DNA of 64,000 bases, taken from contig JBEKBX010000005.1 of NCBI GenBank assembly GCA_050015175.1, positions 9,069 through 73,068 on the forward strand, read 5' to 3'. The notes below the pieces were generated by a model. It was not told the DNA's origin, searched no databases, and saw only the letters and a list, made by a program, of their open reading frames with translations. Origin of the DNA: Acidimicrobiales bacterium. GTDB lineage: Bacteria; Actinomycetota; Acidimicrobiia; Acidimicrobiales; Bog-793. Numbering within the stretch: position 1 is the stretch's first letter; each line of letters opens with the position of its first letter. The position numbers and the translations under genes were made by a program. Shown piece after piece: positions 1 through 64,000 of this stretch.

Positions 1-261
1 CGCCTCGGCAACGAACCGTACGGCGTCCGAACCGAGTAGCACCAGGCGCCGCGGAACTCGGTCAGCGACGACTCCGCCCGCCAACAGGAAAACCAGCTGG
101 GAGATGGCATAGGCGGTGAGCACGAACCCGAGGTCCTCCGCTGAATGGGTAAGGTGCAGGACCGCGAACGCCAGCGCCACAGGCGCCATGGCGTTTCCGA
201 CGGACGAGCTCGCCTGCCCCACGAAGTAGAGGCGGAAATTCCGTAGCCGCAAAGCTTCCAC
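1..261 (-). CDS. MFS transporter, N-terminal fragment (gene runs off the window start)
   Basis: Not in ORF track (no stop in window). Reverse frame from GTG at 261..259, preceded by in-frame TGA, reads VEALRLRNFRLYFVGQASSSVGNAMAPVALAFAVLHLTHSAEDLGFVLTAYAISQLVFLLAGGVVADRVPRRLVLLGSDAVRF. This is a typical MFS TM1-loop-TM2 with the D-R-x-x-R-R loop motif. Confidence 0.6.
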   Translation of the reverse strand, partial: MEALRLRNFRLYFVGQASSSVGNAMAPVALAFAVLHLTHSAEDLGFVLTAYAISQLVFLLAGGVVADRVPRRLVLLGSDAVRFVAEA

Positions 262-440
262 CCGGTGATGCTGTCATATGGCTTCGACTTCGGTGCGATG
301 ATGTGCCCGGTTCGGCAACAGTAAGAGACTTAACACCGCTCGGTTTCGCGCCGGATCCCGCGGCCGGCGCGTATGACTAGCACGCGTTGTTTCGGCGCAC
401 GACCAACACCACGTCGATGTTGGCCCGACCAGAGGAGCGG

Positions 441-1337
441 TCAGCTACTCGTTGTCTCATCCAGGGAGAAGGCCACCCTTCTTCCGAGCATTCGGTCTAT
501 CAGTGCACTTCCGCTTCCTTCTTCGCGGATAGCTCTGTTTATCAGGATCACCAGCGCGGGATAGGCCCAGAAGTCGCCGCACACCCAGAGGATGGCGGCT
601 CCGATCTGTTGGTCGGCGAACGGCGAGAGCCGGATCCCGGACAGGTGGTCGTACACGGAGTACCACGGGGCCGAGGACAAGATGCTGAGCGACATTGCCA
701 GAAGGATCATCACACCGTTCGTGGCCAGGATTGCCCAGATCCCTCCGAGAGTGGAGAGCTTCGGCCTTATCGGATGGGAAGGAATGAGCTGCATCCAGAA
801 CAAGACCCCCGTCACGAAGAACGAGGAGTGCATAAGCCAGATGTGGACCGCCTGATTCCGTTCGGCGAGATCGAACAGGGCGGGCACATGCCAGATGACC
901 ATCGCAGCGTTGAAGAGCACGACCGCGACGATCCCGCTCGACAAGAACCGGCCGAGCGCGCGAAGTGGCCTTGCCCAAGCGCTGAGGAGAACGGCGCGCC
1001 CGAGGCGCCGCCTCACGGCAACTGGGAAGCCGTGCACGAGCGGCAACCAAGGGGCGCCTGCCACGATGAGGATCGGAGCGAAGAACATGATCAGGATGTG
1101 CTCGATCATGTGGACGAAGAAGTAGTCGCTGGCCCAGTAGTCGATCGGCGAGACGACGGCGAGGAGCAAGACCCCGAGCCCACCATAGAAGAGAAACGAC
1201 TTGCGTCGGCGGGCCCGGACGCGTTCGGGACGCGAGCGCCGACGTAGATTGCGCAGGCCCAGTTCGTGCCAGACCACGATCACCGTCGCGACGATGAGAA
1301 ACGGGTCGTAGGACCAGTTGCGAAGGACGTAGTTCAT
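441..1337 (-). CDS. ctaG: Cytochrome c oxidase assembly factor CtaG (caa3-type polytopic membrane protein)
   Basis: 298-aa polytopic ORF with CtaG-family His-rich helices (FFVHMIEHILIMF, VIWHVPALFD, HIWLMHSSFF) and C-terminal FADQQIGAAILW. Lies 40 nt downstream of the Sco-fusion gene on the same strand. Confidence 0.8.
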   Translation of the reverse strand: MNYVLRNWSYDPFLIVATVIVVWHELGLRNLRRRSRPERVRARRRKSFLFYGGLGVLLLAVVSPIDYWASDYFFVHMIEHILIMFFAPILIVAGAPWLPLVHGFPVAVRRRLGRAVLLSAWARPLRALGRFLSSGIVAVVLFNAAMVIWHVPALFDLAERNQAVHIWLMHSSFFVTGVLFWMQLIPSHPIRPKLSTLGGIWAILATNGVMILLAMSLSILSSAPWYSVYDHLSGIRLSPFADQQIGAAILWVCGDFWAYPALVILINRAIREEGSGSALIDRMLGRRVAFSLDETTSS

Positions 1338-1376
1338 GACTCGGCTGCGCTTGCGTGCCTCACGCCCAGAGCGCGT

Positions 1377-3206
1377 TCATCTGTCCAGCACGCTCCGGAT
1401 GGCGCTTGCTAGAACCACCGAGAACGATGACCTCGTCACTTGAGTCCCCGGCCCCGGATCCGCATCGATGATGTACCGGGCATGACCTCTCGGATCGATG
1501 ACGTAGGCGATGTCGCTGTGGGCGATCATCGAGCCACCTGTCGAATAGGAAACGAGGACCCCGAATGCATTCCAGACGCGGCCGAGCTGCGAGGCTGAGC
1601 CCGTTAGGAAGTCCCAGTTCCCGAGGCGCTCGAGGCCTTCCTGATGATCGAAGGCCACGAGGTACGAGGTCGAGCGGTACACCGGGTTGGCGACAACAGC
1701 GACTAGCTCTACTCGCCGGGCCGCCGCTCCGAGCATCTCGTCGCTCGCGAGGAATTCCTGAGCGATGATCGGGCAGTCCGAGACGCAGACGGGGTCGAGG
1801 AAAGTGAGGGCGACCGCCTTGCCCCGCAGGCTCTGCAACGACACGGAATGTCCACTTTGATTCAGCAGGCGGAACCCGGGTGCCGGATAGTCCACCGCGT
1901 TGGGTGTTCCGTCTATCGCCTGGGCGACGATGGGATCCGCGTTCGGGTTGGTTGAAGCCACTGCCATCGGCGCGGCGCCCACAAGGGTGACTGCGATCGC
2001 GCACAGCGCTGCAAGGACACGGAAGGTGTAGGCGGGTCGCGCCGTCAGGCGCTCTTTCAGTGGCAATGAAGCGACAGCCGCCGAGGTGATCGGCACCTGG
2101 ACTTCAACAACGGCAACCTGCACGAAGGCGAGGTACCCGGCTGTGAAGACGAGGGCCATGGGGATCATGCTGTTCGGATCGGTCCCGACACCGCCGAGGA
2201 AGCCGAGATCCTGGACGAGAACCCAGTCGGCCAGGCAGAGCACGATCGCAGCAGGCACGGCGACCCGGAGCACCCTTGGCCGTCCGCTCAAGAAAGCCAC
2301 TCCGAGCGCTGCCAGACAGATAACCAGGAAGAGATTGACCGCCCAACCATGGGCAGCATCGAATGAGCTGAAACTCGAGATCCACGACGACAACACGTGC
2401 GGCTGCGGTGTCTGGGCCATCTGACGGAGCATCGAGGTGAGAGTTCCTGGGCTGGCGTGCCGATCGAGCTGGCCGCGCCAATACCCGCGGCCGGGCCAAG
2501 CCTGCAGCAAGGCCATGCCCACGAAGAACAGTCCAAAGCCGGAGAGGATCGTTCGTCCAAGCCGCGGGCTCGTCCAGGCACGGTCCGGCAGGCAGATGAG
2601 CAGGCCGGCAAAGGTGTAGATCAGCACCGCACCCGGGGCCCCGAGTGCCCAGCTGAGACCCGGGGCAAAGATGCCCCCGAAGCTTTCGCCGAAGACCCAC
2701 ACCACGAGCCCCCACGCAGCGCTCGACAAACCGCCGAGGCGAGACCAGTCGCCTCGGGGAGCGACGAGCAGCCAGATGCCGAGACCCACCTGGATCCACA
2801 CGGCCGAGGCGGACGCGGTGACTGGATGGTTGCTCCAGATCGTGCCTCCGGCGTTGACGAGGTGCTGGACCCATGATGGAGACGCCGCCGCACTCGGCTC
2901 GATCACCTGCGTCGTCATCCCGAGCGGCATCGAGGCCTGAGCCTGGAGGATCCCGTCGAAGATCCACACGAGTCCGAAAGAGACCCGTAGCAGGCGTCGC
3001 GCTCTGGGTTCGAGACGCTGCGGAACCTCGACATTCCCTTCGCCGTTCGCCACCTTGCGCAGTTGGGCGCCGCGCAGCACGTGCCAGCCCACGGCCAGCA
3101 CGGCGAGAAGCAGCAGGACGACAATTGCCTGATGCTGAAGCAGGTTCCTGAACGCCGCCACGATGATGGGATTGTTCGTCTGGAGACCCGACTCCATGCC
3201 TGGCAT
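1377..3206 (-). CDS. Fusion protein: ~430-aa polytopic membrane domain of unknown family + C-terminal SCO1/SenC copper chaperone domain
   Basis: 609-aa ORF. C-terminal part has the Sco signature FLDPVCVSDCPIIAQEF (CxxxC) and the conserved downstream His (SMIAHSDIAYVIDPRG). The N-terminal part is a long series of hydrophobic helices with no motif I recognise. Confidence 0.75.
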   Translation of the reverse strand: MPGMESGLQTNNPIIVAAFRNLLQHQAIVVLLLLAVLAVGWHVLRGAQLRKVANGEGNVEVPQRLEPRARRLLRVSFGLVWIFDGILQAQASMPLGMTTQVIEPSAAASPSWVQHLVNAGGTIWSNHPVTASASAVWIQVGLGIWLLVAPRGDWSRLGGLSSAAWGLVVWVFGESFGGIFAPGLSWALGAPGAVLIYTFAGLLICLPDRAWTSPRLGRTILSGFGLFFVGMALLQAWPGRGYWRGQLDRHASPGTLTSMLRQMAQTPQPHVLSSWISSFSSFDAAHGWAVNLFLVICLAALGVAFLSGRPRVLRVAVPAAIVLCLADWVLVQDLGFLGGVGTDPNSMIPMALVFTAGYLAFVQVAVVEVQVPITSAAVASLPLKERLTARPAYTFRVLAALCAIAVTLVGAAPMAVASTNPNADPIVAQAIDGTPNAVDYPAPGFRLLNQSGHSVSLQSLRGKAVALTFLDPVCVSDCPIIAQEFLASDEMLGAAARRVELVAVVANPVYRSTSYLVAFDHQEGLERLGNWDFLTGSASQLGRVWNAFGVLVSYSTGGSMIAHSDIAYVIDPRGHARYIIDADPGPGTQVTRSSFSVVLASAIRSVLDR

Positions 3207-3638
3207 GGCCGACTAAACCTTCCCCCCTCAAGTCACCGGTTTGCTGCCGGTGCCTACCGCCCGACGTCATCGCGTCCCTGGCCGTCCCAGGATAACGGTG
3301 CCAGAACCGAGCTCATACGCGTCCGCACGACCATGGGTCGACGACCCGACAGCCGCCGCCAGCGACGGCGCTGCGGCGCATCGCCGTCTGCAGCCGCAAC
3401 CCGACACAGTCACCTCGATGTGCGGTGAAACATCCTTCAGGGGCCCGGCGATCGGTTGACTGCCGACTCGGCATTACCCTCGTCGGATGCGTCATGAACT
3501 GGGCGCCACGGCTGGAGGGGTCACGAGCCCGACGCCCCCATTGCTCGATCCGCGAGGCTCGTTGCCGCCTGCGTCTTTGGCGTGGCGTTTCTCCTCCACG
3601 CGGTTGGTCTTTGGCGCTACCCCGGAGCCACTCGCGCC

Positions 3639-3746
3639 ATGAAGTTGTTCGGCTTCTCGATCGCCTATCTCACAATGGTGTTTGTGGCCATGGCGTCGAT
3701 GCAATCGCCCATCCCTGGCGACCCGTGGAGACAACGGCACCCATGA
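3639..3746 (+). CDS. Candidate 35-aa single-TM peptide, translationally coupled to the Sco gene
   Basis: Below ORF-track cutoff. ATG at 3639, GGAG about 12 nt upstream. Translation MKLFGFSIAYLTMVFVAMASMQSPIPGDPWRQRHP. GC3 about 77 percent by hand count. Its TGA (3744..3746) overlaps the Sco ATG (3743) as ATGA. Confidence 0.4.
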   Translation: MKLFGFSIAYLTMVFVAMASMQSPIPGDPWRQRHP

Positions 3747-4591
3747 CAGACACGATGAAGCCCTCTCGAACCGGGACCTCGACCGAAGGTCGTGTAGACC
3801 GGGCGACGGCGTTCGCAGCGGGCCCGACGCGCATCCCGAGAAAATTCGTATGGACTCTGCTCGGCGCAGCCGCCGTGCTCGGAGTCGGAGGCGCGTTGTT
3901 GGAACACGTTCTTGATGCAGCTGGTGTCAACCCCACTCCGACGACCACGATGACCACGCTTGCGCCGCGTCCTTTCGCGGCTGAGGGCGAACGCGAGGCC
4001 GTGGTGCCGGGCGAGCTCGCGGCCTTCATGGGATTGAACCGCATGACGCCCGGGGAGGCTCGTTCGTTCTCGCTCGTTGACGAACGTAGCCGGACGGTCT
4101 CGCTGGCTGACGAGCGCGGCAAGGTTGTTGTGCTCACGTTCTTCGACGGGCGCTGCAACGACATCTGTCCCGTGCTTGCCGCCGAGATCGTGCAAGCTGA
4201 CCGCGATCTGGGAGCAGCCTCGGGACGGGTGGGCTTCCTGACGGTCAACACCGACCCGGCCGCCACTGCGGTCTCGGGACTTCAGGATGTGCTTGTGAAG
4301 ACCGCACTAGGTCGCCTCCCTAACTGGCACATGGCGACCGGACCCCTCTCCGATTTGAACACGGTGTGGCAGTCCTACGGCATCACGGTGAGCTTCAACG
4401 CCGCCACGCGAACCGTGGAACACAACGACGTCATGTACTTCCTCGACGTCAAGGGTCGATTCGAGTTCAGTGCCACACCGTTCGCGAACGAGCGCCGCCC
4501 CTCAGGCACTTACGAGTTGCCGCGCGACGAGATCGCCAGGTTCGCTACGGGCATCGCAACCTATGCCCGCCAACTTGCGGACAACCGATGA
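3743..4591 (+). CDS. SCO1/SenC family copper chaperone (membrane-anchored thioredoxin fold)
   Basis: Internal ATG of track ORF 3425..4591 chosen; the upstream 106 codons are Arg/Cys/Trp-rich and not protein-like. Has an N-terminal TM, FFDGRCNDICPVLAAEI (CxxxC) and conserved His in VEHNDVMYFLDVKG. Confidence 0.85.
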   Translation: MTDTMKPSRTGTSTEGRVDRATAFAAGPTRIPRKFVWTLLGAAAVLGVGGALLEHVLDAAGVNPTPTTTMTTLAPRPFAAEGEREAVVPGELAAFMGLNRMTPGEARSFSLVDERSRTVSLADERGKVVVLTFFDGRCNDICPVLAAEIVQADRDLGAASGRVGFLTVNTDPAATAVSGLQDVLVKTALGRLPNWHMATGPLSDLNTVWQSYGITVSFNAATRTVEHNDVMYFLDVKGRFEFSATPFANERRPSGTYELPRDEIARFATGIATYARQLADNR

Positions 4592-5256
4592 ACGCGAACC
4601 AGGAACCGGGGCGGGAAGACGCCGGCACGACCACAGGCGCGGAAGCAAGCCCGCCGACACCTCGGAACCGAAGACGTGCCCTGCTCGTGACGGTTGCCGC
4701 CATCGTCGTGCTGGCCGTCACGGTGGTTTCTGACCTCCCTGTGCACAGCTCACTTGCAGCCGACGTATCGGCCGGACAGAGCGTCATGAGCGAGGTTAAC
4801 GCTGATGTTGGCCCTTGCGCCTTTGCGGTGAAGGAGTCGTTCTCCATTCACGCAGACCAGGTCGCAGGCTCGCTCTCATCCTCCGATCAACGTGAAGCCC
4901 CCTCGCTCCTGCGCGACGACCTCGCGGCCTGCTCGTTCACCGACGACAGCATCTTCGAGCTCTCCAACATCGAAGTGCCCGGATCTGCAGCCGGCAAACG
5001 GCTCGGTGACGTCATCGACACAGTGACGCTGTGGGCCACCTCCGACGCGCTCGGCGCGATCTCCGACCTGGAAACGCTCTTGGCCAGGCCTTACGACCAG
5101 ACCGCCCAGCATGACCTCGTTATCAGAGAACAGGCGTTGGCCTCCGATCGAGCTGCCGCGTTCGCCGACATCAGCGTTGCTGATCAAATCATCTCCGCGC
5201 GCCTCACCGAACCGGCCCTGCCGGTGCTGCCACACTCAGCTGTCCACACCAGCTGA
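4588..5256 (+). CDS. Hypothetical membrane-anchored protein (one N-terminal TM, Asp/Ser/Ala-rich extracytoplasmic domain)
   Basis: ATG at 4588 overlaps the Sco stop (ATGA). MNANQEPGRE...RRRALLVTVAAIVVLAVTVVSDLP followed by a soluble domain with no recognisable motif. The upstream part of track ORF 4366..5256 overlaps the Sco frame. Confidence 0.55.
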   Translation: MNANQEPGREDAGTTTGAEASPPTPRNRRRALLVTVAAIVVLAVTVVSDLPVHSSLAADVSAGQSVMSEVNADVGPCAFAVKESFSIHADQVAGSLSSSDQREAPSLLRDDLAACSFTDDSIFELSNIEVPGSAAGKRLGDVIDTVTLWATSDALGAISDLETLLARPYDQTAQHDLVIREQALASDRAAAFADISVADQIISARLTEPALPVLPHSAVHTS

Positions 5257-6048
5257 CCGGCTTGCGTTAGCCGGGCCGCGTTCCGGCCGGAACGCAGAGC
5301 GGTGGGCGGGGGCGTCTTGTTGCTCTTCGGCGCGAAGCCACGCCAGTACGTTCCAGAACACGACGGGCATGAACGTCACCGTCGCCACGAGCCACAACAC
5401 CGCGGTCGAGAACTGCTGATCGGCCGCCACACTCGGCCAACGGCCTGCCACGTGACGAAAAGCCTTGTACCAGGAGGAGTTCGAGAAGCCGACCAGGTAC
5501 GCGACCGTCCACACCGTCCACATGGCCACGCCCGCCATCGCCGCGCGCAGGGGCCGGGGTGAGCGGAGGACAACCGGAGGGAACTGCACGAGCTCCAGCC
5601 AAAGCGCTCCACCTGCCAGCACAAGGCTCACACCTTCGCCAGCGAGGAGCCATCGGTCGCGCACGATAGCGTCGACTGCCATCGGTGTCCTCCAGCCCAC
5701 GACCGCACTTATGAAAAGTCCTAGGGACAAGGCTCTCTGAACCATCGCTGGCGCGCCCCGCGGCGAGTTCTTCGATCGATCGACTCGTGCCGCCTGCCGA
5801 GCACGCTCCTGGTTGCTATTCCTCAAGTGGCCAAGAAATGCCCGCGGCACGCCCAGCACGAGCAGCGCCGGGACGGCCATGGCGTAGGCGGAGAACTGGA
5901 AGGCCTCGACGAATTCATAACGACGGGCAAGCGGGGACAGTGGCGGGACCGCGAGGGCTGTGGCGAGAAGCACCGCGGAACCGAGGCACAACCGCCGAAG
6001 CTGGTGCGTACCCGTCGCTGGTCGCTCTTCGGCGGCCCCGACGGTCAT
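5236..6048 (-). CDS. Divergent CtaG-family (caa3_CtaG-like) membrane protein lacking the conserved histidines
   Basis: 270 aa, polytopic. C-terminal SSWYKAFRHVAGRWPSVAADQQFSTAVLWLV aligns with CtaG (441..1337) SAPWYSVYDHLSGIRLSPFADQQIGAAILWV. The His-rich helices are replaced (YEFVEAFQFSAYAM, VGWRTPMAVD). Last gene of the oxidase operon. Confidence 0.6.
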   Translation of the reverse strand: MTVGAAEERPATGTHQLRRLCLGSAVLLATALAVPPLSPLARRYEFVEAFQFSAYAMAVPALLVLGVPRAFLGHLRNSNQERARQAARVDRSKNSPRGAPAMVQRALSLGLFISAVVGWRTPMAVDAIVRDRWLLAGEGVSLVLAGGALWLELVQFPPVVLRSPRPLRAAMAGVAMWTVWTVAYLVGFSNSSWYKAFRHVAGRWPSVAADQQFSTAVLWLVATVTFMPVVFWNVLAWLRAEEQQDAPAHRSAFRPERGPANASRSAGVDS

Positions 6049-6152
6049 CGCGCACGATTGCGCTGGAAGAACCCCCAGAAACAGACCAACAAGAAGAACC
6101 CGAGCGGGATCGCCAGGGTAAGAACTTGCGGGCCCAAGAAGTAGTCACTCAC
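6045..6152 (-). CDS. Candidate 35-aa single-TM peptide inside the oxidase operon (possible small oxidase subunit)
   Basis: Below ORF-track cutoff. GTG at 6152..6150, AAGGTGG about 11 nt upstream. Translation (M)SDYFLGPQVLTLAIPLGFFLLVCFWGFFQRNRAR. Its TGA (6047..6045) overlaps the ATG of the next gene (6048) as ATGA. Confidence 0.4.
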   Translation of the reverse strand: MSDYFLGPQVLTLAIPLGFFLLVCFWGFFQRNRAR

Positions 6153-6230
6153 GTGCCTATTGTCCACCTTTCGATCCGCAAGCGCGCGCTCCTGCGCCGT
6201 CGCTGTGCTCGCATGGCCTGGTCATCGCCC

Positions 6231-6914
6231 TCACGCCACGTAGAAGAGCACCCAGTAGAAGAACGCCACGCAAGCAATGAAGACCCAGTAGTAGGTGCAG
6301 CCCTCGAGATTCGCACGGAAGAGCCTGACAGCGGGCAGTGAGGAGCGGACCATGCCCCCGTCTTCGACTACGGCGCGGCGAAGGCGAAGCTGGCGTGCCA
6401 GCAGTGTTTCGAGCCAGTAGGCCCCAGACAGCAGCAGTGCGATATTCATCCCGGCCCAGCCGATGAAGCACGACGCGTACCCGCTCGACCCAGGGAAGAA
6501 GGGCAGAACGGTCAGCTGCCAGATTTGCAATGCGACCGCGGTGAGAGTGCAGAGGACCCCCGTCCAGCCTGTGACCTGCCAGTCAAGTTCGGAGCCCGAC
6601 CGGAACCTCCACAGGCCGTAGGCGACGAGGAAGGCGCTCGCGAGGGAGAAGGCGAACACTGCCGCCCCGGCACCGGTCGGTGCCGTGATATGGGCAGGGC
6701 GCCAGAGGCTCGCGTTGTTCGCCGACCGCAAGTAGAAGTACGCGAATCCCAGGGCCGCGAACGCGAAGGCCCAGATGCCGATCACCATCCGGCTGCCTGT
6801 CCACAGGGCGCCCTCGTGAGCGCGGAGCTCGTAGGCGATCTCCTCCGGCGTCTCCCGCAGCATCGGGAACGATTCAGTTGACGTAAGCCTGTCGGTCATC
6901 GTGCCTCCGCTCAC
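6231..6914 (-). CDS. Cytochrome c oxidase subunit III-like membrane protein
   Basis: 227 aa with about 5 TM helices, immediately after subunit I. GTG start at 6914 overlaps the subunit I stop (GTGA); alternative ATG at 6899. Trp/Phe/Tyr-rich helices resemble short actinobacterial subunit III. The call rests mainly on position and topology. Confidence 0.65.
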   Translation of the reverse strand: MSGGTMTDRLTSTESFPMLRETPEEIAYELRAHEGALWTGSRMVIGIWAFAFAALGFAYFYLRSANNASLWRPAHITAPTGAGAAVFAFSLASAFLVAYGLWRFRSGSELDWQVTGWTGVLCTLTAVALQIWQLTVLPFFPGSSGYASCFIGWAGMNIALLLSGAYWLETLLARQLRLRRAVVEDGGMVRSSLPAVRLFRANLEGCTYYWVFIACVAFFYWVLFYVA

Positions 6915-8923
6915 ATGATCGGTGGACGGGGATCCAGGTCTCCCGGCGGGTCTGGGAGCGACTCGATGTCACCCGGACTCACAGGCTGTTTCGGGCTGAC
7001 CGCGCCTACAGCCGCGAGTGACGGGACACCCAGATCCGCCACAGGTGGTGCCTCTGGCTCTCCGTAGTGGTAGGGGTCGGCGAGCACAACTGGGATCCGC
7101 TCGAAATCGAACCATGGCACGGGCGTCGCCGTCTGCCATTCGAGACCGTTCGAGTTCCACGGGTTGTCCGCCGCTTTCACCGGGTCGATGTAGACCGACC
7201 ATACGAAATTGAAGATGAAGATTAGGAACGACGCCCCAAGCAGATAGGCACTGACAGAGGAAATGTCGTTCAGCGTCTGCAGGTTCTGGGCGTACTCAAA
7301 GACACGCCTTGGCTGGCCCAAGAGGCCTACGAGGAACAGCGGGAAGAACGTGAAGTTGAAGAAGACGAAGAACGTCCAGAAGTGGGCCTTGGCGAGCCTC
7401 TGGTTGAGCTGCTTCCCGGTCATCTTGGGTAGCCAGTAATAAAGGCCTCCGAACAAGGCGAAGATCAACCCGCCCATGATCGTGTAGTGGAAGTGGGCCA
7501 TCACGAAGAAGCTCCCATGGACCGTCACGTCAACCGGGACGTCCGAGAGGAAGACACCGGTGATCCCCCCGATGAGGAAGTTGAAAAGCATGCCCAGGCA
7601 GAAGAGCATCGGGACCTCGAAGCGGATCTTCGCTTTCCAAAGGGTCCCGAGGGTGACCAGGTATAAGAACCCGGTCGGGATGGAGATCAGTTCCGTGGTC
7701 AACATGAACAACGGCCGCATGTCGGGGTTGATGCCGCTCTGGAACAGGTGGTGCTGCCATACGAAGAAGGACAGCAGTGCCACGCCTATCATCCCGGCGG
7801 CGGCCACCCGGTAGGCGAAGAGAGGCTTTCTCGTGAACACCGGCAGCATCTCCATCACGATGCCGAAGCCTGGCAACGCCATGATGTAGACCTCGGGATG
7901 ACCGAAGAACCAGAAGAGGTTCTCCCACAAGAAGCTGCTTCCTCCGTGTTCGGTCACATAGAACGCGGTCTGAACCGTGCGGTCCAGCACGCCGAGGTAA
8001 CCCGCCACGATGAGCGTGGGGGTCGCCAACACCAGTAAGGCTGTCGTGGCCAGGATTGACCATACGAAGATGGGGATTCGGCTCCAGGTCATGCCCGGTG
8101 CACGGTAATTGATGATCGTCGCGGCAAGGTTGAAGCCGGCCATGATCATTCCCACACCTATCACCGCGAAACCGACGAGATAAGCGTCCATACCGGGATT
8201 AGCCTGGGTCTGCAGCGGCGCATAGCCCGTCCAACCAGTCGGGAATCCCCCAAGCGGCAGGGCAGTCATGATCACCAGGTACCCGGCCGTGAAGACCCAA
8301 AACGAGAACGCCTCCACCCGGGGATAGGCCATTCTGCGCGAACCGATCATCAACGGGACCAACCAGTTGCCGAGGGGGCCGACGACGGCCGACGAGGCCA
8401 TCATCATCATCATCGTGCCGTGCTCGCCGACGAGGGCGATGTAGGTCCCCGGACCGAAAACGTGGCTGGTGGGACTGAGCAGCTCTGTACGGATGGCCAT
8501 TGCCAGCAGGCCGGCGGTGAACATGAAGACCAGTACGCCGATCAGGTATTGCAAGCCGACGACCTTGTGATCTTCGGTCAGGCGGAAATACCGCACCCAT
8601 GAGCGCGTCGGCAGCGCAGGCGTCGGTTCGCGACCGAGCATCTTCAACAAGGGGTAAGTGAGCCCGCCGATGCCGATGAGCCACCCGAGGACACCGAAGG
8701 ACAGCCCGAACACGACCGCGACGTTGTTCATGGTCGTGTTCTGACTGACGGGCCAGCTCCCGGCGATCAGATCGCCGACATATCGGCCAAGGAACCATCC
8801 TACGACGGCGCCTACTATGGCCCAGCCCATGTGTGGCTTGAGCCAGTCAGGGCGTCTGTCGAGGCCCGCGCGCCCAGTCGCGACCTCACCAGGAAATGGT
8901 GACCCGGCTGTGTCCTGTGCCAT
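6911..8923 (-). CDS. ctaD: Heme-copper oxidase subunit I (A-type, cytochrome c oxidase subunit I)
   Basis: 670-aa ORF with WFFGHPEVYIMALPGFG, VWQHHLF, MAHFHYTIMGG, GQPRRV and LGNWLVPLMIG. All canonical heme and CuB histidines are present. Confidence 0.95.
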   Translation of the reverse strand: MAQDTAGSPFPGEVATGRAGLDRRPDWLKPHMGWAIVGAVVGWFLGRYVGDLIAGSWPVSQNTTMNNVAVVFGLSFGVLGWLIGIGGLTYPLLKMLGREPTPALPTRSWVRYFRLTEDHKVVGLQYLIGVLVFMFTAGLLAMAIRTELLSPTSHVFGPGTYIALVGEHGTMMMMMASSAVVGPLGNWLVPLMIGSRRMAYPRVEAFSFWVFTAGYLVIMTALPLGGFPTGWTGYAPLQTQANPGMDAYLVGFAVIGVGMIMAGFNLAATIINYRAPGMTWSRIPIFVWSILATTALLVLATPTLIVAGYLGVLDRTVQTAFYVTEHGGSSFLWENLFWFFGHPEVYIMALPGFGIVMEMLPVFTRKPLFAYRVAAAGMIGVALLSFFVWQHHLFQSGINPDMRPLFMLTTELISIPTGFLYLVTLGTLWKAKIRFEVPMLFCLGMLFNFLIGGITGVFLSDVPVDVTVHGSFFVMAHFHYTIMGGLIFALFGGLYYWLPKMTGKQLNQRLAKAHFWTFFVFFNFTFFPLFLVGLLGQPRRVFEYAQNLQTLNDISSVSAYLLGASFLIFIFNFVWSVYIDPVKAADNPWNSNGLEWQTATPVPWFDFERIPVVLADPYHYGEPEAPPVADLGVPSLAAVGAVSPKQPVSPGDIESLPDPPGDLDPRPPIM
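8399..8413 (-). repeat. (CAT)5 on + strand = (ATG)5 trinucleotide repeat encoding MMMMM within subunit I
   Basis: Read directly: gcc atc atc atc atc atc gtg on + strand. The reverse frame gives EHGTMMMMMASS. Confidence 0.9.
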
Positions 8924-8972
8924 GCCGCTCAGCTACCTCCATAACCGAGATGGGCCCGGTCGCGCACGAACG

Positions 8973-10022
8973 TCACGTCCTGCCCTTGCCCGTCGTCTCG
9001 ACCGGGAGCGGTTCACCCGGCTGCTTTGCTCCGTAGGTCAAGACAGGGCTGTAGGGGTCCACATTGTCGGGGTAGTACCCGCCGTCAGCGCCGTTCGCGT
9101 CCGGTGTGTAGGTCCAGGCGAAGGGGGGCAGGAACTTGGTGTTCGCGGCGAGCTGGTGTTCGGTGGTCTCGGCCCAGGACTGGAACTGGAGTTCTGTCAC
9201 CACCTTTCCCGAGTTGTACATGGCACCGTGCCACAGTCCGCACAACTCGTCGCAGCGCACGACGAACGTGCCGAGCTGATCGGGGGTTGTGTACGCGACA
9301 TCGTCCTGCCCGGGGTTGGCGTCGGCCTTCACGCCGAGCTGGTAGACCCAGAAGTCGTGGACCACGTCCAACGACGTGACATGGAAGGCGATCGCGGTGT
9401 GATCCGGGACGACGAGGTCAGTCGTTTCAAAGCCTCCGAAGGTCGGGTAGCGGTAGGTCCATTTCCACTGCTGGCCGATCACCTGGATGGGCAGCACGTC
9501 ATGTGAGGCGGGGGTCCAGATCGGCGCGGGTCCCTGTCCACCACCGGCGCCCTCGGGCTGCACGAGCTCATAGGTTCCAAAACCGAAGAGGAACAGCACG
9601 AGCACAGTCGTGGTGACGATCCAGGTGGACTGAATTCGCACGTTGCTTCGGGCCTTAGGCCCACCAACCGGCTCGGGGCCGTTACGCGACGCCCGCCAGT
9701 TGACGATTGCGTACCCCATGTAGATCCACACCGCGAGCATTACCGGCAAAGCGGCGATGATCAGGATGTTGAAGTCGAACTGCGCCCCGTCGGCCGTGTT
9801 GCTCATCGTCCCGGGCGGGATATGTGGCCCGGCCAGGTAGTAGAAGAGCGGGTCGGCGATCGCGGACAGCAAGATCCAGAGGCCGGCCATGCGCCACCCG
9901 TGCCGCGGCTCGCTGTCCGACCCGCTCCTCGACGAGGGGCGAGCGCCGCCGCTTGCCGCCGGGTCGCCGTTGCTAAGCGGCTCGTGTGGCCCCTCGGTGA
10001 GCCCCGCGTCGTAGCCCGGCAT
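8973..10022 (-). CDS. ctaC: Cytochrome c oxidase subunit II (CuA cupredoxin, no fused cytochrome c domain)
   Basis: Start set at ATG 10022 (ATGA overlap with upstream gene) rather than track start 10463. TM helices, QQWKWTYRYP, and a complete CuA motif HDFW...CDELCGLWHGAM. Confidence 0.9.
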   Translation of the reverse strand: MPGYDAGLTEGPHEPLSNGDPAASGGARPSSRSGSDSEPRHGWRMAGLWILLSAIADPLFYYLAGPHIPPGTMSNTADGAQFDFNILIIAALPVMLAVWIYMGYAIVNWRASRNGPEPVGGPKARSNVRIQSTWIVTTTVLVLFLFGFGTYELVQPEGAGGGQGPAPIWTPASHDVLPIQVIGQQWKWTYRYPTFGGFETTDLVVPDHTAIAFHVTSLDVVHDFWVYQLGVKADANPGQDDVAYTTPDQLGTFVVRCDELCGLWHGAMYNSGKVVTELQFQSWAETTEHQLAANTKFLPPFAWTYTPDANGADGGYYPDNVDPYSPVLTYGAKQPGEPLPVETTGKGRT

Positions 10023-10684
10023 CAGGCGACGACCTTCATGAAGCCGTCCATCCAGCCGACCGTCTGCATCGGGCCCCCGTTCCCGTACAAGAAGCCGAGA
10101 GCGCAGGGGACGAAACACTGCCAGGGATAGGTACCCGGCCCCGGGCTCATGAATGAGAACTTGACGATGTTGTGCGGTGAGGTGGTGCACGGAGCGGCGC
10201 TGCACAAATCCGCATTCGCATTGTTGCCGTACAGCGGCACGTTGATCCCGAGGCTGGGCATCGAGAAGGTGTGACCGACTCCGTTGCCGGCGTTCGCGTT
10301 GACGACACTGAAGACTTTGCCGTTGAGTGTGGCTATGCCGCCGAGAGTGCCCTGCACCGTGCCGATCTGCTGGTTGCGCAATGCGCTCCCAGAGTCGTAC
10401 TGGTAGATCGTCACGTTGACCTTCGTGTGCGCAGGCACCTGCCAAGTCGTGGTGTGCAACCATTGGCCGTCAGGCGAACGGGTCATGTACGACACCCACG
10501 TCGCGTGTATGCCATGGCCGTAGGAACCCACGGTCTGCATCGTGACGTCGACAGCTTGGCCCGGGCTCGAGGTGTAGTCGACTGTGTTCGGCTGGGATGT
10601 GAGATTCGAAAGCGCGAAACTCACGCCGCCTGCTACCGCGGCGAGCAGCACGAGTGTGATGGCCACCCTGCCAGTCCTCTGCAC
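10022..10684 (-). CDS. Signal-anchored cupredoxin-like protein, paralogous to the CuA domain of subunit II
   Basis: 220 aa with N-terminal TM/signal (RVAITLVLLAAVAGGVSFA). Its C-terminal half aligns with the subunit II cupredoxin (GVGHTFSMPSLGINVPL; PGTYPWQCFVPCA). First gene of the oxidase operon. Confidence 0.6.
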   Translation of the reverse strand: MQRTGRVAITLVLLAAVAGGVSFALSNLTSQPNTVDYTSSPGQAVDVTMQTVGSYGHGIHATWVSYMTRSPDGQWLHTTTWQVPAHTKVNVTIYQYDSGSALRNQQIGTVQGTLGGIATLNGKVFSVVNANAGNGVGHTFSMPSLGINVPLYGNNANADLCSAAPCTTSPHNIVKFSFMSPGPGTYPWQCFVPCALGFLYGNGGPMQTVGWMDGFMKVVA

Positions 10685-10900
10685 GGCACCCCCCTGATGC
10701 CTTCCCCCACTTCAGTGTGCGAGATTATCCTCCCGCTCGCCGCGTCCGGTCAATAGAGGTGACGCGCACGGCTGACCGGAGCCACGGTGTGCCGCCTCGC
10801 GTTGCCGCTCATCACGGTCGACGGTAGATTGCGGTGGACGATTCTCGAGGTACGCGGAGACACTGCTTCCGCGGTGTCTCCGCCAAGGGGGGCGACTGGC

Positions 10901-11341
10901 GTGTACAAGGTGATAGTCGTCGGCACAGACGGTTCCGAGCGGGCGTCGGTCGCCTACAGACACGCCCTCGAACTCGCAAAGATGTCAGGGGCCGAGCTGC
11001 ACGCCGTTCAAGTAGTGCATCTCGCGGTCAAGGCGGGATTCGCCGATTCGAGCGGAGGGCAGCTTGAGGTCGACCAGATGCGGGAGCATGCTGAACGCAG
11101 CAACGCAGCGCTGGTCGCCGAGGCTGAACGCCAGGGTGTCTCCGTCCAAGTGCACAATCCTGGCGCAGCCGACGTGGCTGATGCCCTGATCAGCGTCGCC
11201 GAGGATGTCGGTGCCGACCTTATCGTGGTCGGGAACAGGGGCATGAGTGGCATGAGCCGCTTCGTGCTCGGAAGCGTCCCCAACAAGGTTTCCCATCACG
11301 CGCCCTGCAGCCTGTTGATCGTCAATACCGAACCCAATTGA
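10901..11341 (+). CDS. Universal stress protein (UspA family)
   Basis: GTG at 10901 with AAGGGGGG upstream. YKVIVVGTDGSERA... and C-terminal DLIVVGNRGMSGMSRFVLGSVPNKVSHHAPCSLLIV. Confidence 0.85.
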   Translation: MYKVIVVGTDGSERASVAYRHALELAKMSGAELHAVQVVHLAVKAGFADSSGGQLEVDQMREHAERSNAALVAEAERQGVSVQVHNPGAADVADALISVAEDVGADLIVVGNRGMSGMSRFVLGSVPNKVSHHAPCSLLIVNTEPN

Positions 11342-11474
11342 CTCAACCGTTCAGAGGTCGTCAGTACCTAGGAGATGGCCACGACGTGGCGCCCGAGGGT
11401 TCGAGATGGGACAGATGCGCGGTGCGTAGTGCTACTGCTTGTCGCCGTCGTCCCGGAAAGGGGGAACTGACTGA

Positions 11475-11690
11475 ATGGCCGCCAAGGGTCAACACAGCGC
11501 GACGACAGGTGCAATTTGTCCGAACTGCCACGAACTGCTCCAGGAGAACCTGCGACAGGAGGTCTTGACGGCACGCGGATCATCTGAGGATTCGCCGACA
11601 ATCTCGGTGGCCGTCACCTTCTGCGGTGTGTGCGGTTTCACGCTCGCGACGAATCCGGAGACTTATCGTGGTCGCGCACGAGGAGCGTGA
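11475..11690 (+). CDS. Small zinc-ribbon-like protein (71 aa), hypothetical
   Basis: Two Cys pairs, ICPNCHELL ... TFCGVCGFTL. AAGGGGGA lies about 10 nt upstream of the ATG. Moderate GC3. Confidence 0.4.
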   Translation: MAAKGQHSATTGAICPNCHELLQENLRQEVLTARGSSEDSPTISVAVTFCGVCGFTLATNPETYRGRARGA

Positions 11691-11888
11691 AGAAGCGGCG
11701 CGGCGCCGCGCCGCCTCCGGAGGGTGGCCGCCGTAGCGACAGTTGCGTGTCGCGCCCTCGCCGTCGATGCGCGTTCTTCATTTCGGCGCCGTTTGGTGTT
11801 GCCCGCACGAGCGGAACGGATCTGCTTTTGACCGAACTTCCCGCGGCGAGACGATTGCAGTCCGGTGCCATGCAGACAGGAGACGACC

Positions 11889-12296
11889 ATGAGCGACTTT
11901 CCAGCTAAGGACCTGGGTGAGATCGTCCTAACGAAGCTCGCCAAGGGCTCTGTGAATGACACGGTAGCGAAACTCAGTCGGCTTGTGGAAGCTCGCGGAC
12001 TGACACTTTTCGCGATCGTCGACCACAGCGGCGAGGCGCGTCGGACGGGCCTAGAGCTGCGCGACACCAAGGTCGTGATCTTCGGCAGCCCAGAGGCGGG
12101 AACGCCTGTGATGCAATCGGTGCCGCTCGTCGCGCTGGATCTCCCGCTCAAAGTGCTCGTCTGGGACGACCGCGGGCAGACGAAAGTGAGCTATACCGCT
12201 CCCGCTGTTCTTGCGGAGCGCTACCACCTGACCGACGAGCTCGCGGATCGGCTCGCAGGAATCGGCCCGATCACCGACGCACTGGTCGCCAGCTGA
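11889..12296 (+). CDS. DUF302 domain protein
   Basis: ATG at 11889 preceded by AGGAG. Sequence VNDTVAKLSRLVEARGLTLFAIVDHSGEARRTGLELRDTKVVIFGSPEAGTPVMQ...LDLPLKVLVWDD matches the DUF302 pattern. Confidence 0.8.
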   Translation: MSDFPAKDLGEIVLTKLAKGSVNDTVAKLSRLVEARGLTLFAIVDHSGEARRTGLELRDTKVVIFGSPEAGTPVMQSVPLVALDLPLKVLVWDDRGQTKVSYTAPAVLAERYHLTDELADRLAGIGPITDALVAS

Positions 12297-12542
12297 CGCC
12301 GCATTCCCTAAGGTTGCTTGCCCGGAGGCCGGCGGAGGTCCACGATGGTCCAGCGCCCGCGGCGCATACCTGTTCCCAGCCTTGTGGTCGTATCCAGTCC
12401 ACGTTCTCGGACCGGACGAAGACCCGACTTGGGGCCAGGGTGCCGGCCGCCGTCGCACGTCGTCGAGATCACGCGCGTTCGCCGGTCCCTCAACCTGCAA
12501 AGTGCGGTCAGGGATTGCGGCGACTTCGCTCATGGCCGCTCA

Positions 12543-13229
12543 TCACGTGACGAGCAACCCGCCGTCGACGACTAGGTCGTGAGCGTTGATGCCCTCATTG
12601 CGGAGAAGGAACTCCGTGGCGTCAGCGATCTCGGCCATCGTCACGAGGCGCCCTATTGGCGTTCGCGGAATGTGGGGGTGATGGGGCACATCTCTCCATT
12701 TCGGACTGTCCCCGACGACGCCTGGGTGGAGGGCATTCACGCGGTGAGGGGCGATCTCGATCGCGAGGGTCCTAGTCAGACCGCTCACCCCTCCATTGAA
12801 GGTTGTGACCATCGTCGAACCCGGGTAGGGCCTGTCCTTGGCGAGGCCACCGAACAGCACAACCGATGCCCCGGTCGCGAACCGCGGATGGAGGACTCGG
12901 ACGACTTCTGTGTATCCCACGAGCTTGACAGTCACCGACCTGATCGCTTGTCCGATGTCGTAGTCGCGGAGACTGTTCACGGCTTGCTCGATGGCGGTGA
13001 TCACGAGATTGTCCACCTGTCGAATGCTCGTGAGGGCGTCTTCGATCGTCTCAGGCTGAGCTAGGTCCAAGGCGACGCCGCGCGTGCCGGGACCGATCTC
13101 CTTCGCCACTGCATCCGCTCTAGCCGCGTCTCTACTTGTGATCACCACCTCGTCGCCACGGTCCGCGAGCCGCTGCGCGATCAGCAGTCCGATGCCGCTA
13201 CTTCCCCCGACAATTACTGAATGAGCCAT
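12543..13229 (-). CDS. SDR family oxidoreductase
   Basis: N-terminal Rossmann motif VIVGGSSGIGLLIAQRLADRGDEVVITSRD; 228 aa, typical SDR length. Confidence 0.85.
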   Translation of the reverse strand: MAHSVIVGGSSGIGLLIAQRLADRGDEVVITSRDAARADAVAKEIGPGTRGVALDLAQPETIEDALTSIRQVDNLVITAIEQAVNSLRDYDIGQAIRSVTVKLVGYTEVVRVLHPRFATGASVVLFGGLAKDRPYPGSTMVTTFNGGVSGLTRTLAIEIAPHRVNALHPGVVGDSPKWRDVPHHPHIPRTPIGRLVTMAEIADATEFLLRNEGINAHDLVVDGGLLVT

Positions 13230-13278
13230 GTCTCGTTGTCCTCTTCCTCTGCAGATACCGCCGCCGTGGGAGCGAAAG

Positions 13279-14175
13279 TCATGGGAGCCCCGCGTTCAGC
13301 CTTGCGATCTCAGCGAAGGCGCTCCAGTCCTTCGCGCCTAGCCCCATTGCGAGCGCGCTCAGTGTCCGATCGCAAACGATTGCAGCGTAGGGAAGCGGTG
13401 ATTGTACTGCCGCGGCAGCGGCAAGCATCAACTGCAGATCCTTGAGACCGGTCGCCATCTCGAATCCCACCTCGTCATAGTCGCGCTCGCCGATGCGTTG
13501 GAGATAGCCCGCAACACCCGGGTGGCCCTGAAGCTCCCGCAACATCTGCATCGCTATCTCGTGGTTCACGCCGGACTTCTCTGTGAAGGCGAGGAACTCG
13601 CCGAACAGTTCGGCGGTCGACGCCACGTAGAAATTGAAAGCGAGCTTCAGGCTGTTGGCAGTGCCCGGTGTTGCTCCGACGTGGAGGACGCGAGCGCTGT
13701 ACGCGGCGATGCAGGACCGAGCGCGCTCCAGATCCTCGGAAGAGCCGCCTACGAGGCTTACCAGCTCACCAGCATTTGCGACGTTGGGACGACCGAGCAC
13801 CGGTGCCGCGAGGAACTGCTGGCCGTGCGAGCTGTGAAGCACGGCGATTTCGTCGGAGCAGCCGGGGGAGACCGTGGACGTCGACACGTGGACCGCACCG
13901 GTGGCCATGCCTGCGAGCAGCCCGTCCTCGGCTGAGACGACGCCGCGGAGCGCGTCGTCGTCGAGGAGACTGCTTATGACGACAACCGCTCCGGCCGCCG
14001 CGCCCGCGGGGCTGCGAGCGACGGTCGCGCCCGCGGCAACAAGCGGTGCAGCCTTGTCCGCTGTCCGGTTGTAGACGCGTACCTGATAGCCGTGTCGTAA
14101 CAGGCTCCGAACAATGCCTGCACCCATCCGACCGAGTCCGATGACCGCGACCGGCGGTTCCTCAGTTAGGGACAC
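13279..14175 (-). CDS. NAD(P)-dependent dehydrogenase, 3-hydroxyisobutyrate/6-phosphogluconate dehydrogenase-like
   Basis: VAVIGLGRMGAGIVRSLLRHGYQVRVYNRT dinucleotide-binding motif; 298 aa with an all-helical C-terminal domain pattern. Confidence 0.8.
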   Translation of the reverse strand: MSLTEEPPVAVIGLGRMGAGIVRSLLRHGYQVRVYNRTADKAAPLVAAGATVARSPAGAAAGAVVVISSLLDDDALRGVVSAEDGLLAGMATGAVHVSTSTVSPGCSDEIAVLHSSHGQQFLAAPVLGRPNVANAGELVSLVGGSSEDLERARSCIAAYSARVLHVGATPGTANSLKLAFNFYVASTAELFGEFLAFTEKSGVNHEIAMQMLRELQGHPGVAGYLQRIGERDYDEVGFEMATGLKDLQLMLAAAAAVQSPLPYAAIVCDRTLSALAMGLGAKDWSAFAEIARLNAGLP

Positions 14176-14379
14176 AGGCGGCTCCTCTCGGCTCCCTGGG
14201 GCCCCGCAGACCCTATCGGCTCCCGGGATTCAAGCGGCCCCTGGAAAGCCAACTGCTTCTTGCGTCGCTTCGCAGGAGCAACCCGGCACGCCAGCGCACT
14301 CGGGCCGTAATGATGGGGAACCAGGTCGGGCGGTTCGCTCGGCACGGACGCATCAGGTGCTCCAACCCGGTGAGCGGGA

Positions 14380-15177
14380 TCACGCTAAGACGAAGGAGCC
14401 GTATCCCACCACTCGCGTGAGATCGCCTACCGTGTCGGCCGAGGTGCGGAGATCCAACTGCTCGACTTTCATCTCGCGCCTTGCTGCCAAGCTGAGCAGG
14501 CCGCGCAACGCGTAAACCCCGCAGGCATCGGCGGGAGACACTCCCTTTGGGTTGCGGGCGATGATCGCCGCGGCGGTTCGGTTGTCCATACGTCGGGCGG
14601 TTTCACGGTCGTGGTAGTGGCTCAGGTCGGTGCTAACGACCACCAGGGTCTCGGGCCCACCCCAAACGCGGCTCAGCAACTGTGCGACTGCGGCTGTCGA
14701 CACCGTTCCGACCAAGAGAGGCAGCACTCTTACCGGACCGAGGACGAACTGAATGAATGGCAGTTGAACCTCGAGGCTGTGCTCGGCGAGGTGCGCCAAG
14801 TCGGAGACCGATACGAGTCTGTCCCTGACGACCGCATCTCGAGACGCGGAGTCGACCTCAAGCACACCCAGTGGCGTGGAGAAGGCATCTGCCCCTGACG
14901 CGGCGATGTCTCCCAATGCGACGGTGTGCGCGGGACCGAGCAGCACGACTCGTTGCACGTGGCCCCTGCCCGTGGCCACCCGCGCATAGGCGCTCGCAGC
15001 AACTGGCGCCGAGTAGACATAGCCAGCATGGGGCACGATGATCGCTTTCGGCACCGATCCCGCAGACCCTCTGAAGCGAGCGGAACTGAGTAGGCGGCGC
15101 ATGGTTTCGGTGAGGATCGCCGTATCCTCCGGATAGAAGGTGCCAGCGACTGCAGGCGGACGTATGACAGAGCTCAT
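14380..15177 (-). CDS. AmmeMemoRadiSam system protein B (Memo-like)
   Basis: IRPPAVAGTFYPED, IVPHAGYVYSAPVAASAY and STDLSHYH motifs. Start overlaps the stop of the radical SAM gene (15174..15177). Confidence 0.85.
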   Translation of the reverse strand: MSSVIRPPAVAGTFYPEDTAILTETMRRLLSSARFRGSAGSVPKAIIVPHAGYVYSAPVAASAYARVATGRGHVQRVVLLGPAHTVALGDIAASGADAFSTPLGVLEVDSASRDAVVRDRLVSVSDLAHLAEHSLEVQLPFIQFVLGPVRVLPLLVGTVSTAAVAQLLSRVWGGPETLVVVSTDLSHYHDRETARRMDNRTAAAIIARNPKGVSPADACGVYALRGLLSLAARREMKVEQLDLRTSADTVGDLTRVVGYGSFVLA

Positions 15178-16325
15178 GACGCGGTCGGCGTTAAGCGCAC
15201 GGGCAGGCGCCTAGCACCCCAGGTTCCAGCTGGGCCGTCGAACACACCCACAAGTTGTGCCCCGCAGCTGGTGCAGCGGCCGCTATCGGAAAGGTGATAC
15301 CGCCTGATCGTGTACCAGTCGCGCTCCACCACCATTTGACCGCACCCCGCGCAGTAGGTGCTCGACCCCTCGGCGTCGTGAACGTTGCCCGTGTATACGT
15401 GAGACAACCCGGCGGCCAAGGCGATGTGGCGGGCGCGGCTCAACGTGCTCACCGGTGTCGGAGGCAGGCCTGCGAGCTTGTAGTCCGGGTGGAAGGCAGT
15501 GAAGTGGAGAGGGACGTCGCTCGCAAGATCGCAGGCGACCCAAGAAACGAGTGAGTCCAATTCCTCGTCGGAATCGTTGAGGCCCGGGATCAACAACGTT
15601 GTCACTTCCAACCAGACCGATGTCTCCTGATGCACATAGCGCAACGTGTCTTTGACCGCTTCGAGATGACCGCCGCAAAGCTGACGGTAGAAGTCTTCGC
15701 TGAACGCCTTGAGATCGATGTTTGCAGCATCGAGGTGAGAGTAGAACTCGGACCTGGGCTCGGGGCAGACATAGCCCGCGCTGACCGCAACAGTGTTGAT
15801 GCCTGCCTCATGGCACGCTTCTGCCACGTCGATCGCGTACTCGTGGAAGATCACCGGATCGTTGTAGGTGAACGCGACGCTCGGGCACCCCAACCGCTGT
15901 GCTGCTTTGACAATGTCGGTCGGTGAGGCCGCGTATGCAAGAGTGTCGACCTCTTTGGACTTCGAGAGATCCCAGTTCTGGCAGAACCTACAGGCGAGGT
16001 TGCAGCCGGCTGTTCCAAACGAGAGCACCGAGCTGCCAGGCAGGAAGTGGTTCAGCGGCTTCTTCTCTATTGGGTCGACACAGAACCCGCTCGAGCGTCC
16101 ATAGCTCGTCAGAACCACCTGATCCTGCAACCGACCCCTGAGGAAACACAGGCCGCGCTGGCCTTCTCGAAGCTTGCAGGCACGCGGACAGATGTCGCAC
16201 TGGATTCGTCCGTCTTCCACAAGGTGCCAGTACTTCGTGGGCACCGTAGAGCTATCCCAAGCCATTGTGCGGTGCCCGCTTCCACCCTCGACCCTGGCGT
16301 CAGACCGGTCCGCGTGTCGCGCCAT
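15174..16325 (-). CDS. AmmeMemoRadiSam system radical SAM enzyme
   Basis: CNLACRFCQNWDLSK (CxxxCxxC), N-terminal Cys cluster CDICPRACKL and C-terminal Cys pairs CAGCG / CTSCG. ATG at 16325 preferred (GAGGAGGGG 4 nt upstream); the track ORF extends to GTG 16340. Confidence 0.85.
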   Translation of the reverse strand: MARHADRSDARVEGGSGHRTMAWDSSTVPTKYWHLVEDGRIQCDICPRACKLREGQRGLCFLRGRLQDQVVLTSYGRSSGFCVDPIEKKPLNHFLPGSSVLSFGTAGCNLACRFCQNWDLSKSKEVDTLAYAASPTDIVKAAQRLGCPSVAFTYNDPVIFHEYAIDVAEACHEAGINTVAVSAGYVCPEPRSEFYSHLDAANIDLKAFSEDFYRQLCGGHLEAVKDTLRYVHQETSVWLEVTTLLIPGLNDSDEELDSLVSWVACDLASDVPLHFTAFHPDYKLAGLPPTPVSTLSRARHIALAAGLSHVYTGNVHDAEGSSTYCAGCGQMVVERDWYTIRRYHLSDSGRCTSCGAQLVGVFDGPAGTWGARRLPVRLTPTAS

Positions 16326-16570
16326 CGAGCCCCTCCTCACTATCTCAGGATTGACTGGCGACCATCTTTTCGGTGGATCAAAGTCCGACTCACGGGCAAC
16401 TCGGGCTTGTCTGCCGGGACAAGCCCGTTGTTGGATGTCCGTGACATTTTTCCGTGCCGGGAGGAGCGACTTCCACCAAGCTCCGTGGCACTCCCACCTC
16501 GGAACAAGATTTTAGCTCTGCGGTCGTTCGTGACCGGTGGAGCGTGAGATGGTCCCTGCCTGCTGAATGA

Positions 16571-16921
16571 TCAACAGGTCAAGTGCAGGACGGCGTTGGT
16601 ATCCCGTTCGTTCAGCTGCAGGAGCGAGATCGCGTCGGCAGTAGGCAGCGCCACGAGCTCGACACAACGTCTCCTGGCTTCATGGCTCAGCTCAGGGACG
16701 ATCGGGAGCGCTCCGTGCATTCCGGTCCCGACTACGAGACGACGGCAATCCCAGGGGATCGTTTCCGCCATCGACAGGGGCGTGTGACCGTATGCAGCGC
16801 GCAGTGGTCGCGAGGCCTTCTTCTCGCGCTTGCGGACCACCCCGTGATCGATCACCACGTCGTGCTCGTAGGTCCTCCCGTCAATACGGATGCAGCCGAA
16901 TACGAAGTTCTCAAAGCGCAT
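16571..16921 (-). CDS. Mth938-like (DUF498) domain protein
   Basis: MRFENFVFGCIRIDGRTYEHDVVID...RRLVVGTGMHGALPIVPE...AVLHLTC matches the Mth938 family pattern, including the C-terminal LHLTC. The upstream 85 codons of the track ORF look non-coding; alternative ATG at 16960. Confidence 0.7.
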   Translation of the reverse strand: MRFENFVFGCIRIDGRTYEHDVVIDHGVVRKREKKASRPLRAAYGHTPLSMAETIPWDCRRLVVGTGMHGALPIVPELSHEARRRCVELVALPTADAISLLQLNERDTNAVLHLTC

Positions 16922-17159
16922 CGCTTGACAAGTCTTGTGCTCTCCGAGAAGAGATTCCATGGCAGGCTCGAACCCAAAGCGAGCGGCCTGAGGTCCGCGA
17001 CGCGTCGAAGCGAGGTCCACGTTGCGACCCGAGGTGGTGGGGACCGGTACGGGACGGACTTCAGGACACGCCGGTGACGACACGGTCGAGGGAACTCCCT
17101 TGCTGCGACCAGGTTCCCTTCGCAAGTCGCAGATCAGCGGCGTTGGGCCTTCGATCAGG

Positions 17160-17711
17160 ATGAAGGCCCAGCTCATAGGCCGTTGCAGGGAGTCGCGTGA
17201 CCCACCTCGGGCTCGTCGGGCAAGTGGCCGTGGCTGCGTCCGGACGATCCCCTTTGAGGCACTTCAGCGTGCCGTGCACTCGAGTGCCATCAGCCGAGAG
17301 GCGCCCGCGTCGCGGATATTCGTGCTCAGCGAGGTGACGGGCACTGTGAGGGCGGTCGTTTTGCGAGCCGGGCCGCGCTGGCGGGTGCGGCAGTTCGTGT
17401 TCGACCCCACCGACACGCTGGATGCCACGATGATCAATTGCACCGAAAAGAGCACGATGCGAACCGCGGTGCTCTGGGTGTCCGCCACGGGGGTGCTGAC
17501 CGGAGAGAAGAGTGGCGCGTTGGTGGCCACTGCGGCGGGCGGCGTTCTCGCCTACCAGGACGGGCACATCAAGCTGGGAGGGTCGGAGGCTCCCATACTG
17601 GAAGAGGTGGCCTCCGGGCCGCTGAGCGTGAACGGAAAACCGCTCGGAGCCATGACCACCGCCGCCACCGTGTCGTGGGCACCCTGGATCCGCCGCATCG
17701 AGCAGCTCTGA
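17160..17711 (+). CDS. Hypothetical protein (start uncertain; alternatives at 17430 and 17457)
   Basis: The 3-prime 280 nt have high GC3 and protein-like composition (MRTAVLWVSATGVLTGEKSGALVATAAGGVLAYQDGHIKLGG...). Stops 4 nt before the RidA gene. No recognisable family. Confidence 0.35.
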   Translation: MKAQLIGRCRESRDPPRARRASGRGCVRTIPFEALQRAVHSSAISREAPASRIFVLSEVTGTVRAVVLRAGPRWRVRQFVFDPTDTLDATMINCTEKSTMRTAVLWVSATGVLTGEKSGALVATAAGGVLAYQDGHIKLGGSEAPILEEVASGPLSVNGKPLGAMTTAATVSWAPWIRRIEQL

Positions 17712-17715
17712 TCAC

Positions 17716-18132
17716 GTGGACGTTCAAGGAGAGCCCGCAGATCACAGACTGTTCGACGGCGTCTCCTATGCATACGGCGCCGTCGCTGCTCAGGGTGCGA
17801 TTCTGTTCACGGCAGGTGCCTGCCCGATTGATGAGGGCGGGAACCTAGTCGGACCAGGTGATCTGTCAGCCCAGGCGATCGCAGCTCTCGAGAACTTGAA
17901 GGCCGCGCTGGCTCTGCACGGAGCGGGCACGCAAGACCTCGTTCGCACGACTGTTTACGTGGTAGGAGATCACGATGCACTCGTGCGTGTTTGGGACGTG
18001 ATCGCGACCCGCCTGGCACCGCAGCGTCCACCGAGCACCCTCCTGGGCGTTTCCGTCCTCGGATATCGGGGTCAGCTAGTTGAGATCGACGGGATAGCCG
18101 CGCTGCCTTCGACGCGACAGATGGGAAGTTGA
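17716..18132 (+). CDS. RidA/YjgF family deaminase
   Basis: GTG start. AQGAILFTAGACPIDEGGNLVGPGDLSAQAIAALENLKAALALHGAGTQDLVRTTVYV and C-terminal VEIDGIA are typical RidA blocks. Confidence 0.8.
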   Translation: MDVQGEPADHRLFDGVSYAYGAVAAQGAILFTAGACPIDEGGNLVGPGDLSAQAIAALENLKAALALHGAGTQDLVRTTVYVVGDHDALVRVWDVIATRLAPQRPPSTLLGVSVLGYRGQLVEIDGIAALPSTRQMGS

Positions 18133-18195
18133 CGCCTGGCTGTTAGGCAAGGCCTGCGTGCACTCGGCGAGCGCCCGGTTGTCGGGGCCCGCGCG

Positions 18196-18627
18196 CTAAG
18201 TCGTGTTGACGATGAGCACAGCGCACGGAGCAGAGTGGGCGACGGCGTTCGGCACGCTGCCGAGCACGCGTTTCAGTCCCCGCATGCCCCTGTTCCCGAC
18301 GACGATCAACTCCACATGCTGTTCCTTGGCGATGGAAACGATTCGTTCTGCCACGAAACCGGTCACTACGTGGGTTCGCGTCGGCACGCCCTCTGCGCGG
18401 GCGTGGGATGCCATCAACTCCGTGTGCGTTGCCGCGACACCCGCGGGGTCGATTTCCTCGCCGTGAGCGACCCTCGCGTCAGACCACGCTCTTGCGCTCA
18501 CTTCGGGGCGATAGACGCTCGCGATGTGGAGCGTTGCACCGAACGTCTTGGATAGCTCGATGGCCGTCCGGACGGCTTTGCTCGCGGTCTCGGAACCGTC
18601 CGTTGCCACAAGCACCGATCTGTACAC
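18196..18627 (-). CDS. Universal stress protein (UspA family)
   Basis: MYRSVLVATDGSETASKAV... and ELIVVGNRGMRGLKRVLGSVPNAVAHSAPCAVLIV. Paralog of 10901..11341. Confidence 0.85.
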   Translation of the reverse strand: MYRSVLVATDGSETASKAVRTAIELSKTFGATLHIASVYRPEVSARAWSDARVAHGEEIDPAGVAATHTELMASHARAEGVPTRTHVVTGFVAERIVSIAKEQHVELIVVGNRGMRGLKRVLGSVPNAVAHSAPCAVLIVNTT

Positions 18628-18813
18628 CTCGCGCTCCCATCGTCGATGGTGCGAAGACTGTAGTGGTCGGGCACCGTGTATCGGGCCGATTCGATGAAAC
18701 GACCGCGCATGAACAACGGGTCGTGGTGATCCTTGCCCTCTGCGCCATCTGGCTTCGTCGGACGCGTCCGAGCTTGATACCCCGACGACAGCGTCCGGCG
18801 CCGGCCGTGGTCG

Positions 18814-20028
18814 TCAGGCCATTCCTGCCGTGGCCAGCTGTTTGTCGAGGTACTGGCGGATCTGGATCGAAGCGGCCGCGCCCTCCCCCACGGCAGAGGC
18901 GAGCTGTTTGGTCGACCCGGCCCGAACATCACCGGCTGCGAAAACCCCCGGCATTGACGTCATGAAGCTTGCGTCGGTCACTATGAACCCGCGCTCGTCC
19001 AGGTTCACCTGGTCCTTGATGAAGGCCGTGTTGGGATCGAGGCCGATGAACACGAAGCAGCCCGCAGGGTGGTGCTCCTCGGTCTCGCCCGTCTTTCGGT
19101 TCTCCAATACGACGGTACCGAGCTTGCCGCTGCCGTCATCCTTGGGCCGGAACTCCTTCACATTGCGGTTCAGCAGGACCTCCATTTTCGGGTGCGCCAA
19201 CACCTTGTCCTCTAGGAGCTTGTGGGCCGCAAGCTTGTCGTTGTGCTCAACGATCGTCACCTTGTCGACGAAGTTCGTCAGGAAGAGGCCTTCCTCGAGG
19301 CCACTGTTCCCACCGCCCAGCACCATCAGGTCCGGGGCACCCCTGTAGAAGGGTCCGTCGCAAGTGGCGCAGAAGTGGATGCCGGCGCCGATCAGCTCGT
19401 CCTCGCCAGGTGCGCCGGTGCGGCGGTAGCTCGAACCGGTCGCGACAAGAACGGCACGAGCGTGATAGTGGTCACCATTGCCTGTGAGGACCTCGAGCCG
19501 GTCCCCGTCGGGCGAGATCTTCCCGACTGACAAGGCCTGAATCATCTCGACGCCGTAGCGACGAGCCTGCGTGACGATGCGCTCGGCCAGCTCCGCGCCG
19601 CCTATGCCGTCGGGGAAGCCGGGATAGTTGTCGAGGCGCTCAGTGACTCCGGCCTGGCCACCGAGGCTCTTCGAGTCAATGATCAGGGAGGAGAGGTTCT
19701 CCCGTGCCGCGTAGATGCTCGTGGTCAGCGCCGCCGGACCCCCGCCCACGAGGATGACGTCATAGACGTGCATCATCGCCTTGCGATCGAGACCGATCTT
19801 GTCGGCCAGCTCCTCGTTGGAAGGTTCGGACAGGCTCGTGCCGTCCGGAAACACGATCGTGGGGATCACGTTGTTCCCGTTGTTGCGCTCGTGCACGATG
19901 TCAAGGCCCTGAGGCTCCTGCTCGATGTCATGCCACTCGAACGCGATCCGCTGATCGCCCAGGAACTGCTTCGCGCGCTTGCAGTCGCTGCACCAGCTCG
20001 CGCCGAAGACCTTGATCTTCTGGTCCAT
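18814..20028 (-). CDS. Glutaredoxin/NrdH-like domain fused to thioredoxin-disulfide reductase
   Basis: ATG at 20028 with GGAGGGGAG upstream. N-terminal IKVFGASWCSDCKRAKQFL (CxxC) of about 85 aa, then TrxR with ILVGGGPAALT, FCATCDGPFY (CATC redox site) and GGGNSGLEEG. Confidence 0.85.
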   Translation of the reverse strand: MDQKIKVFGASWCSDCKRAKQFLGDQRIAFEWHDIEQEPQGLDIVHERNNGNNVIPTIVFPDGTSLSEPSNEELADKIGLDRKAMMHVYDVILVGGGPAALTTSIYAARENLSSLIIDSKSLGGQAGVTERLDNYPGFPDGIGGAELAERIVTQARRYGVEMIQALSVGKISPDGDRLEVLTGNGDHYHARAVLVATGSSYRRTGAPGEDELIGAGIHFCATCDGPFYRGAPDLMVLGGGNSGLEEGLFLTNFVDKVTIVEHNDKLAAHKLLEDKVLAHPKMEVLLNRNVKEFRPKDDGSGKLGTVVLENRKTGETEEHHPAGCFVFIGLDPNTAFIKDQVNLDERGFIVTDASFMTSMPGVFAAGDVRAGSTKQLASAVGEGAAASIQIRQYLDKQLATAGMA

Positions 20029-20099
20029 CTGCGATCTCCCCTCCGGCCGTACTACTAGCGAACATACCTCCAGTCCCAAATCGAGGCACGGCGTTACAG

Positions 20100-20664
20100 T
20101 GCGCTGCCCCGCTCGTCACCTTGCCCGAGCGATCCCGCTGGGCCTCTGGGAGCCGGAATGAGGACGGGGTCAGATTGGCGGCCGCGTAGGTGTCCACGTC
20201 GCCGAGGGCATAGAAGACGACGACGCCCCGAACGTCCACGACGCCGATCGTCCAGGGCAGTAATTCAGGCTTGTGCGGGAAGTGCGACACGAACCTCATC
20301 GAGACCGTTCCTCGGTCGAAGCTCACGGTAGAGCCCATAGCTTTGCCGTGTTGAGCAGGTCGGCGAGGGCCTCTGCGTGAGTCCCTCTGAAGATCGCGAC
20401 GCTCACCGAGCTTGCCGAATCGACGCCCGAGATCTGCATTGCGGTGAACGCCCCCGGGTTGAAGCCACCGAATCCCGAATCCGGCCGATCTTATGACCTC
20501 AACGAAGGCTGACCGGGGAACGCCACGACGAACGCGTCCTGCCCGCTGCCGAACAGACCGGTGGGATGGGAACACGACTCGATGCCCACCCCGATCCCGA
20601 TCACCGCGAGTACCGCGGCTGACAGCATCCCAAAGGCGCGCACCGTTGCCAGTGTTGCATCCAC
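20100..20664 (-). pseudogene. Possible disrupted lipoprotein/secreted-protein gene (in-frame TAA plus frameshift)
   Basis: Three consecutive coding-like pieces. GTG 20664 ... VLAVIGIGVGIESCSHPTGLF...QPSLRS then TAA (20493..20491). The same frame continues DSGFGGFNPGAFTAMQISGVD...LADLLNTAKL to TGA 20325..20323. A third piece in another frame starts at ATG 20338 (MGSTVSFDRGTVSMRF...DVDTYAAANL) and runs without a stop into the trxB-like gene. Confidence 0.3.
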
Positions 20665-20837
20665 GTGCTTGTTGTTCGGGCGGTCACCACCGCTGCGACC
20701 GGCGCGTCCTCGCGAGCATCGACCCTGACCGGCTGAGGGGACCTGCGCCAGCCGTTCAGCTGGAGCGATCCCGGTCCGAGGCGTCGTCCTGGTGACCGTG
20801 ACTGGTGGCGAGGCGGGAGTAGCCGTGGCAGGACACA

Positions 20838-22079
20838 TCAGCCCGCGTTCGGTGGCTCCGATCCGAGGGGCGAGGGTCCTGGTGGCGTACTGGGGACGGT
20901 GGGGGAGTGGTAACTGCTGATGGGGGTGGTCGCGGTGGACAGAGCAGTGACAGGCTCGAGCGAGCGCGGTCCGGCTACTGCCGAGCTTGTCACAACGACC
21001 AGTGCGAGGAGGAAGACACAGTAGATCCAGAACGCCAGCGTGAGGCCCGAGGTGATCGTCAGGCCCGCCCGCGCTGCGTCCGCGGACGAGATCCCGAACA
21101 TTGCCGGAGACGTACCCTCCCCGATCTGGATGATCCCCGAGACCGCTTGACCCATCATCGGGATGATGGCGCCGACGAGCAAAAAGCTCCCGTGACGTAT
21201 CGGTCGCCACAGGGAGGCCACGACCGCGACAGCGACCAGCGCGACCATCACGGCGACATTCCCGGCGATCACGGGCGCCGGGTTCGAGAACACATTGCCC
21301 GCGGTGAAGGACTGTGTCGTTCCGGCCGACGTCTGCAGGACGTAGCTGTCCCAGGAAGGGGCGAACGCGGCCGCGGTGCCCAGCGCGGCCAGGGAAAACG
21401 CCAAGAACGGGAGGGAGTCGGAGCCGCGCGGCCGGCCGAAGGAAACATCCTCGTGTCGTAGGGCGAACGCAATGGTGGCGCCGGCAGAGCAAGCGAGCCA
21501 GCCGATGATCCCGAGCACGAGGCCGGCGCCCATGAGGTGCGCACCCCCGGCGATCGCCGTGCCCGCGTCCGCGAAGAACATGCCGAAAGTGACGATGCTC
21601 GTTCCCATCCCGAGCAGCGCTCCCACCCGGGCACGACCGAGGAAGATGAGCAGGGCGCTAGCGCTCCAGGCCGCAAAGTAGATCGCGTGCGGTACCAGCT
21701 GGTACGCCTGCTGGGTAAGGCTCTCACCGTTCAGATAGTCAGGGAACACCCCGGCGATCCCGCATGCGACGCCGATCGCCAGGAGCGTCGCAGGTAGGAC
21801 GGCCCGCCCCCCTCCGCCTGCGGCTTGTCCGCCTGCGCTCGCGAGTTGTTCGTCGGCCTTGGCGGCTGGCGCCGTAGGCTGATCAACCGGAGCGATCGTC
21901 TCCGGCCGCTCTATCGTTGTGAACCGGGTCCACGCCGCGTACCAGCCTTCCGGAGTGTCGGGCCACCACTCGAGTGGTTGCGACCATGTTTGCCCGATGC
22001 TCCAGATCCCGTAGAAGGCCGGACCGCGCCCGATCTCGTAGCTCGCTCCCCGGTAGGAAATGGTCACGTCGTCACGCAC
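20838..22079 (-). CDS. Hypothetical integral membrane protein (soluble N-terminal ~60 aa, Pro/Ala linker, ~8 TM)
   Basis: GTG start with AAGGAGGAAG 8 nt upstream. 413 aa with many hydrophobic helices and no recognisable family. Confidence 0.65.
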   Translation of the reverse strand: MRDDVTISYRGASYEIGRGPAFYGIWSIGQTWSQPLEWWPDTPEGWYAAWTRFTTIERPETIAPVDQPTAPAAKADEQLASAGGQAAGGGGRAVLPATLLAIGVACGIAGVFPDYLNGESLTQQAYQLVPHAIYFAAWSASALLIFLGRARVGALLGMGTSIVTFGMFFADAGTAIAGGAHLMGAGLVLGIIGWLACSAGATIAFALRHEDVSFGRPRGSDSLPFLAFSLAALGTAAAFAPSWDSYVLQTSAGTTQSFTAGNVFSNPAPVIAGNVAVMVALVAVAVVASLWRPIRHGSFLLVGAIIPMMGQAVSGIIQIGEGTSPAMFGISSADAARAGLTITSGLTLAFWIYCVFLLALVVVTSSAVAGPRSLEPVTALSTATTPISSYHSPTVPSTPPGPSPLGSEPPNAG

Positions 22080-22200
22080 GGCTCGATTCTTCCTCCTTGA
22101 ACTCGTCCCGTCGTGCCGGCAGCCAGCCTAGGGAACTGAACTGTGTGTTGGCTGGGCAGAGCCTGAGAGATCGCTCGCGACGGTGGTCTTGGCGTGGCCG

Positions 22201-24570
22201 CTATGCCTCTGTTGCAAACAGGCGAACCGCAGGCTCCGCACGGTCCGCGCGCGAGCCAAGACCACGGGTCACCTGCGTCAACGGCGCCGTGCCCGGACCG
22301 CGCCGTCGTTCCGGCTGAAGCGATCCGGAGTCATTAGTTCTCGCCAGCGCACGAAAGCTGCGAGCGGCAGCTAGTTGCAGGGACGCGAACTGGTTGTCCG
22401 ATGAGACCGGCGTCAGTCCGCGGCAAGTTCTGACAGGCGTTATGTCGAGCTCGTCGATCGGGACAGGGTACGCGTGGAAAAAGCCCTGTCCCTGGTCGCA
22501 ACGGAACCTTGCCAGTGCCTCGGCCTGGGGCGCCGTCTCGATGCCTTCGGCGGTGACCCTCAGGTGCAGGGAGTGTGCTAGGTCTATGACGCCTCGGATA
22601 AGGCTTGCACCGGTCTCTTCGGTAACGCGGTCGGTGAACGTCTTGTCTATTTTGACGCGGTCGACGGGCAGCTCGTGGAGGTAGCTCAGTGATGAGTAGC
22701 CGGTTCCGAAGTCGTCGATCGCGATAGTCACGCCGAGCGCCTTCAGCCCTGTGATAGAGGAGCGGGCCAAGGCGAAGTTGGTTATGAGGGCTGTCTCGGT
22801 TATCTCGAGCTCGAGCAGCGATGCGGGAAAGCCGGTGGCGGAGAGGATGCGCGAGACGTCCTCGGGCAATCGCGGCCGAGCGAGCTCGACGGCAGAGAGG
22901 TTCACGGCAACGCTGAGCGGTGCTGCGCGCTGCGAGAGAAGGTTGGCACCGTCGCTGCAGGCTTGTTGCAGCACCCACTGGGTGATTGCGGTGATGGCGC
23001 CGTTACGCTCGGCGAGAGGGATGAACATGCCAGGGGGGATCAACCCGTCGGTGGGGTGCTGCCAGCGCACCAACGCCTCGAGGCCGCAGACCGTGCCATC
23101 GTGGACATTGACGATCGGCTGGTAGTGCAGCCGGAGCTCATCACGTTCGGCGGCACAGGACAGTTCAGCGCTGAGCCGGTCCCGCCTTGCCGCCTCCTGT
23201 TCGATTGACTCTTCCCACCACCTGGTTCGGTTGCATCCCTCGGACTTGGCGAGGTACATGGCTGCGTCAGCCCGCCGGATGAGCTCCTCGGCCTCGCCGC
23301 AGTCTGCGTACGTCGGTTCGCCACTGCGGAACTCGCCCGCCGCGGCGATGCCCACGCTGCAACTGATCCTGATATACAACCCGTCGATGACGATCTCCTC
23401 GAGCGCCTGGTGGATTCGAGAGGCGAAGCCTGACGCGTCGGCGGGCGTTCGTAGCTGCTCGAGCAAGATCACGAACTCGTCTCCGCCCATCCTGGCCACG
23501 GTGTCCCCCGCTCGGGTCTGAGCCTGGAGGGTGGCGCCGATCGCTTGAAGAACGGCGTCACCGCTGGCGTGCCCCCAGCCGTCGTTGACCTTCTTGAAAC
23601 CGTCGAGGTCGATGTACAACAGCGCCACCGAGTCTCCAGACCGGCTCGCGACAGCTAAGGCATGCGTGACTCGGTCCTGCAGCAGCACACGGTTTGCCAG
23701 ACCCGTCAGGCCGTCGTGCAAGGCGAGATGACGCAACTTTTGTTCGAATGCATGGTGCTCGCTGATGTCCCGGTAGGTGAGCACCAGCCCGCCTATGCCC
23801 GCGTGCGAGCGCTGGTCGGTAACGGCCACGGCGACCAGCAGGTACCCGCCCTTGCTGCCGCGCATCCGCACTTCGTTCTTGAGCGTCGTGCCGGGGCGCT
23901 GACGTGCCTCGACGAGAAGTCTTTGCACCGTTGTCCGGTCGTCGATGTGGACGTTGTCGATACAGCTTCGGCCCACCTGGTCAGCCGCCTGATACCAACC
24001 CACCTCCCGGCCGGATGAACTGGTGTAACGGATGATTCCGGCTTCATCCACGACGAGGATGACCTCGCTCACGTTCTGGAGCAACGCCTCCAGGCGGCCC
24101 GCCTGTTCGGTTTGGGCTCGTGCCAGCTGGGCCAGCAGGGTGGACGTGGAGATTGTCGTCGGCGCACGACCGCCGATCACGAGAAGGTCGTCGTTGCTGG
24201 AGATCACCTCTGCCATCAGCTGCATCGCGGCGTCGACTGCGAGCATGTCGGCTTGGACGGTGAGGCCCGCAGGTGCCGGAAGCGACGAGGCCGGTTCTTT
24301 TGCGTACAGGGCCCAACCAAAACCCATAGGGCCCAACAGTGTCTGGTAAAACGCGGAGCGGTTTATCAGCTTCGCCGAACCATCCGGACGCTCCAGTACG
24401 ACGCTGCGACGCTCGTTGTCCTGCCGGAACCACTCATCCACCTCCCGGCAGGTCAAGCTGTCCGGCAATGCCTGACGTTGTGTCGCGAGGGCGCCGACGG
24501 TCACAGACGCCGCGAAGCCACTGTGCATGCCCTCTGTAATCGGTAATTGGCGAAACCTGCTTGAGAACAA
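22201..24570 (-). CDS. Sensor diguanylate cyclase/phosphodiesterase (N-terminal sensor + PAS + GGDEF + EAL)
   Basis: RMGGDEFVILLE (GGDEF), CGLEALVRWQHP (EAL), DDFGTGYSSLSYL, and a PAS-like block VILVVDEAGIIRYTSSSG. About 90 aa of C-terminal extension. Start may be an internal Met. Confidence 0.9.
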   Translation of the reverse strand: MFSSRFRQLPITEGMHSGFAASVTVGALATQRQALPDSLTCREVDEWFRQDNERRSVVLERPDGSAKLINRSAFYQTLLGPMGFGWALYAKEPASSLPAPAGLTVQADMLAVDAAMQLMAEVISSNDDLLVIGGRAPTTISTSTLLAQLARAQTEQAGRLEALLQNVSEVILVVDEAGIIRYTSSSGREVGWYQAADQVGRSCIDNVHIDDRTTVQRLLVEARQRPGTTLKNEVRMRGSKGGYLLVAVAVTDQRSHAGIGGLVLTYRDISEHHAFEQKLRHLALHDGLTGLANRVLLQDRVTHALAVASRSGDSVALLYIDLDGFKKVNDGWGHASGDAVLQAIGATLQAQTRAGDTVARMGGDEFVILLEQLRTPADASGFASRIHQALEEIVIDGLYIRISCSVGIAAAGEFRSGEPTYADCGEAEELIRRADAAMYLAKSEGCNRTRWWEESIEQEAARRDRLSAELSCAAERDELRLHYQPIVNVHDGTVCGLEALVRWQHPTDGLIPPGMFIPLAERNGAITAITQWVLQQACSDGANLLSQRAAPLSVAVNLSAVELARPRLPEDVSRILSATGFPASLLELEITETALITNFALARSSITGLKALGVTIAIDDFGTGYSSLSYLHELPVDRVKIDKTFTDRVTEETGASLIRGVIDLAHSLHLRVTAEGIETAPQAEALARFRCDQGQGFFHAYPVPIDELDITPVRTCRGLTPVSSDNQFASLQLAAARSFRALARTNDSGSLQPERRRGPGTAPLTQVTRGLGSRADRAEPAVRLFATEA

Positions 24571-25018
24571 TCCCGAAATGTGACCGAATGGTTACCCGTC
24601 GTTCACTTTCGTGCAAGTGACTGGCTCGCAGGCACTAGGCCAACCGAAATGTTGCCGGGAACTGCTCGTTCGGAGCTGAGCACGCGCAGTGGCGCGACCC
24701 GAAACGAATGGTGCTATGGGTCATCACCTTTTGGAGTGACCTTCGACGAACACGGCACTGAAAATGTTAAGCAAGCAAGAAATGGGGAAACGTTCAGATG
24801 AATAGCGGAGGCACCTACTCGAGACAATCGTGGGAATTGCGTGTTGGCGCTCTCGGCGCGCAGCCATAACCTGTACTGCCAGAAAGGACAGCAGAACTGT
24901 GTCTATGACCGCCGTGTCGTTCTTCGGGGCCGAGCAACGGTGTCTCTTCGACACCCGGGCGCAACAAGAACCGCATTGGTGACCAGATCTGTCGTCAAAC
25001 ACATCGGAGCGTGGGCCA

Positions 25019-26545
25019 TCACTGGCTGCCCGGTGGGGCGAGCCCCTCGGGCGCGAAAGAGCCGCCTGGTGGCTTGCCGGTCCCAGGCTTGAGCCCTTTC
25101 GGGCTCCCTTGCGGTGGCGAGTGGAACCCGTTCGGGAGTTTCACCCCGGAGCCGGGCGGCTGGACTCTCGCACCGTTCGTTCGACCAGGAAGCCCACCTG
25201 GGAATCCGGCGCTCCCGAGGGGCCCCACGGCACTTGCTGCTGTGAGGTTCCGGAAGGAGGCGAATCCGAGAACGGCAACGACGAGGAGCACCGCAGCGGG
25301 GAGCCATCTGGGCAGCTGCATGAGCAACCACGCGCCGAGCAAGGCGATGAGGCCGATCGCCGGGAGATAGAAGCGAATGACGTGGATCCCGCCACCGCCG
25401 CCACCGCCCGATGGGCCGCCACCGCCGGTTCCCGCCTGGGCGGTCCAGGTGTATGCGGAGTAGAGAGCCCAAAGGCCGAGCCAGCCGGCAGCAAGCACGA
25501 GGCCTACCACGGCGTCACGTCGGCTCCTGGCCGCGGACGCTGGATCAGCGGTCGCGGACCGGATGCGGAGCAGCCTGACTGCCATCCAGACCAACGCCGC
25601 CAATCCCAACAACAGACCGGGGATCGCCTTCACAAGGTACGGCGGCATGATCTTCAGGTTCGGGATGATCGCACGAAGGGCGAAGGTGATCTCGCCCGCG
25701 CCGTATCCGGTCTTGAGCGCTCCCCCGTAGAAGAACTGGTCGAAGAGCGTCACACCGCCGGCGAAGAGAACCACCGAGGCAAACCACCACGCCAGTGACC
25801 GTGCACCGATGCGCGCCTTCTTGGCCGTGAGGAGCACTGCGGTCGCCGCCACCAGGAGCATCACCACATCGGTGTAACGGATGAAGACCGCCATCTCGAG
25901 CGCGACGAACCCTAGGAGACCGACGACGGTTCGCCGGCGCGGGGCGGCGTCATCGGCGAGGAAGGTCCAGAGCAGTGCCCCGGCTCCGGCGGCGATCAGT
26001 GCAGCATCGGTGAACGACGGCATCGTCGGACGCCACGCGAAAGCGATCGCTGCCCCTGAGGACACGAAGAGCACCACCGCCCAGGTGCCTCCCCAGTTTC
26101 CCAGCCAGCGTCGGCCAGCTACGAAGAGGCTCGTCGACGCCAATGCGCCGGCGAACAGTGGAGCCGCCCTCAAGATCCCCAGAATCTGGAACGGCGCTGC
26201 GAAGAAGGGATAGCCCGGGTTCTTCTCGCTCATCCAGCGGCCGTTGGACAGGTGGATCCATTGCATGATCGCCGTGCCGTCGTGGGCGGTCAGCTGCGCC
26301 GAGAGGGCGTTGTACTGCGCGGTCGACAAGGTGACGTGGCCGTGGGTAAGAGCGATAATCGACGCCAGGTAGGCAGAGTCGTCCGGTTCCAGCATCTTGG
26401 TTGCTTTGGCGAGCACAGCAATGCAGAACAACGCGAACACGCCGACCGCGACCGCGATCTCGGCGACCGGAAACGGGCGTGGCGCTTGTGCCTGATCGGC
26501 GGGCGTCAAGCCCGGAGCGACAAGGGTGTCGGAAGTCATGGCCAT
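25019..26545 (-). CDS. GT-C fold glycosyltransferase-like membrane protein (GT39/ArnT-like) with Gly/Pro-rich C-terminus
   Basis: 508 aa, polytopic. An acidic first-loop motif MLEPDDSAYL resembles PMT/ArnT families. Internal GGGGPSGGGGGGG run and a C-terminal Pro/Gly tail. Confidence 0.6.
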   Translation of the reverse strand: MAMTSDTLVAPGLTPADQAQAPRPFPVAEIAVAVGVFALFCIAVLAKATKMLEPDDSAYLASIIALTHGHVTLSTAQYNALSAQLTAHDGTAIMQWIHLSNGRWMSEKNPGYPFFAAPFQILGILRAAPLFAGALASTSLFVAGRRWLGNWGGTWAVVLFVSSGAAIAFAWRPTMPSFTDAALIAAGAGALLWTFLADDAAPRRRTVVGLLGFVALEMAVFIRYTDVVMLLVAATAVLLTAKKARIGARSLAWWFASVVLFAGGVTLFDQFFYGGALKTGYGAGEITFALRAIIPNLKIMPPYLVKAIPGLLLGLAALVWMAVRLLRIRSATADPASAARSRRDAVVGLVLAAGWLGLWALYSAYTWTAQAGTGGGGPSGGGGGGGIHVIRFYLPAIGLIALLGAWLLMQLPRWLPAAVLLVVAVLGFASFRNLTAASAVGPLGSAGFPGGLPGRTNGARVQPPGSGVKLPNGFHSPPQGSPKGLKPGTGKPPGGSFAPEGLAPPGSQ

Positions 26546-26713
26546 TCGGCACTCGTCTTGGGCATGCGCTTAAGGCTGGCACGCGATCCTGGGGGTTCGC
26601 TGCGTAGTTGGGCAGGGATTGCTGTGATCATCAGGCTGCGCTTGCCAGCCGGGTGGACACGACGATCTGGACTCGAAGGTCAGGCTCCTCGGTCATCCCA
26701 GTGACCGGATGGC

Positions 26714-27510
26714 ATGTTGGCGGACATGGATCACCGAGGATGTGACGGCGGTCTCACGGCTTTCGGGTCGTACCCGATTCTCGAGTACGACCCTGATCGG
26801 TCCGCGGTCATCGAACCGGGCGCAGCGCGATCATGGCACGACATTCCCCGTGCCACCGTCGGGTGTTTCCTATCGGAAATAGTTCGTGAGGTTTGTCCTA
26901 AAGCGCGCGAACTCGTCGGTCTGCCGAGCCTCCGGGCCGCTCTGGGAGTTGACTCATGAGGGCAGTCGCCTCAGCGTGTTCTACCCGGGGAAGGGCACCC
27001 CGCCCGCCACGACCACTTTCGAGCGGGTCAGTGTGGGCGGCTGCCGGGTGCTCCTCGGGTGCGGAGGAGCCGGCACGCTGGTAGGCAATCTCCGCCATGG
27101 AGAGGTCGTGATGGTGGAGGCTGCGGTGCGAGACGAGGGGGCGTCCTTCCACTACTTCCGCTTGCCCGAGAGGTCGTCACCGACGATGCGGTGGTCGCCG
27201 TGCTGGAGGCGGTTGCCGGGGAAAGTGGGGTCGTTGCCCGGCGGGGCAAGGACTGACGGCCTGTTCCAAGACACTGCCGGCAGGTTGCACCGGCGCGTCG
27301 AAAAAGGATGTCTCGTCGTCGACAGGGAATCCCGCGCTGCCGGCCGTCGAGAGGATCCGCCACGTCCCCATCGGGGGGTGTACCTGTCGGCCGGAGATGA
27401 CATCGCCGGCTCGAAACCGAACGAGAACCGTTGGCGCGAGGATCTGGAGCTGCAAGCCAACCTGCTCCACCTGGCCGCTTCAGCGGCGCACCGGCTTGCA
27501 GACGCACAGA
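26714..27510 (+). pseudogene. Nucleoside phosphorylase (PNP_UDP_1-like) pseudogene with several frameshifts
   Basis: Family-typical blocks sit in different frames: YPILEYDPDRSAVIEP...ATVGCFLSEIV (frame of 26714); ELTHEGSRLSVFYPGKGTPPA...LLGCGGAGTLV...AAVRDEGASFHY (frame of 26886); REVVTDDAVVAVLEAVAGESGVVARRGKD (frame of 27059); then TDGLFQDTAGRLHRRVEKGCLVVD and YLSAGDDIAG back in the 26886 frame. Confidence 0.55.
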
Positions 27511-27610
27511 GGCGCACTGGACGAGCGGACCGGAAGGGCTCCGGCGAGCCTAGACCGTCCAGGAGCTCGGCAGCCGGGACGCCTGCCGTTATCTCTGGCA
27601 GCGGAAATGC

Positions 27611-28501
27611 TCAGCGGGGAGGCCCGGCTGCGACGACTGCCTCGACCTCTGCGGCTGGTGGCTCACCGCGGCCGAACGATTCGAGCCACCACGTCATGCC
27701 GGCCTCCTTGAGTGCCGCGAACCGCGACGAGAGCTCGTGAGCAGGCGCGAGCCCCGTGACGCCGCGGCAGACGATGTCGATGTCGATCGGGCCCCCCTCA
27801 TCGAGGAGCTTGGTCCGCACCGCCGCCACCTGTTCGGGTTCCGGCAGTCCGGGGAGCACATGGCCTCCTGGATCGAACAGAGGGAAGCAGCCCTGGTTGC
27901 GCGCAGCCCGAACGAGGGGCCGGTGGTGGGGCCACCTGCAGGCCACCCAGACCGGCAGTGGTTGTTGCACGGGTCTCGGGAGAAAAGCAGTGCTGTTCAC
28001 CCAGATCCGGTCCCCTTCGAACTCGACGGGCTCACCCGACCACAGGCGCCTCAAGATCTCGAGCGAGTCGTCGAGGAAAGACGCCCTCTCTACCGGGTCG
28101 ACGACTTCTCCAGAGAAAGAGCTGAACTCCTTCCATCCGTCGTGGCCGAGGCCCACGCCGACGTCGAGACGGCCCTCCGACAGCCGATCGAGCGTCGCTG
28201 CCTGCCGCGCGAACACCCAAGGACGCCGCCGGGCGAGCGGAGTGACCATCATCCCTAGGCGGATCCGATCGGTTGCTTGGGCGATGGCGGCCGCCATCAT
28301 GAACGAGTCGGCGACGGCCATCCCCGGGATCGTCAACATGTGGTCCCACAGGTACAGGCCGTCCCATCCCGCTCGCTCCGCCAACTGCGCGAGCGCGACA
28401 AGTCGCTTCGGCTCCGCGAACTCGTCGAACGGAGGGAGGAAGACTCCGTAGGAGAGGGGCTTGTAGTTCGAGTGGTGCCCCGGAGGCTCTTCATGCGTCA
28501 T
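27611..28501 (-). CDS. LLM-class (luciferase-like) flavin/F420-dependent oxidoreductase
   Basis: LSYGVFLPPF...LAERAGWDGLYLWDHM...IRLGMMVTPLARRRPWVFARQAATLDRLSEGRLDVGVGLG is a typical LLM pattern. Confidence 0.85.
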   Translation of the reverse strand: MTHEEPPGHHSNYKPLSYGVFLPPFDEFAEPKRLVALAQLAERAGWDGLYLWDHMLTIPGMAVADSFMMAAAIAQATDRIRLGMMVTPLARRRPWVFARQAATLDRLSEGRLDVGVGLGHDGWKEFSSFSGEVVDPVERASFLDDSLEILRRLWSGEPVEFEGDRIWVNSTAFLPRPVQQPLPVWVACRWPHHRPLVRAARNQGCFPLFDPGGHVLPGLPEPEQVAAVRTKLLDEGGPIDIDIVCRGVTGLAPAHELSSRFAALKEAGMTWWLESFGRGEPPAAEVEAVVAAGPPR

Positions 28502-28624
28502 AAGGCCGGGACGGTACTCGATCGGACCCGGGCGCGCGGTCCTCGATCACAATTCGACAGACCGGCCCCGGTGCGTGCGGCTTCAGCTGGGGACACGCGG
28601 TCGCGACGCGGGACTCGGCGCCGG

Positions 28625-29641
28625 CTATGTGAGATCCGCTGAAGTGGCGACGTGTCTGGGACCACGCCGCAACGATGTCAGGGCGATCCCAGCAAGCGCC
28701 CAGGCTCCCAACACGAGCAGCGGGTCGGAGTCCCTGGCACCGTCGAAAAAGGCGACTGCTCTGAGGCCGGTGTTTGTGGCCCCGACCGGCAGGTACTGGG
28801 CGATACAGCCCCAGGGGGCGGGCATTAGCTGCCAGGCCGTGGTCGCGCCCGAGAACGCGAAGCCGAAGAACCATGCGACGAACAGGGTGACGAGGATTCC
28901 CGCGATCCCGGCGAGGGACGCCAGTCCGCAGGTGACCGCAGCGATCGATCCCGCGCCGAGGGTGATGACGAGCTCGTTGGAGAACCAGGAACCGGTCAAG
29001 CCCCCGATCATGCCCTGTAGGGCCAAGGTCACGAACAGGCCGGCGAGGACGGCATAACCGAGCAGCGCGGCCAGTTGTCTGCGCCGATCATGCGACAGCA
29101 GCCCGATGATCGCACCCGCAGCGATCGAGGTCATCGTCAGAGGGATGAGGGCGGTCGGGATCGCCGTGCCTTTGGGGTCGTCCACAGGGTTCGGCGCCAG
29201 GTCGACGACGGCCACGGTGGCATGCGGCAGGACACGCCTGATGGCCGCGGGCACAGCTTGGGTCAACATCTGCGCGACGCTCGGACTCGCTTCGGAGGCT
29301 GTGTAGACGGTGGCGCCTGCGCTCGACAGCGATACTGCGCCATAGACCTGCCTGTCGATGACCGCGGCGCGGGCGGCCGAATCGTCGCTCAGGACGGTGA
29401 CTGTGAACGTGCCCGGCTGGGTTCGGTCCAAACCGCGTGCCAGTTCTCTGGCGGCCGGTGCGGGACCGGCCACGGCAAAGGGCAGACTGCGGGGTGCCTC
29501 TCGTGAGGACGACCAGGCGAACATAAGAACCAGGAGGAATTGCGCGACGACGATCGCGCTCACAGCGAGAAGAACTACGGAGGTGGAGCGACGTCCGCCA
29601 CCACTCGGTCGCCGGGCACCGACCTGCGAATTGTCCGACAT
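28625..29641 (-). CDS. ABC-2 / YhgE-Pip-like integral membrane protein (no adjacent ATPase)
   Basis: ATG at 29641 with GGAGGG upstream. N-terminal TM, about 150-aa extracytoplasmic loop, then 5 C-terminal TM helices (ABC-2 permease topology). Family call is tentative. Confidence 0.5.
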   Translation of the reverse strand: MSDNSQVGARRPSGGGRRSTSVVLLAVSAIVVAQFLLVLMFAWSSSREAPRSLPFAVAGPAPAARELARGLDRTQPGTFTVTVLSDDSAARAAVIDRQVYGAVSLSSAGATVYTASEASPSVAQMLTQAVPAAIRRVLPHATVAVVDLAPNPVDDPKGTAIPTALIPLTMTSIAAGAIIGLLSHDRRRQLAALLGYAVLAGLFVTLALQGMIGGLTGSWFSNELVITLGAGSIAAVTCGLASLAGIAGILVTLFVAWFFGFAFSGATTAWQLMPAPWGCIAQYLPVGATNTGLRAVAFFDGARDSDPLLVLGAWALAGIALTSLRRGPRHVATSADLT

Positions 29642-29808
29642 AACCCTCCAATACCTGGCGAGCGGTCCTGTGTCATGGAGTCTGCGTCTGTTGGGACACC
29701 CTAGGTTCTCGGTCGGCACGGGCACCTAATCGGAGCGCGCCGGGCTCCGCTTCAGGCGAGCACTTCGCGCCATCCCAGTTGGCTAGGTTGGCCGTTCCGA
29801 TTTCTGTC

Positions 29809-30568
29809 TCATCTGTCACTTCCGACAAGGACAGGGTCCGGAGCCACCTGTTGCCGGGTGGCGGTGACGGTCTTGTCCGGCTTGGGCGTGCCCATGGACC
29901 TCTCCTCTCCCCGTCGGTTCGCCGGCGAGTGCTGGCTGGTCCCCGCCCCACTGGCGGTACCGGTAGTGGCGATGGTCTCGGCGAGCGAGGCCAGGTTCAA
30001 GGCTGCATTGCGGTCCCGGTCGAGGACAAGACAGCAATGCTCGCAGCGGTAGGTGCGCTGGGCGAGGGGCAGCTTGGCTTTCACTGCCCTGCACTGAGAG
30101 CAGGTTTTCGACGACGGGTACCACCGGCCGGCGACGATCAAGCTGGATCCGGACCAGGTTGTCTTGTAGGCGAGCTGACGGCCAAGCTCGGCAGGGAGGC
30201 GTCGAGGATGGCCCGGTTGAGCCCGGCCCTGCGCCGCTTTGACCTGCCGGCGCGTGGCCTGGTCATAGCGGCCACTGCCAGGTCCTCGAGACGACCGTGA
30301 CGCAGCTTACGGCGAGCCCGGTGGTCAGCTTGTGGAGGCCGTCGGCGCGTGCGTTGGCCACCGTGGCGTGGCGGCGGGCCAGGCGGGCCTTGGTGTGCTT
30401 CCAGCGCTTGGACGGCGGACTGCCTCTGCCGGCCGGGCGTCGGCGCCGGGACAGCTCCCGGTCGAGGCGGGCCTGGCGGCGAGCCCAGTTGTTGAGGTGC
30501 TTCGGGTTGGGGACGGTCCCGTCCGCCTCGGTCACCCCACCCGATTGTCCGACCGCGAGGGTAGGCAA
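29809..30568 (-). pseudogene. IS200/IS605-family TnpB (OrfB) relic: 5-prime truncated, at least 2 frameshifts
   Basis: Pieces in three frames: SKRWKHTKARLARRHATVANARADGLHKLTTGLA (30263..30568); LEDLAVAAMTRPRAGRSKRRRAGLNRAILDAS (third frame); LIVAGRWYPSSKTCSQCRAVKAKLPLAQRTYRCEHCCLVLDRDRNAALNL (29809..30141; Zn-ribbon plus RuvC-III). The N-terminal ~150 aa are absent and no tnpA is present. Confidence 0.75.
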
Positions 30569-30637
30569 CAGAGGTGGTCAGCCCGCTGGATCAGCATCGT
30601 GCTAGCACCACTGCTTTCGACCGGGCAGGATGTGACC

Positions 30638-33220
30638 ATGTCAAGCACCGAGGAAAGTCGCACGCAAAGCCGGTTGCCGGGTCCGGCGCAGCCAACCGGC
30701 GCGCCACCACGTGTGACGCTTACCGTCAACGGGACCGCGCACTCGGTGCCGGCGTCGACTTCACTCCTGTCGGCGCTGCGTGGCGAGTTGGGTCTGACAG
30801 GTGCCAAGCCGGGTTGCGGGGAGGGCACCTGCGGATCCTGCACGGTGCTCGTCGACGGCTGTCCAGTGCGCGCCTGCCAGCAACCGGTCGACGACATCGC
30901 GGGGAAGGCCATCACGACGATCGAAGGACTCTCGAGCGGTGGTTGGCTGCACCCGGTCCAGCAGGCGTTCGTCGAGGTCGGTGCGGCCCAGTGCGGCTAC
31001 TGCACTCCTGGAACGGTCCTCGCCGTGGTCGCTCTTCTGGCCCGCTGCCCCGATCCGGACGACGATGCCGTGCGCGAGGCGCTGTCGGGCAACCTTTGCC
31101 GCTGTGGCGCTTACGGGCGCGTCCGCGAGGCGGTGCGTAAGGCTTCCGAGCTGATCGCGGAGCCAGGCTTCGCCGACGGCTTGCCGGTCGCGGCGACCAC
31201 CGCGGACTGGAAATTGCCCGAGCCAGGCGGGCCCTGTTACAGGCCGGCGCGGCCGTGGGACATGACCGAGCCCACCGACCGCGACTGGTTTGGAATTCTC
31301 GGCGACGGGACGGTCGTGGTGCTACCACCTGCGACGCCGGCAGCGGGCACGTGGTCGACGAGCGGTGGTGCCTGGTTGCACATCGGGACCGATGGGATCG
31401 TCACCGCGTTCACCGGCAAAGTTGACGTGGGCCAGGACAACCGCACCGCGTTGCGTCTCCTTGTCGCCGAGGAGCTTCGCGTCCCCCTCGAGTGCGTCCG
31501 TCTTGCGATGGGGGACACCGATCTGTGTCCCTACGACATGGGGACGTTCGGCAGCCGGTCGATGCCGGACGCCGGGAGCGCGCTCAGCCGGGCCGCCGCG
31601 TTTGCCCGCACCTTGTTGCCGGTGCCCGCAGGGTCACGGAGAATCGAGATCGTGAAGGGCGAGCCCGCGGTGACCCGCCCGTCCGGATGGCAGGTGGCAG
31701 GCTCCCCGCGCACGCCCGCCGGCACCATCGAGGTCGTCACGGGAGCCCTGCAGTTTGCCTCCGACCTGAGCATGCCTGGGCTGTGGCACGGCGCCATGCT
31801 GCGACCGCCTGTGTTCAAGTCCGTGCTCCGTCACCTTGACACGAGCGCACTTGACGGCCGTAGAGACGTGGTGGTCGTGGAAACCCCTGTTGGCGTCGGG
31901 GTCGTGGCCCGTGACAGGGTCGAGGCCCGGACGGCATTGGCTGGTCTGGAGGCAACCTGGGCGCTTCCGGAGGCACCGTCTGACGAGGGCCTCGAGGAGT
32001 TCCTGCGCTCACATCCCGCGACAGGAGAAGACGGCTGGGACGGGCCCTTCCACCAGCAGCAAGGTGACCCCGACGGCGCACTCGAGGCCGCGGCTATACG
32101 TCTTGACGCCACCTATACGACCGCGTTCGTAGCCCCTGCTGCCATCGAGACCCGCGTTGCGATCGCCGTCTGGGACGACGACGACCGCCTGACCATCTGG
32201 ACCGGGACCCAGACCCCCTTCCCGGTCCGGGCCCAGGTCGCCGCGGCCCTCGATCTGGACGAGGCGGATGTGCGTGTCATCGTGCCGCCGACCGGCGGCG
32301 GGTTCGGCGGAAAGCATGCGGGTGGCGTCGCCACCGAGGCGGCGATGCTCGCCCGGGAGATCGGCGCACCGGTTCGTGTCGCCTGGACCCGTCGTGAGGA
32401 GTTCAGCGTCGGCACGTTACGCCCGGCCGCGGTCATCGACGTGCAAGCCGGAGCTACGACCGGTGGCGAGCTGACTGCTTGGACTTTCTCCAACATCAAT
32501 TCGGGACGAGCCGCGATCACGACCCCCTACCGGGTCGCCAACCAGCGGATCGACTATCGCCCTGCCGCGAGCCCGCTCGCTCAGGCCTCCTTCAGGGCTC
32601 TGGCGGCCACGGCCAACAACTTCGCCCGGGAGTCTCACATGGACGAGCTCGCAACCCGGCTCGGTCGAGACCCGGTCGAGTACCGCCTAGCCAACCTGGT
32701 CGACGAAAGGCTCGCTGCGGTGCTGCGGGCTGCTGCGGAGCGTTTCGGGTGGACGACCGACCGGGACAACCCGGGTCGGGGAATCGCGTGCGGACTCGAG
32801 AAGGAGGGGAGGGTTGCCACCGCGGCCCAGGTCAGCCTCGGCCGGGACAACCGCCTTCGGGTCGTCCGCATCGTCACCGCGTACGAGTGCGGCGCCGTCG
32901 TCAACCCGGGAACCGTGGTCAATCAGATCGAAGGCGCCACGGTCATCGCTCTAGGCGGCGCGCTGTTCGAGGCCGTCCACTTCAACGCCGGGCAGATCGC
33001 CAACGGGTCGTTCTCCGCTTATCGCATCCCTCGCACCTCTGACGTGCCGCCGATCGAGGTGGTGCTCCTGGGCCGTCCCGACCTTCCGTCCGCAGGGGCC
33101 GGCGAGACACCGATGATCGCCGTGGCCCCGGCGATCGCCAATGCCGTCTTCGATGCGACGGGGCGCCGCCTGCGTTCGCTGCCTCTGACTGCCGATGGTT
33201 TCTTGAACCTCGAGAGTTGA
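30638..33220 (+). CDS. Xanthine-dehydrogenase-family molybdoenzyme: fused [2Fe-2S] small subunit + IorB-like Moco-binding subunit
   Basis: ATG at 30638 (the track ORF starts upstream over the TnpB relic). N-terminus has GCGEGTCGSCTVLVDGCPVRAC, QCGYCTPG and CRCGAYGRV. The C-terminal part has VDVGQDNRTALRLLVAEEL, GGGFGGKH and AGAGETPMIAVAPAIANAV. Confidence 0.85.
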   Translation: MSSTEESRTQSRLPGPAQPTGAPPRVTLTVNGTAHSVPASTSLLSALRGELGLTGAKPGCGEGTCGSCTVLVDGCPVRACQQPVDDIAGKAITTIEGLSSGGWLHPVQQAFVEVGAAQCGYCTPGTVLAVVALLARCPDPDDDAVREALSGNLCRCGAYGRVREAVRKASELIAEPGFADGLPVAATTADWKLPEPGGPCYRPARPWDMTEPTDRDWFGILGDGTVVVLPPATPAAGTWSTSGGAWLHIGTDGIVTAFTGKVDVGQDNRTALRLLVAEELRVPLECVRLAMGDTDLCPYDMGTFGSRSMPDAGSALSRAAAFARTLLPVPAGSRRIEIVKGEPAVTRPSGWQVAGSPRTPAGTIEVVTGALQFASDLSMPGLWHGAMLRPPVFKSVLRHLDTSALDGRRDVVVVETPVGVGVVARDRVEARTALAGLEATWALPEAPSDEGLEEFLRSHPATGEDGWDGPFHQQQGDPDGALEAAAIRLDATYTTAFVAPAAIETRVAIAVWDDDDRLTIWTGTQTPFPVRAQVAAALDLDEADVRVIVPPTGGGFGGKHAGGVATEAAMLAREIGAPVRVAWTRREEFSVGTLRPAAVIDVQAGATTGGELTAWTFSNINSGRAAITTPYRVANQRIDYRPAASPLAQASFRALAATANNFARESHMDELATRLGRDPVEYRLANLVDERLAAVLRAAAERFGWTTDRDNPGRGIACGLEKEGRVATAAQVSLGRDNRLRVVRIVTAYECGAVVNPGTVVNQIEGATVIALGGALFEAVHFNAGQIANGSFSAYRIPRTSDVPPIEVVLLGRPDLPSAGAGETPMIAVAPAIANAVFDATGRRLRSLPLTADGFLNLES

Positions 33221-33287
33221 GGAGCCTGAGGTTCGGTTGGGTTCACCACGGCCCGACACCGTCGCCTTCGTGGGCTCGCCGGGAGGT

Positions 33288-34883
33288 TCATGACAGCCAC
33301 ATGTTCTTGAAGCCATAGGCACCCAGCGGCAGGCCCGTCTTGCTCGGGACGACACCGTTTACTCGCGATGCATAACCGTCGATGACGGGGTTGAAGAACG
33401 GGATGATGTAGCCGCTCGCCACGCCCGAGTACTCCATTTCCTGCATCTCGTGGGCGATCTCCACTTTCTTGGTCTCATCCACTGTGGCCAGCGCCTGCCG
33501 ATACAGCCTCGTGTAGGCCCCGTTGTGTGTGTGGCTTTCGTTGAACGGAGCGCCGGCGACGGTAGCCTGCAGGACGTTGGAGAAGTAGGGGTAGTACATC
33601 CAGTTGTCCTGCGCGAACGTCCAGTGCAGGTAGTGCCGGCCGAAGAGCTCCGAACGTGTGACCTGTTTCAAGTTCACAGTGACGCCGGCTTCGGCCGCCT
33701 GTTGTGCGAGGACTTGGGCTACCTCTACGGTTCCCGGCACGATCGCACTCGTCACGAGCGTGACGGTCAGGTCGGAACGCCCCGCCCTTGTGAGCAGGCT
33801 TCTTGCCAGGTCAAGGTCCTGGACGCGCTGTGGCAGGGCCGAGTCGTACACGACGTCGCGTAAGCCGAACACGTCGTTGCCGATCCTCCCGTTGCCTCTG
33901 AAGACGATGTCGAGCATGTCCTGGCGGTCGCATATCAGGCGGAAGGCTTGTCGGACCCGAACGTCGTCAAAGGGCGGCTGGTCGACGCGCATCGTGAATG
34001 GCGTGTAGCCACCGCCCCAGGTGATCATCACATTGTTGCCGCCCGAGCGGACCGCGACGATCGAGTACGTGGAGATGAGGTCGATCACGTCGAGCGTGCC
34101 GCTGCCCAATGCGTTGACCTGGCTGACCTCACCAGGGAAGTCGCTGATGACGAGCTTGTCGATGTAGGGCAGGCCTGTTTCCCAGTAGTTCTCGTTCTTC
34201 ACGAAGGTGCTCTCTTGGCCGGCGGTGAACGACTCGTATTTGAAGGGACCGGTGCCGACCGGGTGTTTCAGGTCGAAGTCCACCGGCACGACGAAGAAGT
34301 GGTACGAGGCCAGGATGTCCTTCAGGACTGAGAAAGGCGTGAAGCACGGGATCTGTACGGTGAGCTTGTCGAGCTTCTTCGCGTTGGCGATGTCGAGGGC
34401 CTTCAGCGATATTGCACCGAGGGTAGGGGCTTTCGGGTTCACGATCCGTTGGAATGTGAACAGCACGTCGTCGGCGCTGAGCGTCTTGCCGTTGTGGAAC
34501 TCGACGTCCGGCTTCACCCGGATCGTCCAGTTCATGGAATCGCTGCTCGGCTCGAGCTCGCCGGCAAGGCTTTTCACGGGATGAGCGTCGAGGTCGAAAT
34601 CGATTAGCGGGTTGAACAGCGAGTACACGCGGGCCGCATCAACGAGGTTGACCCAGTTGTGCGGGTCGAGCGTGTCCCGGGCGCTGCCCCCGCTCAAGCC
34701 TGCGCGCAGGGTCCCGCCAGTCTGGGGGAGTGCTGTCGTCGTGGTCCCGGACGCAGTTGTGGTCGTCGTCGTGGTGCCCGAGCTGCAGGCTGCCAGCAGG
34801 CCTCCCGTGCCGAGGAAGACCGCGCCCTGCGCGGCACGGCGAAACAGGTCTCTCCGGCTCAGCTCGTATCCGCGCTCGGTCAT
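33288..34883 (-). CDS. ABC transporter substrate-binding lipoprotein, family 5 (peptide/nickel/opine type), Tat signal
   Basis: SRRDLFRRAAQGAVFLGTGGLLAACSS (twin-Arg plus lipobox); 531 aa with a family-5 SBP pattern. No permease or ATPase genes adjacent. Confidence 0.85.
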   Translation of the reverse strand: MTERGYELSRRDLFRRAAQGAVFLGTGGLLAACSSGTTTTTTTASGTTTTALPQTGGTLRAGLSGGSARDTLDPHNWVNLVDAARVYSLFNPLIDFDLDAHPVKSLAGELEPSSDSMNWTIRVKPDVEFHNGKTLSADDVLFTFQRIVNPKAPTLGAISLKALDIANAKKLDKLTVQIPCFTPFSVLKDILASYHFFVVPVDFDLKHPVGTGPFKYESFTAGQESTFVKNENYWETGLPYIDKLVISDFPGEVSQVNALGSGTLDVIDLISTYSIVAVRSGGNNVMITWGGGYTPFTMRVDQPPFDDVRVRQAFRLICDRQDMLDIVFRGNGRIGNDVFGLRDVVYDSALPQRVQDLDLARSLLTRAGRSDLTVTLVTSAIVPGTVEVAQVLAQQAAEAGVTVNLKQVTRSELFGRHYLHWTFAQDNWMYYPYFSNVLQATVAGAPFNESHTHNGAYTRLYRQALATVDETKKVEIAHEMQEMEYSGVASGYIIPFFNPVIDGYASRVNGVVPSKTGLPLGAYGFKNMWLS

Positions 34884-35099
34884 GGCTGCTCACCATCCTT
34901 CACCAGTGATGCACGGTAACGGCGCACGTGTCGCGACCTTTGGCAGAACAGTCGGAGGGACGTGAAGCAGCTCTTCCATGCAGCGTCGCGGGTCCGACGA
35001 GGTGGAGGACAAGACGCGTTCCTGTCCTTCTCCTACCTTCGGGACGCCCCTTCTCACATGCACCGAGAGGCAGGCGAGCGGTGCCGGTCAGTCGCAGCG

Positions 35100-36545
35100 T
35101 CACGCCAAGGGCGTCATGACGTGCTTGATCTGGGTGTAGTCCTCCAGGGAGTACATCGACATGTCCTTGCCGTAACCGCTCTGCTTGTAGCCGCCGTGCG
35201 GCATCTCCGGGGTGAGCCAGAAATGGGTGTTGACCCAAACGGCGCCGTACTGCAGCCGGCGGGCGACACGCATCGCGCGTGAGATGTCACGAGTCCACAC
35301 CGAAGACGCCAGTCCGTATTCGACGTCGTTGGCCCATGCCACGGCCTGGTCCTCGTCGGAGAATCGCTGTACCGTGACGACCGGTCCGAAGACCTCTCTC
35401 TGCACTATCTCGGCCTTCTGGTCGACTCCGGTGACGACGGTCGGCTTGTAGTAGAAGCCCGCCCCTGGGATCTCCTCGCCGCCGGTGAGGACCTTGGCCC
35501 CGGCGTCCTGCGCCCGCTCGACGAAGCCCTTCACACTTTCCCGCTGTTTCGCAGATACCAGCGGTCCCACTTCGACCTCAGCGTCGGTGATGTCGCCGAC
35601 CTTGATCGACTCCACGGCGGGCACCAGTCCGGAGAGCAGGTCGTCGTAGATCTTGGGACCAGTGACCACGCGACATGAGGCGGTGCAGTCTTGGCCGGTG
35701 TTCGCGTAGCCGGCGAACTTCAGGGTCTCGACCAGCGCGTTCACGTCAGCGTCGTCGAAGACAACCACGGGGGCCTTTCCGCCGAGCTCGAGATGGGCAC
35801 GCTTGACAGTCTCGGCACAGGCAGCGGCGATGATCTTGCCGGTCGCTGTGTCTCCGGTGACAGACACCAGTCGGACCGCCGGGTGGTGGGTAAGGGCGTC
35901 GCCGATGACCGCGCCCCGGCCGGTCACGACGTTGAACACTCCCGCAGGGAGAATTTCGGCAGCCAGGTCGGCCAGGCGGAGTGTGGTGAGCGGTGTGATC
36001 TGTGCCGGCTTGATTATCGAGGTGTTGCCGGCCGCCAACGCAGGGCCGAGCTTCCAGACGGCCATCATCAAGGGGTAGTTCCAGGGACAGATGCCCACGG
36101 TGACCCCCAAGGGCTCCCGGCGGATCATGCTGGTGAAGCCCCTCTCGTACTCTCCGGTCGACTTGCCTTCCTGGCAACGGGCAGCGCCGGCGAAAAAGCG
36201 CAGACTGTCTGAGATGAACGGGATGTCGGCCTTGGAGACCGTTATGGGCTTGCCGACGTCGATGGACTCGAGACGGGCGAGTTCGGCCGCGTCGGCGTCG
36301 ATGGCGTCGGCGAGCTTGAGGAGCATTGTGCTGCGCTCTTTGGGGGGTGTGTCGAACCAGACCTCGTCGTAGGCATTCTGCGCCGCACTCACCGCACGCT
36401 CGATGTCCTCCTTGCCGGCGACAGCGACCCTGGCGATGGGCTTTCCTGTTGACGGGTTGATGTCCTCATCTGTCTCGCCGTCGGCGGGATCTGCCCATTC
36501 GCCGCCGATGAACAACGGGCGGTATTTCTCCACGTTCTCCTCCAT
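35100..36545 (-). CDS. NAD(P)-dependent aldehyde dehydrogenase (aminobutyraldehyde dehydrogenase-like)
   Basis: ELGGKAP (catalytic Glu), NTGQDCTA (catalytic Cys), FIGGEW N-terminus, [11 protein letters not shown]-terminus. SD GAAAGGAGAG upstream. Confidence 0.9.
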
Positions 36546-36834
36546 GGCACTGCTCTCCTTTCCGCAATCGTGCCCTTAGCTGTCGAAGCTCTCGCTGCCC
36601 AGTGGTCCGCCGTGAAGGTCAGGTCCGCGTCCGACAGCCCCGAGTCTCGCTGCGAACACTTGGCGATCGTCTGGGTGGCGACCTTGCGCCGCACGCGATG
36701 ACCATCGGCATGGCCTGCCTCTGGGTGCACCGTAGCTCCGGTGACGCCGTTCGCCCAGGGCCGAAGGTCCCTCCGCAACGACCGTGGGCGCTTGGCACAG
36801 AAATACCGCTTCACGGCCCCGAAGGCCGCGACTG

Positions 36835-37374
36835 TCAGGTCGCGAGCCCGAACGTCTCGCTCTCGTGCTTGCCCTTGACCGTGTAGGAGAACGTGGCCCT
36901 GGAGTAAAGAGGACCATACTTCTTGGTTTGGGTCACCTCCGACAGGACCACCTTCGCGGCATAGCTGTGGAAGTGGCCCGACACGCAGTTGGGCTGACAG
37001 TCGTTCTGGTAGAGGTCGCCCGTCCCGAGGGCGGTCTTCAGTCCCCAGTTCACCCATCTGACGTTTCTCCAAGCGGCATTGGCGTCGGCACAGGACATGA
37101 GGTAGCTCGGCGGTCTCACTTCGGGCACGCTGAGGCACGAGAGCACCCTCGGGACGGCCTTGACGGCCGAAGCCTTGCTCGAAGCGACTGCAACCGTCCT
37201 CGAGGAAGCAGACGCTGGACCGGGGGCGGCACCGGCTCCGCCCGTTGGCAGGGACAGGGCGACGGCAAGTGTGCCGCCGAAGATCGCAAGGGAAACGCGC
37301 CGCAAGATCCACCTCTGTTTTTTCGACCGAAGGCCGTTCACCGGCCGGACAAGACGACAGTACCCAGTGCTCAC
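36835..37374 (-). CDS. Hypothetical secreted protein (signal peptide, 4 Cys)
   Basis: RRVSLAIFGGTLAVALSLPTGGAGAAPG signal-like N-terminus. The mature part is CLSVPEVRPPSYLMSCADANAAWRNVRWVNWG...CQPNCVSGHFHSY. No known family recognised. Confidence 0.55.
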   Translation of the reverse strand: MSTGYCRLVRPVNGLRSKKQRWILRRVSLAIFGGTLAVALSLPTGGAGAAPGPASASSRTVAVASSKASAVKAVPRVLSCLSVPEVRPPSYLMSCADANAAWRNVRWVNWGLKTALGTGDLYQNDCQPNCVSGHFHSYAAKVVLSEVTQTKKYGPLYSRATFSYTVKGKHESETFGLAT

Positions 37375-37636
37375 GGCCGACGCGCGTCAGCTGCGACGTG
37401 TCGACACCAGGGTCTCAACTGGTCACACGAGGTCAGCGATCGCCTACTCGGCCACTGCCACGGACCTGGACCGACCACCTGAGAGACCTTGGCTGCCCGA
37501 GAACGCAACTATCAGGGTCGGGCACGGGCCGAACTGTTCAGCAGTCCTGTTGGCGCGAAATCACAAGTCCGCGACTGTCCAGCTTCGAGACCACTTGACT
37601 GTGAACCCGGCGTCGCCGGGCCGATGGAGCTCCCGC

Positions 37637-39256
37637 CTAGTTCGTCTCTTGGTTGCCCTCCGGAGCTCCTACGTTTGTCGGCGATAGTGGCAGGGCGACA
37701 CCCTCGGGAACGAGGGTCGGTGTCGAGCGGTTGAGCGTTTCCCCGCCGAAGAAGGCTGGGCTTGCGAACCGCCAGATCACCGCACAGATGAGACCGACGA
37801 GGCCGCTCAAGAGGAAGATCAGGAACACGCCGCCTATCTCCCAGTGCGGGCCGAACGGCAGCCTCCACGAGGTATAGCTCTGACCGCTCGAGTAGAACCA
37901 GTCCTCTTTCAGACTCCAGGCTCCGGCTGCGTACATGATGAGGCCTCCGAGGCCCGGCAGGATTCCCCTCATGAAAAGGTCCCGAGTACTTCGCGTGAGC
38001 GTCTTTCGGTAGTACCACAGGCACGTCCAACCGGTCAGGCCGTAGTAGAAGGCGATCCAAACGCCGATCGAGGTGATGGCGTCCAAGATCATGTACCCCC
38101 CGGACATGTAGTTCATCGCCGCGTACATCACGATCGAGATACCACCCATCGCCACCGTCGCGACCGTCGGAGTCAGATACTGCTTGTGCATTCGTCCGAA
38201 CGCGTCGGGTATCGCCTTGTAGACGCTCATCGAGAGAACCGTTCGAGCCGTGGGCAGGATCGTCGTTTGCGTGGAAGCGACGGCCGACGAGAACACCATG
38301 AGCAGCAGCAGGTGCGAGAAGGTCGAGCCGATCCAGCTCGATCCGAAGACGGCAGCACCCTGTACCGACAACACGTCGGTCAGGTGCGCGGGGTTTGTCA
38401 GCCCTATGTTCTTCGAGCCGTCACCGGCAAAGGCTTGTGCCGCGATGGTGACGATCCCGTATGTGGCCAGCAGCAACACCGTGGCGATGATCCCGGCCAG
38501 TCCCGGTAGTCGGTCCTTGTCACTCGTCTCCTCGTTCACCGAGAGCGATGTGTCCCAGCCCCAGTAGATGAACAGCATCAGGACGAGGCCGTCTACGAGT
38601 GCCGTAGGAGAGAGGGTGGTTGGGTTGAACCACGACAGGGTCGGCACCATGTGGCCCGGCGGCGCATCATTGATCGCCACCCTGACGAGTGCGACGGCCG
38701 CGTAGACAGCCATCATGATGAGCTCGATCGCCAACAGGACGAACTGGATCTTCGCCGAGATCTCGATGCCGCGGTAGCAGACGTAGGTCAGAACGACGAT
38801 GAAGAGCACGCCGACGAGGAGCACCCAGAAGCTGCTCGGATCGTTTCCGATGCCCTTCGCGTTGAACAGGAGGAATAGATACTGACCGGAGATCTCAGCA
38901 AGGCTCGCCATGCAGAGCACGTCGGAGGCGATGATCCCCCAGCCGCCTGCCCACCCCGTCCTGGGCCCGAAGGCGCGCGTGGCCCAAGTGAAGGTCGTCC
39001 CACAGTCGGGATCCGCCTTGTTGAGCTCGCTGTAGCCGATCGAGATCAGCAACATCGGCACGAAAGCGCCAATCGCGACAAGCGGTGCGTGAAAACCGAC
39101 CGTGACGGCGATAAGCCCGAGAGTCGCAGCAAGGCTGAAGGCGGGGGCAGTTGACGCGGTTCCGATGACCACGCTCGAGACGAGCCCGAGTGCCCCCGAC
39201 TTCAATCCCTTGTCGACCCCTCCCTCAACTGGCATCAAGGCGGGGTCGGCCGACAT
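37637..39256 (-). CDS. APC-superfamily amino acid/polyamine permease
   Basis: 539 aa, about 12-13 TM, with an N-terminal GLVSSVVIGTASTAPAFSL... pattern of APC transporters. The ATG overlaps the gdhA stop by 1 nt (TGATG). Confidence 0.85.
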   Translation of the reverse strand: MSADPALMPVEGGVDKGLKSGALGLVSSVVIGTASTAPAFSLAATLGLIAVTVGFHAPLVAIGAFVPMLLISIGYSELNKADPDCGTTFTWATRAFGPRTGWAGGWGIIASDVLCMASLAEISGQYLFLLFNAKGIGNDPSSFWVLLVGVLFIVVLTYVCYRGIEISAKIQFVLLAIELIMMAVYAAVALVRVAINDAPPGHMVPTLSWFNPTTLSPTALVDGLVLMLFIYWGWDTSLSVNEETSDKDRLPGLAGIIATVLLLATYGIVTIAAQAFAGDGSKNIGLTNPAHLTDVLSVQGAAVFGSSWIGSTFSHLLLLMVFSSAVASTQTTILPTARTVLSMSVYKAIPDAFGRMHKQYLTPTVATVAMGGISIVMYAAMNYMSGGYMILDAITSIGVWIAFYYGLTGWTCLWYYRKTLTRSTRDLFMRGILPGLGGLIMYAAGAWSLKEDWFYSSGQSYTSWRLPFGPHWEIGGVFLIFLLSGLVGLICAVIWRFASPAFFGGETLNRSTPTLVPEGVALPLSPTNVGAPEGNQETN

Positions 39257-40614
39257 CAGACCGTGCTCTCGTCCACCATGGCGTCTGCCACCTTCACGAA
39301 GCCGGCGATGTTGGCACCCAAAACGTAGTCGCCCGGCCTGCCGTAGTCCTCGGCTGCGGCGCGCACGTTGGTATGGATCGCGTGCATGATCTGGCGCAAC
39401 TTGTTATCCACCTGCTCCCGGGTCCATGACAGGTGCTCGATGTCCTGGGTCATCTCCAGGCCGGAGACGGCGACGCCGCCAGCGTTCGCAGCCTTGCCCG
39501 GTCCGTAGAGGAGCTTGGCCTCGAGGAACCGGTCGACTCCCTCGGGCGTCGTCGGCATGTTCGCACCCTCGGCGACCAGCTTGAGCCCGTTGGCCACGAG
39601 ATTGCGCGCATCCACGCCGTTGATCTCGTTCTGGGTCGCGCTCGGGAATGCACACTCTGCCGGGACGGCCCACAGCGGGTTGGAGCCCTCGTTCTTTGCC
39701 GGCGTGAAACTCGCAGTCGGGAAGCGCTCCGCGTACTCGCGGATCCGTCCCCGTCGCACGTTCTTCAACTCCATCACGAAGGCGAGCTTCTCGGTGTCGA
39801 TCCCGTCGGGGTCATGGATGAACCCGTCCGAGTCCGAGAGCGTGAGCGGCTTGGCACCCAGCTCGATGAGCTTCTCGACCGTGTACTGAGCGACGTTGCC
39901 GCTGCCCGAAACGAGGCAGTTCTTGCCCCCGAGGGTCTCCGCGCGCGTCGCGAGCATTTCTTGGGCGAAGTAGACCGCGCCGTAACCGGTCGCTTCCGGA
40001 CGGATCTCCGAGCCTCCCCAGTTGAGGCCCTTGCCGGTGAGCACACCGGTGAACTGGTTCGCGATCCTCTTGTAGTGCCCGAACAGGTAGCCGATCTCCC
40101 GGCCACCGACGCCGATGTCGCCGGCGGGCACATCTGTGAACTGGCCGATGTGACGGTAGAGCTCGGTCATGAAGGCCTGGCAGAAACGACGCACCTCTCC
40201 GTCGCTCTTGCCCTTCGGGTCGAAGTCGGCGCCGCCCTTCGCGCCGCCCATTGGCAAGGTGGTGAGAGAGTTCTTGATGACCTGCTCGAAGGCGAGAAAC
40301 TTGAGCAGTCCCAGATAGACCGACGGGTGGAACCTGAGCCCGCCCTTGTACGGCCCGATGGCGCTGTTCATCTGGACTCGGTAGCCACGGTTGACCTGGA
40401 TCTCGCCGTTGTCGTCGACCCAGCTGACCCGGAACATGATCACCCGCTCCGGCTCGACGAGCCGCTCGAGGACCTTCATCTCCTGGTACTTGGGGTAACG
40501 CTCGACGACGGGCTCCAGGGATGTCAGCACCTCACGCACCGCCTGCAGGAACTCCGGCTCGCCCGAGTTGCGTACCTCAAGGTCGTTCAAGATGTTCTTG
40601 ACGTTGTTGCTCAC
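39256..40614 (-). CDS. gdhA: NADP-specific glutamate dehydrogenase
   Basis: GTG at 40614 with GGGAGG upstream. Near-colinear similarity to E. coli GdhA as I recall it: EFLQAVREV, ERLVEPERVIMFRV, AIGPYKGGLRFHPSV, PMGGAKGGADFDPKGKSDGEV, GKAANAGGVAVSGLEM, GANIAGFVKVADAM. Confidence 0.95.
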   Translation of the reverse strand: MSNNVKNILNDLEVRNSGEPEFLQAVREVLTSLEPVVERYPKYQEMKVLERLVEPERVIMFRVSWVDDNGEIQVNRGYRVQMNSAIGPYKGGLRFHPSVYLGLLKFLAFEQVIKNSLTTLPMGGAKGGADFDPKGKSDGEVRRFCQAFMTELYRHIGQFTDVPAGDIGVGGREIGYLFGHYKRIANQFTGVLTGKGLNWGGSEIRPEATGYGAVYFAQEMLATRAETLGGKNCLVSGSGNVAQYTVEKLIELGAKPLTLSDSDGFIHDPDGIDTEKLAFVMELKNVRRGRIREYAERFPTASFTPAKNEGSNPLWAVPAECAFPSATQNEINGVDARNLVANGLKLVAEGANMPTTPEGVDRFLEAKLLYGPGKAANAGGVAVSGLEMTQDIEHLSWTREQVDNKLRQIMHAIHTNVRAAAEDYGRPGDYVLGANIAGFVKVADAMVDESTV

Positions 40615-40931
40615 TTCAGTTGCCTCCCTGTGCACTCCGTTGTGCACATCTGGCTTCTCGTCTGCTCGGCCATGCCTATCTGCCGCGCTCCTTGCCCTCG
40701 GTGATCGGTCCCAGACCGTTGACATGAGATTCTCGACCCGATGCCGTCCTTCCTGGTCTCGTTGAGGGCTCTTTGTCAATTCTTGCACCGTCTACTGGGC
40801 CTGAATAGGGACTTTCGGCCCATGGAGAAATGTCGCGCCTCCTCTAAACTAACTAGGCGCACCTCTGCAGTTGCATTTCATTGTGCTGACCCTTATTTGT
40901 GTTGCGCGAATTGCCGAGAAAGGACCTTCTC

Positions 40932-42152
40932 ATGCGAGTTCTCGTGGTAGGAGCCGGTGGAGTCGGGAGTGCCTTCGCCCATATAGCAGCGCGCCGAGGC
41001 AGCTTCGAGAAGGTCGTGATGGCCGACTACGACACCGAGCGCGCGAAGAAGGCCGCGTCTGTCTCGGATCGATTTTCAGGCTACAAGGTCGACGCCTCCG
41101 ACGAGGCGGCGATCACCGAGCTGCTCCGCGCCGAGAACTGTGACGTGGTCCTCAATGCCGTCGACCCTCGTTTTGTCATGCCGATCTACCGCGGCGCCCT
41201 CGCAGCCGGCGTCAACTACGTGGACATGGCGATGTCCCTGTCGCGGCCAGACGCCGAGGAGCCGTACTCCAAGACAGGGGTGAAGCTCGGGGACGAGCAG
41301 TTCGAGCTTGCCCCGAAGTGGGAGGAGCGTGGGTTGCTGGCCCTCGCCGGCATGGGCGTCGAGCCCGGGCTGTCCGACGTGTTCGCACGCCACGCGGCGG
41401 ACACTCTCTTCAGTTCGGTTGACGAGTTCGGCGTCAGGGACGGCGCCAACCTCGTCATCGATGGCTACGACTTCTGCCCGAGCTTTTCCATCTGGACGAC
41501 GATCGAGGAATGCCTCAACCCCCCCGTCATCTGGGAGAAGGATCGGGGATGGTTCACCACCGAGCCGTTCAGCGAGCCGGAGACCTTCGTCTTCCCGGCC
41601 GGCATCGGCCCGGTCGAGTGCGTGAACGTGGAGCACGAGGAAGTCCTCCTCATGCCGCGTTGGCTGGATGCGAAGCGAGTCACGTTCAAGTACGGCCTTG
41701 GCGACGACTTCATCGGGGTGTTGAAGACGCTCCACATGCTCGGGCTCGACTCGACGAAGAAGATCTCCGTGGGCGGCGAGAAGGTTTCGCCTCGGGATGT
41801 GGTCGCGGCCTGCCTTCCCGACCCGGCCCTCATCGGCCACCTCATGCACGGCGTCACCTGCGCGGGAACTTGGGTGACGGGCGTCGGCAAGGACGGTTCG
41901 CCGAGGGAGGTATACCTGTACCACGCGGTCGACAACGACTGGTGCATGTCCGTGGACGACTCGCAGGCTGTTGTCTGGCAGACAGCCATCAACCCGATAG
42001 TCGCCATCGAGCTCCTCGACTCGGGAGCGTGGTCGGGCGTCGGCCTGCTCGGTCCGGAAGCGCTTCCGTCAGAGCCGTTCCTAGAGCTGTTGAACGACAG
42101 TGGCGCCCCGTGGGGCCTCGACGAGAGGACGCCTGGGGCGGCTTTGTCATAG
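40932..42152 (+). CDS. Saccharopine dehydrogenase family protein (saccharopine / carboxynorspermidine dehydrogenase-like)
   Basis: ATG at 40932 with GAAAGGA upstream. MRVLVVGAGGVGSAFAHIAARR Rossmann motif, followed by a family-typical length and C-terminal domain. Confidence 0.8.
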   Translation: MRVLVVGAGGVGSAFAHIAARRGSFEKVVMADYDTERAKKAASVSDRFSGYKVDASDEAAITELLRAENCDVVLNAVDPRFVMPIYRGALAAGVNYVDMAMSLSRPDAEEPYSKTGVKLGDEQFELAPKWEERGLLALAGMGVEPGLSDVFARHAADTLFSSVDEFGVRDGANLVIDGYDFCPSFSIWTTIEECLNPPVIWEKDRGWFTTEPFSEPETFVFPAGIGPVECVNVEHEEVLLMPRWLDAKRVTFKYGLGDDFIGVLKTLHMLGLDSTKKISVGGEKVSPRDVVAACLPDPALIGHLMHGVTCAGTWVTGVGKDGSPREVYLYHAVDNDWCMSVDDSQAVVWQTAINPIVAIELLDSGAWSGVGLLGPEALPSEPFLELLNDSGAPWGLDERTPGAALS

Positions 42153-42587
42153 TCCCGGGGACGTCAAATCCGGGGGACGCAGCACGGCAGATTTGCCCAG
42201 TGTCGAGGTTCTGAGCCTCTCAGAGACTGGCTGACATGGCCGGATCCTAAAGACGCCCTTCAGCTCTCCTTAGGAAGCTCACGATGGATGGGCTGACCGC
42301 GAGCGAGATGCCAGCGGTGAGCCATGCATCGCACGGTCAACCTGTCTGTCAATGAGGACTCATCAGAGGCTCGGCCGGAGGGCTGATGACATCCTGCCGG
42401 CCATCCATGGGCGACGTATCGTCCCTGGGTGTTCCACCGGCAGCATGCCGAGACCGCACTTCGGCCGGCGAGGACCCGCTGTCTTGGGGATCGGACCTGG
42501 AATGAGGGGCCTCGTTGCGTCCAAAGCCTGGTCGAAGATAGGTCTTTGGCCCTACCACTTGCCGAGCCTCGAGTTTAAGCTGGCTTC

Positions 42588-43316
42588 ATGAAGCGAATTT
42601 CTGCCTATTCTCGTCCTGAGTCCGTCGGCGAGGCGTTGGCGTTGCTCGAGCGGCCGGGGGCGGTTCTCATCGGCGGCGGCACAAAGCTGCGGGACCGGAG
42701 GTCATCCGAACCGATTTCGGTCGTGGACCTGCAGGCCACCGATCTCGACAGGATCGAGCGGCTCGACACGGGGGTGCTGCGCATCGGCGCGACCGCCACG
42801 TTGCAGCAGCTCGTCGACAGTGAAGAGGTTCCCGCGGTCATTCGGGAGGCCGCCAGACGTGAGCTGCCGAGCACGCTACGGGCGCAGTCCACGCTGGGTG
42901 GCACGATCGTGAGCGCGGACTGGGAGAGCGAGCTCCTTGCTGCGTTGCTCGTTCACGATGCGGTCGTGTCCGTCGCCCGGCCAGAGGGGACCGAGAACAT
43001 GGGGCTGGACGTCATGCTGGCACAGCTCCCGTCTTCGTCCCACGGCATCGTGACTGCTGTCGCCATCGAGACCGGCGGCGCAACATCGGCTGCGCGAACA
43101 GCGCGCACACCGGCTGACAAACCCATAGTCGTGGCGGTGGCTCGCGTGGGGGCCGACGGGCGCAGACGGATCGCCCTCGCCGGGGTGGCGACGACTCCTG
43201 TCCTCGTGGATGAGATCGATGACCTGGATCCGCCTGGCGACTTCCGCGGATCCGGCCAATACCGCCGCGAGCTGGCCCGCGTGCTCGTTTCTCGTGCGAT
43301 CGAGGAGGTGTCCTGA
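42588..43316 (+). CDS. FAD-binding subunit of a xanthine-dehydrogenase-family enzyme (CoxM/XdhB-like)
   Basis: YSRPESVGEALALL...VLIGGGTKL, LRIGATATLQQL, LRAQSTLGGTIV, and C-terminal DFRGSGQYRRELARVLVSRA. Its stop overlaps the next ATG by 1 nt. Confidence 0.8.
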   Translation: MKRISAYSRPESVGEALALLERPGAVLIGGGTKLRDRRSSEPISVVDLQATDLDRIERLDTGVLRIGATATLQQLVDSEEVPAVIREAARRELPSTLRAQSTLGGTIVSADWESELLAALLVHDAVVSVARPEGTENMGLDVMLAQLPSSSHGIVTAVAIETGGATSAARTARTPADKPIVVAVARVGADGRRRIALAGVATTPVLVDEIDDLDPPGDFRGSGQYRRELARVLVSRAIEEVS

Positions 43317-46255
43317 TGAAGTTGAGCATCACACTGAACGGCGTCACGCGTGCTCTTACCTGCGACGCGGGCGATTCGCTGCTTGACGTGCTCCGTCGGG
43401 AGGGATGCTTCAGCGTCCGCTATGGCTCGGAGACCGGCGAGACCGGCGCGGGCGCGGTCCTGCTCGACGGTCGCTTGATCTCGTCCGACGTGCTCCTTGC
43501 GGCCCAGGCAGACGGGCACGCGGTGATCACGGTCGAGTCGCTGAACGTGACCACGGGAGAGATGGACCCCATCCAGGAGGCGTTCGTCGAGACAGGGGCT
43601 CTGCAGTCCGGGTACTCGGCCGGCGCGATGGTGTTGGCCACCAAGGCTCTCCTCGAGCGGCAGCCCGATCCCACTGACGAACAGATTCGCGATGCATTGT
43701 CGGGGATTCTCGACCGTGAGACCGGCTACACCAAGGTCATCGAGGCTGTTCGACGCGCCGCGGCGGTGCGCCGCGGCGAGAAGCCGAACCCGATGGAGCC
43801 CGTCGTTGTCGAGTCCCTGTCCGGCAACCCCGAGCTGGCGGCGACGCTGCGCCCGCTCGCACTTGAGGTTTCGCCCGCCATACCGCGCCTTGTGACCTCA
43901 CCCGATGTTCCACAGACCGCGGTGGTCGGCAAGCCCGAGCACAAGGTGGAGGCTCTGAGGCTCGTCAAGGGCAACGCTGCCTTCGCCGACGACATCGAGC
44001 TTCGCGGGATGCTCTACGCGAAAGTCCTGCGCAGCCCCCATGCCCATGCGCGCATCGTGGCGATAGACGACTCGCAGGCGAGAGCTTTGCCCGGCGTCCA
44101 CGCAGTGCTGCACCACGGCAACATGCCGCGGGTGAAGTACGCCTCTGGCGGCCAGAGCTGGCCGAACCCGCGACCTCACGACGAGGTGAGCTTCGACGAC
44201 AAGGTGCGCTATGTCGGCGACCGAGTCGCAGCCGTCGCTGCTGAGTCGCCGGAGATCGCCGAGGAGGCGTGCCGACTGATCAATGTCACCTACGAGGTCC
44301 TGCCCGCTGTCCTGGATGCCAAGTCGGCGTTGGCGGAGGGCGCGCCTGTCATCCATGACGAGTCAGACACCGTGGGGATCTTTGACGCAGCGCACAACAT
44401 CAGCCATCACATCGGGGGCCAGACGGTCAGCGACGCGGAGATGGAAGCTGCATTCGCGCGGGCCGACCACGTCTTTGAGACGACCTTCGAGGTCCAGCAG
44501 ATGCAGCACACCCCGATCGAGCCCCACGCCACGATCGGCTGGCTCGACGAGGACGAGCGGCTGGTGCTGCGGTCGTCCACGCAGGTGCCCTTCCACATCC
44601 GTCGCATGCTCGCGCCTCTGCTCGGGCTCCCGGTGAAGGCCATTCGCATCATCAAGCCCCGCATAGGAGGCGGCTTCGGCTCCAAGCAGGAGATGGTCAT
44701 CGAGGACATCGTCGGCCACCTCGTGCTCGCGACCCGCCGGCCTGTCCGGCTCGTGCTCAACCGGGAAGAGGAGTTCATCTCGACGCGCACCCGCCACTCG
44801 CAGACGCTCACATACCGGACCGGGGTCACAGACGACGGACATCTCGTGGCGCAGGATCTCCGGGTGTTGTCGAGCACAGGCGCCTACGGCACTCACGGTT
44901 TCACGGTGAATTCGCTCACGGGCGCCCGAGGCCTCTCGCTGTACAACTGCCCGGCCAAGAGGTTCAGTTGCGACGTCGCGTATACGAACCGCCCGGTCGC
45001 GGGCGCGTTCCGCGGCTACGGGGCACCGCAGGCATTCTTCGGGCTCGAGTCCCAGATGGACGACATCGCCCGCGCCCTGCACCTCGATCCCATCGAGTTC
45101 CGGCGCATGAACTGGGTGAAGACCGGCGACGCGCTCGACATATTGCTGCGCCTCGGTGAACGCGGGGGCATTGTGGAGGAGATCGCACCCGAGGACATGC
45201 CGCACGTGACGACCTGCGGCACGGACGAGTGCGTAGCACAGGGGCTGCGCGCGATCGGCTGGCACCGTCGTGAGGACCCGCTGTGGAAACAGCCACCGGA
45301 CCGGCCGCACATCCGGCGCGGGATCGGTCTCGCACTGTGCATGCAAGGGTCGGGCATCCCGTTTGTGGACATGGGGGCGAGCTCGATCAAGATCAACGAC
45401 GACGGGTCGTTCAACCTCCTCGTCGGTGCCGCCGACCTCGGTACGGGTGCAGATACGGTGTTCGCCCAGATCGCGGCGGACGTACTCGGGGTCGCGACCG
45501 AAGACATCGTGGTGTACTCGGGAGACACCGACTTCACGCCGTTCGACAAGGGTGCTTACGCTTCGAGCACTACCTACATCTCCGGTATGGCGGTGAAGAA
45601 GGCGGCCGAGGCCGCGCGGAAGCGGATAGTCGAGCGAGCGACTCGGCTCTTGAGCGTCGACGCCGGCGAGATCGAGCTGCGCGACCGCCGAGCGTGGGCG
45701 GCCGACGGGCAGTCCATATCGATCGGGGACATCGCCTTGAATGCGCTGCACACCGAGGACCAGGAGCAGATCATGGGAACGGCGTCCCACTGGTCGACCG
45801 AGTCTCCGGCCCCCTTCGCGGCGCAGTTGGCCGAGATCGAGGTCGACATCGAGACCGGTCAGATCACGGTCAACAAGCTCGTGATGGCTGTGGACTGCGG
45901 TGTGCCGATCAACCCCGTCACGGCGAGCGGTCAGGTCGAGGGCGGCATGGTCCAGGCGCTCGGGTACGCGCTCACCGAAGAGACGCTCCTCGACGACCTC
46001 GGCCGCCCTGTGAATGCGCGCTTTGGACCCTACTGGATCTTCCGGTCCGATGACACGCCGACCACCGAGGTCTTCCTCGTACAAACGATGGAGACTTCTG
46101 GACCGTTTGGGGCCAAGTCCATCGCCGAGATAGTCATCGATGGAGTCGCTCCTGCGGTTCGCAACGCCGTTCTCGACGCGACGGGAGTGACCATCGATTC
46201 GATCCCGTTCACGCCAGAGCGCGTCTGGCGTGCCCTTCATGCCCAGACGGTGTGA
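43316..46255 (+). CDS. Xanthine-dehydrogenase-family Moco subunit fused to a cysteine-less [2Fe-2S]-like N-terminal module
   Basis: 979-aa uninterrupted ORF. Moco-domain motifs IGGGFGSKQE, AGAFRGYGAPQAFFGLE and GPFGAKSIAEIVIDGVAPAV. The N-terminal 150 aa are colinear with small-subunit ferredoxin domains, but every ligand Cys is substituted (GSETGETGAGAV, QSGYSAGA, DRETGY). Confidence 0.85.
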   Translation: MKLSITLNGVTRALTCDAGDSLLDVLRREGCFSVRYGSETGETGAGAVLLDGRLISSDVLLAAQADGHAVITVESLNVTTGEMDPIQEAFVETGALQSGYSAGAMVLATKALLERQPDPTDEQIRDALSGILDRETGYTKVIEAVRRAAAVRRGEKPNPMEPVVVESLSGNPELAATLRPLALEVSPAIPRLVTSPDVPQTAVVGKPEHKVEALRLVKGNAAFADDIELRGMLYAKVLRSPHAHARIVAIDDSQARALPGVHAVLHHGNMPRVKYASGGQSWPNPRPHDEVSFDDKVRYVGDRVAAVAAESPEIAEEACRLINVTYEVLPAVLDAKSALAEGAPVIHDESDTVGIFDAAHNISHHIGGQTVSDAEMEAAFARADHVFETTFEVQQMQHTPIEPHATIGWLDEDERLVLRSSTQVPFHIRRMLAPLLGLPVKAIRIIKPRIGGGFGSKQEMVIEDIVGHLVLATRRPVRLVLNREEEFISTRTRHSQTLTYRTGVTDDGHLVAQDLRVLSSTGAYGTHGFTVNSLTGARGLSLYNCPAKRFSCDVAYTNRPVAGAFRGYGAPQAFFGLESQMDDIARALHLDPIEFRRMNWVKTGDALDILLRLGERGGIVEEIAPEDMPHVTTCGTDECVAQGLRAIGWHRREDPLWKQPPDRPHIRRGIGLALCMQGSGIPFVDMGASSIKINDDGSFNLLVGAADLGTGADTVFAQIAADVLGVATEDIVVYSGDTDFTPFDKGAYASSTTYISGMAVKKAAEAARKRIVERATRLLSVDAGEIELRDRRAWAADGQSISIGDIALNALHTEDQEQIMGTASHWSTESPAPFAAQLAEIEVDIETGQITVNKLVMAVDCGVPINPVTASGQVEGGMVQALGYALTEETLLDDLGRPVNARFGPYWIFRSDDTPTTEVFLVQTMETSGPFGAKSIAEIVIDGVAPAVRNAVLDATGVTIDSIPFTPERVWRALHAQTV

Positions 46256-46424
46256 TCTTTAGCGCCCAGGGACACGCGAGACAGCAGGTATCGGTGTTCT
46301 CGCTCGTGGCGGCACATGCTCACGCGTTGTGACAGCCGCGGTGACGGCTGAATCCGCCCGCGCTCAAACGAGAATGACCTATCCGACCACAAGTCCAGGG
46401 GGTGCGGGGCGCAGCCCCGTTCGG

Positions 46425-46819
46425 GGAGATCGCGAAGCTCACGGATCGCCGGCGGAGGCACGAAGCTACCGCGGAGCAAACCGTGCTCCAACAATTCGCA
46501 GAGCCACGCCGCGTCGGCGACGTCGGTCTTGCGACCGGGCAGAATCTTCACGTGCCGGGCGTTGACGAGCTTCAGCTCAAAGGAACCCTCTTCGAGCAGA
46601 TACCAGACCGGCTTCCAGTACTGGCCGGTCGCCTCCATCAAGACGTCGGTCACGGCCAGCTCGGCGAGCCAGCCGGCGAGTGCCTCCAGTCCGAATCGGA
46701 ACGCCGAAAAGGTCCGGATCTCCTGTCGGCGTCCCCCGGCTTGTCCGGCACGCGGATGCAAGCGACCACCTCGTTTTTCGAGACGTCGAGCCCGGCGCAG
46801 CGGGCTACCAACAAATCCA
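46425..46819 (-). mobile_element. IS110-family transposase relic (N-terminal DEDD domain only; frameshifted and 3-prime truncated)
   Basis: ATG at 46819: MDLLVARCAGLDVSKNEVVACIRVPD. A frameshift at the C5 run near 46733..46737 follows, then QEIRTFSAFRFGLEALAGWLAELAVTDVLMEATGQYWKPVWYLLEEGSFELKLVNARHVKILPGRKTDVADAAWLCELLEHGLLRGSFVPPPAIRELRDL. Similarity stops there and the C-terminal domain is missing. Confidence 0.75.
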
Positions 46820-47160
46820 TGTCGAGCACCTCCCAGATCTAGCCAACAATGATGTGCCCGGCAGGGCCGACCGAATCAACAACGCTGAAACACGTGCTCG
46901 CAGCAACAGTTCGTGGTGCCGGAGCGGCCCCCGCATCAGTCTGACTGTCGGGCTTACTGCACCAAGGGAAGCCGAGCTTGGCCGGGCACAGCCACATTCT
47001 CATCCGTCGTGGTGGCCCTTGGCCATGGGGGTCTGACTAGCAACTTTGTCCGCGGTCAGCCTGAAGCTCTCGTGAGAGAGGTGTGCCTCGTCTTACTCAA
47101 GAGCCGACGGCTTTCTGCATCTCGTGTGCTCAGCTTCGGGTCACAAGAAGCCGTGACGTC

Positions 47161-47730
47161 TCACAGCCGTTCAGGAAGGTGCTGGAGCTTGTCGGCCAGG
47201 GACTCGCAGCGCTGCACCACGAAGCTGTGAGTGTCACCGCCGTGCAGGGTGAGCTCCAGCGATCCAGCGACGGGTGCTGTCGATATGGGGAACAGCCGGA
47301 TGTTAGTCATGTCGGACCAAGCGATGTTGAGAGCGGGAAGCTCCGTCGCGCGCCGGGGCGTGAAGGAGAGGCCCTGCCTGTCGAGGACGAGTTCCCCTGC
47401 GATTTGGCGGCCTCCGCGAGCTCCTGGCAGGTTCTCGGCCCGCGCCGGGCCCGCATAGATCGGGTCACCCGAAAGGCTTTTGAGTCGGCTCTCTTCGAGG
47501 CGACGCCACCTCCCCTTCAATAGCGGCACTTGTATCGCTGCGATCAGAAGCATGGCGGCGAGAAAGATCGTCGCGGCGATGATGGCCTTGGAAGAGTGGT
47601 CGAGTCCGACGGCCATGATGAAGCCGAGGGCGGCCACCGCCAGGACACGCGTGATGACGAATCGCCAGAGGCCCCTCGGCGGCACGATCTCGCGAGTGGG
47701 GAACCGTAGCTCAGACGGCTCTTTGGTCAC
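47161..47730 (-). CDS. Hypothetical membrane protein (2 N-terminal TM + ~110-aa C-terminal soluble domain, PH/GRAM-like guess)
   Basis: GTG start. RFVITRVLAVAALGFIMAVGL and IIAATIFLAAMLLIAAIQV helices, then GELVLDRQGLSFTPRR...SLELTLHGGDTHSFVV. The domain guess is weak. Confidence 0.5.
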   Translation of the reverse strand: MTKEPSELRFPTREIVPPRGLWRFVITRVLAVAALGFIMAVGLDHSSKAIIAATIFLAAMLLIAAIQVPLLKGRWRRLEESRLKSLSGDPIYAGPARAENLPGARGGRQIAGELVLDRQGLSFTPRRATELPALNIAWSDMTNIRLFPISTAPVAGSLELTLHGGDTHSFVVQRCESLADKLQHLPERL

Positions 47731-47898
47731 ACGGGCAGATTAGCTGTGGCTTGTCGTCCCTAGAGAACCGGAAGGTGGACTGGCTTTGCAGGCCGTTGGC
47801 AAGCCCACGTCGGTCGTCCCCGCTCCGCGTACGGTCGACGGTCTCTCGCGCGACCGACGTGCTGGCGTGGGATCCGTTGGCGGCCGGGTAAGCGACAT

Positions 47899-48636
47899 TC
47901 ATACCGCGCCCGGCAGGCTCCTGGGCTCGATCCGCTCCTCTGTCGCATGGTCTCCGTCTCGGCGGACCACGTACGCCCCTTTTCCTCTGATCTCGGTCAC
48001 TGCTCCGACGAATTCGGTTCCTCGGTAGAGCAGGCCGACCCCGTCGTCAGATGCGTACCCGCTCGGCAACACTCCGTCGGCGATCAGCTGCTGGAACAGT
48101 GGGCGACGCTGGGGCTCGGAGTCGTAGTGGACGCCATTGGCATAGGGGAGGAGGCCGAGGCCGTTGGTCACGGGCCGCAGATCGGGCCCGAAGGAGTCGG
48201 TCGTACCACCGACGTGCCAGCACAGGGAACCGGCCGAGACCCCGGCGAGCACCACTCCTGCGCGCCACACCTCGCGAAATATGCGGTCGCGACCGTGAAC
48301 GCGCCAGATCGCGAGCAGGTTCACGACGCTGCCGCCGCCCACCCAGATCACATCCTGGTCCAGGAGGAACTCTGCCACGTCTTCGACGCTCGGCATAGGG
48401 AACAGGTTCAAGTGCACGACATCCACACCGGCCGCGTGCCCGGCCTCGTCCCACAGTCCGTTCCAGAACCGCTGGTCGCCGCCGGCCGTTCCCACGTGGC
48501 ACAACCGGGGGCGCCGGGCATCCACTCCCGCCAGCTCGATGGCATGAAAGACCAACGGGGCGAACGCGAAATCGGTACGAGACCCTCGCTTCAGTCCTCC
48601 GGAGGTCGCAAGGATCGTCGGCAGATCGGCAGGCAT
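47899..48636 (-). CDS. Peptidase S51 family (dipeptidase E-like)
   Basis: ILATSGGL..., VIWVGGGSVVNLL and VLAGVSAGSLCW (nucleophile Ser context). ATG at 48636 preferred over the track start 48723. Confidence 0.75.
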   Translation of the reverse strand: MPADLPTILATSGGLKRGSRTDFAFAPLVFHAIELAGVDARRPRLCHVGTAGGDQRFWNGLWDEAGHAAGVDVVHLNLFPMPSVEDVAEFLLDQDVIWVGGGSVVNLLAIWRVHGRDRIFREVWRAGVVLAGVSAGSLCWHVGGTTDSFGPDLRPVTNGLGLLPYANGVHYDSEPQRRPLFQQLIADGVLPSGYASDDGVGLLYRGTEFVGAVTEIRGKGAYVVRRDGDHATEERIEPRSLPGAV

Positions 48637-48759
48637 GCTGAGATCGTAACGAGCGGGGGCGCCGTGGAAGATGAGACCCGGGCCAGGTCTCCGCGCGAAG
48701 ACATGTTTGAGCCGAGGTGGCACACGCCCGTCCGGTCTGGCTGAGGAGGTACCGGACCT

Positions 48760-50418
48760 TCAGTTCTGCCCCGCTCTGGCGGGAAGCTCGGGACGCGATT
48801 GCTGAGGTTGGCCTTGGCGGTGTCCGGCGCCCCGGTTCGGCAGCACCATGAGCACTACGAGACCTGCTGCGCCGACCACGGCCGCGCCGACGGCGACGGC
48901 GAGGTCCAAGCCACTAATGAAGGACTGCCGCGCGAAGCTGGCGAGTTCGAACCCGAGCGCGCCTCCGATCTTCTGGCCCACGGCGAGAGCGCCGCCCAGC
49001 GAGCCGGTGATCAGGTGCAGGATCGAAGAGGGCATCTTGTAGTGGGCGAGCACCGGGGTCAGCCTGTTCTGATAGCGCGTGTTGAGCAGGCTGCCGAGAA
49101 CACCGACTCCGAGCGCCCCGCCGGTCTGCAGCGAGGCTCCGTTGGTGGCCGCGCCTACACCTGCTTGGTCTACGGGCAGCGATCCCATCACTGATTCGGT
49201 GCTGGGGGCGAAGGCGAGGCCCGTGCCGAGGCCTATCAACAAGAACGCGGGCAACACGTCCATGTACGAGTCGTGGACGGTGACTCGCGTCAAGAGCCCG
49301 AAACCCAAGGCGACGAAAGCCATTCCTGCAAAGACAACCGGCTTGGTGCCGACGATGTGATCTATCACGCTCGACAGAGGAGCAACGACCAGTAGCACGC
49401 CGGCGATTGGTGCAATCCGCAGCCCGGTTTCAAAGGCCGTGTAACCGAGGGAGAACTGCAGGTACTGGGTAAGGAGGAAGAGCCCGCCCATCAGTGCGAA
49501 CATGACGAGCCCCATGGCTCCCACGGCGCCCGAGAAGCGCCGCGACTTGAAGAATGAGACCTCGAGCATCGGGTGGGACGAGTGTCGTTCCCAGGTCGCG
49601 AACACAGCCAGAACTGCTATTGCGGCGGCGATGGCGCCGAGGATGAGCGGGGACGTCCAGGTGCGGTTCGGCGCTTCGATAATCCCCCATAGCAACAATC
49701 CCATACCCACGATCGAGAGGCCCGCACCGATCGGGTCAGGACGTTTGGCGTTGATGTTCCTCGAATTGGGCACGAGCCAGGCCGCGGCGAAGAGCCCGAT
49801 CAGCGCGATGGGCACGTTGACGAGGAACACCGAGCCCCACCAGAAGTGAGCGAGCAGCCAGCCGCCGGCGACAGGACCGACTGCTACGCCGAGCCCGGTG
49901 GTGCCCGACCAGATTCCGATGGCCCGGGCTCGCTCACGAGATTCGGTGAAAGTGTTCGTGAGTATCGACAGCGTCGAGGGCATTATGGCCGATCCACCGA
50001 TCCCCATGAAGGCCCGTGCGGCGATGAGCCGGTCGGGCGTTCCCGAGAAAGCGGACATCGCCGAACCAGACGCGAATATGACCAGTCCAGCCATGAAGAC
50101 CCACTTGCGTCCCAGGCGGTCGCCGAAGCTGCCAGCGACCAGGAGCAGCCCGGCGAAAACGATCGCATAGGAGTCGACGATCCACTGCAGGGAGCTCGAC
50201 GAGGCGTGCAGGCTGCGCACGATGACCGGCAGTGCCACGTTCAAGATCGTGTTGTCGAGGCTCACGATGAGGAGGCTCACGCATAGCACGGCGAGAATCA
50301 GCCGCCGATTCCGGGGCCGGAAAGCCTTCGCCTCAGACATCTCCGAGCGTGTAGCGAGGTCCGCTGACCGAGGTTGTGAAGTGCCGACAGGATCAGGACC
50401 GGAGACGGAGGTGCTCAT
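48760..50418 (-). CDS. MFS transporter, DHA2 (14-TM EmrB/QacA-like) drug:H+ antiporter family
   Basis: LDNTILNVALPVI, GSFGDRLGRKWVF and about 14 hydrophobic helices. Start is ambiguous (ATG 50418 or 50340; the track ORF starts at 50463). Confidence 0.85.
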   Translation of the reverse strand: MSTSVSGPDPVGTSQPRSADLATRSEMSEAKAFRPRNRRLILAVLCVSLLIVSLDNTILNVALPVIVRSLHASSSSLQWIVDSYAIVFAGLLLVAGSFGDRLGRKWVFMAGLVIFASGSAMSAFSGTPDRLIAARAFMGIGGSAIMPSTLSILTNTFTESRERARAIGIWSGTTGLGVAVGPVAGGWLLAHFWWGSVFLVNVPIALIGLFAAAWLVPNSRNINAKRPDPIGAGLSIVGMGLLLWGIIEAPNRTWTSPLILGAIAAAIAVLAVFATWERHSSHPMLEVSFFKSRRFSGAVGAMGLVMFALMGGLFLLTQYLQFSLGYTAFETGLRIAPIAGVLLVVAPLSSVIDHIVGTKPVVFAGMAFVALGFGLLTRVTVHDSYMDVLPAFLLIGLGTGLAFAPSTESVMGSLPVDQAGVGAATNGASLQTGGALGVGVLGSLLNTRYQNRLTPVLAHYKMPSSILHLITGSLGGALAVGQKIGGALGFELASFARQSFISGLDLAVAVGAAVVGAAGLVVLMVLPNRGAGHRQGQPQQSRPELPARAGQN

Positions 50419-50813
50419 CGGGAACCGGATGGCCCTTGCCCCAAGGAGAGCCGCGGGGCACACCTGTGCTTGAGCGCTCCCTCGTCACGGCAGTCGATGG
50501 CTTCGACGGACTGTTCCCGGCCGGTGGCCCCCAACACAGTGGGCGTGCTCGTCACGGTTGATCCTCGCTTGCGGGCTCTCTACTACGGGCAATGTGCCAA
50601 CGCCGCACCGCTGACCCGGGCACAACGCTTCCACTCTAACCAGCAGCGCCCGGGTCCTCTGAGCTGTCTGCTCAGACAGGTCGGAGGACACCACGAGCCG
50701 GCTCGTCTCTCTCAGCGATTGCCTAGACGCATCTCAGCAAATCCTCAGGTGTCCACGATGTACTGAATGCAGGCAGCTGTACGCGCGCTACCGTCCCTGA
50801 GGAGGAGAGGGCG

Positions 50814-52385
50814 ATGGACGACGAGAACGAGAGCGAGGAAACCAGCGAAGCAAAGGCCGACGGGCTAGCGTCGTCGCAGCCTGAGGCCTCGGGTGCGCCC
50901 GACCTCACGGCCGCGCCTGCCGGTACCGAGACCGGAGCTGCTGGCTGGACGTGGGCGCCCCCACCCCCACCGCCACCTTTTCCCGGCGCGTTCAGGACCG
51001 ATGCCCCTACTGCGGGCTGGGCTCCTCCTCCGCCACCTTTTCCCGACACGTCCGTCAGGACCGACGCCGGCGCTCCCGGCTGGGCGCCGCCACCTCCGCC
51101 AAGCGGGCCGCCAGGGGGAATAGGAGGTGGGGCGCAGTGGGTCGGCCCCCCTGGGTGGTACTGGGCTGCATCGCCGACGCCGCCACCTAGGAGGCGTCGG
51201 GCGGCGACCATCTGGTTAGTCGTGCTGCTGCTAGTGGTCGGTCTCGCGGCGGGGTTCGGCATCGGCCGAATAGCTTGGAACTCGACCTCGAAGTCCACCT
51301 CTCTTCCATCGGGAGGCTCACCCAACTTTCCGTACGGCTCGGGCACATTGCCGTACGGCTCGGGGACCTTCCCCTTCGGCTCGGGATCCTTCCCGTTCGG
51401 GTCCGGCTCCTCGGGTTCGATTTCGTCTGCGGCGGGAGGCCCTTCGGATCCCGCGGCGATCGCGGGCCGGGTTGACCCAGCCATTGTGGATGTGAATACC
51501 ACCCTCGGTTATGACAATGAGGAAGCGGCCGGCACGGGAATCGTGCTCACGTCCAACGGTGAGGTGCTCACCAACAATCACGTGATCGACGGCGCCACGA
51601 GTATCCGGGTGACCGATTTGGGAGATGGCCGGGTCTACACGGCCACGGTCGCCGGTTATGACCGCTCCAGTGACATCGCCGTACTCAAGTTGGGTGGTGC
51701 GTCCGGGCTTAGGGTCGCGTCGCTCGGCAACTCGTCTACGGTTCGTGTAGGCGATCCCGTCGTGGGCATCGGAAACGTAGGCGGTGCCGGCGGAACCCCG
51801 AGCGTGGCAGGCGGATCGGTCACGGCACTCGGCCAGTCGATCACCGCCACTGAACAAGACGGCGGCAACCCAGAAAACCTGACGGGCCTCATCGAGATCA
51901 ACGCGTACATCCAGGCTGGCGACTCGGGCGGGCCGCTCGTCGACACTGCAGGAAAGATCGTCGGGATGGTCACTGCGGCCTCTGTCGGATTCCTGTTCCA
52001 GACGACAGGCACCGAGGGCTATGCCATTCCGATCAACTCCGCTGCGGCGATCGCGAGGGAGATCGAGTCCGGTCATGCCTCGGCGAACGTGCACGTGGGG
52101 CGGACAGCGTTCCTTGGCGTCCAGGTGTATTCCACTCAGAGCGGGTCTTCTCCGTCCGGAGCGGTCGTGAACGAAGTCCTTTCAGGTTCGCCTCTCTTGT
52201 CTGTGGGACTGGTCGCGGGCGACGTCATAACCTCGCTTGGTGGCAAAGCGGTTCATTCCGCTCCGGCGCTCACGACGTTGATGCAGCTGTACCACCCCGG
52301 CGACCGTGTGCGGGTCGGCTGGACAGACTCCACAGGTGGCCGGGACAGCGCGACCGTTCAACTTGCCAATGGGCCTGCCGCCTGA
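50814..52385 (+). CDS. HtrA/DegP-family trypsin-like serine protease with PDZ domain, Pro-rich N-terminus and one TM
   Basis: Strong SD GAGGAGGAGAGGG. LTNNHVIDGA (His), SSDIAVLKL (Asp), GDSGGPLVD (Ser), and a C-terminal PDZ-like LSVGLVAGDVITSLGGKAV. Confidence 0.9.
   Translation: MDDENESEETSEAKADGLASSQPEASGAPDLTAAPAGTETGAAGWTWAPPPPPPPFPGAFRTDAPTAGWAPPPPPFPDTSVRTDAGAPGWAPPPPPSGPPGGIGGGAQWVGPPGWYWAASPTPPPRRRRAATIWLVVLLLVVGLAAGFGIGRIAWNSTSKSTSLPSGGSPNFPYGSGTLPYGSGTFPFGSGSFPFGSGSSGSISSAAGGPSDPAAIAGRVDPAIVDVNTTLGYDNEEAAGTGIVLTSNGEVLTNNHVIDGATSIRVTDLGDGRVYTATVAGYDRSSDIAVLKLGGASGLRVASLGNSSTVRVGDPVVGIGNVGGAGGTPSVAGGSVTALGQSITATEQDGGNPENLTGLIEINAYIQAGDSGGPLVDTAGKIVGMVTAASVGFLFQTTGTEGYAIPINSAAAIAREIESGHASANVHVGRTAFLGVQVYSTQSGSSPSGAVVNEVLSGSPLLSVGLVAGDVITSLGGKAVHSAPALTTLMQLYHPGDRVRVGWTDSTGGRDSATVQLANGPAA
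50937..51107 (+). repeat. Three imperfect tandem coding repeats (GW-APPPPP-FP...RTDA unit) in the HtrA N-terminus
   Basis: Protein aa 42-98: AGWTWAPPPPPPPFPGAFRTDAPT / AGWAPPPPPFPDTSVRTDAGAP / GWAPPPPPSGPP. Confidence 0.8.
51324..51413 (+). repeat. Tandem hexapeptide coding repeats (F/L-P-Y/F-G-S-G) in the HtrA linker
   Basis: Protein aa 171-200: NFPYGSG TLPYGSG TFPFGSG SFPFGSG SSGS, with matching DNA periodicity cc(g/c)t(a/t)cggctcggg. Confidence 0.8.
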
Positions 52386-52521
52386 GTAGCGGTTCGACAC
52401 GGCCGCAGAGCTCCGGAAGAATTCGGCAATCCGGCTGAAGCCGCCCTTTGGCTGAGTGGCCCGCCAGAGTGACGCCAAGTGTTCCCGGCGCGCGCTCCTC
52501 CCGCTCACAGATGGGCGTCTA

Positions 52522-55443
52522 TTACGCGAGGGCCGATTCGTGAGAGTCGATGGGTTCGCGGACGGGCTTTGGCCGGCGCCGTCGCCTGGGCGTGAACACC
52601 AGGAGAATGAGCGCGAGTACGCCTACACCGCTGGCAATAACCCCAAGTTTCGCGAGCTTGGCAGTGTAGACCCACGTCACCGTGAACTTGCCCGCCGGGA
52701 TCGAGACCGCTTGGAGTATCCCGAGCGGTCTCACGCGCACGGTCACCGACCGGCCCCCACCGGCCGGCGTGAGACGGGCGACCCAGCCCTTGTCGTAGGC
52801 CTCACTTCGGACGAGCACCGCCGGGCTAGGCGTCGAGACTACTGTCTCGGGGTTCTGCCATGGTTCGACGGGTGGGGTCGTCGATCGTGCAAGCGGCAGC
52901 AGCGGGGCAAGCGGTGTGGTGGATCCGGCGCGCTCAACCCAAGAGGCACCGCGAGTGAGCATGTTGGTGAACACAGGCAGGCCGCCGATCTCCGTCTGGT
53001 AGTGCCATTTCGGTGGTTCGAGCACGCCTTGGAGGACCTGGTTGAGAACCAGACGGTGGGTGAGGGGACCGGAGTTGACCGCCGTCGCGTGCACCGTCGT
53101 CACCGCGACGGCACCGACGACGACCGAGGAGCCACTCGGCGCCCCGACCTGGAGTCCGTACACGACCCTTCCGCTCAGCGTGACTTGGGCGTGCGAGCCC
53201 ATGATCGGCACGCCATGGTCGCCGACTACATGGCCATGGGCATTGAGGACGCCAACGGTGACGGTACTGGGCGTCTCTCTCTTGTAGGGCAGCACCACGA
53301 TGGTGACCGACTCGAGTGCTAGCGGGCCGGGAAGCATCCACGTCGACGAACGTCCCGGGGAGAGAAGAAACGGCGGAAGGTGTGGTAGCGGCTTGTCGGG
53401 CGCGATGGCATCCAGCGCTTTCGCCACCTCTTCGGTGCCGGGTGCCACCGGAGTACCGTGCGCGACCGGAATCGGTCGGTTGTCCGGGACCTCCGTGACA
53501 AGGTACTCGGGAAGTGTGACCAGCTCTCTGAGGTTCAGGATGTCGAGGTCCGAACGCGTGAGCGCGACCGGCTGCAGGTTCTCGACGTCGTGGGCGCCGG
53601 TGACCTGCTGGTAGCTGCCGGCGACGGCGGACGAGTAACCCTGGACGCTCGGGATCTGGTGCAGGATGCCGAGACTGAAGGGCCCGAGCGCGAGGATGGT
53701 CCCGCGGAGCCCCGAGGGCATGCTCTGCGCCGGATTGAAGATCGCGTAGCGGCCTTGGGGTCCCAGCAGCTTCTCGAGCTTGCCGACAGAGGCGTTGTTT
53801 CTTGCGATGGTCGTCTTGGCGGGGAATGTGTAGGACCCGTTGAGGACACACATCAACACGTCGGCGATGACGACGATGGTCACTAGCTTGCGACGGCCGC
53901 TAGAGCCGAGACCGGGGGCGCGCCACAGCAGGAGTGCTGCACCGGCAGAGATGACAAGCACGGCCGCAAAGTACGGGCTCAGATCTACGGCGAGCCTCGC
54001 GTGATAACCGGAGACGCCGAAGCCGCGCTGAATCGATCGCCCCAGCACGTAAGCGGCGAGTATGAGCAGCACCACGATGCCTATCGGTATGAGTCCGGCC
54101 AGGCGTTCATTCGGCGTGAGTCCCGGGTCGCCATCCGGTACCCGCTCTGGTGCCGCGCGGCGGGCGACCGTAGGCGACCTGAGCACGTCGACGAACACGG
54201 CGAGCAGCACCGCGAGACCGAAGTCCACTATCACGGCGTTGCGGTTCTGGAGGCGCTGGCCCCCGTAAAGCGGAATGTCGGCCAGAAGGTGGCCGAGCGG
54301 AGTGCTGGCGCCCGCCGAGAGCAGGACGCCCTCGATGATCAGTGCGTACCAGACCCCGAGAGGCCTCTCGCCTGTGCGCCTCCGCATCGCGCGCCTGAAG
54401 AGAGCGAAGGCCGCGACGAGTGGGACGATGCCGACCGCGTAGCTCAGCTCGGGAAGGTTGTAGGAGCCCAGATATCCCGGGAGGCCGAAGGTGCCGTTGC
54501 CGCCTACAAGGAATGGCACGAAAAGCAGTTCCAAGTCGTGCCACGACAACGATCCCGCTGCGAATCGGGTGTAGGTGACGGCCGCCCGTTCGGATTCGTG
54601 CAGGAAGCTGAGGCCTGGCAGCCACTGTGCCGTCGAGAGGAGCACGGCAAGGAGGGCGGCGGCGACGACGCCGACGCTGGCGACTGTGACACGCCTGCCG
54701 GTGCGCCACGCCCGCCAACAGAGAGCAAGGAAGTAGGTGACGACGATGAACGCGACACTGGAGGCAGCGCGAGGATCGCCAGCAAGTACGACGAGCCCAC
54801 CGCAGCCACCAAGCAGTGCGATCCAGCGCCGAGCCGCACGGGGATCGGGATGTGTTCCGAGCTCATGGACGGCAAGCAGCATCCAAGGCGTGAAGCTCAT
54901 GCCCTGCACGAGGCCGATGTGCACGGCCTGGCCGCTCATGAACCCGGCATACGTGAACGTCAAGGCTCCCAGTAGGGCCGCGAGAGGAGAGCAACCGAGA
55001 CGGCGCAGGAACACGTGCATCCCGATGCCGCAGATCACCGGGACCGCAGCGACATTGATCGTCCAAGCCGCGCCCGCCGGCAGGATGGCGAAGAGCCACG
55101 TACCTGGGTACAGCGATCCCGCGTTCCATCCTGCGAGCAGCGGCGTTCCGCTCCAGATGTACGGGTCCCACAACGGCAGCCGGCCGTGCCGCAACAGCTC
55201 GCCCGAGAGCACTCTCAGCGGGTAGTTCTGCGTCAGGTTGTCGGCCGTGCCGCTCCCGGGGAAGAGGGGTCTTCCCACGAGCGCGGGTGGGACTCCCATT
55301 AACAGAGGTATCGCGACGTAGAGCGCGACCGCCCACTTGTCCGCGCGCGCGACATGCGACCAGCGCCGGGGTATCGCTCCGGGAGCTTCGATTCCTTCCC
55401 GGTCCCGCGGACCGAGAGTCACAGTTGAGGGGAAGTGCGCCAT
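52522..55443 (-). CDS. YfhO-family-like large polytopic membrane protein (GT-C type glycosyltransferase candidate)
   Basis: 973 aa. N-terminal DNLTQNYPLRVLSGELLRHGRLPLWDPYIWSGTPLLAGWNAGSLYP resembles the YfhO N-terminal signature. More than 12 TM plus a large C-terminal extracytoplasmic domain and a final TM. Confidence 0.6.
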   Translation of the reverse strand: MAHFPSTVTLGPRDREGIEAPGAIPRRWSHVARADKWAVALYVAIPLLMGVPPALVGRPLFPGSGTADNLTQNYPLRVLSGELLRHGRLPLWDPYIWSGTPLLAGWNAGSLYPGTWLFAILPAGAAWTINVAAVPVICGIGMHVFLRRLGCSPLAALLGALTFTYAGFMSGQAVHIGLVQGMSFTPWMLLAVHELGTHPDPRAARRWIALLGGCGGLVVLAGDPRAASSVAFIVVTYFLALCWRAWRTGRRVTVASVGVVAAALLAVLLSTAQWLPGLSFLHESERAAVTYTRFAAGSLSWHDLELLFVPFLVGGNGTFGLPGYLGSYNLPELSYAVGIVPLVAAFALFRRAMRRRTGERPLGVWYALIIEGVLLSAGASTPLGHLLADIPLYGGQRLQNRNAVIVDFGLAVLLAVFVDVLRSPTVARRAAPERVPDGDPGLTPNERLAGLIPIGIVVLLILAAYVLGRSIQRGFGVSGYHARLAVDLSPYFAAVLVISAGAALLLWRAPGLGSSGRRKLVTIVVIADVLMCVLNGSYTFPAKTTIARNNASVGKLEKLLGPQGRYAIFNPAQSMPSGLRGTILALGPFSLGILHQIPSVQGYSSAVAGSYQQVTGAHDVENLQPVALTRSDLDILNLRELVTLPEYLVTEVPDNRPIPVAHGTPVAPGTEEVAKALDAIAPDKPLPHLPPFLLSPGRSSTWMLPGPLALESVTIVVLPYKRETPSTVTVGVLNAHGHVVGDHGVPIMGSHAQVTLSGRVVYGLQVGAPSGSSVVVGAVAVTTVHATAVNSGPLTHRLVLNQVLQGVLEPPKWHYQTEIGGLPVFTNMLTRGASWVERAGSTTPLAPLLPLARSTTPPVEPWQNPETVVSTPSPAVLVRSEAYDKGWVARLTPAGGGRSVTVRVRPLGILQAVSIPAGKFTVTWVYTAKLAKLGVIASGVGVLALILLVFTPRRRRRPKPVREPIDSHESALA

Positions 55444-55645
55444 GGGTTCCGCTGAACCATAGACGCGGCCACCGGTGCGGAGGCCAATTGTCGGATGCTG
55501 GCAGCATCCCCGCAGGCGATCGTGTCAGTTGTCTCCGTGGAGGTCGCCCGAACCGTTATCCTTCTGCACCAGCGCATCGGTGCAGCGTGCGGATGCGCGG
55601 GCGGCGGCGAAGCCGAAGGCTCGGCTCAGAGGGAACGACGTGCCA

Positions 55646-57484
55646 ATGTGGCCTTCAGGCAACATGCAGGCGGTGCGGAGACCGATGGTCGTGCCCGCGC
55701 TGGCGATCGGCGCCTACGCAGTTCTTGCCGCCCTGGCCTACTGGCCGGTCATGCCTCTGGACGCGAGCAAGCTGCCACATCCCTTCGGCGCAGGCGCGGG
55801 GGACCCGGCCCAGATGTCGTGGTTCCTCGCGTGGACGCCGTTCGCACTTGGTCACGGCCTCAACCCTTTCTTCACGAACTACATCGATTTTCCCCGTGGC
55901 GTGAACCTCGCCTCGAACACGTCCGTTCCCCTGCTCGGCCTCCTGGCGGCCCCGGTCACATTTGCGCTGGGCCCGGTCGCGTCCTTCAACCTCCTGATGC
56001 GCATCGCGCTCGCAGGCTCAGCCACCTCGATGTTTCTGGTCTCGCGGAGGTGGGCGAGCTGGTGGCCGGCCGCATTCGCGTCGGGGCTGGTGTACGGGTT
56101 CGGGTCGTACATGACATTCGAGGGCTCTGTTCACCTCGACCTCGCGTTCATGCCAATTCCTCCGATCCTGCTCTGGTGCCTCGACGAGCTGTTCGTGACC
56201 AGGAGGAGGTCGTCGATCAAAGTTGGCATCCTGCTCGGACTGTTGAGCGCCGCACAGTTCCTCATTGACCCGGAAATACTGGCGTACTGCGCCATCATGG
56301 CGGCGGTCGGCCTGATCATCCTGGCGCTCACTCACCACCGAGTAGTCCTTGCCCGCGTCAGGGAGGCAGTGCCCGGGCTGCTCGCGGCGTGCGTCTGCTT
56401 CGCGGCGATCGCTGGCTACCCGGTCGGGTACTTTCTGACCGGCCCCCGGCGGATCCCCGGCGGCATCCAGCCGGCCGCGGAGATCGCGTCGTTCCGGGTC
56501 GATCTGCTCCGACCCATCATGCGTGCGTCGCCGCAGCTGGCCAACTCGTCCGGCTACTTGGGTGTTCCGCTGCTGATCGGCCTGGTGGTACTGGTCCTGT
56601 GGTGGCGGAAGCTCGCTGTCATCCGGCTGTCGGTTGCGTGCGCGTGCGTCGCCTTCATTCTCTCGCTCGGTCCGCGCCTCACAGTCGACGGGCACACCTT
56701 GGGGATCTGGCTCCCGGAGGCGCTCTTCGAGCACGTGCCCGTTCTTGTCGACCTCGAGCCGGTCAGGATCACGGGCATCGAGATGCTCTTTCTGGCGATC
56801 GTCCTCGCGGTCGGTCTCGACCATACGAGGACCTGGATCCTCGAGCACTCGCGCGCCTGGCGGACGAAAGTGGAAGATCCCGCGCCTCGAGTGCGACCCG
56901 TCGCGTCCCGGATTCTGAAGGACCCAGTCCTGCAAACACGTGTCCTGCTCGTCTTGCTGGTCCTGGCCCTCGTCCCGCTCCTGGACCAGTTCCCCGTAGT
57001 CCGGGAGCAGCGTGCGACCTCGCCGCAACTCACCAGGTCGCTCTCGCGCGCGGTTCCGAACGGGGGCGTAGTCCTGTTTTTCCCTTACCCGCGTGCACAC
57101 AACGACGAGCCAATGCTGTGGCAAGCCATGGACGAGATGAGCTTCCGGCTTGTCGGCGGATATGCGCTCGTCCCCGGTGCGACGGGCAGGGGTAGCTACT
57201 ACATGGCGCAAGGTCCCGAGCTAAGCGCGCTCTCGTCCGTCCTCACCGGGACCTCAGTCGTTTCCGGGTCACCTGGGAGGACCTGTCGTTCGCTCGAGGC
57301 CGTGGTTCGCGACTACGACGTCGACGCACTGGCTCTTCGCACGAGCCCAGAGGCGATACGCACTCGCGGGACAGAGCTGTTGACCAAGCTCCTGGGCCCG
57401 CCCACCGCGAGCTTTGGGTCCGGCGTGGTGTGGTACGACGTTCCGGGGCGGAACTCCATCCGGGATTGTCCGCCGGCTTCTTAG
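55646..57484 (+). CDS. Polytopic membrane protein, GT-C-like (family not identified)
   Basis: ATG at 55646 (alternative 55664). AGDPAQMSWFLAWTPFALGHGLNPFFTNYIDFPRGVNL, many TM helices, and a soluble C-terminal ~130 aa. Divergent from the YfhO-like gene. Confidence 0.55.
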   Translation: MWPSGNMQAVRRPMVVPALAIGAYAVLAALAYWPVMPLDASKLPHPFGAGAGDPAQMSWFLAWTPFALGHGLNPFFTNYIDFPRGVNLASNTSVPLLGLLAAPVTFALGPVASFNLLMRIALAGSATSMFLVSRRWASWWPAAFASGLVYGFGSYMTFEGSVHLDLAFMPIPPILLWCLDELFVTRRRSSIKVGILLGLLSAAQFLIDPEILAYCAIMAAVGLIILALTHHRVVLARVREAVPGLLAACVCFAAIAGYPVGYFLTGPRRIPGGIQPAAEIASFRVDLLRPIMRASPQLANSSGYLGVPLLIGLVVLVLWWRKLAVIRLSVACACVAFILSLGPRLTVDGHTLGIWLPEALFEHVPVLVDLEPVRITGIEMLFLAIVLAVGLDHTRTWILEHSRAWRTKVEDPAPRVRPVASRILKDPVLQTRVLLVLLVLALVPLLDQFPVVREQRATSPQLTRSLSRAVPNGGVVLFFPYPRAHNDEPMLWQAMDEMSFRLVGGYALVPGATGRGSYYMAQGPELSALSSVLTGTSVVSGSPGRTCRSLEAVVRDYDVDALALRTSPEAIRTRGTELLTKLLGPPTASFGSGVVWYDVPGRNSIRDCPPAS

Positions 57485-57654
57485 AGTCGTCGGTCCGTGC
57501 CCGGTTGGTTCGCACCGCGTCTCTGGGAGCAGCGAGAACCGATTCGGCGCCGCCAGTTCTCGATCGGCGGATTCAGTTCGTAGTGGGCGGCGAATCCGGC
57601 CGAGGCTCAAGGAATCGCCTGAATGGGCCGATCATCTAAGTGAGCTAGCCATGC

Positions 57655-57696
57655 GTGCGCGACCCCCAGCGCCCCCCTGTCTGGGGGTCGCTGCAC
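57655..57696. other. Strong GC-rich hairpin in convergent intergenic region (possible bidirectional terminator or REP-like element)
   Basis: GCGACCCCCAG (57659..57669), an 11-nt loop, then CTGGGGGTCGC (57681..57691), a perfect 11-bp stem. It extends via GTGC/GCAC with one bulged T. Confidence 0.4.
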
Positions 57697-57842
57697 AAGC
57701 AGACATTCCCTCAACCGGTCCGCGCGCGACAGCCCGTCTGCCCGGTCAATCGCGGACAACGCCTTAGGCGCTAACACCTTCGAGTCTCCGACAAGCAGCC
57801 CGCGACGCGCCGTTTGCGAAGTGCGCGCAAATACTCGGGCAG

Positions 57843-57882
57843 CTCCCCCGAAAGCGGCGTGAGCCTTCTGCTTTCGGGGGAG
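57843..57882 (-). terminator. Hairpin 15 nt downstream of the NCS1 permease stop (candidate intrinsic terminator, no clear U-tract)
   Basis: CTCCCCCGAAAGC (57843..57855), a 14-nt loop, then GCTTTCGGGGGAG (57870..57882), a perfect 13-bp stem. On the minus strand only TATTTG follows. Confidence 0.45.
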
Positions 57883-57896
57883 TGCTGCATCACCTG

Positions 57897-59405
57897 TTAC
57901 GAGACGGGTACGTCCAGCCGCGCAGACGAGGCCTTTGCCTCCTTGCGGACGCTCGACATGGACAGGACCCAGTAGATAACGCCGGCGACGATCATCCCGA
58001 AGATCCAGCTGAAGTCGGCGCCATGTGTGGCGTTCGAAAGTGGAGACGCGTAGTTCAGTGGGTAGTAGTACGCCGCATCGATCCACATCATTGCTCCGAA
58101 CATGCCTGCCGCCAGAGCGACGAGCGCCTTCCAGTTGAAACCGCCGTTACGCCAGTACAGACCGCCTCGTTTCTCGGCCAGCGAAAGGACGTCATAGCGA
58201 CCACGGCGAAGCAGGTAGTCGACCAAGAGGATCCCGAACCAGGGTCCCAGCCACACCACTATGTAGTCGAGGAAGCCCGACAGGTCTGTGTAGAAGTTGC
58301 CCTTGAAGATCACAAGGGCCGTTACAGCACCGGAGATAACGGTGTCGACGAGCACGCAGCCCCACCTCTTGAGCGGGATCCCGATGGCCTGGAGCGTAAC
58401 TCCGGAGGAGTACATGTCGATGGAGTTGATCGCGAATAGCTGCGGGAGCGCGAGGATCAGGAAAGGCCAGAAGAACCAGCTGGCGAAGGCCGCCGGAACT
58501 GCAGCGGCTGCTGTGACCTTCGGGCTTACGAGATAGGCGGCTGCCCCGAGGAGCTCGAGCAGGATCGACGGGATCGCCCCTCCGAGCGTTGCGGCCCAGA
58601 AAGTCGACGCCTTGGGCGTGTCCCGAGGCAGGTAGCGCGAGTAGTCGGCGGCGTTCTCGGTCCAACCCAACCCACCGGCGGAGACGATGAGCACCACACC
58701 GGTCGTCCAGAGCCACCACGAGGTGTGCTGGTGCAAGCTGGTCACGTGAGCGTGCGGGATGACAAGGATTGCCATCACGATGAACACGACGATGAACACG
58801 TAAGACAGGTATCGCAGAACCTTGGTGATGGTCGCGTGGCCCAGGAAAGGAGCTATGAACTGCACGGCCACAGCACAGATGATCACGACGACCTTTGCGG
58901 CGGTGTCGAGGACCGTTCCTTCCCGGCTGAACATCGCCTCGACGATGAGCACGATTATGACGAGACCTTCGATCTCGAAGCCGACCTGGGTGATCCAGTT
59001 GAATAGGGAAGGGGCACGGTTGCCGTTGCGGCCAAAAGGAGCCCGGCTGACCATGAACGCAGTCGTGCCCGTCTCAGGACCGGGGAGGCTTGCTATCCCG
59101 AGGAACGCGTAGAAGATGTTGCCGATGAGGATCGCCCACACCGCTTGCCAGAACGAGAGCCCGAAAGAGACGATGAGGGCCCCGTAGACAAGGAACTCGA
59201 CGTTCCACATCGCGCCGGCCCACATCCAGAAAAGACCGGCAGGGCGCATCTTCCTGTCCGACTCTGGGATCAGCTCGATGCCGCGCTGCTCCAGTTTGCC
59301 TACCTGGTAGCCCTCGGTGCTCGGAGGAGCATCGAGGGCTAGGCCCCCGCCGCTCGCGCCACCCATCGCAACACCCGCGCCCTCCGCCGGCGTCATATCG
59401 TCCAT
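57897..59405 (-). CDS. NCS1 family permease (purine-cytosine / hydantoin-allantoin type)
   Basis: ATG at 59405 with GAGGAGAGG upstream. RGIELIPESDRKMRPAGLFWMWAGAMWNVEFLVYG and 12 TM, a typical NCS1 N-terminal signature. Confidence 0.85.
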   Translation of the reverse strand: MDDMTPAEGAGVAMGGASGGGLALDAPPSTEGYQVGKLEQRGIELIPESDRKMRPAGLFWMWAGAMWNVEFLVYGALIVSFGLSFWQAVWAILIGNIFYAFLGIASLPGPETGTTAFMVSRAPFGRNGNRAPSLFNWITQVGFEIEGLVIIVLIVEAMFSREGTVLDTAAKVVVIICAVAVQFIAPFLGHATITKVLRYLSYVFIVVFIVMAILVIPHAHVTSLHQHTSWWLWTTGVVLIVSAGGLGWTENAADYSRYLPRDTPKASTFWAATLGGAIPSILLELLGAAAYLVSPKVTAAAAVPAAFASWFFWPFLILALPQLFAINSIDMYSSGVTLQAIGIPLKRWGCVLVDTVISGAVTALVIFKGNFYTDLSGFLDYIVVWLGPWFGILLVDYLLRRGRYDVLSLAEKRGGLYWRNGGFNWKALVALAAGMFGAMMWIDAAYYYPLNYASPLSNATHGADFSWIFGMIVAGVIYWVLSMSSVRKEAKASSARLDVPVS

Positions 59406-59641
59406 AGCCTCTCCTCTTCCTCGACGGTACAGAAGTAGCTCATCCCACAGCACCAACGTAGCGATCTGAAGCCGACGCGACACGGATCATTGCGACCGCG
59501 GGACGTGTTGCCGGGTCCGCTGCAGTTGACGGCCGCATCCTTCTCAGCCTCAGGGTCCGCACGTCTACACGCTAGGGCCGAAAGCTGCTTGAGGAAAGGA
59601 GCGATCACGCGGGCAAGCTCCTGGTCGATCCGCCGCTGAGC

Positions 59642-60757
59642 TCAGTATTCGACTCGGGTGAGCGTCTCGGACTGAGTCGTCAGGGCGTCCAGAACGTTGA
59701 GGAGAACTTCGACGCCAAGTCCGGGGCCGGTTGGGACGGATATCGTGCCTTCGCGGAGCACGAACGGGGGGGTGATGTCCTCGTGGAAGTAACGGTCGGT
59801 GGCGGATATGTCGCCGGGCAGTGTGAACCCGGGAAGCGAGGCGAGTGCGAGATTCGCCGCCCGTCCGAGACCGGTCTCCAGCATCCCGCCGCACCACACG
59901 GGGACGCCCCTCGACAGGCAGACATCGTGAACAGCACGTGCCTCGAGGTAGCCCCCGACGCGTCCCGCCTTTATGTTCACGACCGAGCATGCGCCTAGCG
60001 AGATGGCGGTGACGGCGGTCTGGGCCGAGACGATCGACTCGTCGAGGCACACCGGTGTCATGATCTGTTGCGCGAGCTGCGCGTGGCCGATGAGGTCGTC
60101 TTCGTCCATGGGCTGCTCGATGAGAAGCAGGGAGAACCGGTCAAGCTGGGCGAGGTGACCGATGTCAGCGCGTCGGTACGCCGAGTTCGCGTCCACCTGC
60201 AGCATCAGGTCGGCTCCGAAGCGATCCCGGACCGCCTCGACCGGGACGAGGTCCCAGCCGGGCTGAATCTTGAGCTTCACCCTCCGGTAGCCGGCTTCGA
60301 GGTACTCCGATACCGAGTCCAGCAGCTCACCAACCGAACTCATGATGCCGACGGCGACTCCGGGTGTCACCTCTCCGGTGACTCCACCGAGGAAGGTACT
60401 GAGCGGGATACCGGCCACGCGCAGCTCTAGATCCAGTACCGCCATCTCCAAAGCGGCCTTTGCCATGCGGTGGCCCTTGTACTCGTGGAGGAGCGGTTGA
60501 ACCTCGCTGGCAGTCAGATGAGAGGCGCCGAGCAGCCTCGGCCCGAGGTAGCGCCGGATCGTGAGCCAGGCCGCCTCGACATACTCCGAACAGTAGAGAG
60601 GATCGGAACCCGCGACACACTCCCCCCAACCTTCGCCGTCGTCGGACTCCACGCGGACCAAGAGCGCTTCACGGACGGACTCGGTTCCGAGCGGCGTGCG
60701 GAAAGCTGACACCAGCGGCAGACGTACACGGCGCAGCTCGACGGAGCGCAGGTTCAT
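59642..60757 (-). CDS. Enolase-superfamily o-succinylbenzoate synthase / N-acylamino acid racemase
   Basis: ATG at 60757 (ATGA overlap with the upstream gene). RRVKLKIQPGWD (KxK), LMLQVDANSAY, LLIEQP, CLDES, VVNIKAGRVGG. The upstream 131 codons of the track ORF are antisense-like. Confidence 0.85.
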   Translation of the reverse strand: MNLRSVELRRVRLPLVSAFRTPLGTESVREALLVRVESDDGEGWGECVAGSDPLYCSEYVEAAWLTIRRYLGPRLLGASHLTASEVQPLLHEYKGHRMAKAALEMAVLDLELRVAGIPLSTFLGGVTGEVTPGVAVGIMSSVGELLDSVSEYLEAGYRRVKLKIQPGWDLVPVEAVRDRFGADLMLQVDANSAYRRADIGHLAQLDRFSLLLIEQPMDEDDLIGHAQLAQQIMTPVCLDESIVSAQTAVTAISLGACSVVNIKAGRVGGYLEARAVHDVCLSRGVPVWCGGMLETGLGRAANLALASLPGFTLPGDISATDRYFHEDITPPFVLREGTISVPTGPGLGVEVLLNVLDALTTQSETLTRVEY

Positions 60758-61950
60758 GGCTGAGCCATCGAGTTGCCCAGCATGGTGTAGGCGAGGAAGA
60801 CAAGCGGCAGCAGGGACGCGAACGCGACCACGACCGCGGTCCATGTCCGCGGGCGTACGACTTTTGCGACAGCGACGAGAGCCGGGAAGGTCCATGTCAG
60901 AAGACGCGGCTTGAACCCGAGGTTGTTGCTCGCAAAGAGCACCAGCACAACGCCGAGGCAGTAGGCGCGGACACAGGCGGGGAGCTTGGCTCGCCAGAGT
61001 GCAAACCCCCCGGCGGCCACGAATACCAGTCCTGTCCAGTCCAGCCAGGCGGGCCCTTGGAACCCGATCCTCCACAGGTGCGGCAGAAGCCCCAGGAGGG
61101 ATCGACCGTAGTCGACCGACACGCCCCATCCCTGATGCTGGAGGTGCCACCAGAAAAAGACGTCGTGATAGCGGGCCGAGAGAAAGACGAGGAAGGCGAC
61201 AAAGCCCGTCGGTACCAGGAACACGGCGTAGAGGGCACGTGGGGGTTCACGGTTTCGAAGGGCCTGGACGGCCGGCACGGCGGCCCCCAATGCCAGTGGC
61301 AGGGCCAACGGGCTGGTGGCGGTCGCGAATGCGCCGAGGATTCCCGCCCAGATCCACCTCTTGCGGACCATGAGGAGCAGGCTCGCGGCCGTGAAGGCCA
61401 GCCCGACGCATTCGCAGTAGAGGAGCCCCCACGAGATCGCCATACCGGGGAACAGGGTGAAGAGCACCGCTGCATTCCAGCCCGTCGGCTGGTTGACAAG
61501 AACCGTGCCGAGCCGCAGGACGATAAGCGTCGCGGCGCCACCACCGAGGATCGACACCACCAGGCCAGAAACGACCGCGGAGAGGCCGAAGAGGGTGAAG
61601 AAGTGGATGAGGGCGGGGAACACAGGCATGAACCCGGCCGCGCTGTAGGTCAGGCCGCCCCCCACGCGCGGAGCGACCGGCGGATAGCCGTGGACAGCGA
61701 TCGTGAGATACCAGCTCGAATCCCACGAGTGCAGCGGTCCGGAGAGGTTCGATCCATAGCTGACGTGTGCCGACAGAACGTCGGCAACCAGAAGAACGAT
61801 CCGGACCGCCGCGTAGATACCGAGAACGCGAATGGCAGGCGATCTCACGCTTCGCACTGCAAGTCGGACTGCACCCCGAGCACCTGTGCTCGGTTCGCTG
61901 GTCGGTGCTGTGTCCCTGTGTGCCGGGTTCGCGTCCGCGACGGTCACCAC
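60754..61950 (-). CDS. PIG-V-like (GT-C) mannosyltransferase family membrane protein
   Basis: GTG at 61950 or 61947 chosen. LHSWDSSWYLTIAVHGY motif typical of PIG-V-like mannosyltransferases, and about 10 TM. The upstream 332 codons of the 730-aa track ORF are Arg/Gly/Pro-rich and overlap the divergent gene. Confidence 0.7.
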   Translation of the reverse strand: MVTVADANPAHRDTAPTSEPSTGARGAVRLAVRSVRSPAIRVLGIYAAVRIVLLVADVLSAHVSYGSNLSGPLHSWDSSWYLTIAVHGYPPVAPRVGGGLTYSAAGFMPVFPALIHFFTLFGLSAVVSGLVVSILGGGAATLIVLRLGTVLVNQPTGWNAAVLFTLFPGMAISWGLLYCECVGLAFTAASLLLMVRKRWIWAGILGAFATATSPLALPLALGAAVPAVQALRNREPPRALYAVFLVPTGFVAFLVFLSARYHDVFFWWHLQHQGWGVSVDYGRSLLGLLPHLWRIGFQGPAWLDWTGLVFVAAGGFALWRAKLPACVRAYCLGVVLVLFASNNLGFKPRLLTWTFPALVAVAKVVRPRTWTAVVVAFASLLPLVFLAYTMLGNSMAQP

Positions 61951-62145
61951 GACGCCCCCCGCGCGGGGGTCGTGGCCACCTCCGTTGTCGGGCACGGCCA
62001 GATTCTGTCCCGTCCGGAGTGCTCCCGCCTGTCGTGGGGCTAGCAGGGTCGGGTCTTCGATCCTGGAGAGGCAAACGCCCAGCTCTGGTGACAGCTTCCG
62101 GAGCTCGGAGCGCTCTAGCCTTCGCTGGTGGCCGGGTTCGAGCTC

Positions 62146-63489
62146 ATGTGGCCGCGCGCTCGCACGAGTGCGTTGAGGGCCGTTGTCGTCATCATCGCGG
62201 CGGGCGCGATCGCTGGTTGTCAGGCTGTTGCGTCCCAGAACCGGCACGGGCCGACCGGCACCTCCGCGGCTACGACCACGAGCATGCCGACGATCGCCAC
62301 GACCACCGAGGCGTCTCCACCGACGACGTCCCCCGCGTCCCCGCCGCGTCCCAGCCCGCGCCTCGACGACGGCTCGCTCGGCAATCGAGCGACCCGGCTG
62401 GCGTGCTCGCTTCTGGGACGCGCGCAGATCCAGGGTCAGTTCGGCGGTCCCGTCGGTCCGGCAACTCCCACCTACCCCTATTGCCAATGGCTCGTCGGCA
62501 GCGACGCGTTCCTGGCGCTCGCAGTGGAGCCACGGACATCGTTCCAGGACGCCACCCAGTACGTGGACACTCTCGAGAGCGTGACCGGGCTCGGGCAGCA
62601 GGCGATGATCGCCAACAACCGCTACCTCTACTTCACCGAGGCGGGTACAACCTACTGGCTGCTGTGGCAACAGGTCGGCGACTTCTCGCAGTTGCACACC
62701 GCCCAGCTCGTGGCCTTGGCACATGACGTGCTGGCGCGCGCCCCGCGCGAAGACGCCTTGACCACGAGGGCGCCGCTGCCCGGTCCGCCCGGACCACCGA
62801 TCTATTTCGCGGGCGACTCGACTGCTGCGGGACCGGAGTGGGCTTGGGACACCTACCACGTGACGTCGCCGGAGCTGAGGACCCTGGCCGAGTACCAGGT
62901 CGGCTCCGGCCTCGTGAGCCCTGAGTACTTCGACTGGCAACGCCATCTTCTCGCCGTCGTCGCCGCGCTCCGGCCCAAGCTCGTTATCTACATGGGCAGT
63001 GCCAACGACGGGCAGGACTTGTTCGTCGACGGGGGCTTTCAGCCTGTCGGGAGCCCGTTGTGGAGAAAGGCCTATGCCGACAGGGTCGCGGGGATCATGA
63101 CCGCGCTCGTACGTGAAGGCTCCAAAGTGTTATGGATCGGGGAGCCGGCAATGCGGGACCCCCAACTGTCGGCGTACATGAAGGTTATCGACCAGGTCTG
63201 TGCACAGCAAGCCGCCAGACACCACGGGGTCACATTCTTCAATCCCGGCACCGTTCTGAACGGTCCGAGAGCCGGCTATGAGAACGCGCTGATTATTCAC
63301 GGTCAACCGACTGTCGTGCGCCTCGACGGGGTGCACCTCAACATGGCGGGAAGCATCTATCTCGCGGACTACATCGCCGATTACGTGGCTCGGATCATCA
63401 CCATTCACACCGCTCATGCGGGAAACCATCCGAACGGAGCCTTTGTCGTTCCGCCGGGTGTTGCGCTGTTTCACTTCTCGTACATCTGA
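62146..63489 (+). CDS. Lipoprotein with C-terminal SGNH/GDSL-type hydrolase domain
   Basis: Lipobox AAGAIAGCQ, a Thr/Pro-rich linker, and an N-terminal domain of unknown family. SGNH blocks: IYFAGDSTAAGP (I), YMGSANDGQD (III), RLDGVHLN (V). Confidence 0.65.
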   Translation: MWPRARTSALRAVVVIIAAGAIAGCQAVASQNRHGPTGTSAATTTSMPTIATTTEASPPTTSPASPPRPSPRLDDGSLGNRATRLACSLLGRAQIQGQFGGPVGPATPTYPYCQWLVGSDAFLALAVEPRTSFQDATQYVDTLESVTGLGQQAMIANNRYLYFTEAGTTYWLLWQQVGDFSQLHTAQLVALAHDVLARAPREDALTTRAPLPGPPGPPIYFAGDSTAAGPEWAWDTYHVTSPELRTLAEYQVGSGLVSPEYFDWQRHLLAVVAALRPKLVIYMGSANDGQDLFVDGGFQPVGSPLWRKAYADRVAGIMTALVREGSKVLWIGEPAMRDPQLSAYMKVIDQVCAQQAARHHGVTFFNPGTVLNGPRAGYENALIIHGQPTVVRLDGVHLNMAGSIYLADYIADYVARIITIHTAHAGNHPNGAFVVPPGVALFHFSYI

Positions 63490-63721
63490 GACCCGTTGTT
63501 GGGCAATCTCCTGTAGCCGTACCGGAGCGGGGCGCGTCGAGATGAGTAGTGCTCCGCCAGCAGATGAGCGGTGACAGGGCTGGCTCGATAGAGGCTCATT
63601 TCCCGGCGCCGCGGGTGGCATTCCCGCGACGACGGGTCCCATGTCGAAACATGAGCTCGCATTGAAAGCATTCAAGGGAACCGGATGAGCCGGCTCGCCC
63701 CGGTAGTGGTAGGTTCCGGAG

Positions 63722-64000
63722 ATGCAAAAGCCCAGATCAGCAACAGCGACAGCGATCGCGGTCGTATCAGTTTTCGTGGCTCTGGTGGCGTTCGCGCCGC
63801 CGTCAGTCGCGACAGTGCAACGAAGCGTCAGCCACGCCAATACTGCGCGCTCGACGAGCGCGCCGTTCGACGCCCTCGCGCCGCATGTGGCTCTGGCTCC
63901 CGGCGTCGTCGTGGTCAATGCAGCCACGGTGGCCGCCAACCTCCTCAGCGTCTCGAGCGACGGCAGCACTTTCGTCTTCAAGAGCCCCGCGGGCGCGCTG
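63722..64000 (+). CDS. Secreted hypothetical protein, 5-prime part (runs off window end)
   Basis: Not in the track (no stop). ATG at 63722: MQKPRSATATAIAVVSVFVALVAFAPPSVATVQRS... looks like a signal peptide. High GC3 and an open frame to position 64000. Confidence 0.45.
   Translation, partial: MQKPRSATATAIAVVSVFVALVAFAPPSVATVQRSVSHANTARSTSAPFDALAPHVALAPGVVVVNAATVAANLLSVSSDGSTFVFKSPAGAL

Follow-up and report, generated by a model that had tools for sequence, protein, structure and literature searches.

The oxidase gene cluster and its family

A gene cluster for a heme-copper oxidase is found on the minus strand of the window, i.e., the whole 64-kb stretch of DNA that was analyzed. The genes, with the relevant features of subunit II, are as follows.

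5236..6048, minus strand: divergent paralog of the caa3-type CtaG assembly factor (PF09678, 1.2e-17), position conserved in related loci
6231..6914, minus strand: 227-aa five-TM protein in the subunit III position, divergent COX3-like
6911..8923, minus strand: coxA/ctaD-like gene, heme-copper oxidase subunit I, 670 aa (Pfam, NCBIfam, PDB and Foldseek matches)
8973..10022, minus strand: coxB, subunit II, 349 aa, ATG at 10020..10022
9219..9254 and 9357..9359, minus strand: CuA ligands of subunit II, CDELCGLWHGAM and His, respectively, intact
9630..9632, minus strand: K-entry Glu of subunit II changed to Gln
10022..10684, minus strand: membrane-anchored 220-aa protein, putative copper protein, with invariant HTF, WQCFVPC and GGPM

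The oxidase genes are translationally coupled; the 3′ end of the subunit I ORF overlaps the next gene by 4 nt, and the stop codon of the 220-aa protein overlaps the coxB ATG. A GGAGG sequence is present about 12 nt 5′ of the subunit I ATG. Pfam matches show that the cluster has the copper-assembly genes SCO and CtaG, and a second PF09678 match is at 441..1337. The five-gene module is kept across two phyla. No second oxidase was found within the window, and the ORFs scanned in it showed genes neither for heme A synthesis nor for iron oxidation. The three invariant motifs of the 220-aa protein suggest a copper protein. No Pfam or PDB match to it was detected even at E = 10, and thus “cupredoxin” is a tentative label.

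Subunit I matches Pfam COX1 (PF00115) at 2.6e-129, and its best solved relatives are mycobacterial CtaD proteins (about 1e-124). An identical 670-aa protein (P0001) is present in public data. The predicted model has a target-normalized TM-score of about 0.8 against A-family structures in Foldseek, and the top NCBIfam, PDB and Foldseek matches are all A-type, not B-type, C-type or NOR. The NCBIfam scores are under the equivalog cut-offs (CtaD_CoxA, 565 vs 670.75), and the protein is not a member of the actinobacterial aa3 CtaD model NF050116, for which it scores 474 bits and the cut-off is 880. The AF2 model, which was run with 65 homologs, all of at least 72% identity, has a mediocre mean pLDDT of 70. 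The COX1 fold and the six His ligands confirm subunit I as a member of the heme-copper oxidase superfamily, and sequence together with predicted fold supports an A-family protein with an intact O2-reducing center.

Three other assignments were considered and rejected. Nitric oxide reductases have H-X-Arom-X-E and HH-X-Arom-Arom-X17-E motifs and no CuA, whereas the helix VI motif here is HPEVY and CuA is complete. The H...CxELCxxxHxxM pattern of subunit II is intact, which rules out an A-family quinol oxidase. A cbb3-type (C-family CcoN) protein is ruled out by the helix VI Tyr of HPEVY and by best matches to aa3 oxidases. It should be noted that PGAP names several homologs “cbb3-type cytochrome c oxidase subunit I”, which appears to be a generic label.

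Residues of subunit I and their distribution

Residue-level features of subunit I are listed below; reference positions are those of Rhodobacter sphaeroides.

6914..7081, minus strand: Pro-rich C-terminal tail, residues 615-670 (14 Pro in 56 residues)
7487..7495, minus strand: H477/H479, heme a3 and heme a ligands (MAFFT)
7514..7519 (region 7487..7519), minus strand: H469-G470, Mg-site Asp changed to Gly (MAFFT)
7661..7699, minus strand: helix VIII, T409-T410-E411...S414...T417...L420-Y421
7664..7666, minus strand: L420 in place of K362
7691..7693, minus strand: E411, invariant, equivalent to M353
7748..7756, minus strand: Q390-H391-H392, two helix VII CuB ligands; Q390 is clade-specific (A332)
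7853..7855, minus strand: M357 at the K-pathway Ser position (S299; MAFFT)
7886..7900, minus strand: H342-P-E344-V-Y346, invariant, with CuB ligand, E286-equivalent Glu and cross-link Tyr
8147..8152, minus strand: G258-M259 at the helix IV Ser pair (S200-S201; MAFFT)
8312..8338, minus strand: remodeled D-pathway entrance, motif GSRRMAYPRVEA (HMMER and MAFFT alignment)
8312..8314, minus strand: E204, equivalent to N139
8333..8338, minus strand: R196-R197, equivalent to P131-D132
8399..8422, minus strand: heme a ligand H168, then the Met run M171-M175, in TM2
8594..8923, minus strand: N-terminal extension, residues 1 to about 110, with two extra TM helices
8669..8725, minus strand: extra helix 2, residues 67-85 (AF2 pLDDT above 90)
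8762..8830, minus strand: extra helix 1, residues 32-54 (AF2 pLDDT above 90)

Before they served as MAFFT references, the sequences of the bovine (1occ_A) and R. sphaeroides (1m56_A) proteins were confirmed as exact. The R. sphaeroides His ligands H102, H421, H419, H284, H333 and H334 are all retained, as are Y288, E286 (E344), N121, N207, S142, Y33, T359, T352, H411 and R481/R482. Of these, N121, N207, S142 and Y33 belong to the upper and middle D pathway. Characterized mycobacterial CtaD has T at the H411 position. In subunit II the CuA ligands and the Mg-ligand Glu are likewise retained. The Met run is invariant from M172 to M175 in 120 homologs, with I, M or V at residue 171. The N-terminal extension amounts to 93 residues relative to R. 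sphaeroides, and the C-terminal tail is weakly conserved apart from a terminal DPRPP motif. A preliminary description of this DNA had reported the ORF at 6911..8923, the six ligand His with the cross-link Tyr and the A1-type Glu, about 90 extra N-terminal residues with two TM helices, the Pro-rich tail and an (ATG)5-encoded Met run (M171-M175, at 8399..8413), and all of these are confirmed, with the ORF on the minus strand and the metal-site residues aligned in MAFFT.

Ten positions are changed relative to R. sphaeroides: P131 to R196, D132 to R197, N139 to E204, S197 to I, S200 to G, S201 to M259, G204 to A, S299 to M357, K362 to L420 and D412 to G470. HMMER alignments with mycobacterial CtaD have no gaps across any motif concerned. 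The by-eye register of the preliminary description is thus upheld, as ungapped HMMER and MAFFT alignments place Arg, Glu and Leu, not Asp, Asn and Lys, at the channel positions; the D-channel Asp to Arg, the first Asn to Glu and the loss of the Mg/Mn-ligand Asp that it proposed are those seen here. Ordinary bacterial COX1 often has Arg at 131, and therefore only R197 is unusual. The change at the helix IV Ser pair, also proposed there, is real but is weak evidence, because characterized mycobacterial CtaD already has G-T at this site. In the K channel both the Lys to Leu change and the helix VIII Glu are real, but the Glu does not lie “one turn earlier”. E411 precedes T359 by 6 residues and the K362 position by 9, about 2.5 turns off and on the opposite helical face. 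E411 adjoins the CuB-ligand/Thr pair.

The A-family definition of Pereira and Sousa (PMC3084760) lists, in P. denitrificans numbering, D124, N199, N113, N131, Y35, S134, S193 and E278 for the D channel and K354, T351, S291 and Y280 for the K channel. Five of the eight D-channel residues are kept (N199, N113, Y35, S134, E278), and D124 is changed to R, N131 to E and S193 to M. Of the K-channel set T351 and Y280 are kept, K354 is changed to L and S291 to M, and E78 of subunit II is changed to Q. The alignments support the absence of a canonical K pathway on both subunits I and II.

Much of this is known from a published clade. Degli Esposti et al. 2021 (PMC8239418; 2020 preprint) described a basal “2TM” COX1 clade, which includes Acidimicrobium and Acidithrix and has two extra N-terminal helices, a linked caa3-type CtaG, and a K channel with no Lys or Ser and no subunit II Glu. 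Subunit I has the two extra helices, no canonical K channel, a conserved HPEVY and CtaG in the cluster. The Chloroflexi and Actinobacteria subclade (Acidimicrobium ferrooxidans WP_015799102, Acidithrix ferrooxidans WP_052605977) shares with it the two N-terminal helices, HPEVY and the caa3-type CtaG in the gene cluster. The K-channel columns of Acidimicrobium ferrooxidans (Table S3) are also those of subunit I (S291 to M, K354 to L, T351 kept, S357 to V), as is COX2 E78 to Q (P. denitrificans numbering); a Met at the S299 position is thus listed for that species as well. The lost K channel, the pair of added TM helices and the linkage to CtaG are therefore already known from Acidimicrobium ferrooxidans, Acidithrix and relatives (PMC8239418). 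However, no significant D-channel change was reported there for the bacterial proteins, whereas D132 to R/K and N139 to E are fixed in the Acidimicrobiia/Thermoleophilia branch. Thus the published statement of an unchanged D channel in basal 2TM oxidases needs revision.

Homologs with at least 72% identity have E139, R/K132, G412 and L/I/V at 362 in 120 of 120 cases each. R/K132 with E139 is also fixed in at least 11 GTDB loci of 56-72% identity from two actinobacterial classes, which gives at least about 130 sequences of Acidimicrobiia and Thermoleophilia (56-100% identity), the Acidimicrobium and Acidithrix sequences, and loci L007 and L027, for which a wrong frame was extracted, lying outside these counts. 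No cultured species is among the top GTDB loci listed, and no weight is placed on this. Six different Arg codons are found at 131/132 across loci. Among 150 cluster representatives R/K132 is accompanied by E139 in all 11 occurrences, and the pair recurs in one archaeal Thermoplasmataceae protein amid D/N neighbors. Such fixation across homologs points to purifying selection. In the related loci the substitutions define a clade that co-occurs with CtaG and the upstream 220-aa putative copper protein, a co-occurrence that the preliminary description had proposed to check.

A much wider group, including Acidiferrobacter and the acidophile archaea Thermoplasmata and Marsarchaeota, shares E353, the missing K-channel Lys and the Asp to Gly change at the Mg site. 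E411 (the E353 position) is invariant throughout this K-less group and is never found together with K362 (32 vs 0 in 142 comparable representatives). The nearest sister sequences among the matches listed (Ktedonobacterales L012, P0122 and P0127) have no K362 but have D132 and N139; therefore the K loss predates the D-entrance change, which is nested inside it. Within the K-less group the one change specific to the actinobacterial branch appears to be the D132R/N139E pair, along with M201 and Q332. No description of the pair was found in the literature searched, which did not cover Degli Esposti 2020 BBA, where D-channel variants might be discussed. It is apparently an undescribed variant inside a catalogued clade.

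Possible routes of proton uptake

We lean, if slightly, toward a working A-family (aa3-like) O2 reductase that takes up all its protons by one D-type route, in which the entry carboxylate is relocated to the Asn-gate position. Electrons would enter through the intact CuA center of subunit II. Without a canonical K pathway (K362 to L, S299 to M, subunit II Glu to Gln), all protons are proposed to enter via one D-type pathway, which would still end at the conserved E344. The entry carboxylate of the Acidimicrobiia/Thermoleophilia branch would have shifted from the II-III loop (D132 to R/K) to the Asn gate (N139 to E), with Arg197 at the channel mouth, possibly paired with E204. E204 would then be the first proton acceptor, and the enzyme would be single-channel. 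By analogy with engineered enzymes it may also pump protons. PMC7196763 reports, citing Branden 2006 and Garcia-Horsman 1995, that R. sphaeroides N139D alone loses pumping and that D132N/N139D has full pumping back. R/K132 with E139 is probably best read as a natural counterpart of this pumping double mutant. The preliminary description had suggested an A-type variant with a rerouted proton path; the A-family placement, the missing K pathway and the remodeled D entrance stand, but rerouting itself is not supported as worded there.

Several observations argue against a single D-type input. M259 (S201), I255 (S197) and A262 (G204) make the upper D pathway more hydrophobic, and thus the water chain could break. 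The Arg brings a positive charge to the channel mouth, which the Asn of the engineered mutant does not, and the Glu is one carbon longer than the mutant's Asp. An Acidiferrobacter relative has T132 and L139, i.e., no carboxylate at either position, and therefore some members of the wider clade do without a D-type entrance. In addition, canonical enzymes lose almost all activity when K362 is mutated, and therefore some compensation is needed in a K-less enzyme, which the invariant E411 may provide. A more general proposal, that single-pathway A-family oxidases with the entry carboxylate at the Asn gate have arisen repeatedly, either pumping or naturally uncoupled, with E411 in the electrostatic role of K362, is put forward only tentatively.

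The enzyme may instead be a non-pumping, naturally uncoupled oxidase that reduces O2 and separates charge through the chemical protons only, which we regard as unlikely but deserving of attention. The wider-group relatives come from acidophilic Fe/S oxidizers (Acidiferrobacter, Thermoplasmata, Marsarchaeota), in which the small driving force disfavors pumping. A buried Glu at 139 could perturb E286 as N139D does, and N139D in R. sphaeroides, N131D in P. denitrificans and N99D in yeast stop pumping with turnover kept or raised; however, the D132N/N139D double change pumps (PMC7196763). Loss of pumping could also follow if R197-E204 plugs the D pathway and protons take another polar route around E411, S414, T410 and Q390. 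The hydrophobic M259, I255 and A262 of the upper D pathway, and an E411 that is invariant in the K-less group and exclusive of K362, are consistent with non-pumping. However, simple helical geometry puts E411 on the face opposite the K362 position, and the sequence shows no unbroken series of polar residues that would lead from the N side to E411. E286 and the Asn/Ser/Tyr lining of the D pathway are also strictly retained, which would be hard to explain for an unused pathway.

A substrate other than O2, such as NO, is highly improbable, and a role in NO reduction finds no support. Some divergent heme-copper oxidase families without proton channels did prove to be NO reductases (PMC11214002), but here the cross-link Tyr, three CuB His, E286 and a complete CuA site are present, the copper chaperones SCO and CtaG are in the cluster, the closest relatives are aa3 oxidases, and the NOR-type Glu motifs, as defined in PMC3084760, were not seen. 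Least probable of all is a decaying, non-functional paralog or an error of alignment register. The sub-threshold NCBIfam scores noted above could be taken in this way, but the frame is intact, the alignments are ungapped with invariant motifs on the flanks, 65 aligned sequences have a mean column identity of 78% and share more than 200 invariant positions, the five-gene module persists in two phyla, and the changed sites show synonymous codon turnover; this reading is effectively refuted.

Gating of pumped versus chemical protons by the D pathway has been argued mainly from engineered mutants (N139D, D132N/N139D, N207D). The clade described here has fixed a related rearrangement and has dispensed with the K pathway, and so offers a natural test, which spans two actinobacterial classes and an independent archaeal occurrence. 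If the enzyme pumps, the entry acid can sit at more than one position, an A-type scaffold can do without the K pathway, and the “charge placement” model from D132N/N139D has a natural validation. If it does not, Actinomycetota of soil and peat have, in abundance, a terminal oxidase that is naturally uncoupled and selected for high-potential donors, which would bear on estimates of their growth yield.

Comparison with known oxidases

The R. sphaeroides D132N/N139D mutant, which is active and pumps (Branden et al. 2006, cited in PMC7196763), likewise has the carboxylate off 132 and onto 139. However, it has Asn132 and Asp139 in place of Arg/Lys132 and Glu139, and subunit I is also without the K pathway and S201.

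The closest solved structures are mycobacterial and corynebacterial CtaD of the bcc-aa3 supercomplex (8hcr, 6adq, 7q21), with about 40% identity. These share the host phylum and E300 after the S299 position, but they keep D132, N139 and K362 and are without the 2-TM extension, in each of which subunit I differs.

The aa3 oxidase of the rus operon (Acidithiobacillus, Acidiferrobacter), with the cupredoxin AcoP as partner, is another member of the wider K-less “2TM” group. Its gene order acoP-coxB-coxA is paralleled here by the membrane-anchored putative copper protein, coxB and coxA. However, the D entrance of the Acidiferrobacter COX1 is Y121/T132/L139, in contrast to R/E at 132/139 here. The AcoP motif is C...H...M, whereas the upstream protein here has C-x3-C and no detectable similarity to any PDB chain, and the iron-oxidation setting of the rus operon has no counterpart among the genes seen in the window.

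B-family ba3 oxidases have one proton input for chemical and pumped protons, no pathway Lys and no Mg-site Asp. The proposed enzyme would resemble them in all three respects. However, ba3 uses a K-analogue channel (Tyr/Thr/Ser) and has no E286, whereas in subunit I the corresponding residues are L/T/M, and E286 is retained along with the D-pathway lining.

Genes of the oxidase locus

Subunit I is encoded by coxA, a 670-codon open reading frame at 6911..8923; these are the coordinates of the preliminary description, which lacked the strand, and the gene lies on the minus strand. A GGAGG sequence precedes the ATG by about 12 nt, and the gene runs at its 3′ end 4 nt into the following one. CoxA is a COX1-family protein (Pfam, 2.6e-129). 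The top NCBIfam model, CtaD_CoxA, scores 565 bits, below its cut-off of 670.75, and the actinobacterial aa3 model 474 against a cut-off of 880. The closest solved relatives are mycobacterial CtaD chains (~1e-124, 40% identity), and the AlphaFold2 model (mean pLDDT 70, pTM 0.76) has a target-normalised TM-score of ~0.8 with A-family subunit I structures. An identical protein is present in public metagenome data. More than 120 homologues have at least 72% identity, the few named ones being from Acidimicrobiales MAGs.

Oxidase gene cluster in order, all on the minus strand
10022..10684, minus: 220-aa membrane-anchored protein, directly upstream of coxB, its stop overlapping the coxB ATG
8973..10022, minus: coxB, subunit II
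6911..8923, minus: coxA, subunit I
6231..6914, minus: 227-aa, five-TM COX3-like protein in the subunit III position
5236..6048, minus: CtaG-like protein

At two junctions, 220-aa/coxB and coxA/COX3-like, the stop codon of one gene overlaps the start codon of the next. The 227-aa protein has no Pfam or NCBIfam match even at E = 10, but is probably a very divergent COX3, because FAYFYLRS and YWLET motifs are conserved. The 220-aa protein, without a Pfam or PDB match, has HTF, WQCFVPC and GGPM.T.GYM.G motifs that do not vary among the loci of Acidimicrobiia, Thermoleophilia and Ktedonobacterales. Its C-x3-C spacing recalls CuA, with the second His absent, and its position parallels that of acoP in the Acidithiobacillus rus operon. 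The five-gene module is kept in loci of the same three groups. The preliminary description had asked whether homologues sharing the CoxA substitutions form a clade that co-occurs with an extra cupredoxin and CtaG; the module tracks the clade of COX1 sequences lacking K362, and its presence in Ktedonobacterales loci shows that the 220-aa protein goes with that clade and not with the changed D-channel entrance specifically.

Around the oxidase, genes for copper assembly occur in duplicate (441..1337, 1377..3206, 3425..4591, 5236..6048). There are two paralogues of caa3-type CtaG, of which one is a weak match (1.2e-17), and two proteins with an SCO domain, of which one carries an N-terminal multi-TM domain of 430 residues that belongs to no known family. 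No second oxidase or iron-oxidation genes are visible within the window, and the remainder encodes ordinary heterotroph functions. Adjacent Memo-like and radical-SAM genes with a 4-nt overlap (14380..16340, minus strand) appear unrelated to the oxidase and presumably resemble the AmmeMemoRadiSam system. An IS110-family transposase fragment (PF01548, 7.9e-15; 46237..46761, minus strand) adjoins a molybdenum hydroxylase gene cluster.

Residues of the D and K pathways

The bovine (1occ_A) and R. sphaeroides (1m56_A) references were confirmed as exact against the PDB before use. CoxA was aligned with these, M. smegmatis CtaD and 120 homologues; further alignments comprised 150 cluster representatives and GTDB loci. 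The alignment of PLMIGSRRMAYPRVEAFSFW with the 20-letter reference segment is ungapped, as are those of the other motifs, and the register, previously set by eye, is not in doubt.

Residues of CoxA (R. sphaeroides numbering, then CoxA)
H102, H421, H419, H284, H333, H334: metal ligands; kept
Y288, E286: cross-link Tyr and D-pathway Glu; kept as Y346, E344
N121, N207, S142, Y33: D-pathway lining; kept
T352, T359: helix-VIII Thr residues, K-pathway face; kept
H411, R481/R482: Mg site and heme propionates; kept
D132: D-pathway entry; R197
N139: Asn gate; E204
S197, S200, S201, G204: upper D pathway; I, G, M259, A
S299, K362: K pathway; M357, L420
D412: Mg ligand; G470

The substitutions read from the sequence, i.e., D-channel Asp to Arg and first Asn to Glu, K-channel Lys to Leu and Mg-site Asp to Gly, with all six ligand His, the cross-link Tyr and the Glu retained, are borne out by the alignment, and the Met run, two extra N-terminal helices and Pro-rich C-terminal tail are as described. 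The helix-IV Ser pair is indeed changed, but this is unremarkable, as characterised mycobacterial CtaD has G-T there. The helix-VIII Glu, E411, lies nine residues from the K362 position and not one turn away, and Arg at position 131, one of the listed differences, is common in ordinary COX1. The tail is poorly conserved overall and ends (residues 662-670; 6914..6940, minus strand) in a near-invariant DPRPP, a motif with a possible role in docking or interaction.

Subunit II retains all CuA ligands and the Mg-ligand Glu; its K-entry Glu is Gln (RIQSTW vs RLEVVW of Thermus caa3). The O2-reducing centre and electron entry site are intact, and the K pathway is without its Lys, Ser and subunit-II entry Glu. 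In the D pathway the terminal Glu and most of the lining are kept, whereas Arg/Lys stands in place of the surface Asp and Glu in place of the gate Asn.

Distribution of the Arg/Lys-Glu pair

R/K132 with E139 is fixed in 120 of 120 close homologues and, among the matches listed, in 11 GTDB loci (Acidimicrobiaceae, Solirubrobacterales, Gaiellaceae; 56-72% identity), where Arg at positions 131/132 is encoded by six different codons. Selection maintains the state of both pathways, of the O2-reducing centre and of the electron entry site. In a neighbour-joining tree the sequences with the pair form a single clade, in which M201 and Q332 are also found. In its sister group (a Ktedonobacterales locus and the sequences P0122 and P0127) K362 is missing and E353 and G412 are present, yet D132, N139, S200 and S201 are kept. 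Thus the loss of K362 came earlier and is more widespread, and the change at the D entrance is nested within the lineages that show it.

Among the 150 representatives, R/K132 is accompanied by E139 in all 11 cases. One is a Thermoplasmataceae COX1-3 fusion, whose position amid archaeal D/N sequences suggests an independent origin of the pair. E353 and K362 never occur together (32 vs 0). E353 is common to the whole assemblage without K362, archaea included, and D412 to G is likewise widespread there; the nearby DVP motif (D461) is conserved in bacterial members. A separate large group of ~840-aa COX1 (P0145, P0156, P0167-P0169, P0174, P0179, P0195, P0196, P0215 and others) displays K362 to Q, N207 to E and N121 to I/V/M with D132 mostly kept, and from these residues would be another uncharted channel variant.

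Proton entry and comparison with described oxidases

Protons would enter CoxA by a single D-type route, in which E204 is the putative first acceptor. We lean somewhat towards such a D pathway with a relocated entrance. It has an experimental precedent: in bacteria and in yeast, pumping is uncoupled by N139D on its own, whereas D132N/N139D restores it in full (PMC7196763). The main alternative, which we consider less likely, is that the enzyme is naturally uncoupled or uses another route centred on E411, S414, T410 and Q390. With this alternative the hydrophobic residues of the upper D pathway, M259, I255 and A262, are in keeping. The four residues of the route flank the pair formed by T352 and the CuB ligand H333, to which T352 hydrogen-bonds in established structures. 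NO reduction, a pseudogene and an artefact are each highly improbable.

Q390, specific to the clade with the pair, directly precedes the CuB ligands H391/H392 (7748..7756, minus strand), and E411 (7691..7693, minus strand) directly follows T410, the equivalent of the Thr that hydrogen-bonds a CuB His in established structures. Near CuB there may thus be a contact between Q390 and E411, both of them new polar residues.

The observations of the preliminary description are confirmed, and its interpretation as an A-type variant with a rerouted pathway is partly supported, by the A-family match, the remodelled D entrance and the lost K pathway. Degli Esposti and co-workers described a basal '2TM' group of family-A COX1, so called for an additional pair of N-terminal TM helices, in which neither COX1 nor COX2 has the canonical K channel, an HPEVY motif is present and a caa3-type CtaG is linked; its members come from iron-oxidising acidophiles, Chloroflexi, and Acidimicrobiia and further Actinobacteria (bioRxiv 2020.03.01.968255; Front Microbiol 2021, PMC8239418). 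The K-channel pattern of CoxA and subunit II is exactly that of Acidimicrobium ferrooxidans in their Table S3 (S291 to M, K354 to L, T351 kept, S357 to V, COX2 E78 to Q; PMC8239418). CoxA is thus a member of a catalogued clade, and K-channel loss, N-terminal extension and CtaG linkage are published; of the oddities listed, the literature covers about half.

The same authors consider the D channel essentially conserved, without significant change in composition (bioRxiv 2020.03.01.968255; PMC8239418). Judged by its residues, the Acidiferrobacter lineage too makes this statement too broad, since the rus-operon-type COX1 of Acidiferrobacter thiooxydans (P0141) has Y121, T132 and L139 at the D-channel entrance and no carboxylate at 132 or 139. 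The D132R/K and N139E relocation, with M201 and Q332, was not found described in the literature searched, though one review may already mention it, and the pair appears not to have been described previously. It provides a direct tie to the classic mutant series.

Follow-up and report, generated by a model that had tools for sequence, protein, structure and literature searches.

An XdhD/YgfM-family molybdenum hydroxylase gene pair in Acidimicrobiales whose fused iron-sulfur module lacks all eight cluster cysteines

Among the described systems closest to the gene pair studied here is that of Escherichia coli, whose XdhD (YgfN, b2881) was reported in 2025 to convert urate into 2,8-dioxopurine ('yanthine') with NADH in a reductive uricolytic pathway (PMC12507026). 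In that report, XdhD co-purifies with a protein of ~30 kDa, taken to be YgfM (b2880), and its activity was followed by end-point LC-MS at 10 µM enzyme, with the rate, metal analysis and spectra unreported and the urate-orienting role of E606 given as a modelling proposal (PMC12507026). The design of this assay counts against taking competent FAD-to-molybdenum transfer as demonstrated. The same reaction and pathway have been proposed for XdhAC (DOPDH) of Clostridium sporogenes, a selenium-dependent 2,8-dioxopurine dehydrogenase that is described with iron-sulfur cluster binding domains, lacks a subunit of the YgfM type, makes no use of NAD(P)H and had its activity measured with methyl viologen (bioRxiv 10.1101/2025.04.24.650524); its likeness to our target is drawn from this published description. 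DOPDH depends on the YqeB/YqeC/SelD selenium cofactor trait, and such genes adjoin the actinobacterial orthologs identified in our study.

We analyzed a window of 64,000 nucleotides from an Acidimicrobiales bacterium, this being the whole stretch of DNA to which all positions refer. Two ORFs on the plus strand lie where an earlier note, made from the sequence alone, had placed them: a YgfM-like FAD-binding subunit of 242 aa (42588..43316; Pfam FAD_binding_5, E=5.9e-19) and an XdhD-like molybdenum subunit of 979 aa (43316..46255; Pfam), in which a vestigial double [2Fe-2S] module is fused to Moco domains. The translational coupling of the two genes could also be read from the sequence, with a Shine-Dalgarno GAGGAGG followed by a TGATG stop/start overlap (43303..43318, plus strand). 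Along the 979-aa chain, a vestigial plant-ferredoxin-like domain (residues 1-71, 43316..43528), defined by alignment to solved small subunits, is followed by a vestigial Fer2_2 helical domain (residues 72-150, 43529..43765; Pfam Fer2_2, E=3.7e-19) and by the Moco-binding catalytic part (residues 206-979, 43931..46252; Pfam), all on the plus strand. An identical protein is encoded by 17 public contigs that are labelled Acidimicrobiales. An IS110 transposase fragment is located directly downstream of the gene pair.

Special attention was given to the eight positions that ligate the two clusters in related enzymes. The ligand columns were set by phmmer alignment of residues 1-170 to four small subunits of solved structure (3HRD_D, 8UEM_C, 4ZOH_C and 5Y6Q_A). 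The columns of the N-terminal ferredoxin-like cluster are occupied by S38, T43, G46 and D58, and those of the Fer2_2 cluster by S98, S101, D133 and E135 (codons of S38, D58 and E135 at 43427-43429, 43487-43489 and 43718-43720), so that none of the eight holds a Cys, in agreement with the loss claimed in the earlier note; the intact paralog at 30638..33220 reads CCCCCCCC in the same profile alignment. Since all four alignments pass through both ligand regions without gaps, a register error is excluded. Pfam detects Fer2_2 at residues 72-146 of the 979-aa ORF and gives no Fer2 match in it. The loops have retained their glycines, G37, G41, G44, G99 and G137 being invariant among the relatives aligned. 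The sole Cys of the module are the two previously pointed out, C16 and C31, which are invariant within the actinobacterial clade only. The protein does not present the two four-Cys [2Fe-2S] clusters that define the family and, with all eight ligands gone, the canonical Moco-FeS-FeS-FAD relay cannot be built from its sequence, as had been argued. The vestigial module would bind neither cluster, as part of an explanation that we hold to be rather probable as a whole.

The catalytic part carries the motifs GGGFGSKQE (451-459) and FRGYG (565-569), within the IGGGFGSKQE and AFRGYGAPQ reported before, and the C-terminal AKSIAE is likewise present. By its predicted domains, it is a member of the molybdenum hydroxylase family, with three Pfam matches (Ald_Xan_dh_C, E=2e-29; MoCoBD_1, E=1.3e-76; MoCoBD_2, E=6.3e-73) together with GGGFG, RGxG and the C-terminal Glu. 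Ten residues are invariant across 71 relatives (G451, G452, F454, K457, Q458, E459, R566, G567, Y568 and the catalytic E938, at 46127-46129). E615 (45158-45160) is the counterpart of E. coli E606, and the signature formed by Q458, Y568, E615, D744, Y748 and E938 is the same throughout the XdhD groups of Actinobacteria, Chloroflexota and Gammaproteobacteria and in protein P0203, and varies among other fused relatives.

The FAD-binding subunit has no Cys at all and keeps the FAD motifs GGT (residues 29-31) and TLGG (102-105), and E. coli YgfM and 43 actinobacterial orthologs likewise retain GGT and TxGG. With 68.9 bits, the FAD_binding_5 match exceeds its cut-off of 27, and CO_deh_flav_C is only partial (25.2 bits, cut-off 25.5); the subunit has the FAD domain expected in the family, and FAD binding is predicted. 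Its dN/dS is 0.23-0.26 and it evolves ~3 times faster than the molybdenum subunit, an observation that counts against the explanation favoured below.

The gene pair and E. coli xdhD-ygfM share an organization of two genes with overlapping stop and start, a fused chain of ~960-980 aa with a FAD subunit of ~240-260 aa, the absence of all eight Cys (E. coli K-12 XdhD also lacks every one of these ligands), the FAD motifs and the E606/E615 signature; in addition, the E. coli pair and the relatives of the target are both associated with SsnA, YqeB and YqeC. The two differ in their replacement residues (DADS/SNSD in E. coli, STAD/SSDE in the actinobacterial clade) and in that the actinobacterial clusters carry LLM-class F420 oxidoreductases where E. 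coli has YgfK. The subunits are colinear with XdhD and YgfM and only 36% and 34% identical to them, and the best NCBIfam models, TIGR03313 for the molybdenum subunit (686.4 bits, cut-off 1101.9) and TIGR03312 for the FAD subunit (96.3 bits, cut-off 241.5), score below their curated cut-offs, which counts against the family reading. The architecture of the family, a fused chain of ~950-980 aa after a short coupled FAD-subunit gene, is found in the window, and based on this architecture, the active-site signature and the gene neighbourhood seen in relatives, we classify the pair by sequence in the XdhD/YgfN-YgfM family, as an ortholog-level relative of E. coli XdhD-YgfM. The idea of an undescribed kind of protein is thus abandoned. 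The related suggestion that no Cys-less clade had been described holds in the literature searched, where we found no remark on the missing XdhD ligands, but the proteins themselves are well known, and databases still annotate them as Fe-S-binding, probably wrongly.

An AF2 model of the 979-aa chain has a pLDDT of 85.9 overall and of 80-95 in the module, and its best whole-chain superposition (Foldseek) is on the FeS-Moco fusion protein MOP (1SIJ, TM 0.78/0.84). MOP, the aldehyde oxidoreductase of Desulfovibrio gigas (PDB 1SIJ/1VLB), is the same single-chain fusion of FeS module and Moco part; in contrast with the target, it binds both [2Fe-2S] clusters, has no FAD subunit and acts on another substrate, and the two are 25% identical. 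After the two MOP entries, structural ranks 3-4 correspond to 4-hydroxybenzoyl-CoA reductase of Thauera aromatica (PDB 1RM6/1SB3), a reductive dehydroxylase in which the electron chain of the family operates 'backwards' and which has separate alpha, beta and gamma subunits, both [2Fe-2S] clusters and an extra [4Fe-4S] in the FAD subunit, whereas the target has a module without ligand Cys and a FAD subunit without any Cys. The alpha subunit of this reductase is the closest solved sequence to the Moco part (E=1.8e-104). Identity with this enzyme was rejected, given a TIGR03194 score of 549 bits against a cut-off of 994.6 and the Cys-free FAD subunit.

Of the 120 best database homologs, 119-120 carry the same eight substitutions, as does every primary ortholog of 74 genome loci, which is more than chance would give, and more than 190 actinobacterial orthologs have the same replacement pattern. 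Compared with close orthologs, the dN/dS of the module (residues 1-165) is 0.08-0.14, comparable to that of the Moco part (0.07-0.12). None of 12 orthologs examined has a stop, and within-clade identity of the module is 0.71 in Actinobacteria against 0.68 in the sister clade with eight Cys. Across a large actinobacterial clade, the Cys-less module is the norm and is maintained by selection, and the conserved clade under purifying selection that the earlier note had envisaged does exist. A decaying gene is rejected on the same grounds (more than 190 orthologs alike, low dN/dS, no stops in the 12), and the option of a pseudo-enzyme or scaffold is disfavoured by the invariant active-site signature, a dN/dS of ~0.08 and an active E. 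coli ortholog.

We built a neighbour-joining tree on the Moco part only, in which the actinobacterial proteins group with those of Chloroflexota with 99-100% bootstrap and with those of Gammaproteobacteria with 0%. The uncharacterised Chloroflexota (Anaerolineae) XdhD-like proteins (P0167, P0322 and P0388 among them) constitute the closest clade, 53-56% identical to the target (54% for P0167, against 36% for E. coli XdhD), and share with it the fusion, the active-site signature and a small-subunit gene that overlaps upstream; nevertheless, this sister clade retains all eight Cys in 120 of 120 sequences, while in gammaproteobacterial XdhD relatives all eight are absent, also in 120 of 120. Replacements are strongly conserved within each Cys-less group, being S/T/A/D and S/S/D/E in the actinobacterial clade and D/A/D/S and S/N/S/D in Gammaproteobacteria, where the modules have mostly 0-1 Cys among the first 160 residues. 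Because the sister of the actinobacterial clade has eight Cys, the loss of clusters occurred at least two times, and on this phylogeny complete loss appears to be independent in the actinobacterial clade and gammaproteobacterial XdhD. P0203 is an intermediate with FeS I only, and fragments with FeS II only also exist. In the Chloroflexota, the small subunit gives no FAD_binding_5 match and lacks both the GG motifs and the initial ~60 residues, so that the pattern is apparently reciprocal, with the FeS clusters kept and the FAD site lost. An F420-type cluster in Chloroflexota was noted in the 2025 paper (PMC12507026).

With a crude gene caller, the 74 actinobacterial loci gave SsnA (34), LLM-F420 (34), YqeB (25), XdhC-like (25) and YqeC (15) as neighbours, with scores in related loci of 308 bits for YqeB (cut-off 220) and 162 bits for YqeC (cut-off 73). 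Relatives at 62-77% identity also have RidA and NCS1 beside these. SsnA, YqeB and YqeC were not found adjoining the pair in the window or its 7 closest loci, and YqeB and YqeC are absent from the window altogether; with no pathway genes adjacent, the substrate is assigned here from synteny in more distant relatives, a point against the assignment. The only candidate linked gene around window-type loci encodes an NCS1 nucleobase/cation symporter (57897..59483, minus strand; Pfam Transp_cyt_pur, E=1.2e-49), 11.6 kb from the pair. It is 73-80% identical to the NCS1 adjoining XdhD/SsnA in two other loci (L009 and L013), less close relatives show synteny between NCS1 and the pair, and the symporter is possibly linked to the pair in function.

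The explanation that we favour, with moderate confidence, is that the two genes would encode a functional two-subunit XdhD/YgfM-family enzyme of urate, with a cluster-free adaptor module and relay-free transfer from FAD to molybdenum. The substrate would be urate/2,8-dioxopurine, the 6-oxo group being removed from urate at the start of reductive uricolysis. The module, which keeps its fold and loop geometry, would join the FAD subunit to the Moco domains as an adaptor. Reducing equivalents would enter at the intact FAD site of the YgfM-like subunit, as with NADH in E. coli, and electrons would reach the pterin and molybdenum without an FeS relay, this being the least certain step. The related clostridial enzyme, which does not use NAD(P)H, counts against this reading. 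In bovine XDH, the distances are ~14.7 Å from Mo to FeS I, ~12.4 Å from FeS I to FeS II and ~7.8 Å from FeS II to FAD; physiological tunnelling usually covers ~14 Å, and the gap left by an empty module would be well beyond it. A canonical geometry without clusters would consequently impose one long, hence slow, tunnelling step across the empty module; alternatively, the FAD-Moco geometry may have been remodelled. To our knowledge, relay-free FAD-to-Moco transfer has no known case in this family.

A different possibility, which we regard as unlikely, is that no intramolecular relay operates and that molybdenum is reduced and re-oxidised in the substrate funnel by a second small substrate or a diffusible reductant (a ping-pong 'transhydroxylase'-type cycle of two purines, free reduced flavin or another mediator), the FAD subunit being structural or merely making the mediator. 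The losses described above, at least two independent ones and single ones as in P0203 and the FeS-II-only fragments, agree with it, and their repeated, stepwise character suggests that the relay is dispensable in the XdhD subfamily; the eight-Cys Chloroflexota clade has a truncated FAD-binding domain instead, and this truncation, together with the Cys-less clades, implies that neither of the two modules is needed in every case. With methyl viologen the clostridial enzyme is active, and the E. coli assay reports no rate (PMC12507026). However, both Cys-less clades have kept the FAD motifs, purifying selection acts on the FAD subunit, and NADH was the only reductant added to the E. coli reaction in vitro (PMC12507026). 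In addition, an E. coli xdhA mutant does not consume xanthine (PMC12507026), which speaks against a direct reduction of XdhD by xanthine. A non-redox or O2-direct molybdenum enzyme, another option of the earlier note, found no support.

It is improbable, in our judgement, that carriers are supplied in trans, with an external iron-sulfur protein (a ferredoxin, E. coli YgfK or a neighbouring eight-Cys paralog) feeding the Moco side. Three loci do contain an eight-Cys FeS-Moco paralog (L013, 13025-15679, directly downstream; L015, 3586-6192; L011, 19774-22809), but these fall on a distant branch of the tree. Similarly, the FeS flavoprotein YgfK is encoded in the same E. coli operon and the clostridial enzyme has no assigned physiological donor (bioRxiv 10.1101/2025.04.24.650524), whereas none of the neighbours conserved across the 74 actinobacterial loci is an FeS protein and, in the model, the docking place of a small subunit is still filled by the vestigial module. 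Very improbable is a non-Cys metal centre held by Ser, Thr, Asp, Glu or the clade-specific C16/C31: the replacements are polar O-donors, strongly conserved within each clade, and only the actinobacterial clade has C16 and C31 as invariant residues, but the two Cys-less clades do not share the same replacements, Ala and Gly are among them, and most gammaproteobacterial modules have 0-1 Cys (first 160 residues). We know of no precedent for a [2Fe-2S] cluster ligated entirely by oxygen. Finally, we give almost no credence to an artefact, a register error, a decaying gene or a pseudo-enzyme, for which only the missing Cys and the IS110 fragment speak, against gap-free alignments, the identical protein on 17 contigs, more than 190 orthologs alike, a dN/dS of ~0.08, invariant catalytic residues and the active E. 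coli ortholog (PMC12507026).

The protein family is known, and the electron-transfer gap is real, family-wide and unexplained, concerning E. coli XdhD too. We tentatively propose, at less than even confidence, that XdhD-type enzymes, that of E. coli K-12 included, might be molybdenum hydroxylases of a class that works with no iron-sulfur relay inside the enzyme. If so, the relay would have been given up repeatedly, in full at least two times and by half in the intermediates, and the FAD site given up in the Chloroflexota sister clade, and molybdenum would rely on some mechanism so far undescribed in the family, with direct FAD-to-pterin transfer in a remodelled complex and active-site reduction by a second substrate or mediator as candidates. 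The electron route to molybdenum in the XdhD family thus becomes a testable question.

The gene pair lies in a window of about 64% GC and consists of the two ORFs that the earlier note had given, both of which we found: one of 242 aa for the FAD subunit (42588..43316) and one of 979 aa for the XdhD-like molybdenum subunit, our target (43316..46255, +). The ORFs overlap at the A of a TGATG, with a Shine-Dalgarno GAGGAGG immediately 5'. Pfam identifies FAD_binding_5 in the smaller protein and Fer2_2 (residues 72-146), Ald_Xan_dh_C, MoCoBD_1 and MoCoBD_2 in the larger one, which has no Pfam match for Fer2; 100% identical copies of the latter occur on 17 contigs, in MAGs labelled Acidimicrobiales. 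Rfam, at gathering thresholds, detected no RNA element, riboswitch or otherwise, in the 436-bp gap upstream of the pair or anywhere in the window. At the eight cysteine positions, phmmer alignments with target residues 1-170 as query place S38, T43, G46, D58, S98, S101, D133 and E135. These alignments with solved small subunits (nicotinate dehydrogenase 3HRD_D, mycobacterial CODH 8UEM_C, 4ZOH_C and 5Y6Q_A) run without gaps through either ligand region and bear out the loss of all eight ligands claimed from the sequence alone; together with the conserved glycine framework, they rule out a register error. The intact paralog reported in the same window (30638..33220, +) does carry cysteine in 8/8 ligand positions in the identical profile alignment. 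Its double [2Fe-2S] module is fused to an IorB-like rearranged molybdenum cofactor (Moco) domain, with the MoCoBD_2 stretch ahead of MoCoBD_1; the long ORF from 30332 probably overestimates its N-terminus, M103 being the likely start.

The best NCBIfam models for the pair are those of the E. coli XdhD (YgfN) and YgfM families, TIGR03313 and TIGR03312, with scores of 686 and 96 that are below the curated cut-offs of 1102 and 241.5, respectively. E. coli K-12 XdhD is 36% identical to the target and colinear with it end to end, and K-12 YgfM is 34% identical to the FAD subunit. The closest solved protein to the Moco part is the alpha subunit of 4-hydroxybenzoyl-CoA reductase (E=1.8e-104), likewise a reductive dehydroxylase. 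Across 70 aligned full-length proteins, Q458, Y568, E615, D744, Y748 and the catalytic E938 are common to the actinobacterial, Chloroflexota and gammaproteobacterial groups and to the single protein P0203, the same six positions being variable in other fused FeS-Moco proteins. E615 is the counterpart of E. coli E606, which has been proposed, by modelling, to orient urate (PMC12507026). The pair belongs to a known, recently characterised family, in which it is a new and distant member, and is not a new kind of system; the suggestion that the clade was undescribed holds for the trait, the cysteine loss, but not for the proteins.

The E. coli enzyme reads NSDDGFGFAGSDA...NAS, QSGYNDPA and SRDAGW at the ligand segments and therefore has no ligand cysteine. 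The same is true of 120/120 gammaproteobacterial relatives, down to 74% identity, which show the pattern DADS/SNSD, have mostly 0-1 cysteines in their first 160 residues and are named 'Mo/Fe-S-binding subunit' by NCBI despite the absence of the ligands. Tagged E. coli XdhD has been reported to co-purify with a ~30-kDa protein, taken as YgfM, and to convert urate to 2,8-dioxopurine with 1 mM NADH and 10 µM enzyme, in an end-point LC-MS assay without a rate, metal analysis or spectrum (PMC12507026). Neither the text nor the supplement of that paper mentions [2Fe-2S] clusters or cysteines, and the accompanying commentary describes YgfM as 'the electron-transfer module'. For a clostridial enzyme, a parallel study describes FeS-binding domains, a selenium requirement and no use of NAD(P)H (bioRxiv 10.1101/2025.04.24.650524).

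The eight ligand cysteines are absent from all 120 best database homologs of the target (70-100% identity), which come from Acidimicrobiales, Nocardioides, Gaiellaceae and Intrasporangium, and the replacements among them are nearly invariant: S/T/A/D, then S/S/D/E. The primary orthologs in 74 genome loci have all eight cysteines replaced as well. Nei-Gojobori estimates of dN/dS against eight orthologs of 85-93% identity lie at 0.08-0.14 in residues 1-165 and at 0.07-0.12 in the Moco part, so the cysteine-less forms do make up a conserved clade under purifying selection, which the earlier note had proposed to test. Within this clade the two vestigial domains show identities of 0.71 and 0.79, essentially equal to those of the equivalent domains in the cluster-bearing sister clade (0.68 and 0.80), and none of the loop glycines (G37, G41, G44, G99 and G137) varies. 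With an alignment of 71 sequences as input, AF2 gave a confident model (pLDDT 85.9, pTM 0.88) that superposes best, as a whole, on the FeS-Moco fusion enzyme MOP (1SIJ, TM 0.78/0.84); the pLDDT of the module is 80-95 and drops to 73-82 precisely at the former cluster loops. The homolog pattern, dN/dS, domain identity, glycine loops and predicted structure argue that the module is a conserved, folded domain without clusters. Cysteines 16, 31, 319, 545, 634, 639, 675 and 861 are conserved in the target clade, and C545 and C634 are present in the 8-Cys relatives too. The two cysteines left in the module, C16 (43361-43363) and C31 (43406-43408), are invariant in the actinobacterial clade (21/21 sampled) and missing in the Chloroflexota clade; C16 alone recurs, in 12/19 gammaproteobacterial sequences. 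A new cysteine-based cluster site elsewhere in the target is ruled out, as the clade and these relatives share no CxxC-type motif.

To follow the loss in evolution, we compared target residues 1-165 with 1.84 billion representatives and read the ligand patterns in the 150 best matches. Eight cysteines are present in 94 of them, and ~30, many of which are fragments, have none and are of the actinobacterial type; P0199, P0202 and P0205 show the E. coli type of complete loss. About ten, including the full-length P0203, keep the Fer2_2 cluster (FeS I) and have lost the N-terminal one (FeS II; D[ST]DG+CCCC), and the converse pattern (CCCC+SSDE or SESE) is found in two fragments. Two metagenomic fragments of this converse kind, P0130 and P0140 (~200 aa), with 4/4 N-terminal-cluster cysteines and a Cys-less Fer2_2 domain (SSDE/SESE), are real FeS-II-only forms or, alternatively, chimeras from assembly. 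A profile search to widen the FeS-I-only group returned gammaproteobacterial XdhD only. At 54% identity, the 8-Cys protein P0167 is closer to the target than E. coli XdhD (36%); it belongs to a Chloroflexota/Anaerolineae family with eight cysteines in 120/120 members. In neighbour-joining trees of the Moco part only (731 and 747 columns, Kimura distances, 200 bootstraps), the actinobacterial and Chloroflexota groups join with 99-100% bootstrap and the gammaproteobacterial group joins P0203 with 74-78%; a grouping of the actinobacterial and gammaproteobacterial clades has 0%. With outgroups that have eight cysteines, the parsimonious reading of the distance tree is that complete loss occurred in at least two independent events, with a stepwise route in the gammaproteobacterial lineage.

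The Chloroflexota small subunit (L084:9253-10011 and L085:9309-10004 in two related loci) has neither the first ~60 residues nor the GGT and TxGG motifs, and matches CO_deh_flav_C only, with no match to FAD_binding_5; reciprocally, these two motifs are retained in both Cys-less clades. In some Chloroflexota members the small subunit is fused to the large one (1165-1270 aa; N-termini of P0308 and P0311). Both Cys-less clades have convergently changed K35R, T102 to A/D, D269N, P495 to A/V and R863 to V/T and have gained C861 (DCG[VT]P versus D[AV]GR), at positions (35, 102, 269, 495, 861 and 863) conserved in all cluster-containing relatives. These residues may once have contacted FeS I or the pterin.

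Gene neighbourhoods were surveyed by crude gene calling in 80 related loci, followed by clustering. A YgfM-like gene recurs at position -1, and the other recurrent neighbours are SsnA (NF005540, 399 bits, slightly below the 444 cut-off), YqeB (308 bits, cut-off 220), YqeC (162 bits, cut-off 73), LLM-class F420-dependent oxidoreductases, an XdhC-like maturation factor, RidA and an NCS1 nucleobase transporter. These neighbours form the F420 variant of the gene set for reductive uricolysis and the selenium cofactor, a variant noted for Chloroflexota (PMC12507026). In the window, as in its seven closest relatives, the pair has a saccharopine-dehydrogenase-like gene (40899-42152, +) and a glutamate dehydrogenase gene (39256-40788, -) on one side and unrelated genes on the other. 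The two genes keep their position in 6/7 of these loci, and the upstream context, in which the window also has an amino-acid permease (37637-39256, -), differs from the purine context of more distant relatives. An NCS1 gene (57897..59483) lies 11.6 kb downstream of the pair. A truncated IS110-family transposase ORF (46237-46761, -; 174 aa, DEDD_Tnp_IS110 domain only) overlaps the final 19 nt of the xdhD-like gene; judging by gene calls, its counterpart is missing in at least five of the seven nearest loci (L002, L003, L004, L007, L008, L012), where a 189-aa gene is directly next to the pair, and in L006 an unclassified call replaces that gene. Three loci have a second fused FeS-Moco protein, from a distant tree branch, near the Cys-less one (L013:13025-15679, directly downstream; L015:3586-6192; L011:19774-22809), with 7 or 8 ligand cysteines (SCCCCCCC in L011). 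The window also contains a 973-aa ORF (52522-55443, -) with coding-like GC3 (0.79) and no Pfam match at E<=1e-4.

The canonical relay is impossible to assemble in the target enzyme, and the central inference of the earlier note, that no Moco-FeS-FeS-FAD wire exists here, stands. The enzyme and its FAD subunit, which has zero cysteines and a dN/dS of 0.23-0.26, are under selection despite the missing relay. Electrons would enter at FAD and then cross the empty module. Since the hop distances in bovine XDH are 14.7, 12.4 and 7.8 Å, the direct FAD-Moco gap would be well over 20 Å, at which the Moser-Dutton ruler would give roughly 1 s-1 or below, a rate that would still be enough for product in the published end-point assay. 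We therefore favour, and hold loosely, FAD-to-Moco transfer without a relay that is slow or takes place in a remodelled complex. It is possible, if doubtful, that the Mo centre is instead served directly at the active site, a reading that would predict repeated loss of either module just as well. Carriers acting in trans seem improbable; no conserved ferredoxin-like neighbour was found among the recurring gene clusters of the related loci. Ligation of clusters by non-cysteine residues is unlikely. Decay of the target gene is unlikely as well: the homolog pattern and dN/dS contradict a lineage-specific decaying gene, the refuting case considered beforehand, and at least 120 homologs, the 74 loci, low dN/dS and within-clade identity rule out a pseudogene.

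The missing XdhD ligands are not mentioned in the searchable literature, a scope outside which fall the 2000 J. Bacteriol. paper naming xdhD and subscription reviews. Within that literature, three points appear to be unrecorded: that two large branches, E. coli K-12 XdhD included, are without [2Fe-2S] ligands, that the ligand loss has recurred, and that in a sister clade the FAD site has been lost instead. Textbooks define the xanthine oxidase family by its Moco-FeS-FeS-FAD chain, and here a whole branch of that family is without the two middle stations of the chain, yet conserved; it includes the E. coli K-12 enzyme newly given a medically relevant role in gut urate removal. If confirmed biochemically, these results would correct the annotation of thousands of proteins, pose the sharp, testable question of how a buried Mo centre gets reduced, and provide a natural series (8-Cys, FeS-I-only, 0-Cys and FAD-less) for dissecting electron transfer in the family. 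In the engineering of urate-degrading probiotics, the electron supply of XdhD may limit flux. The puzzle of the missing wire is real, and E. coli allows it to be tested directly.
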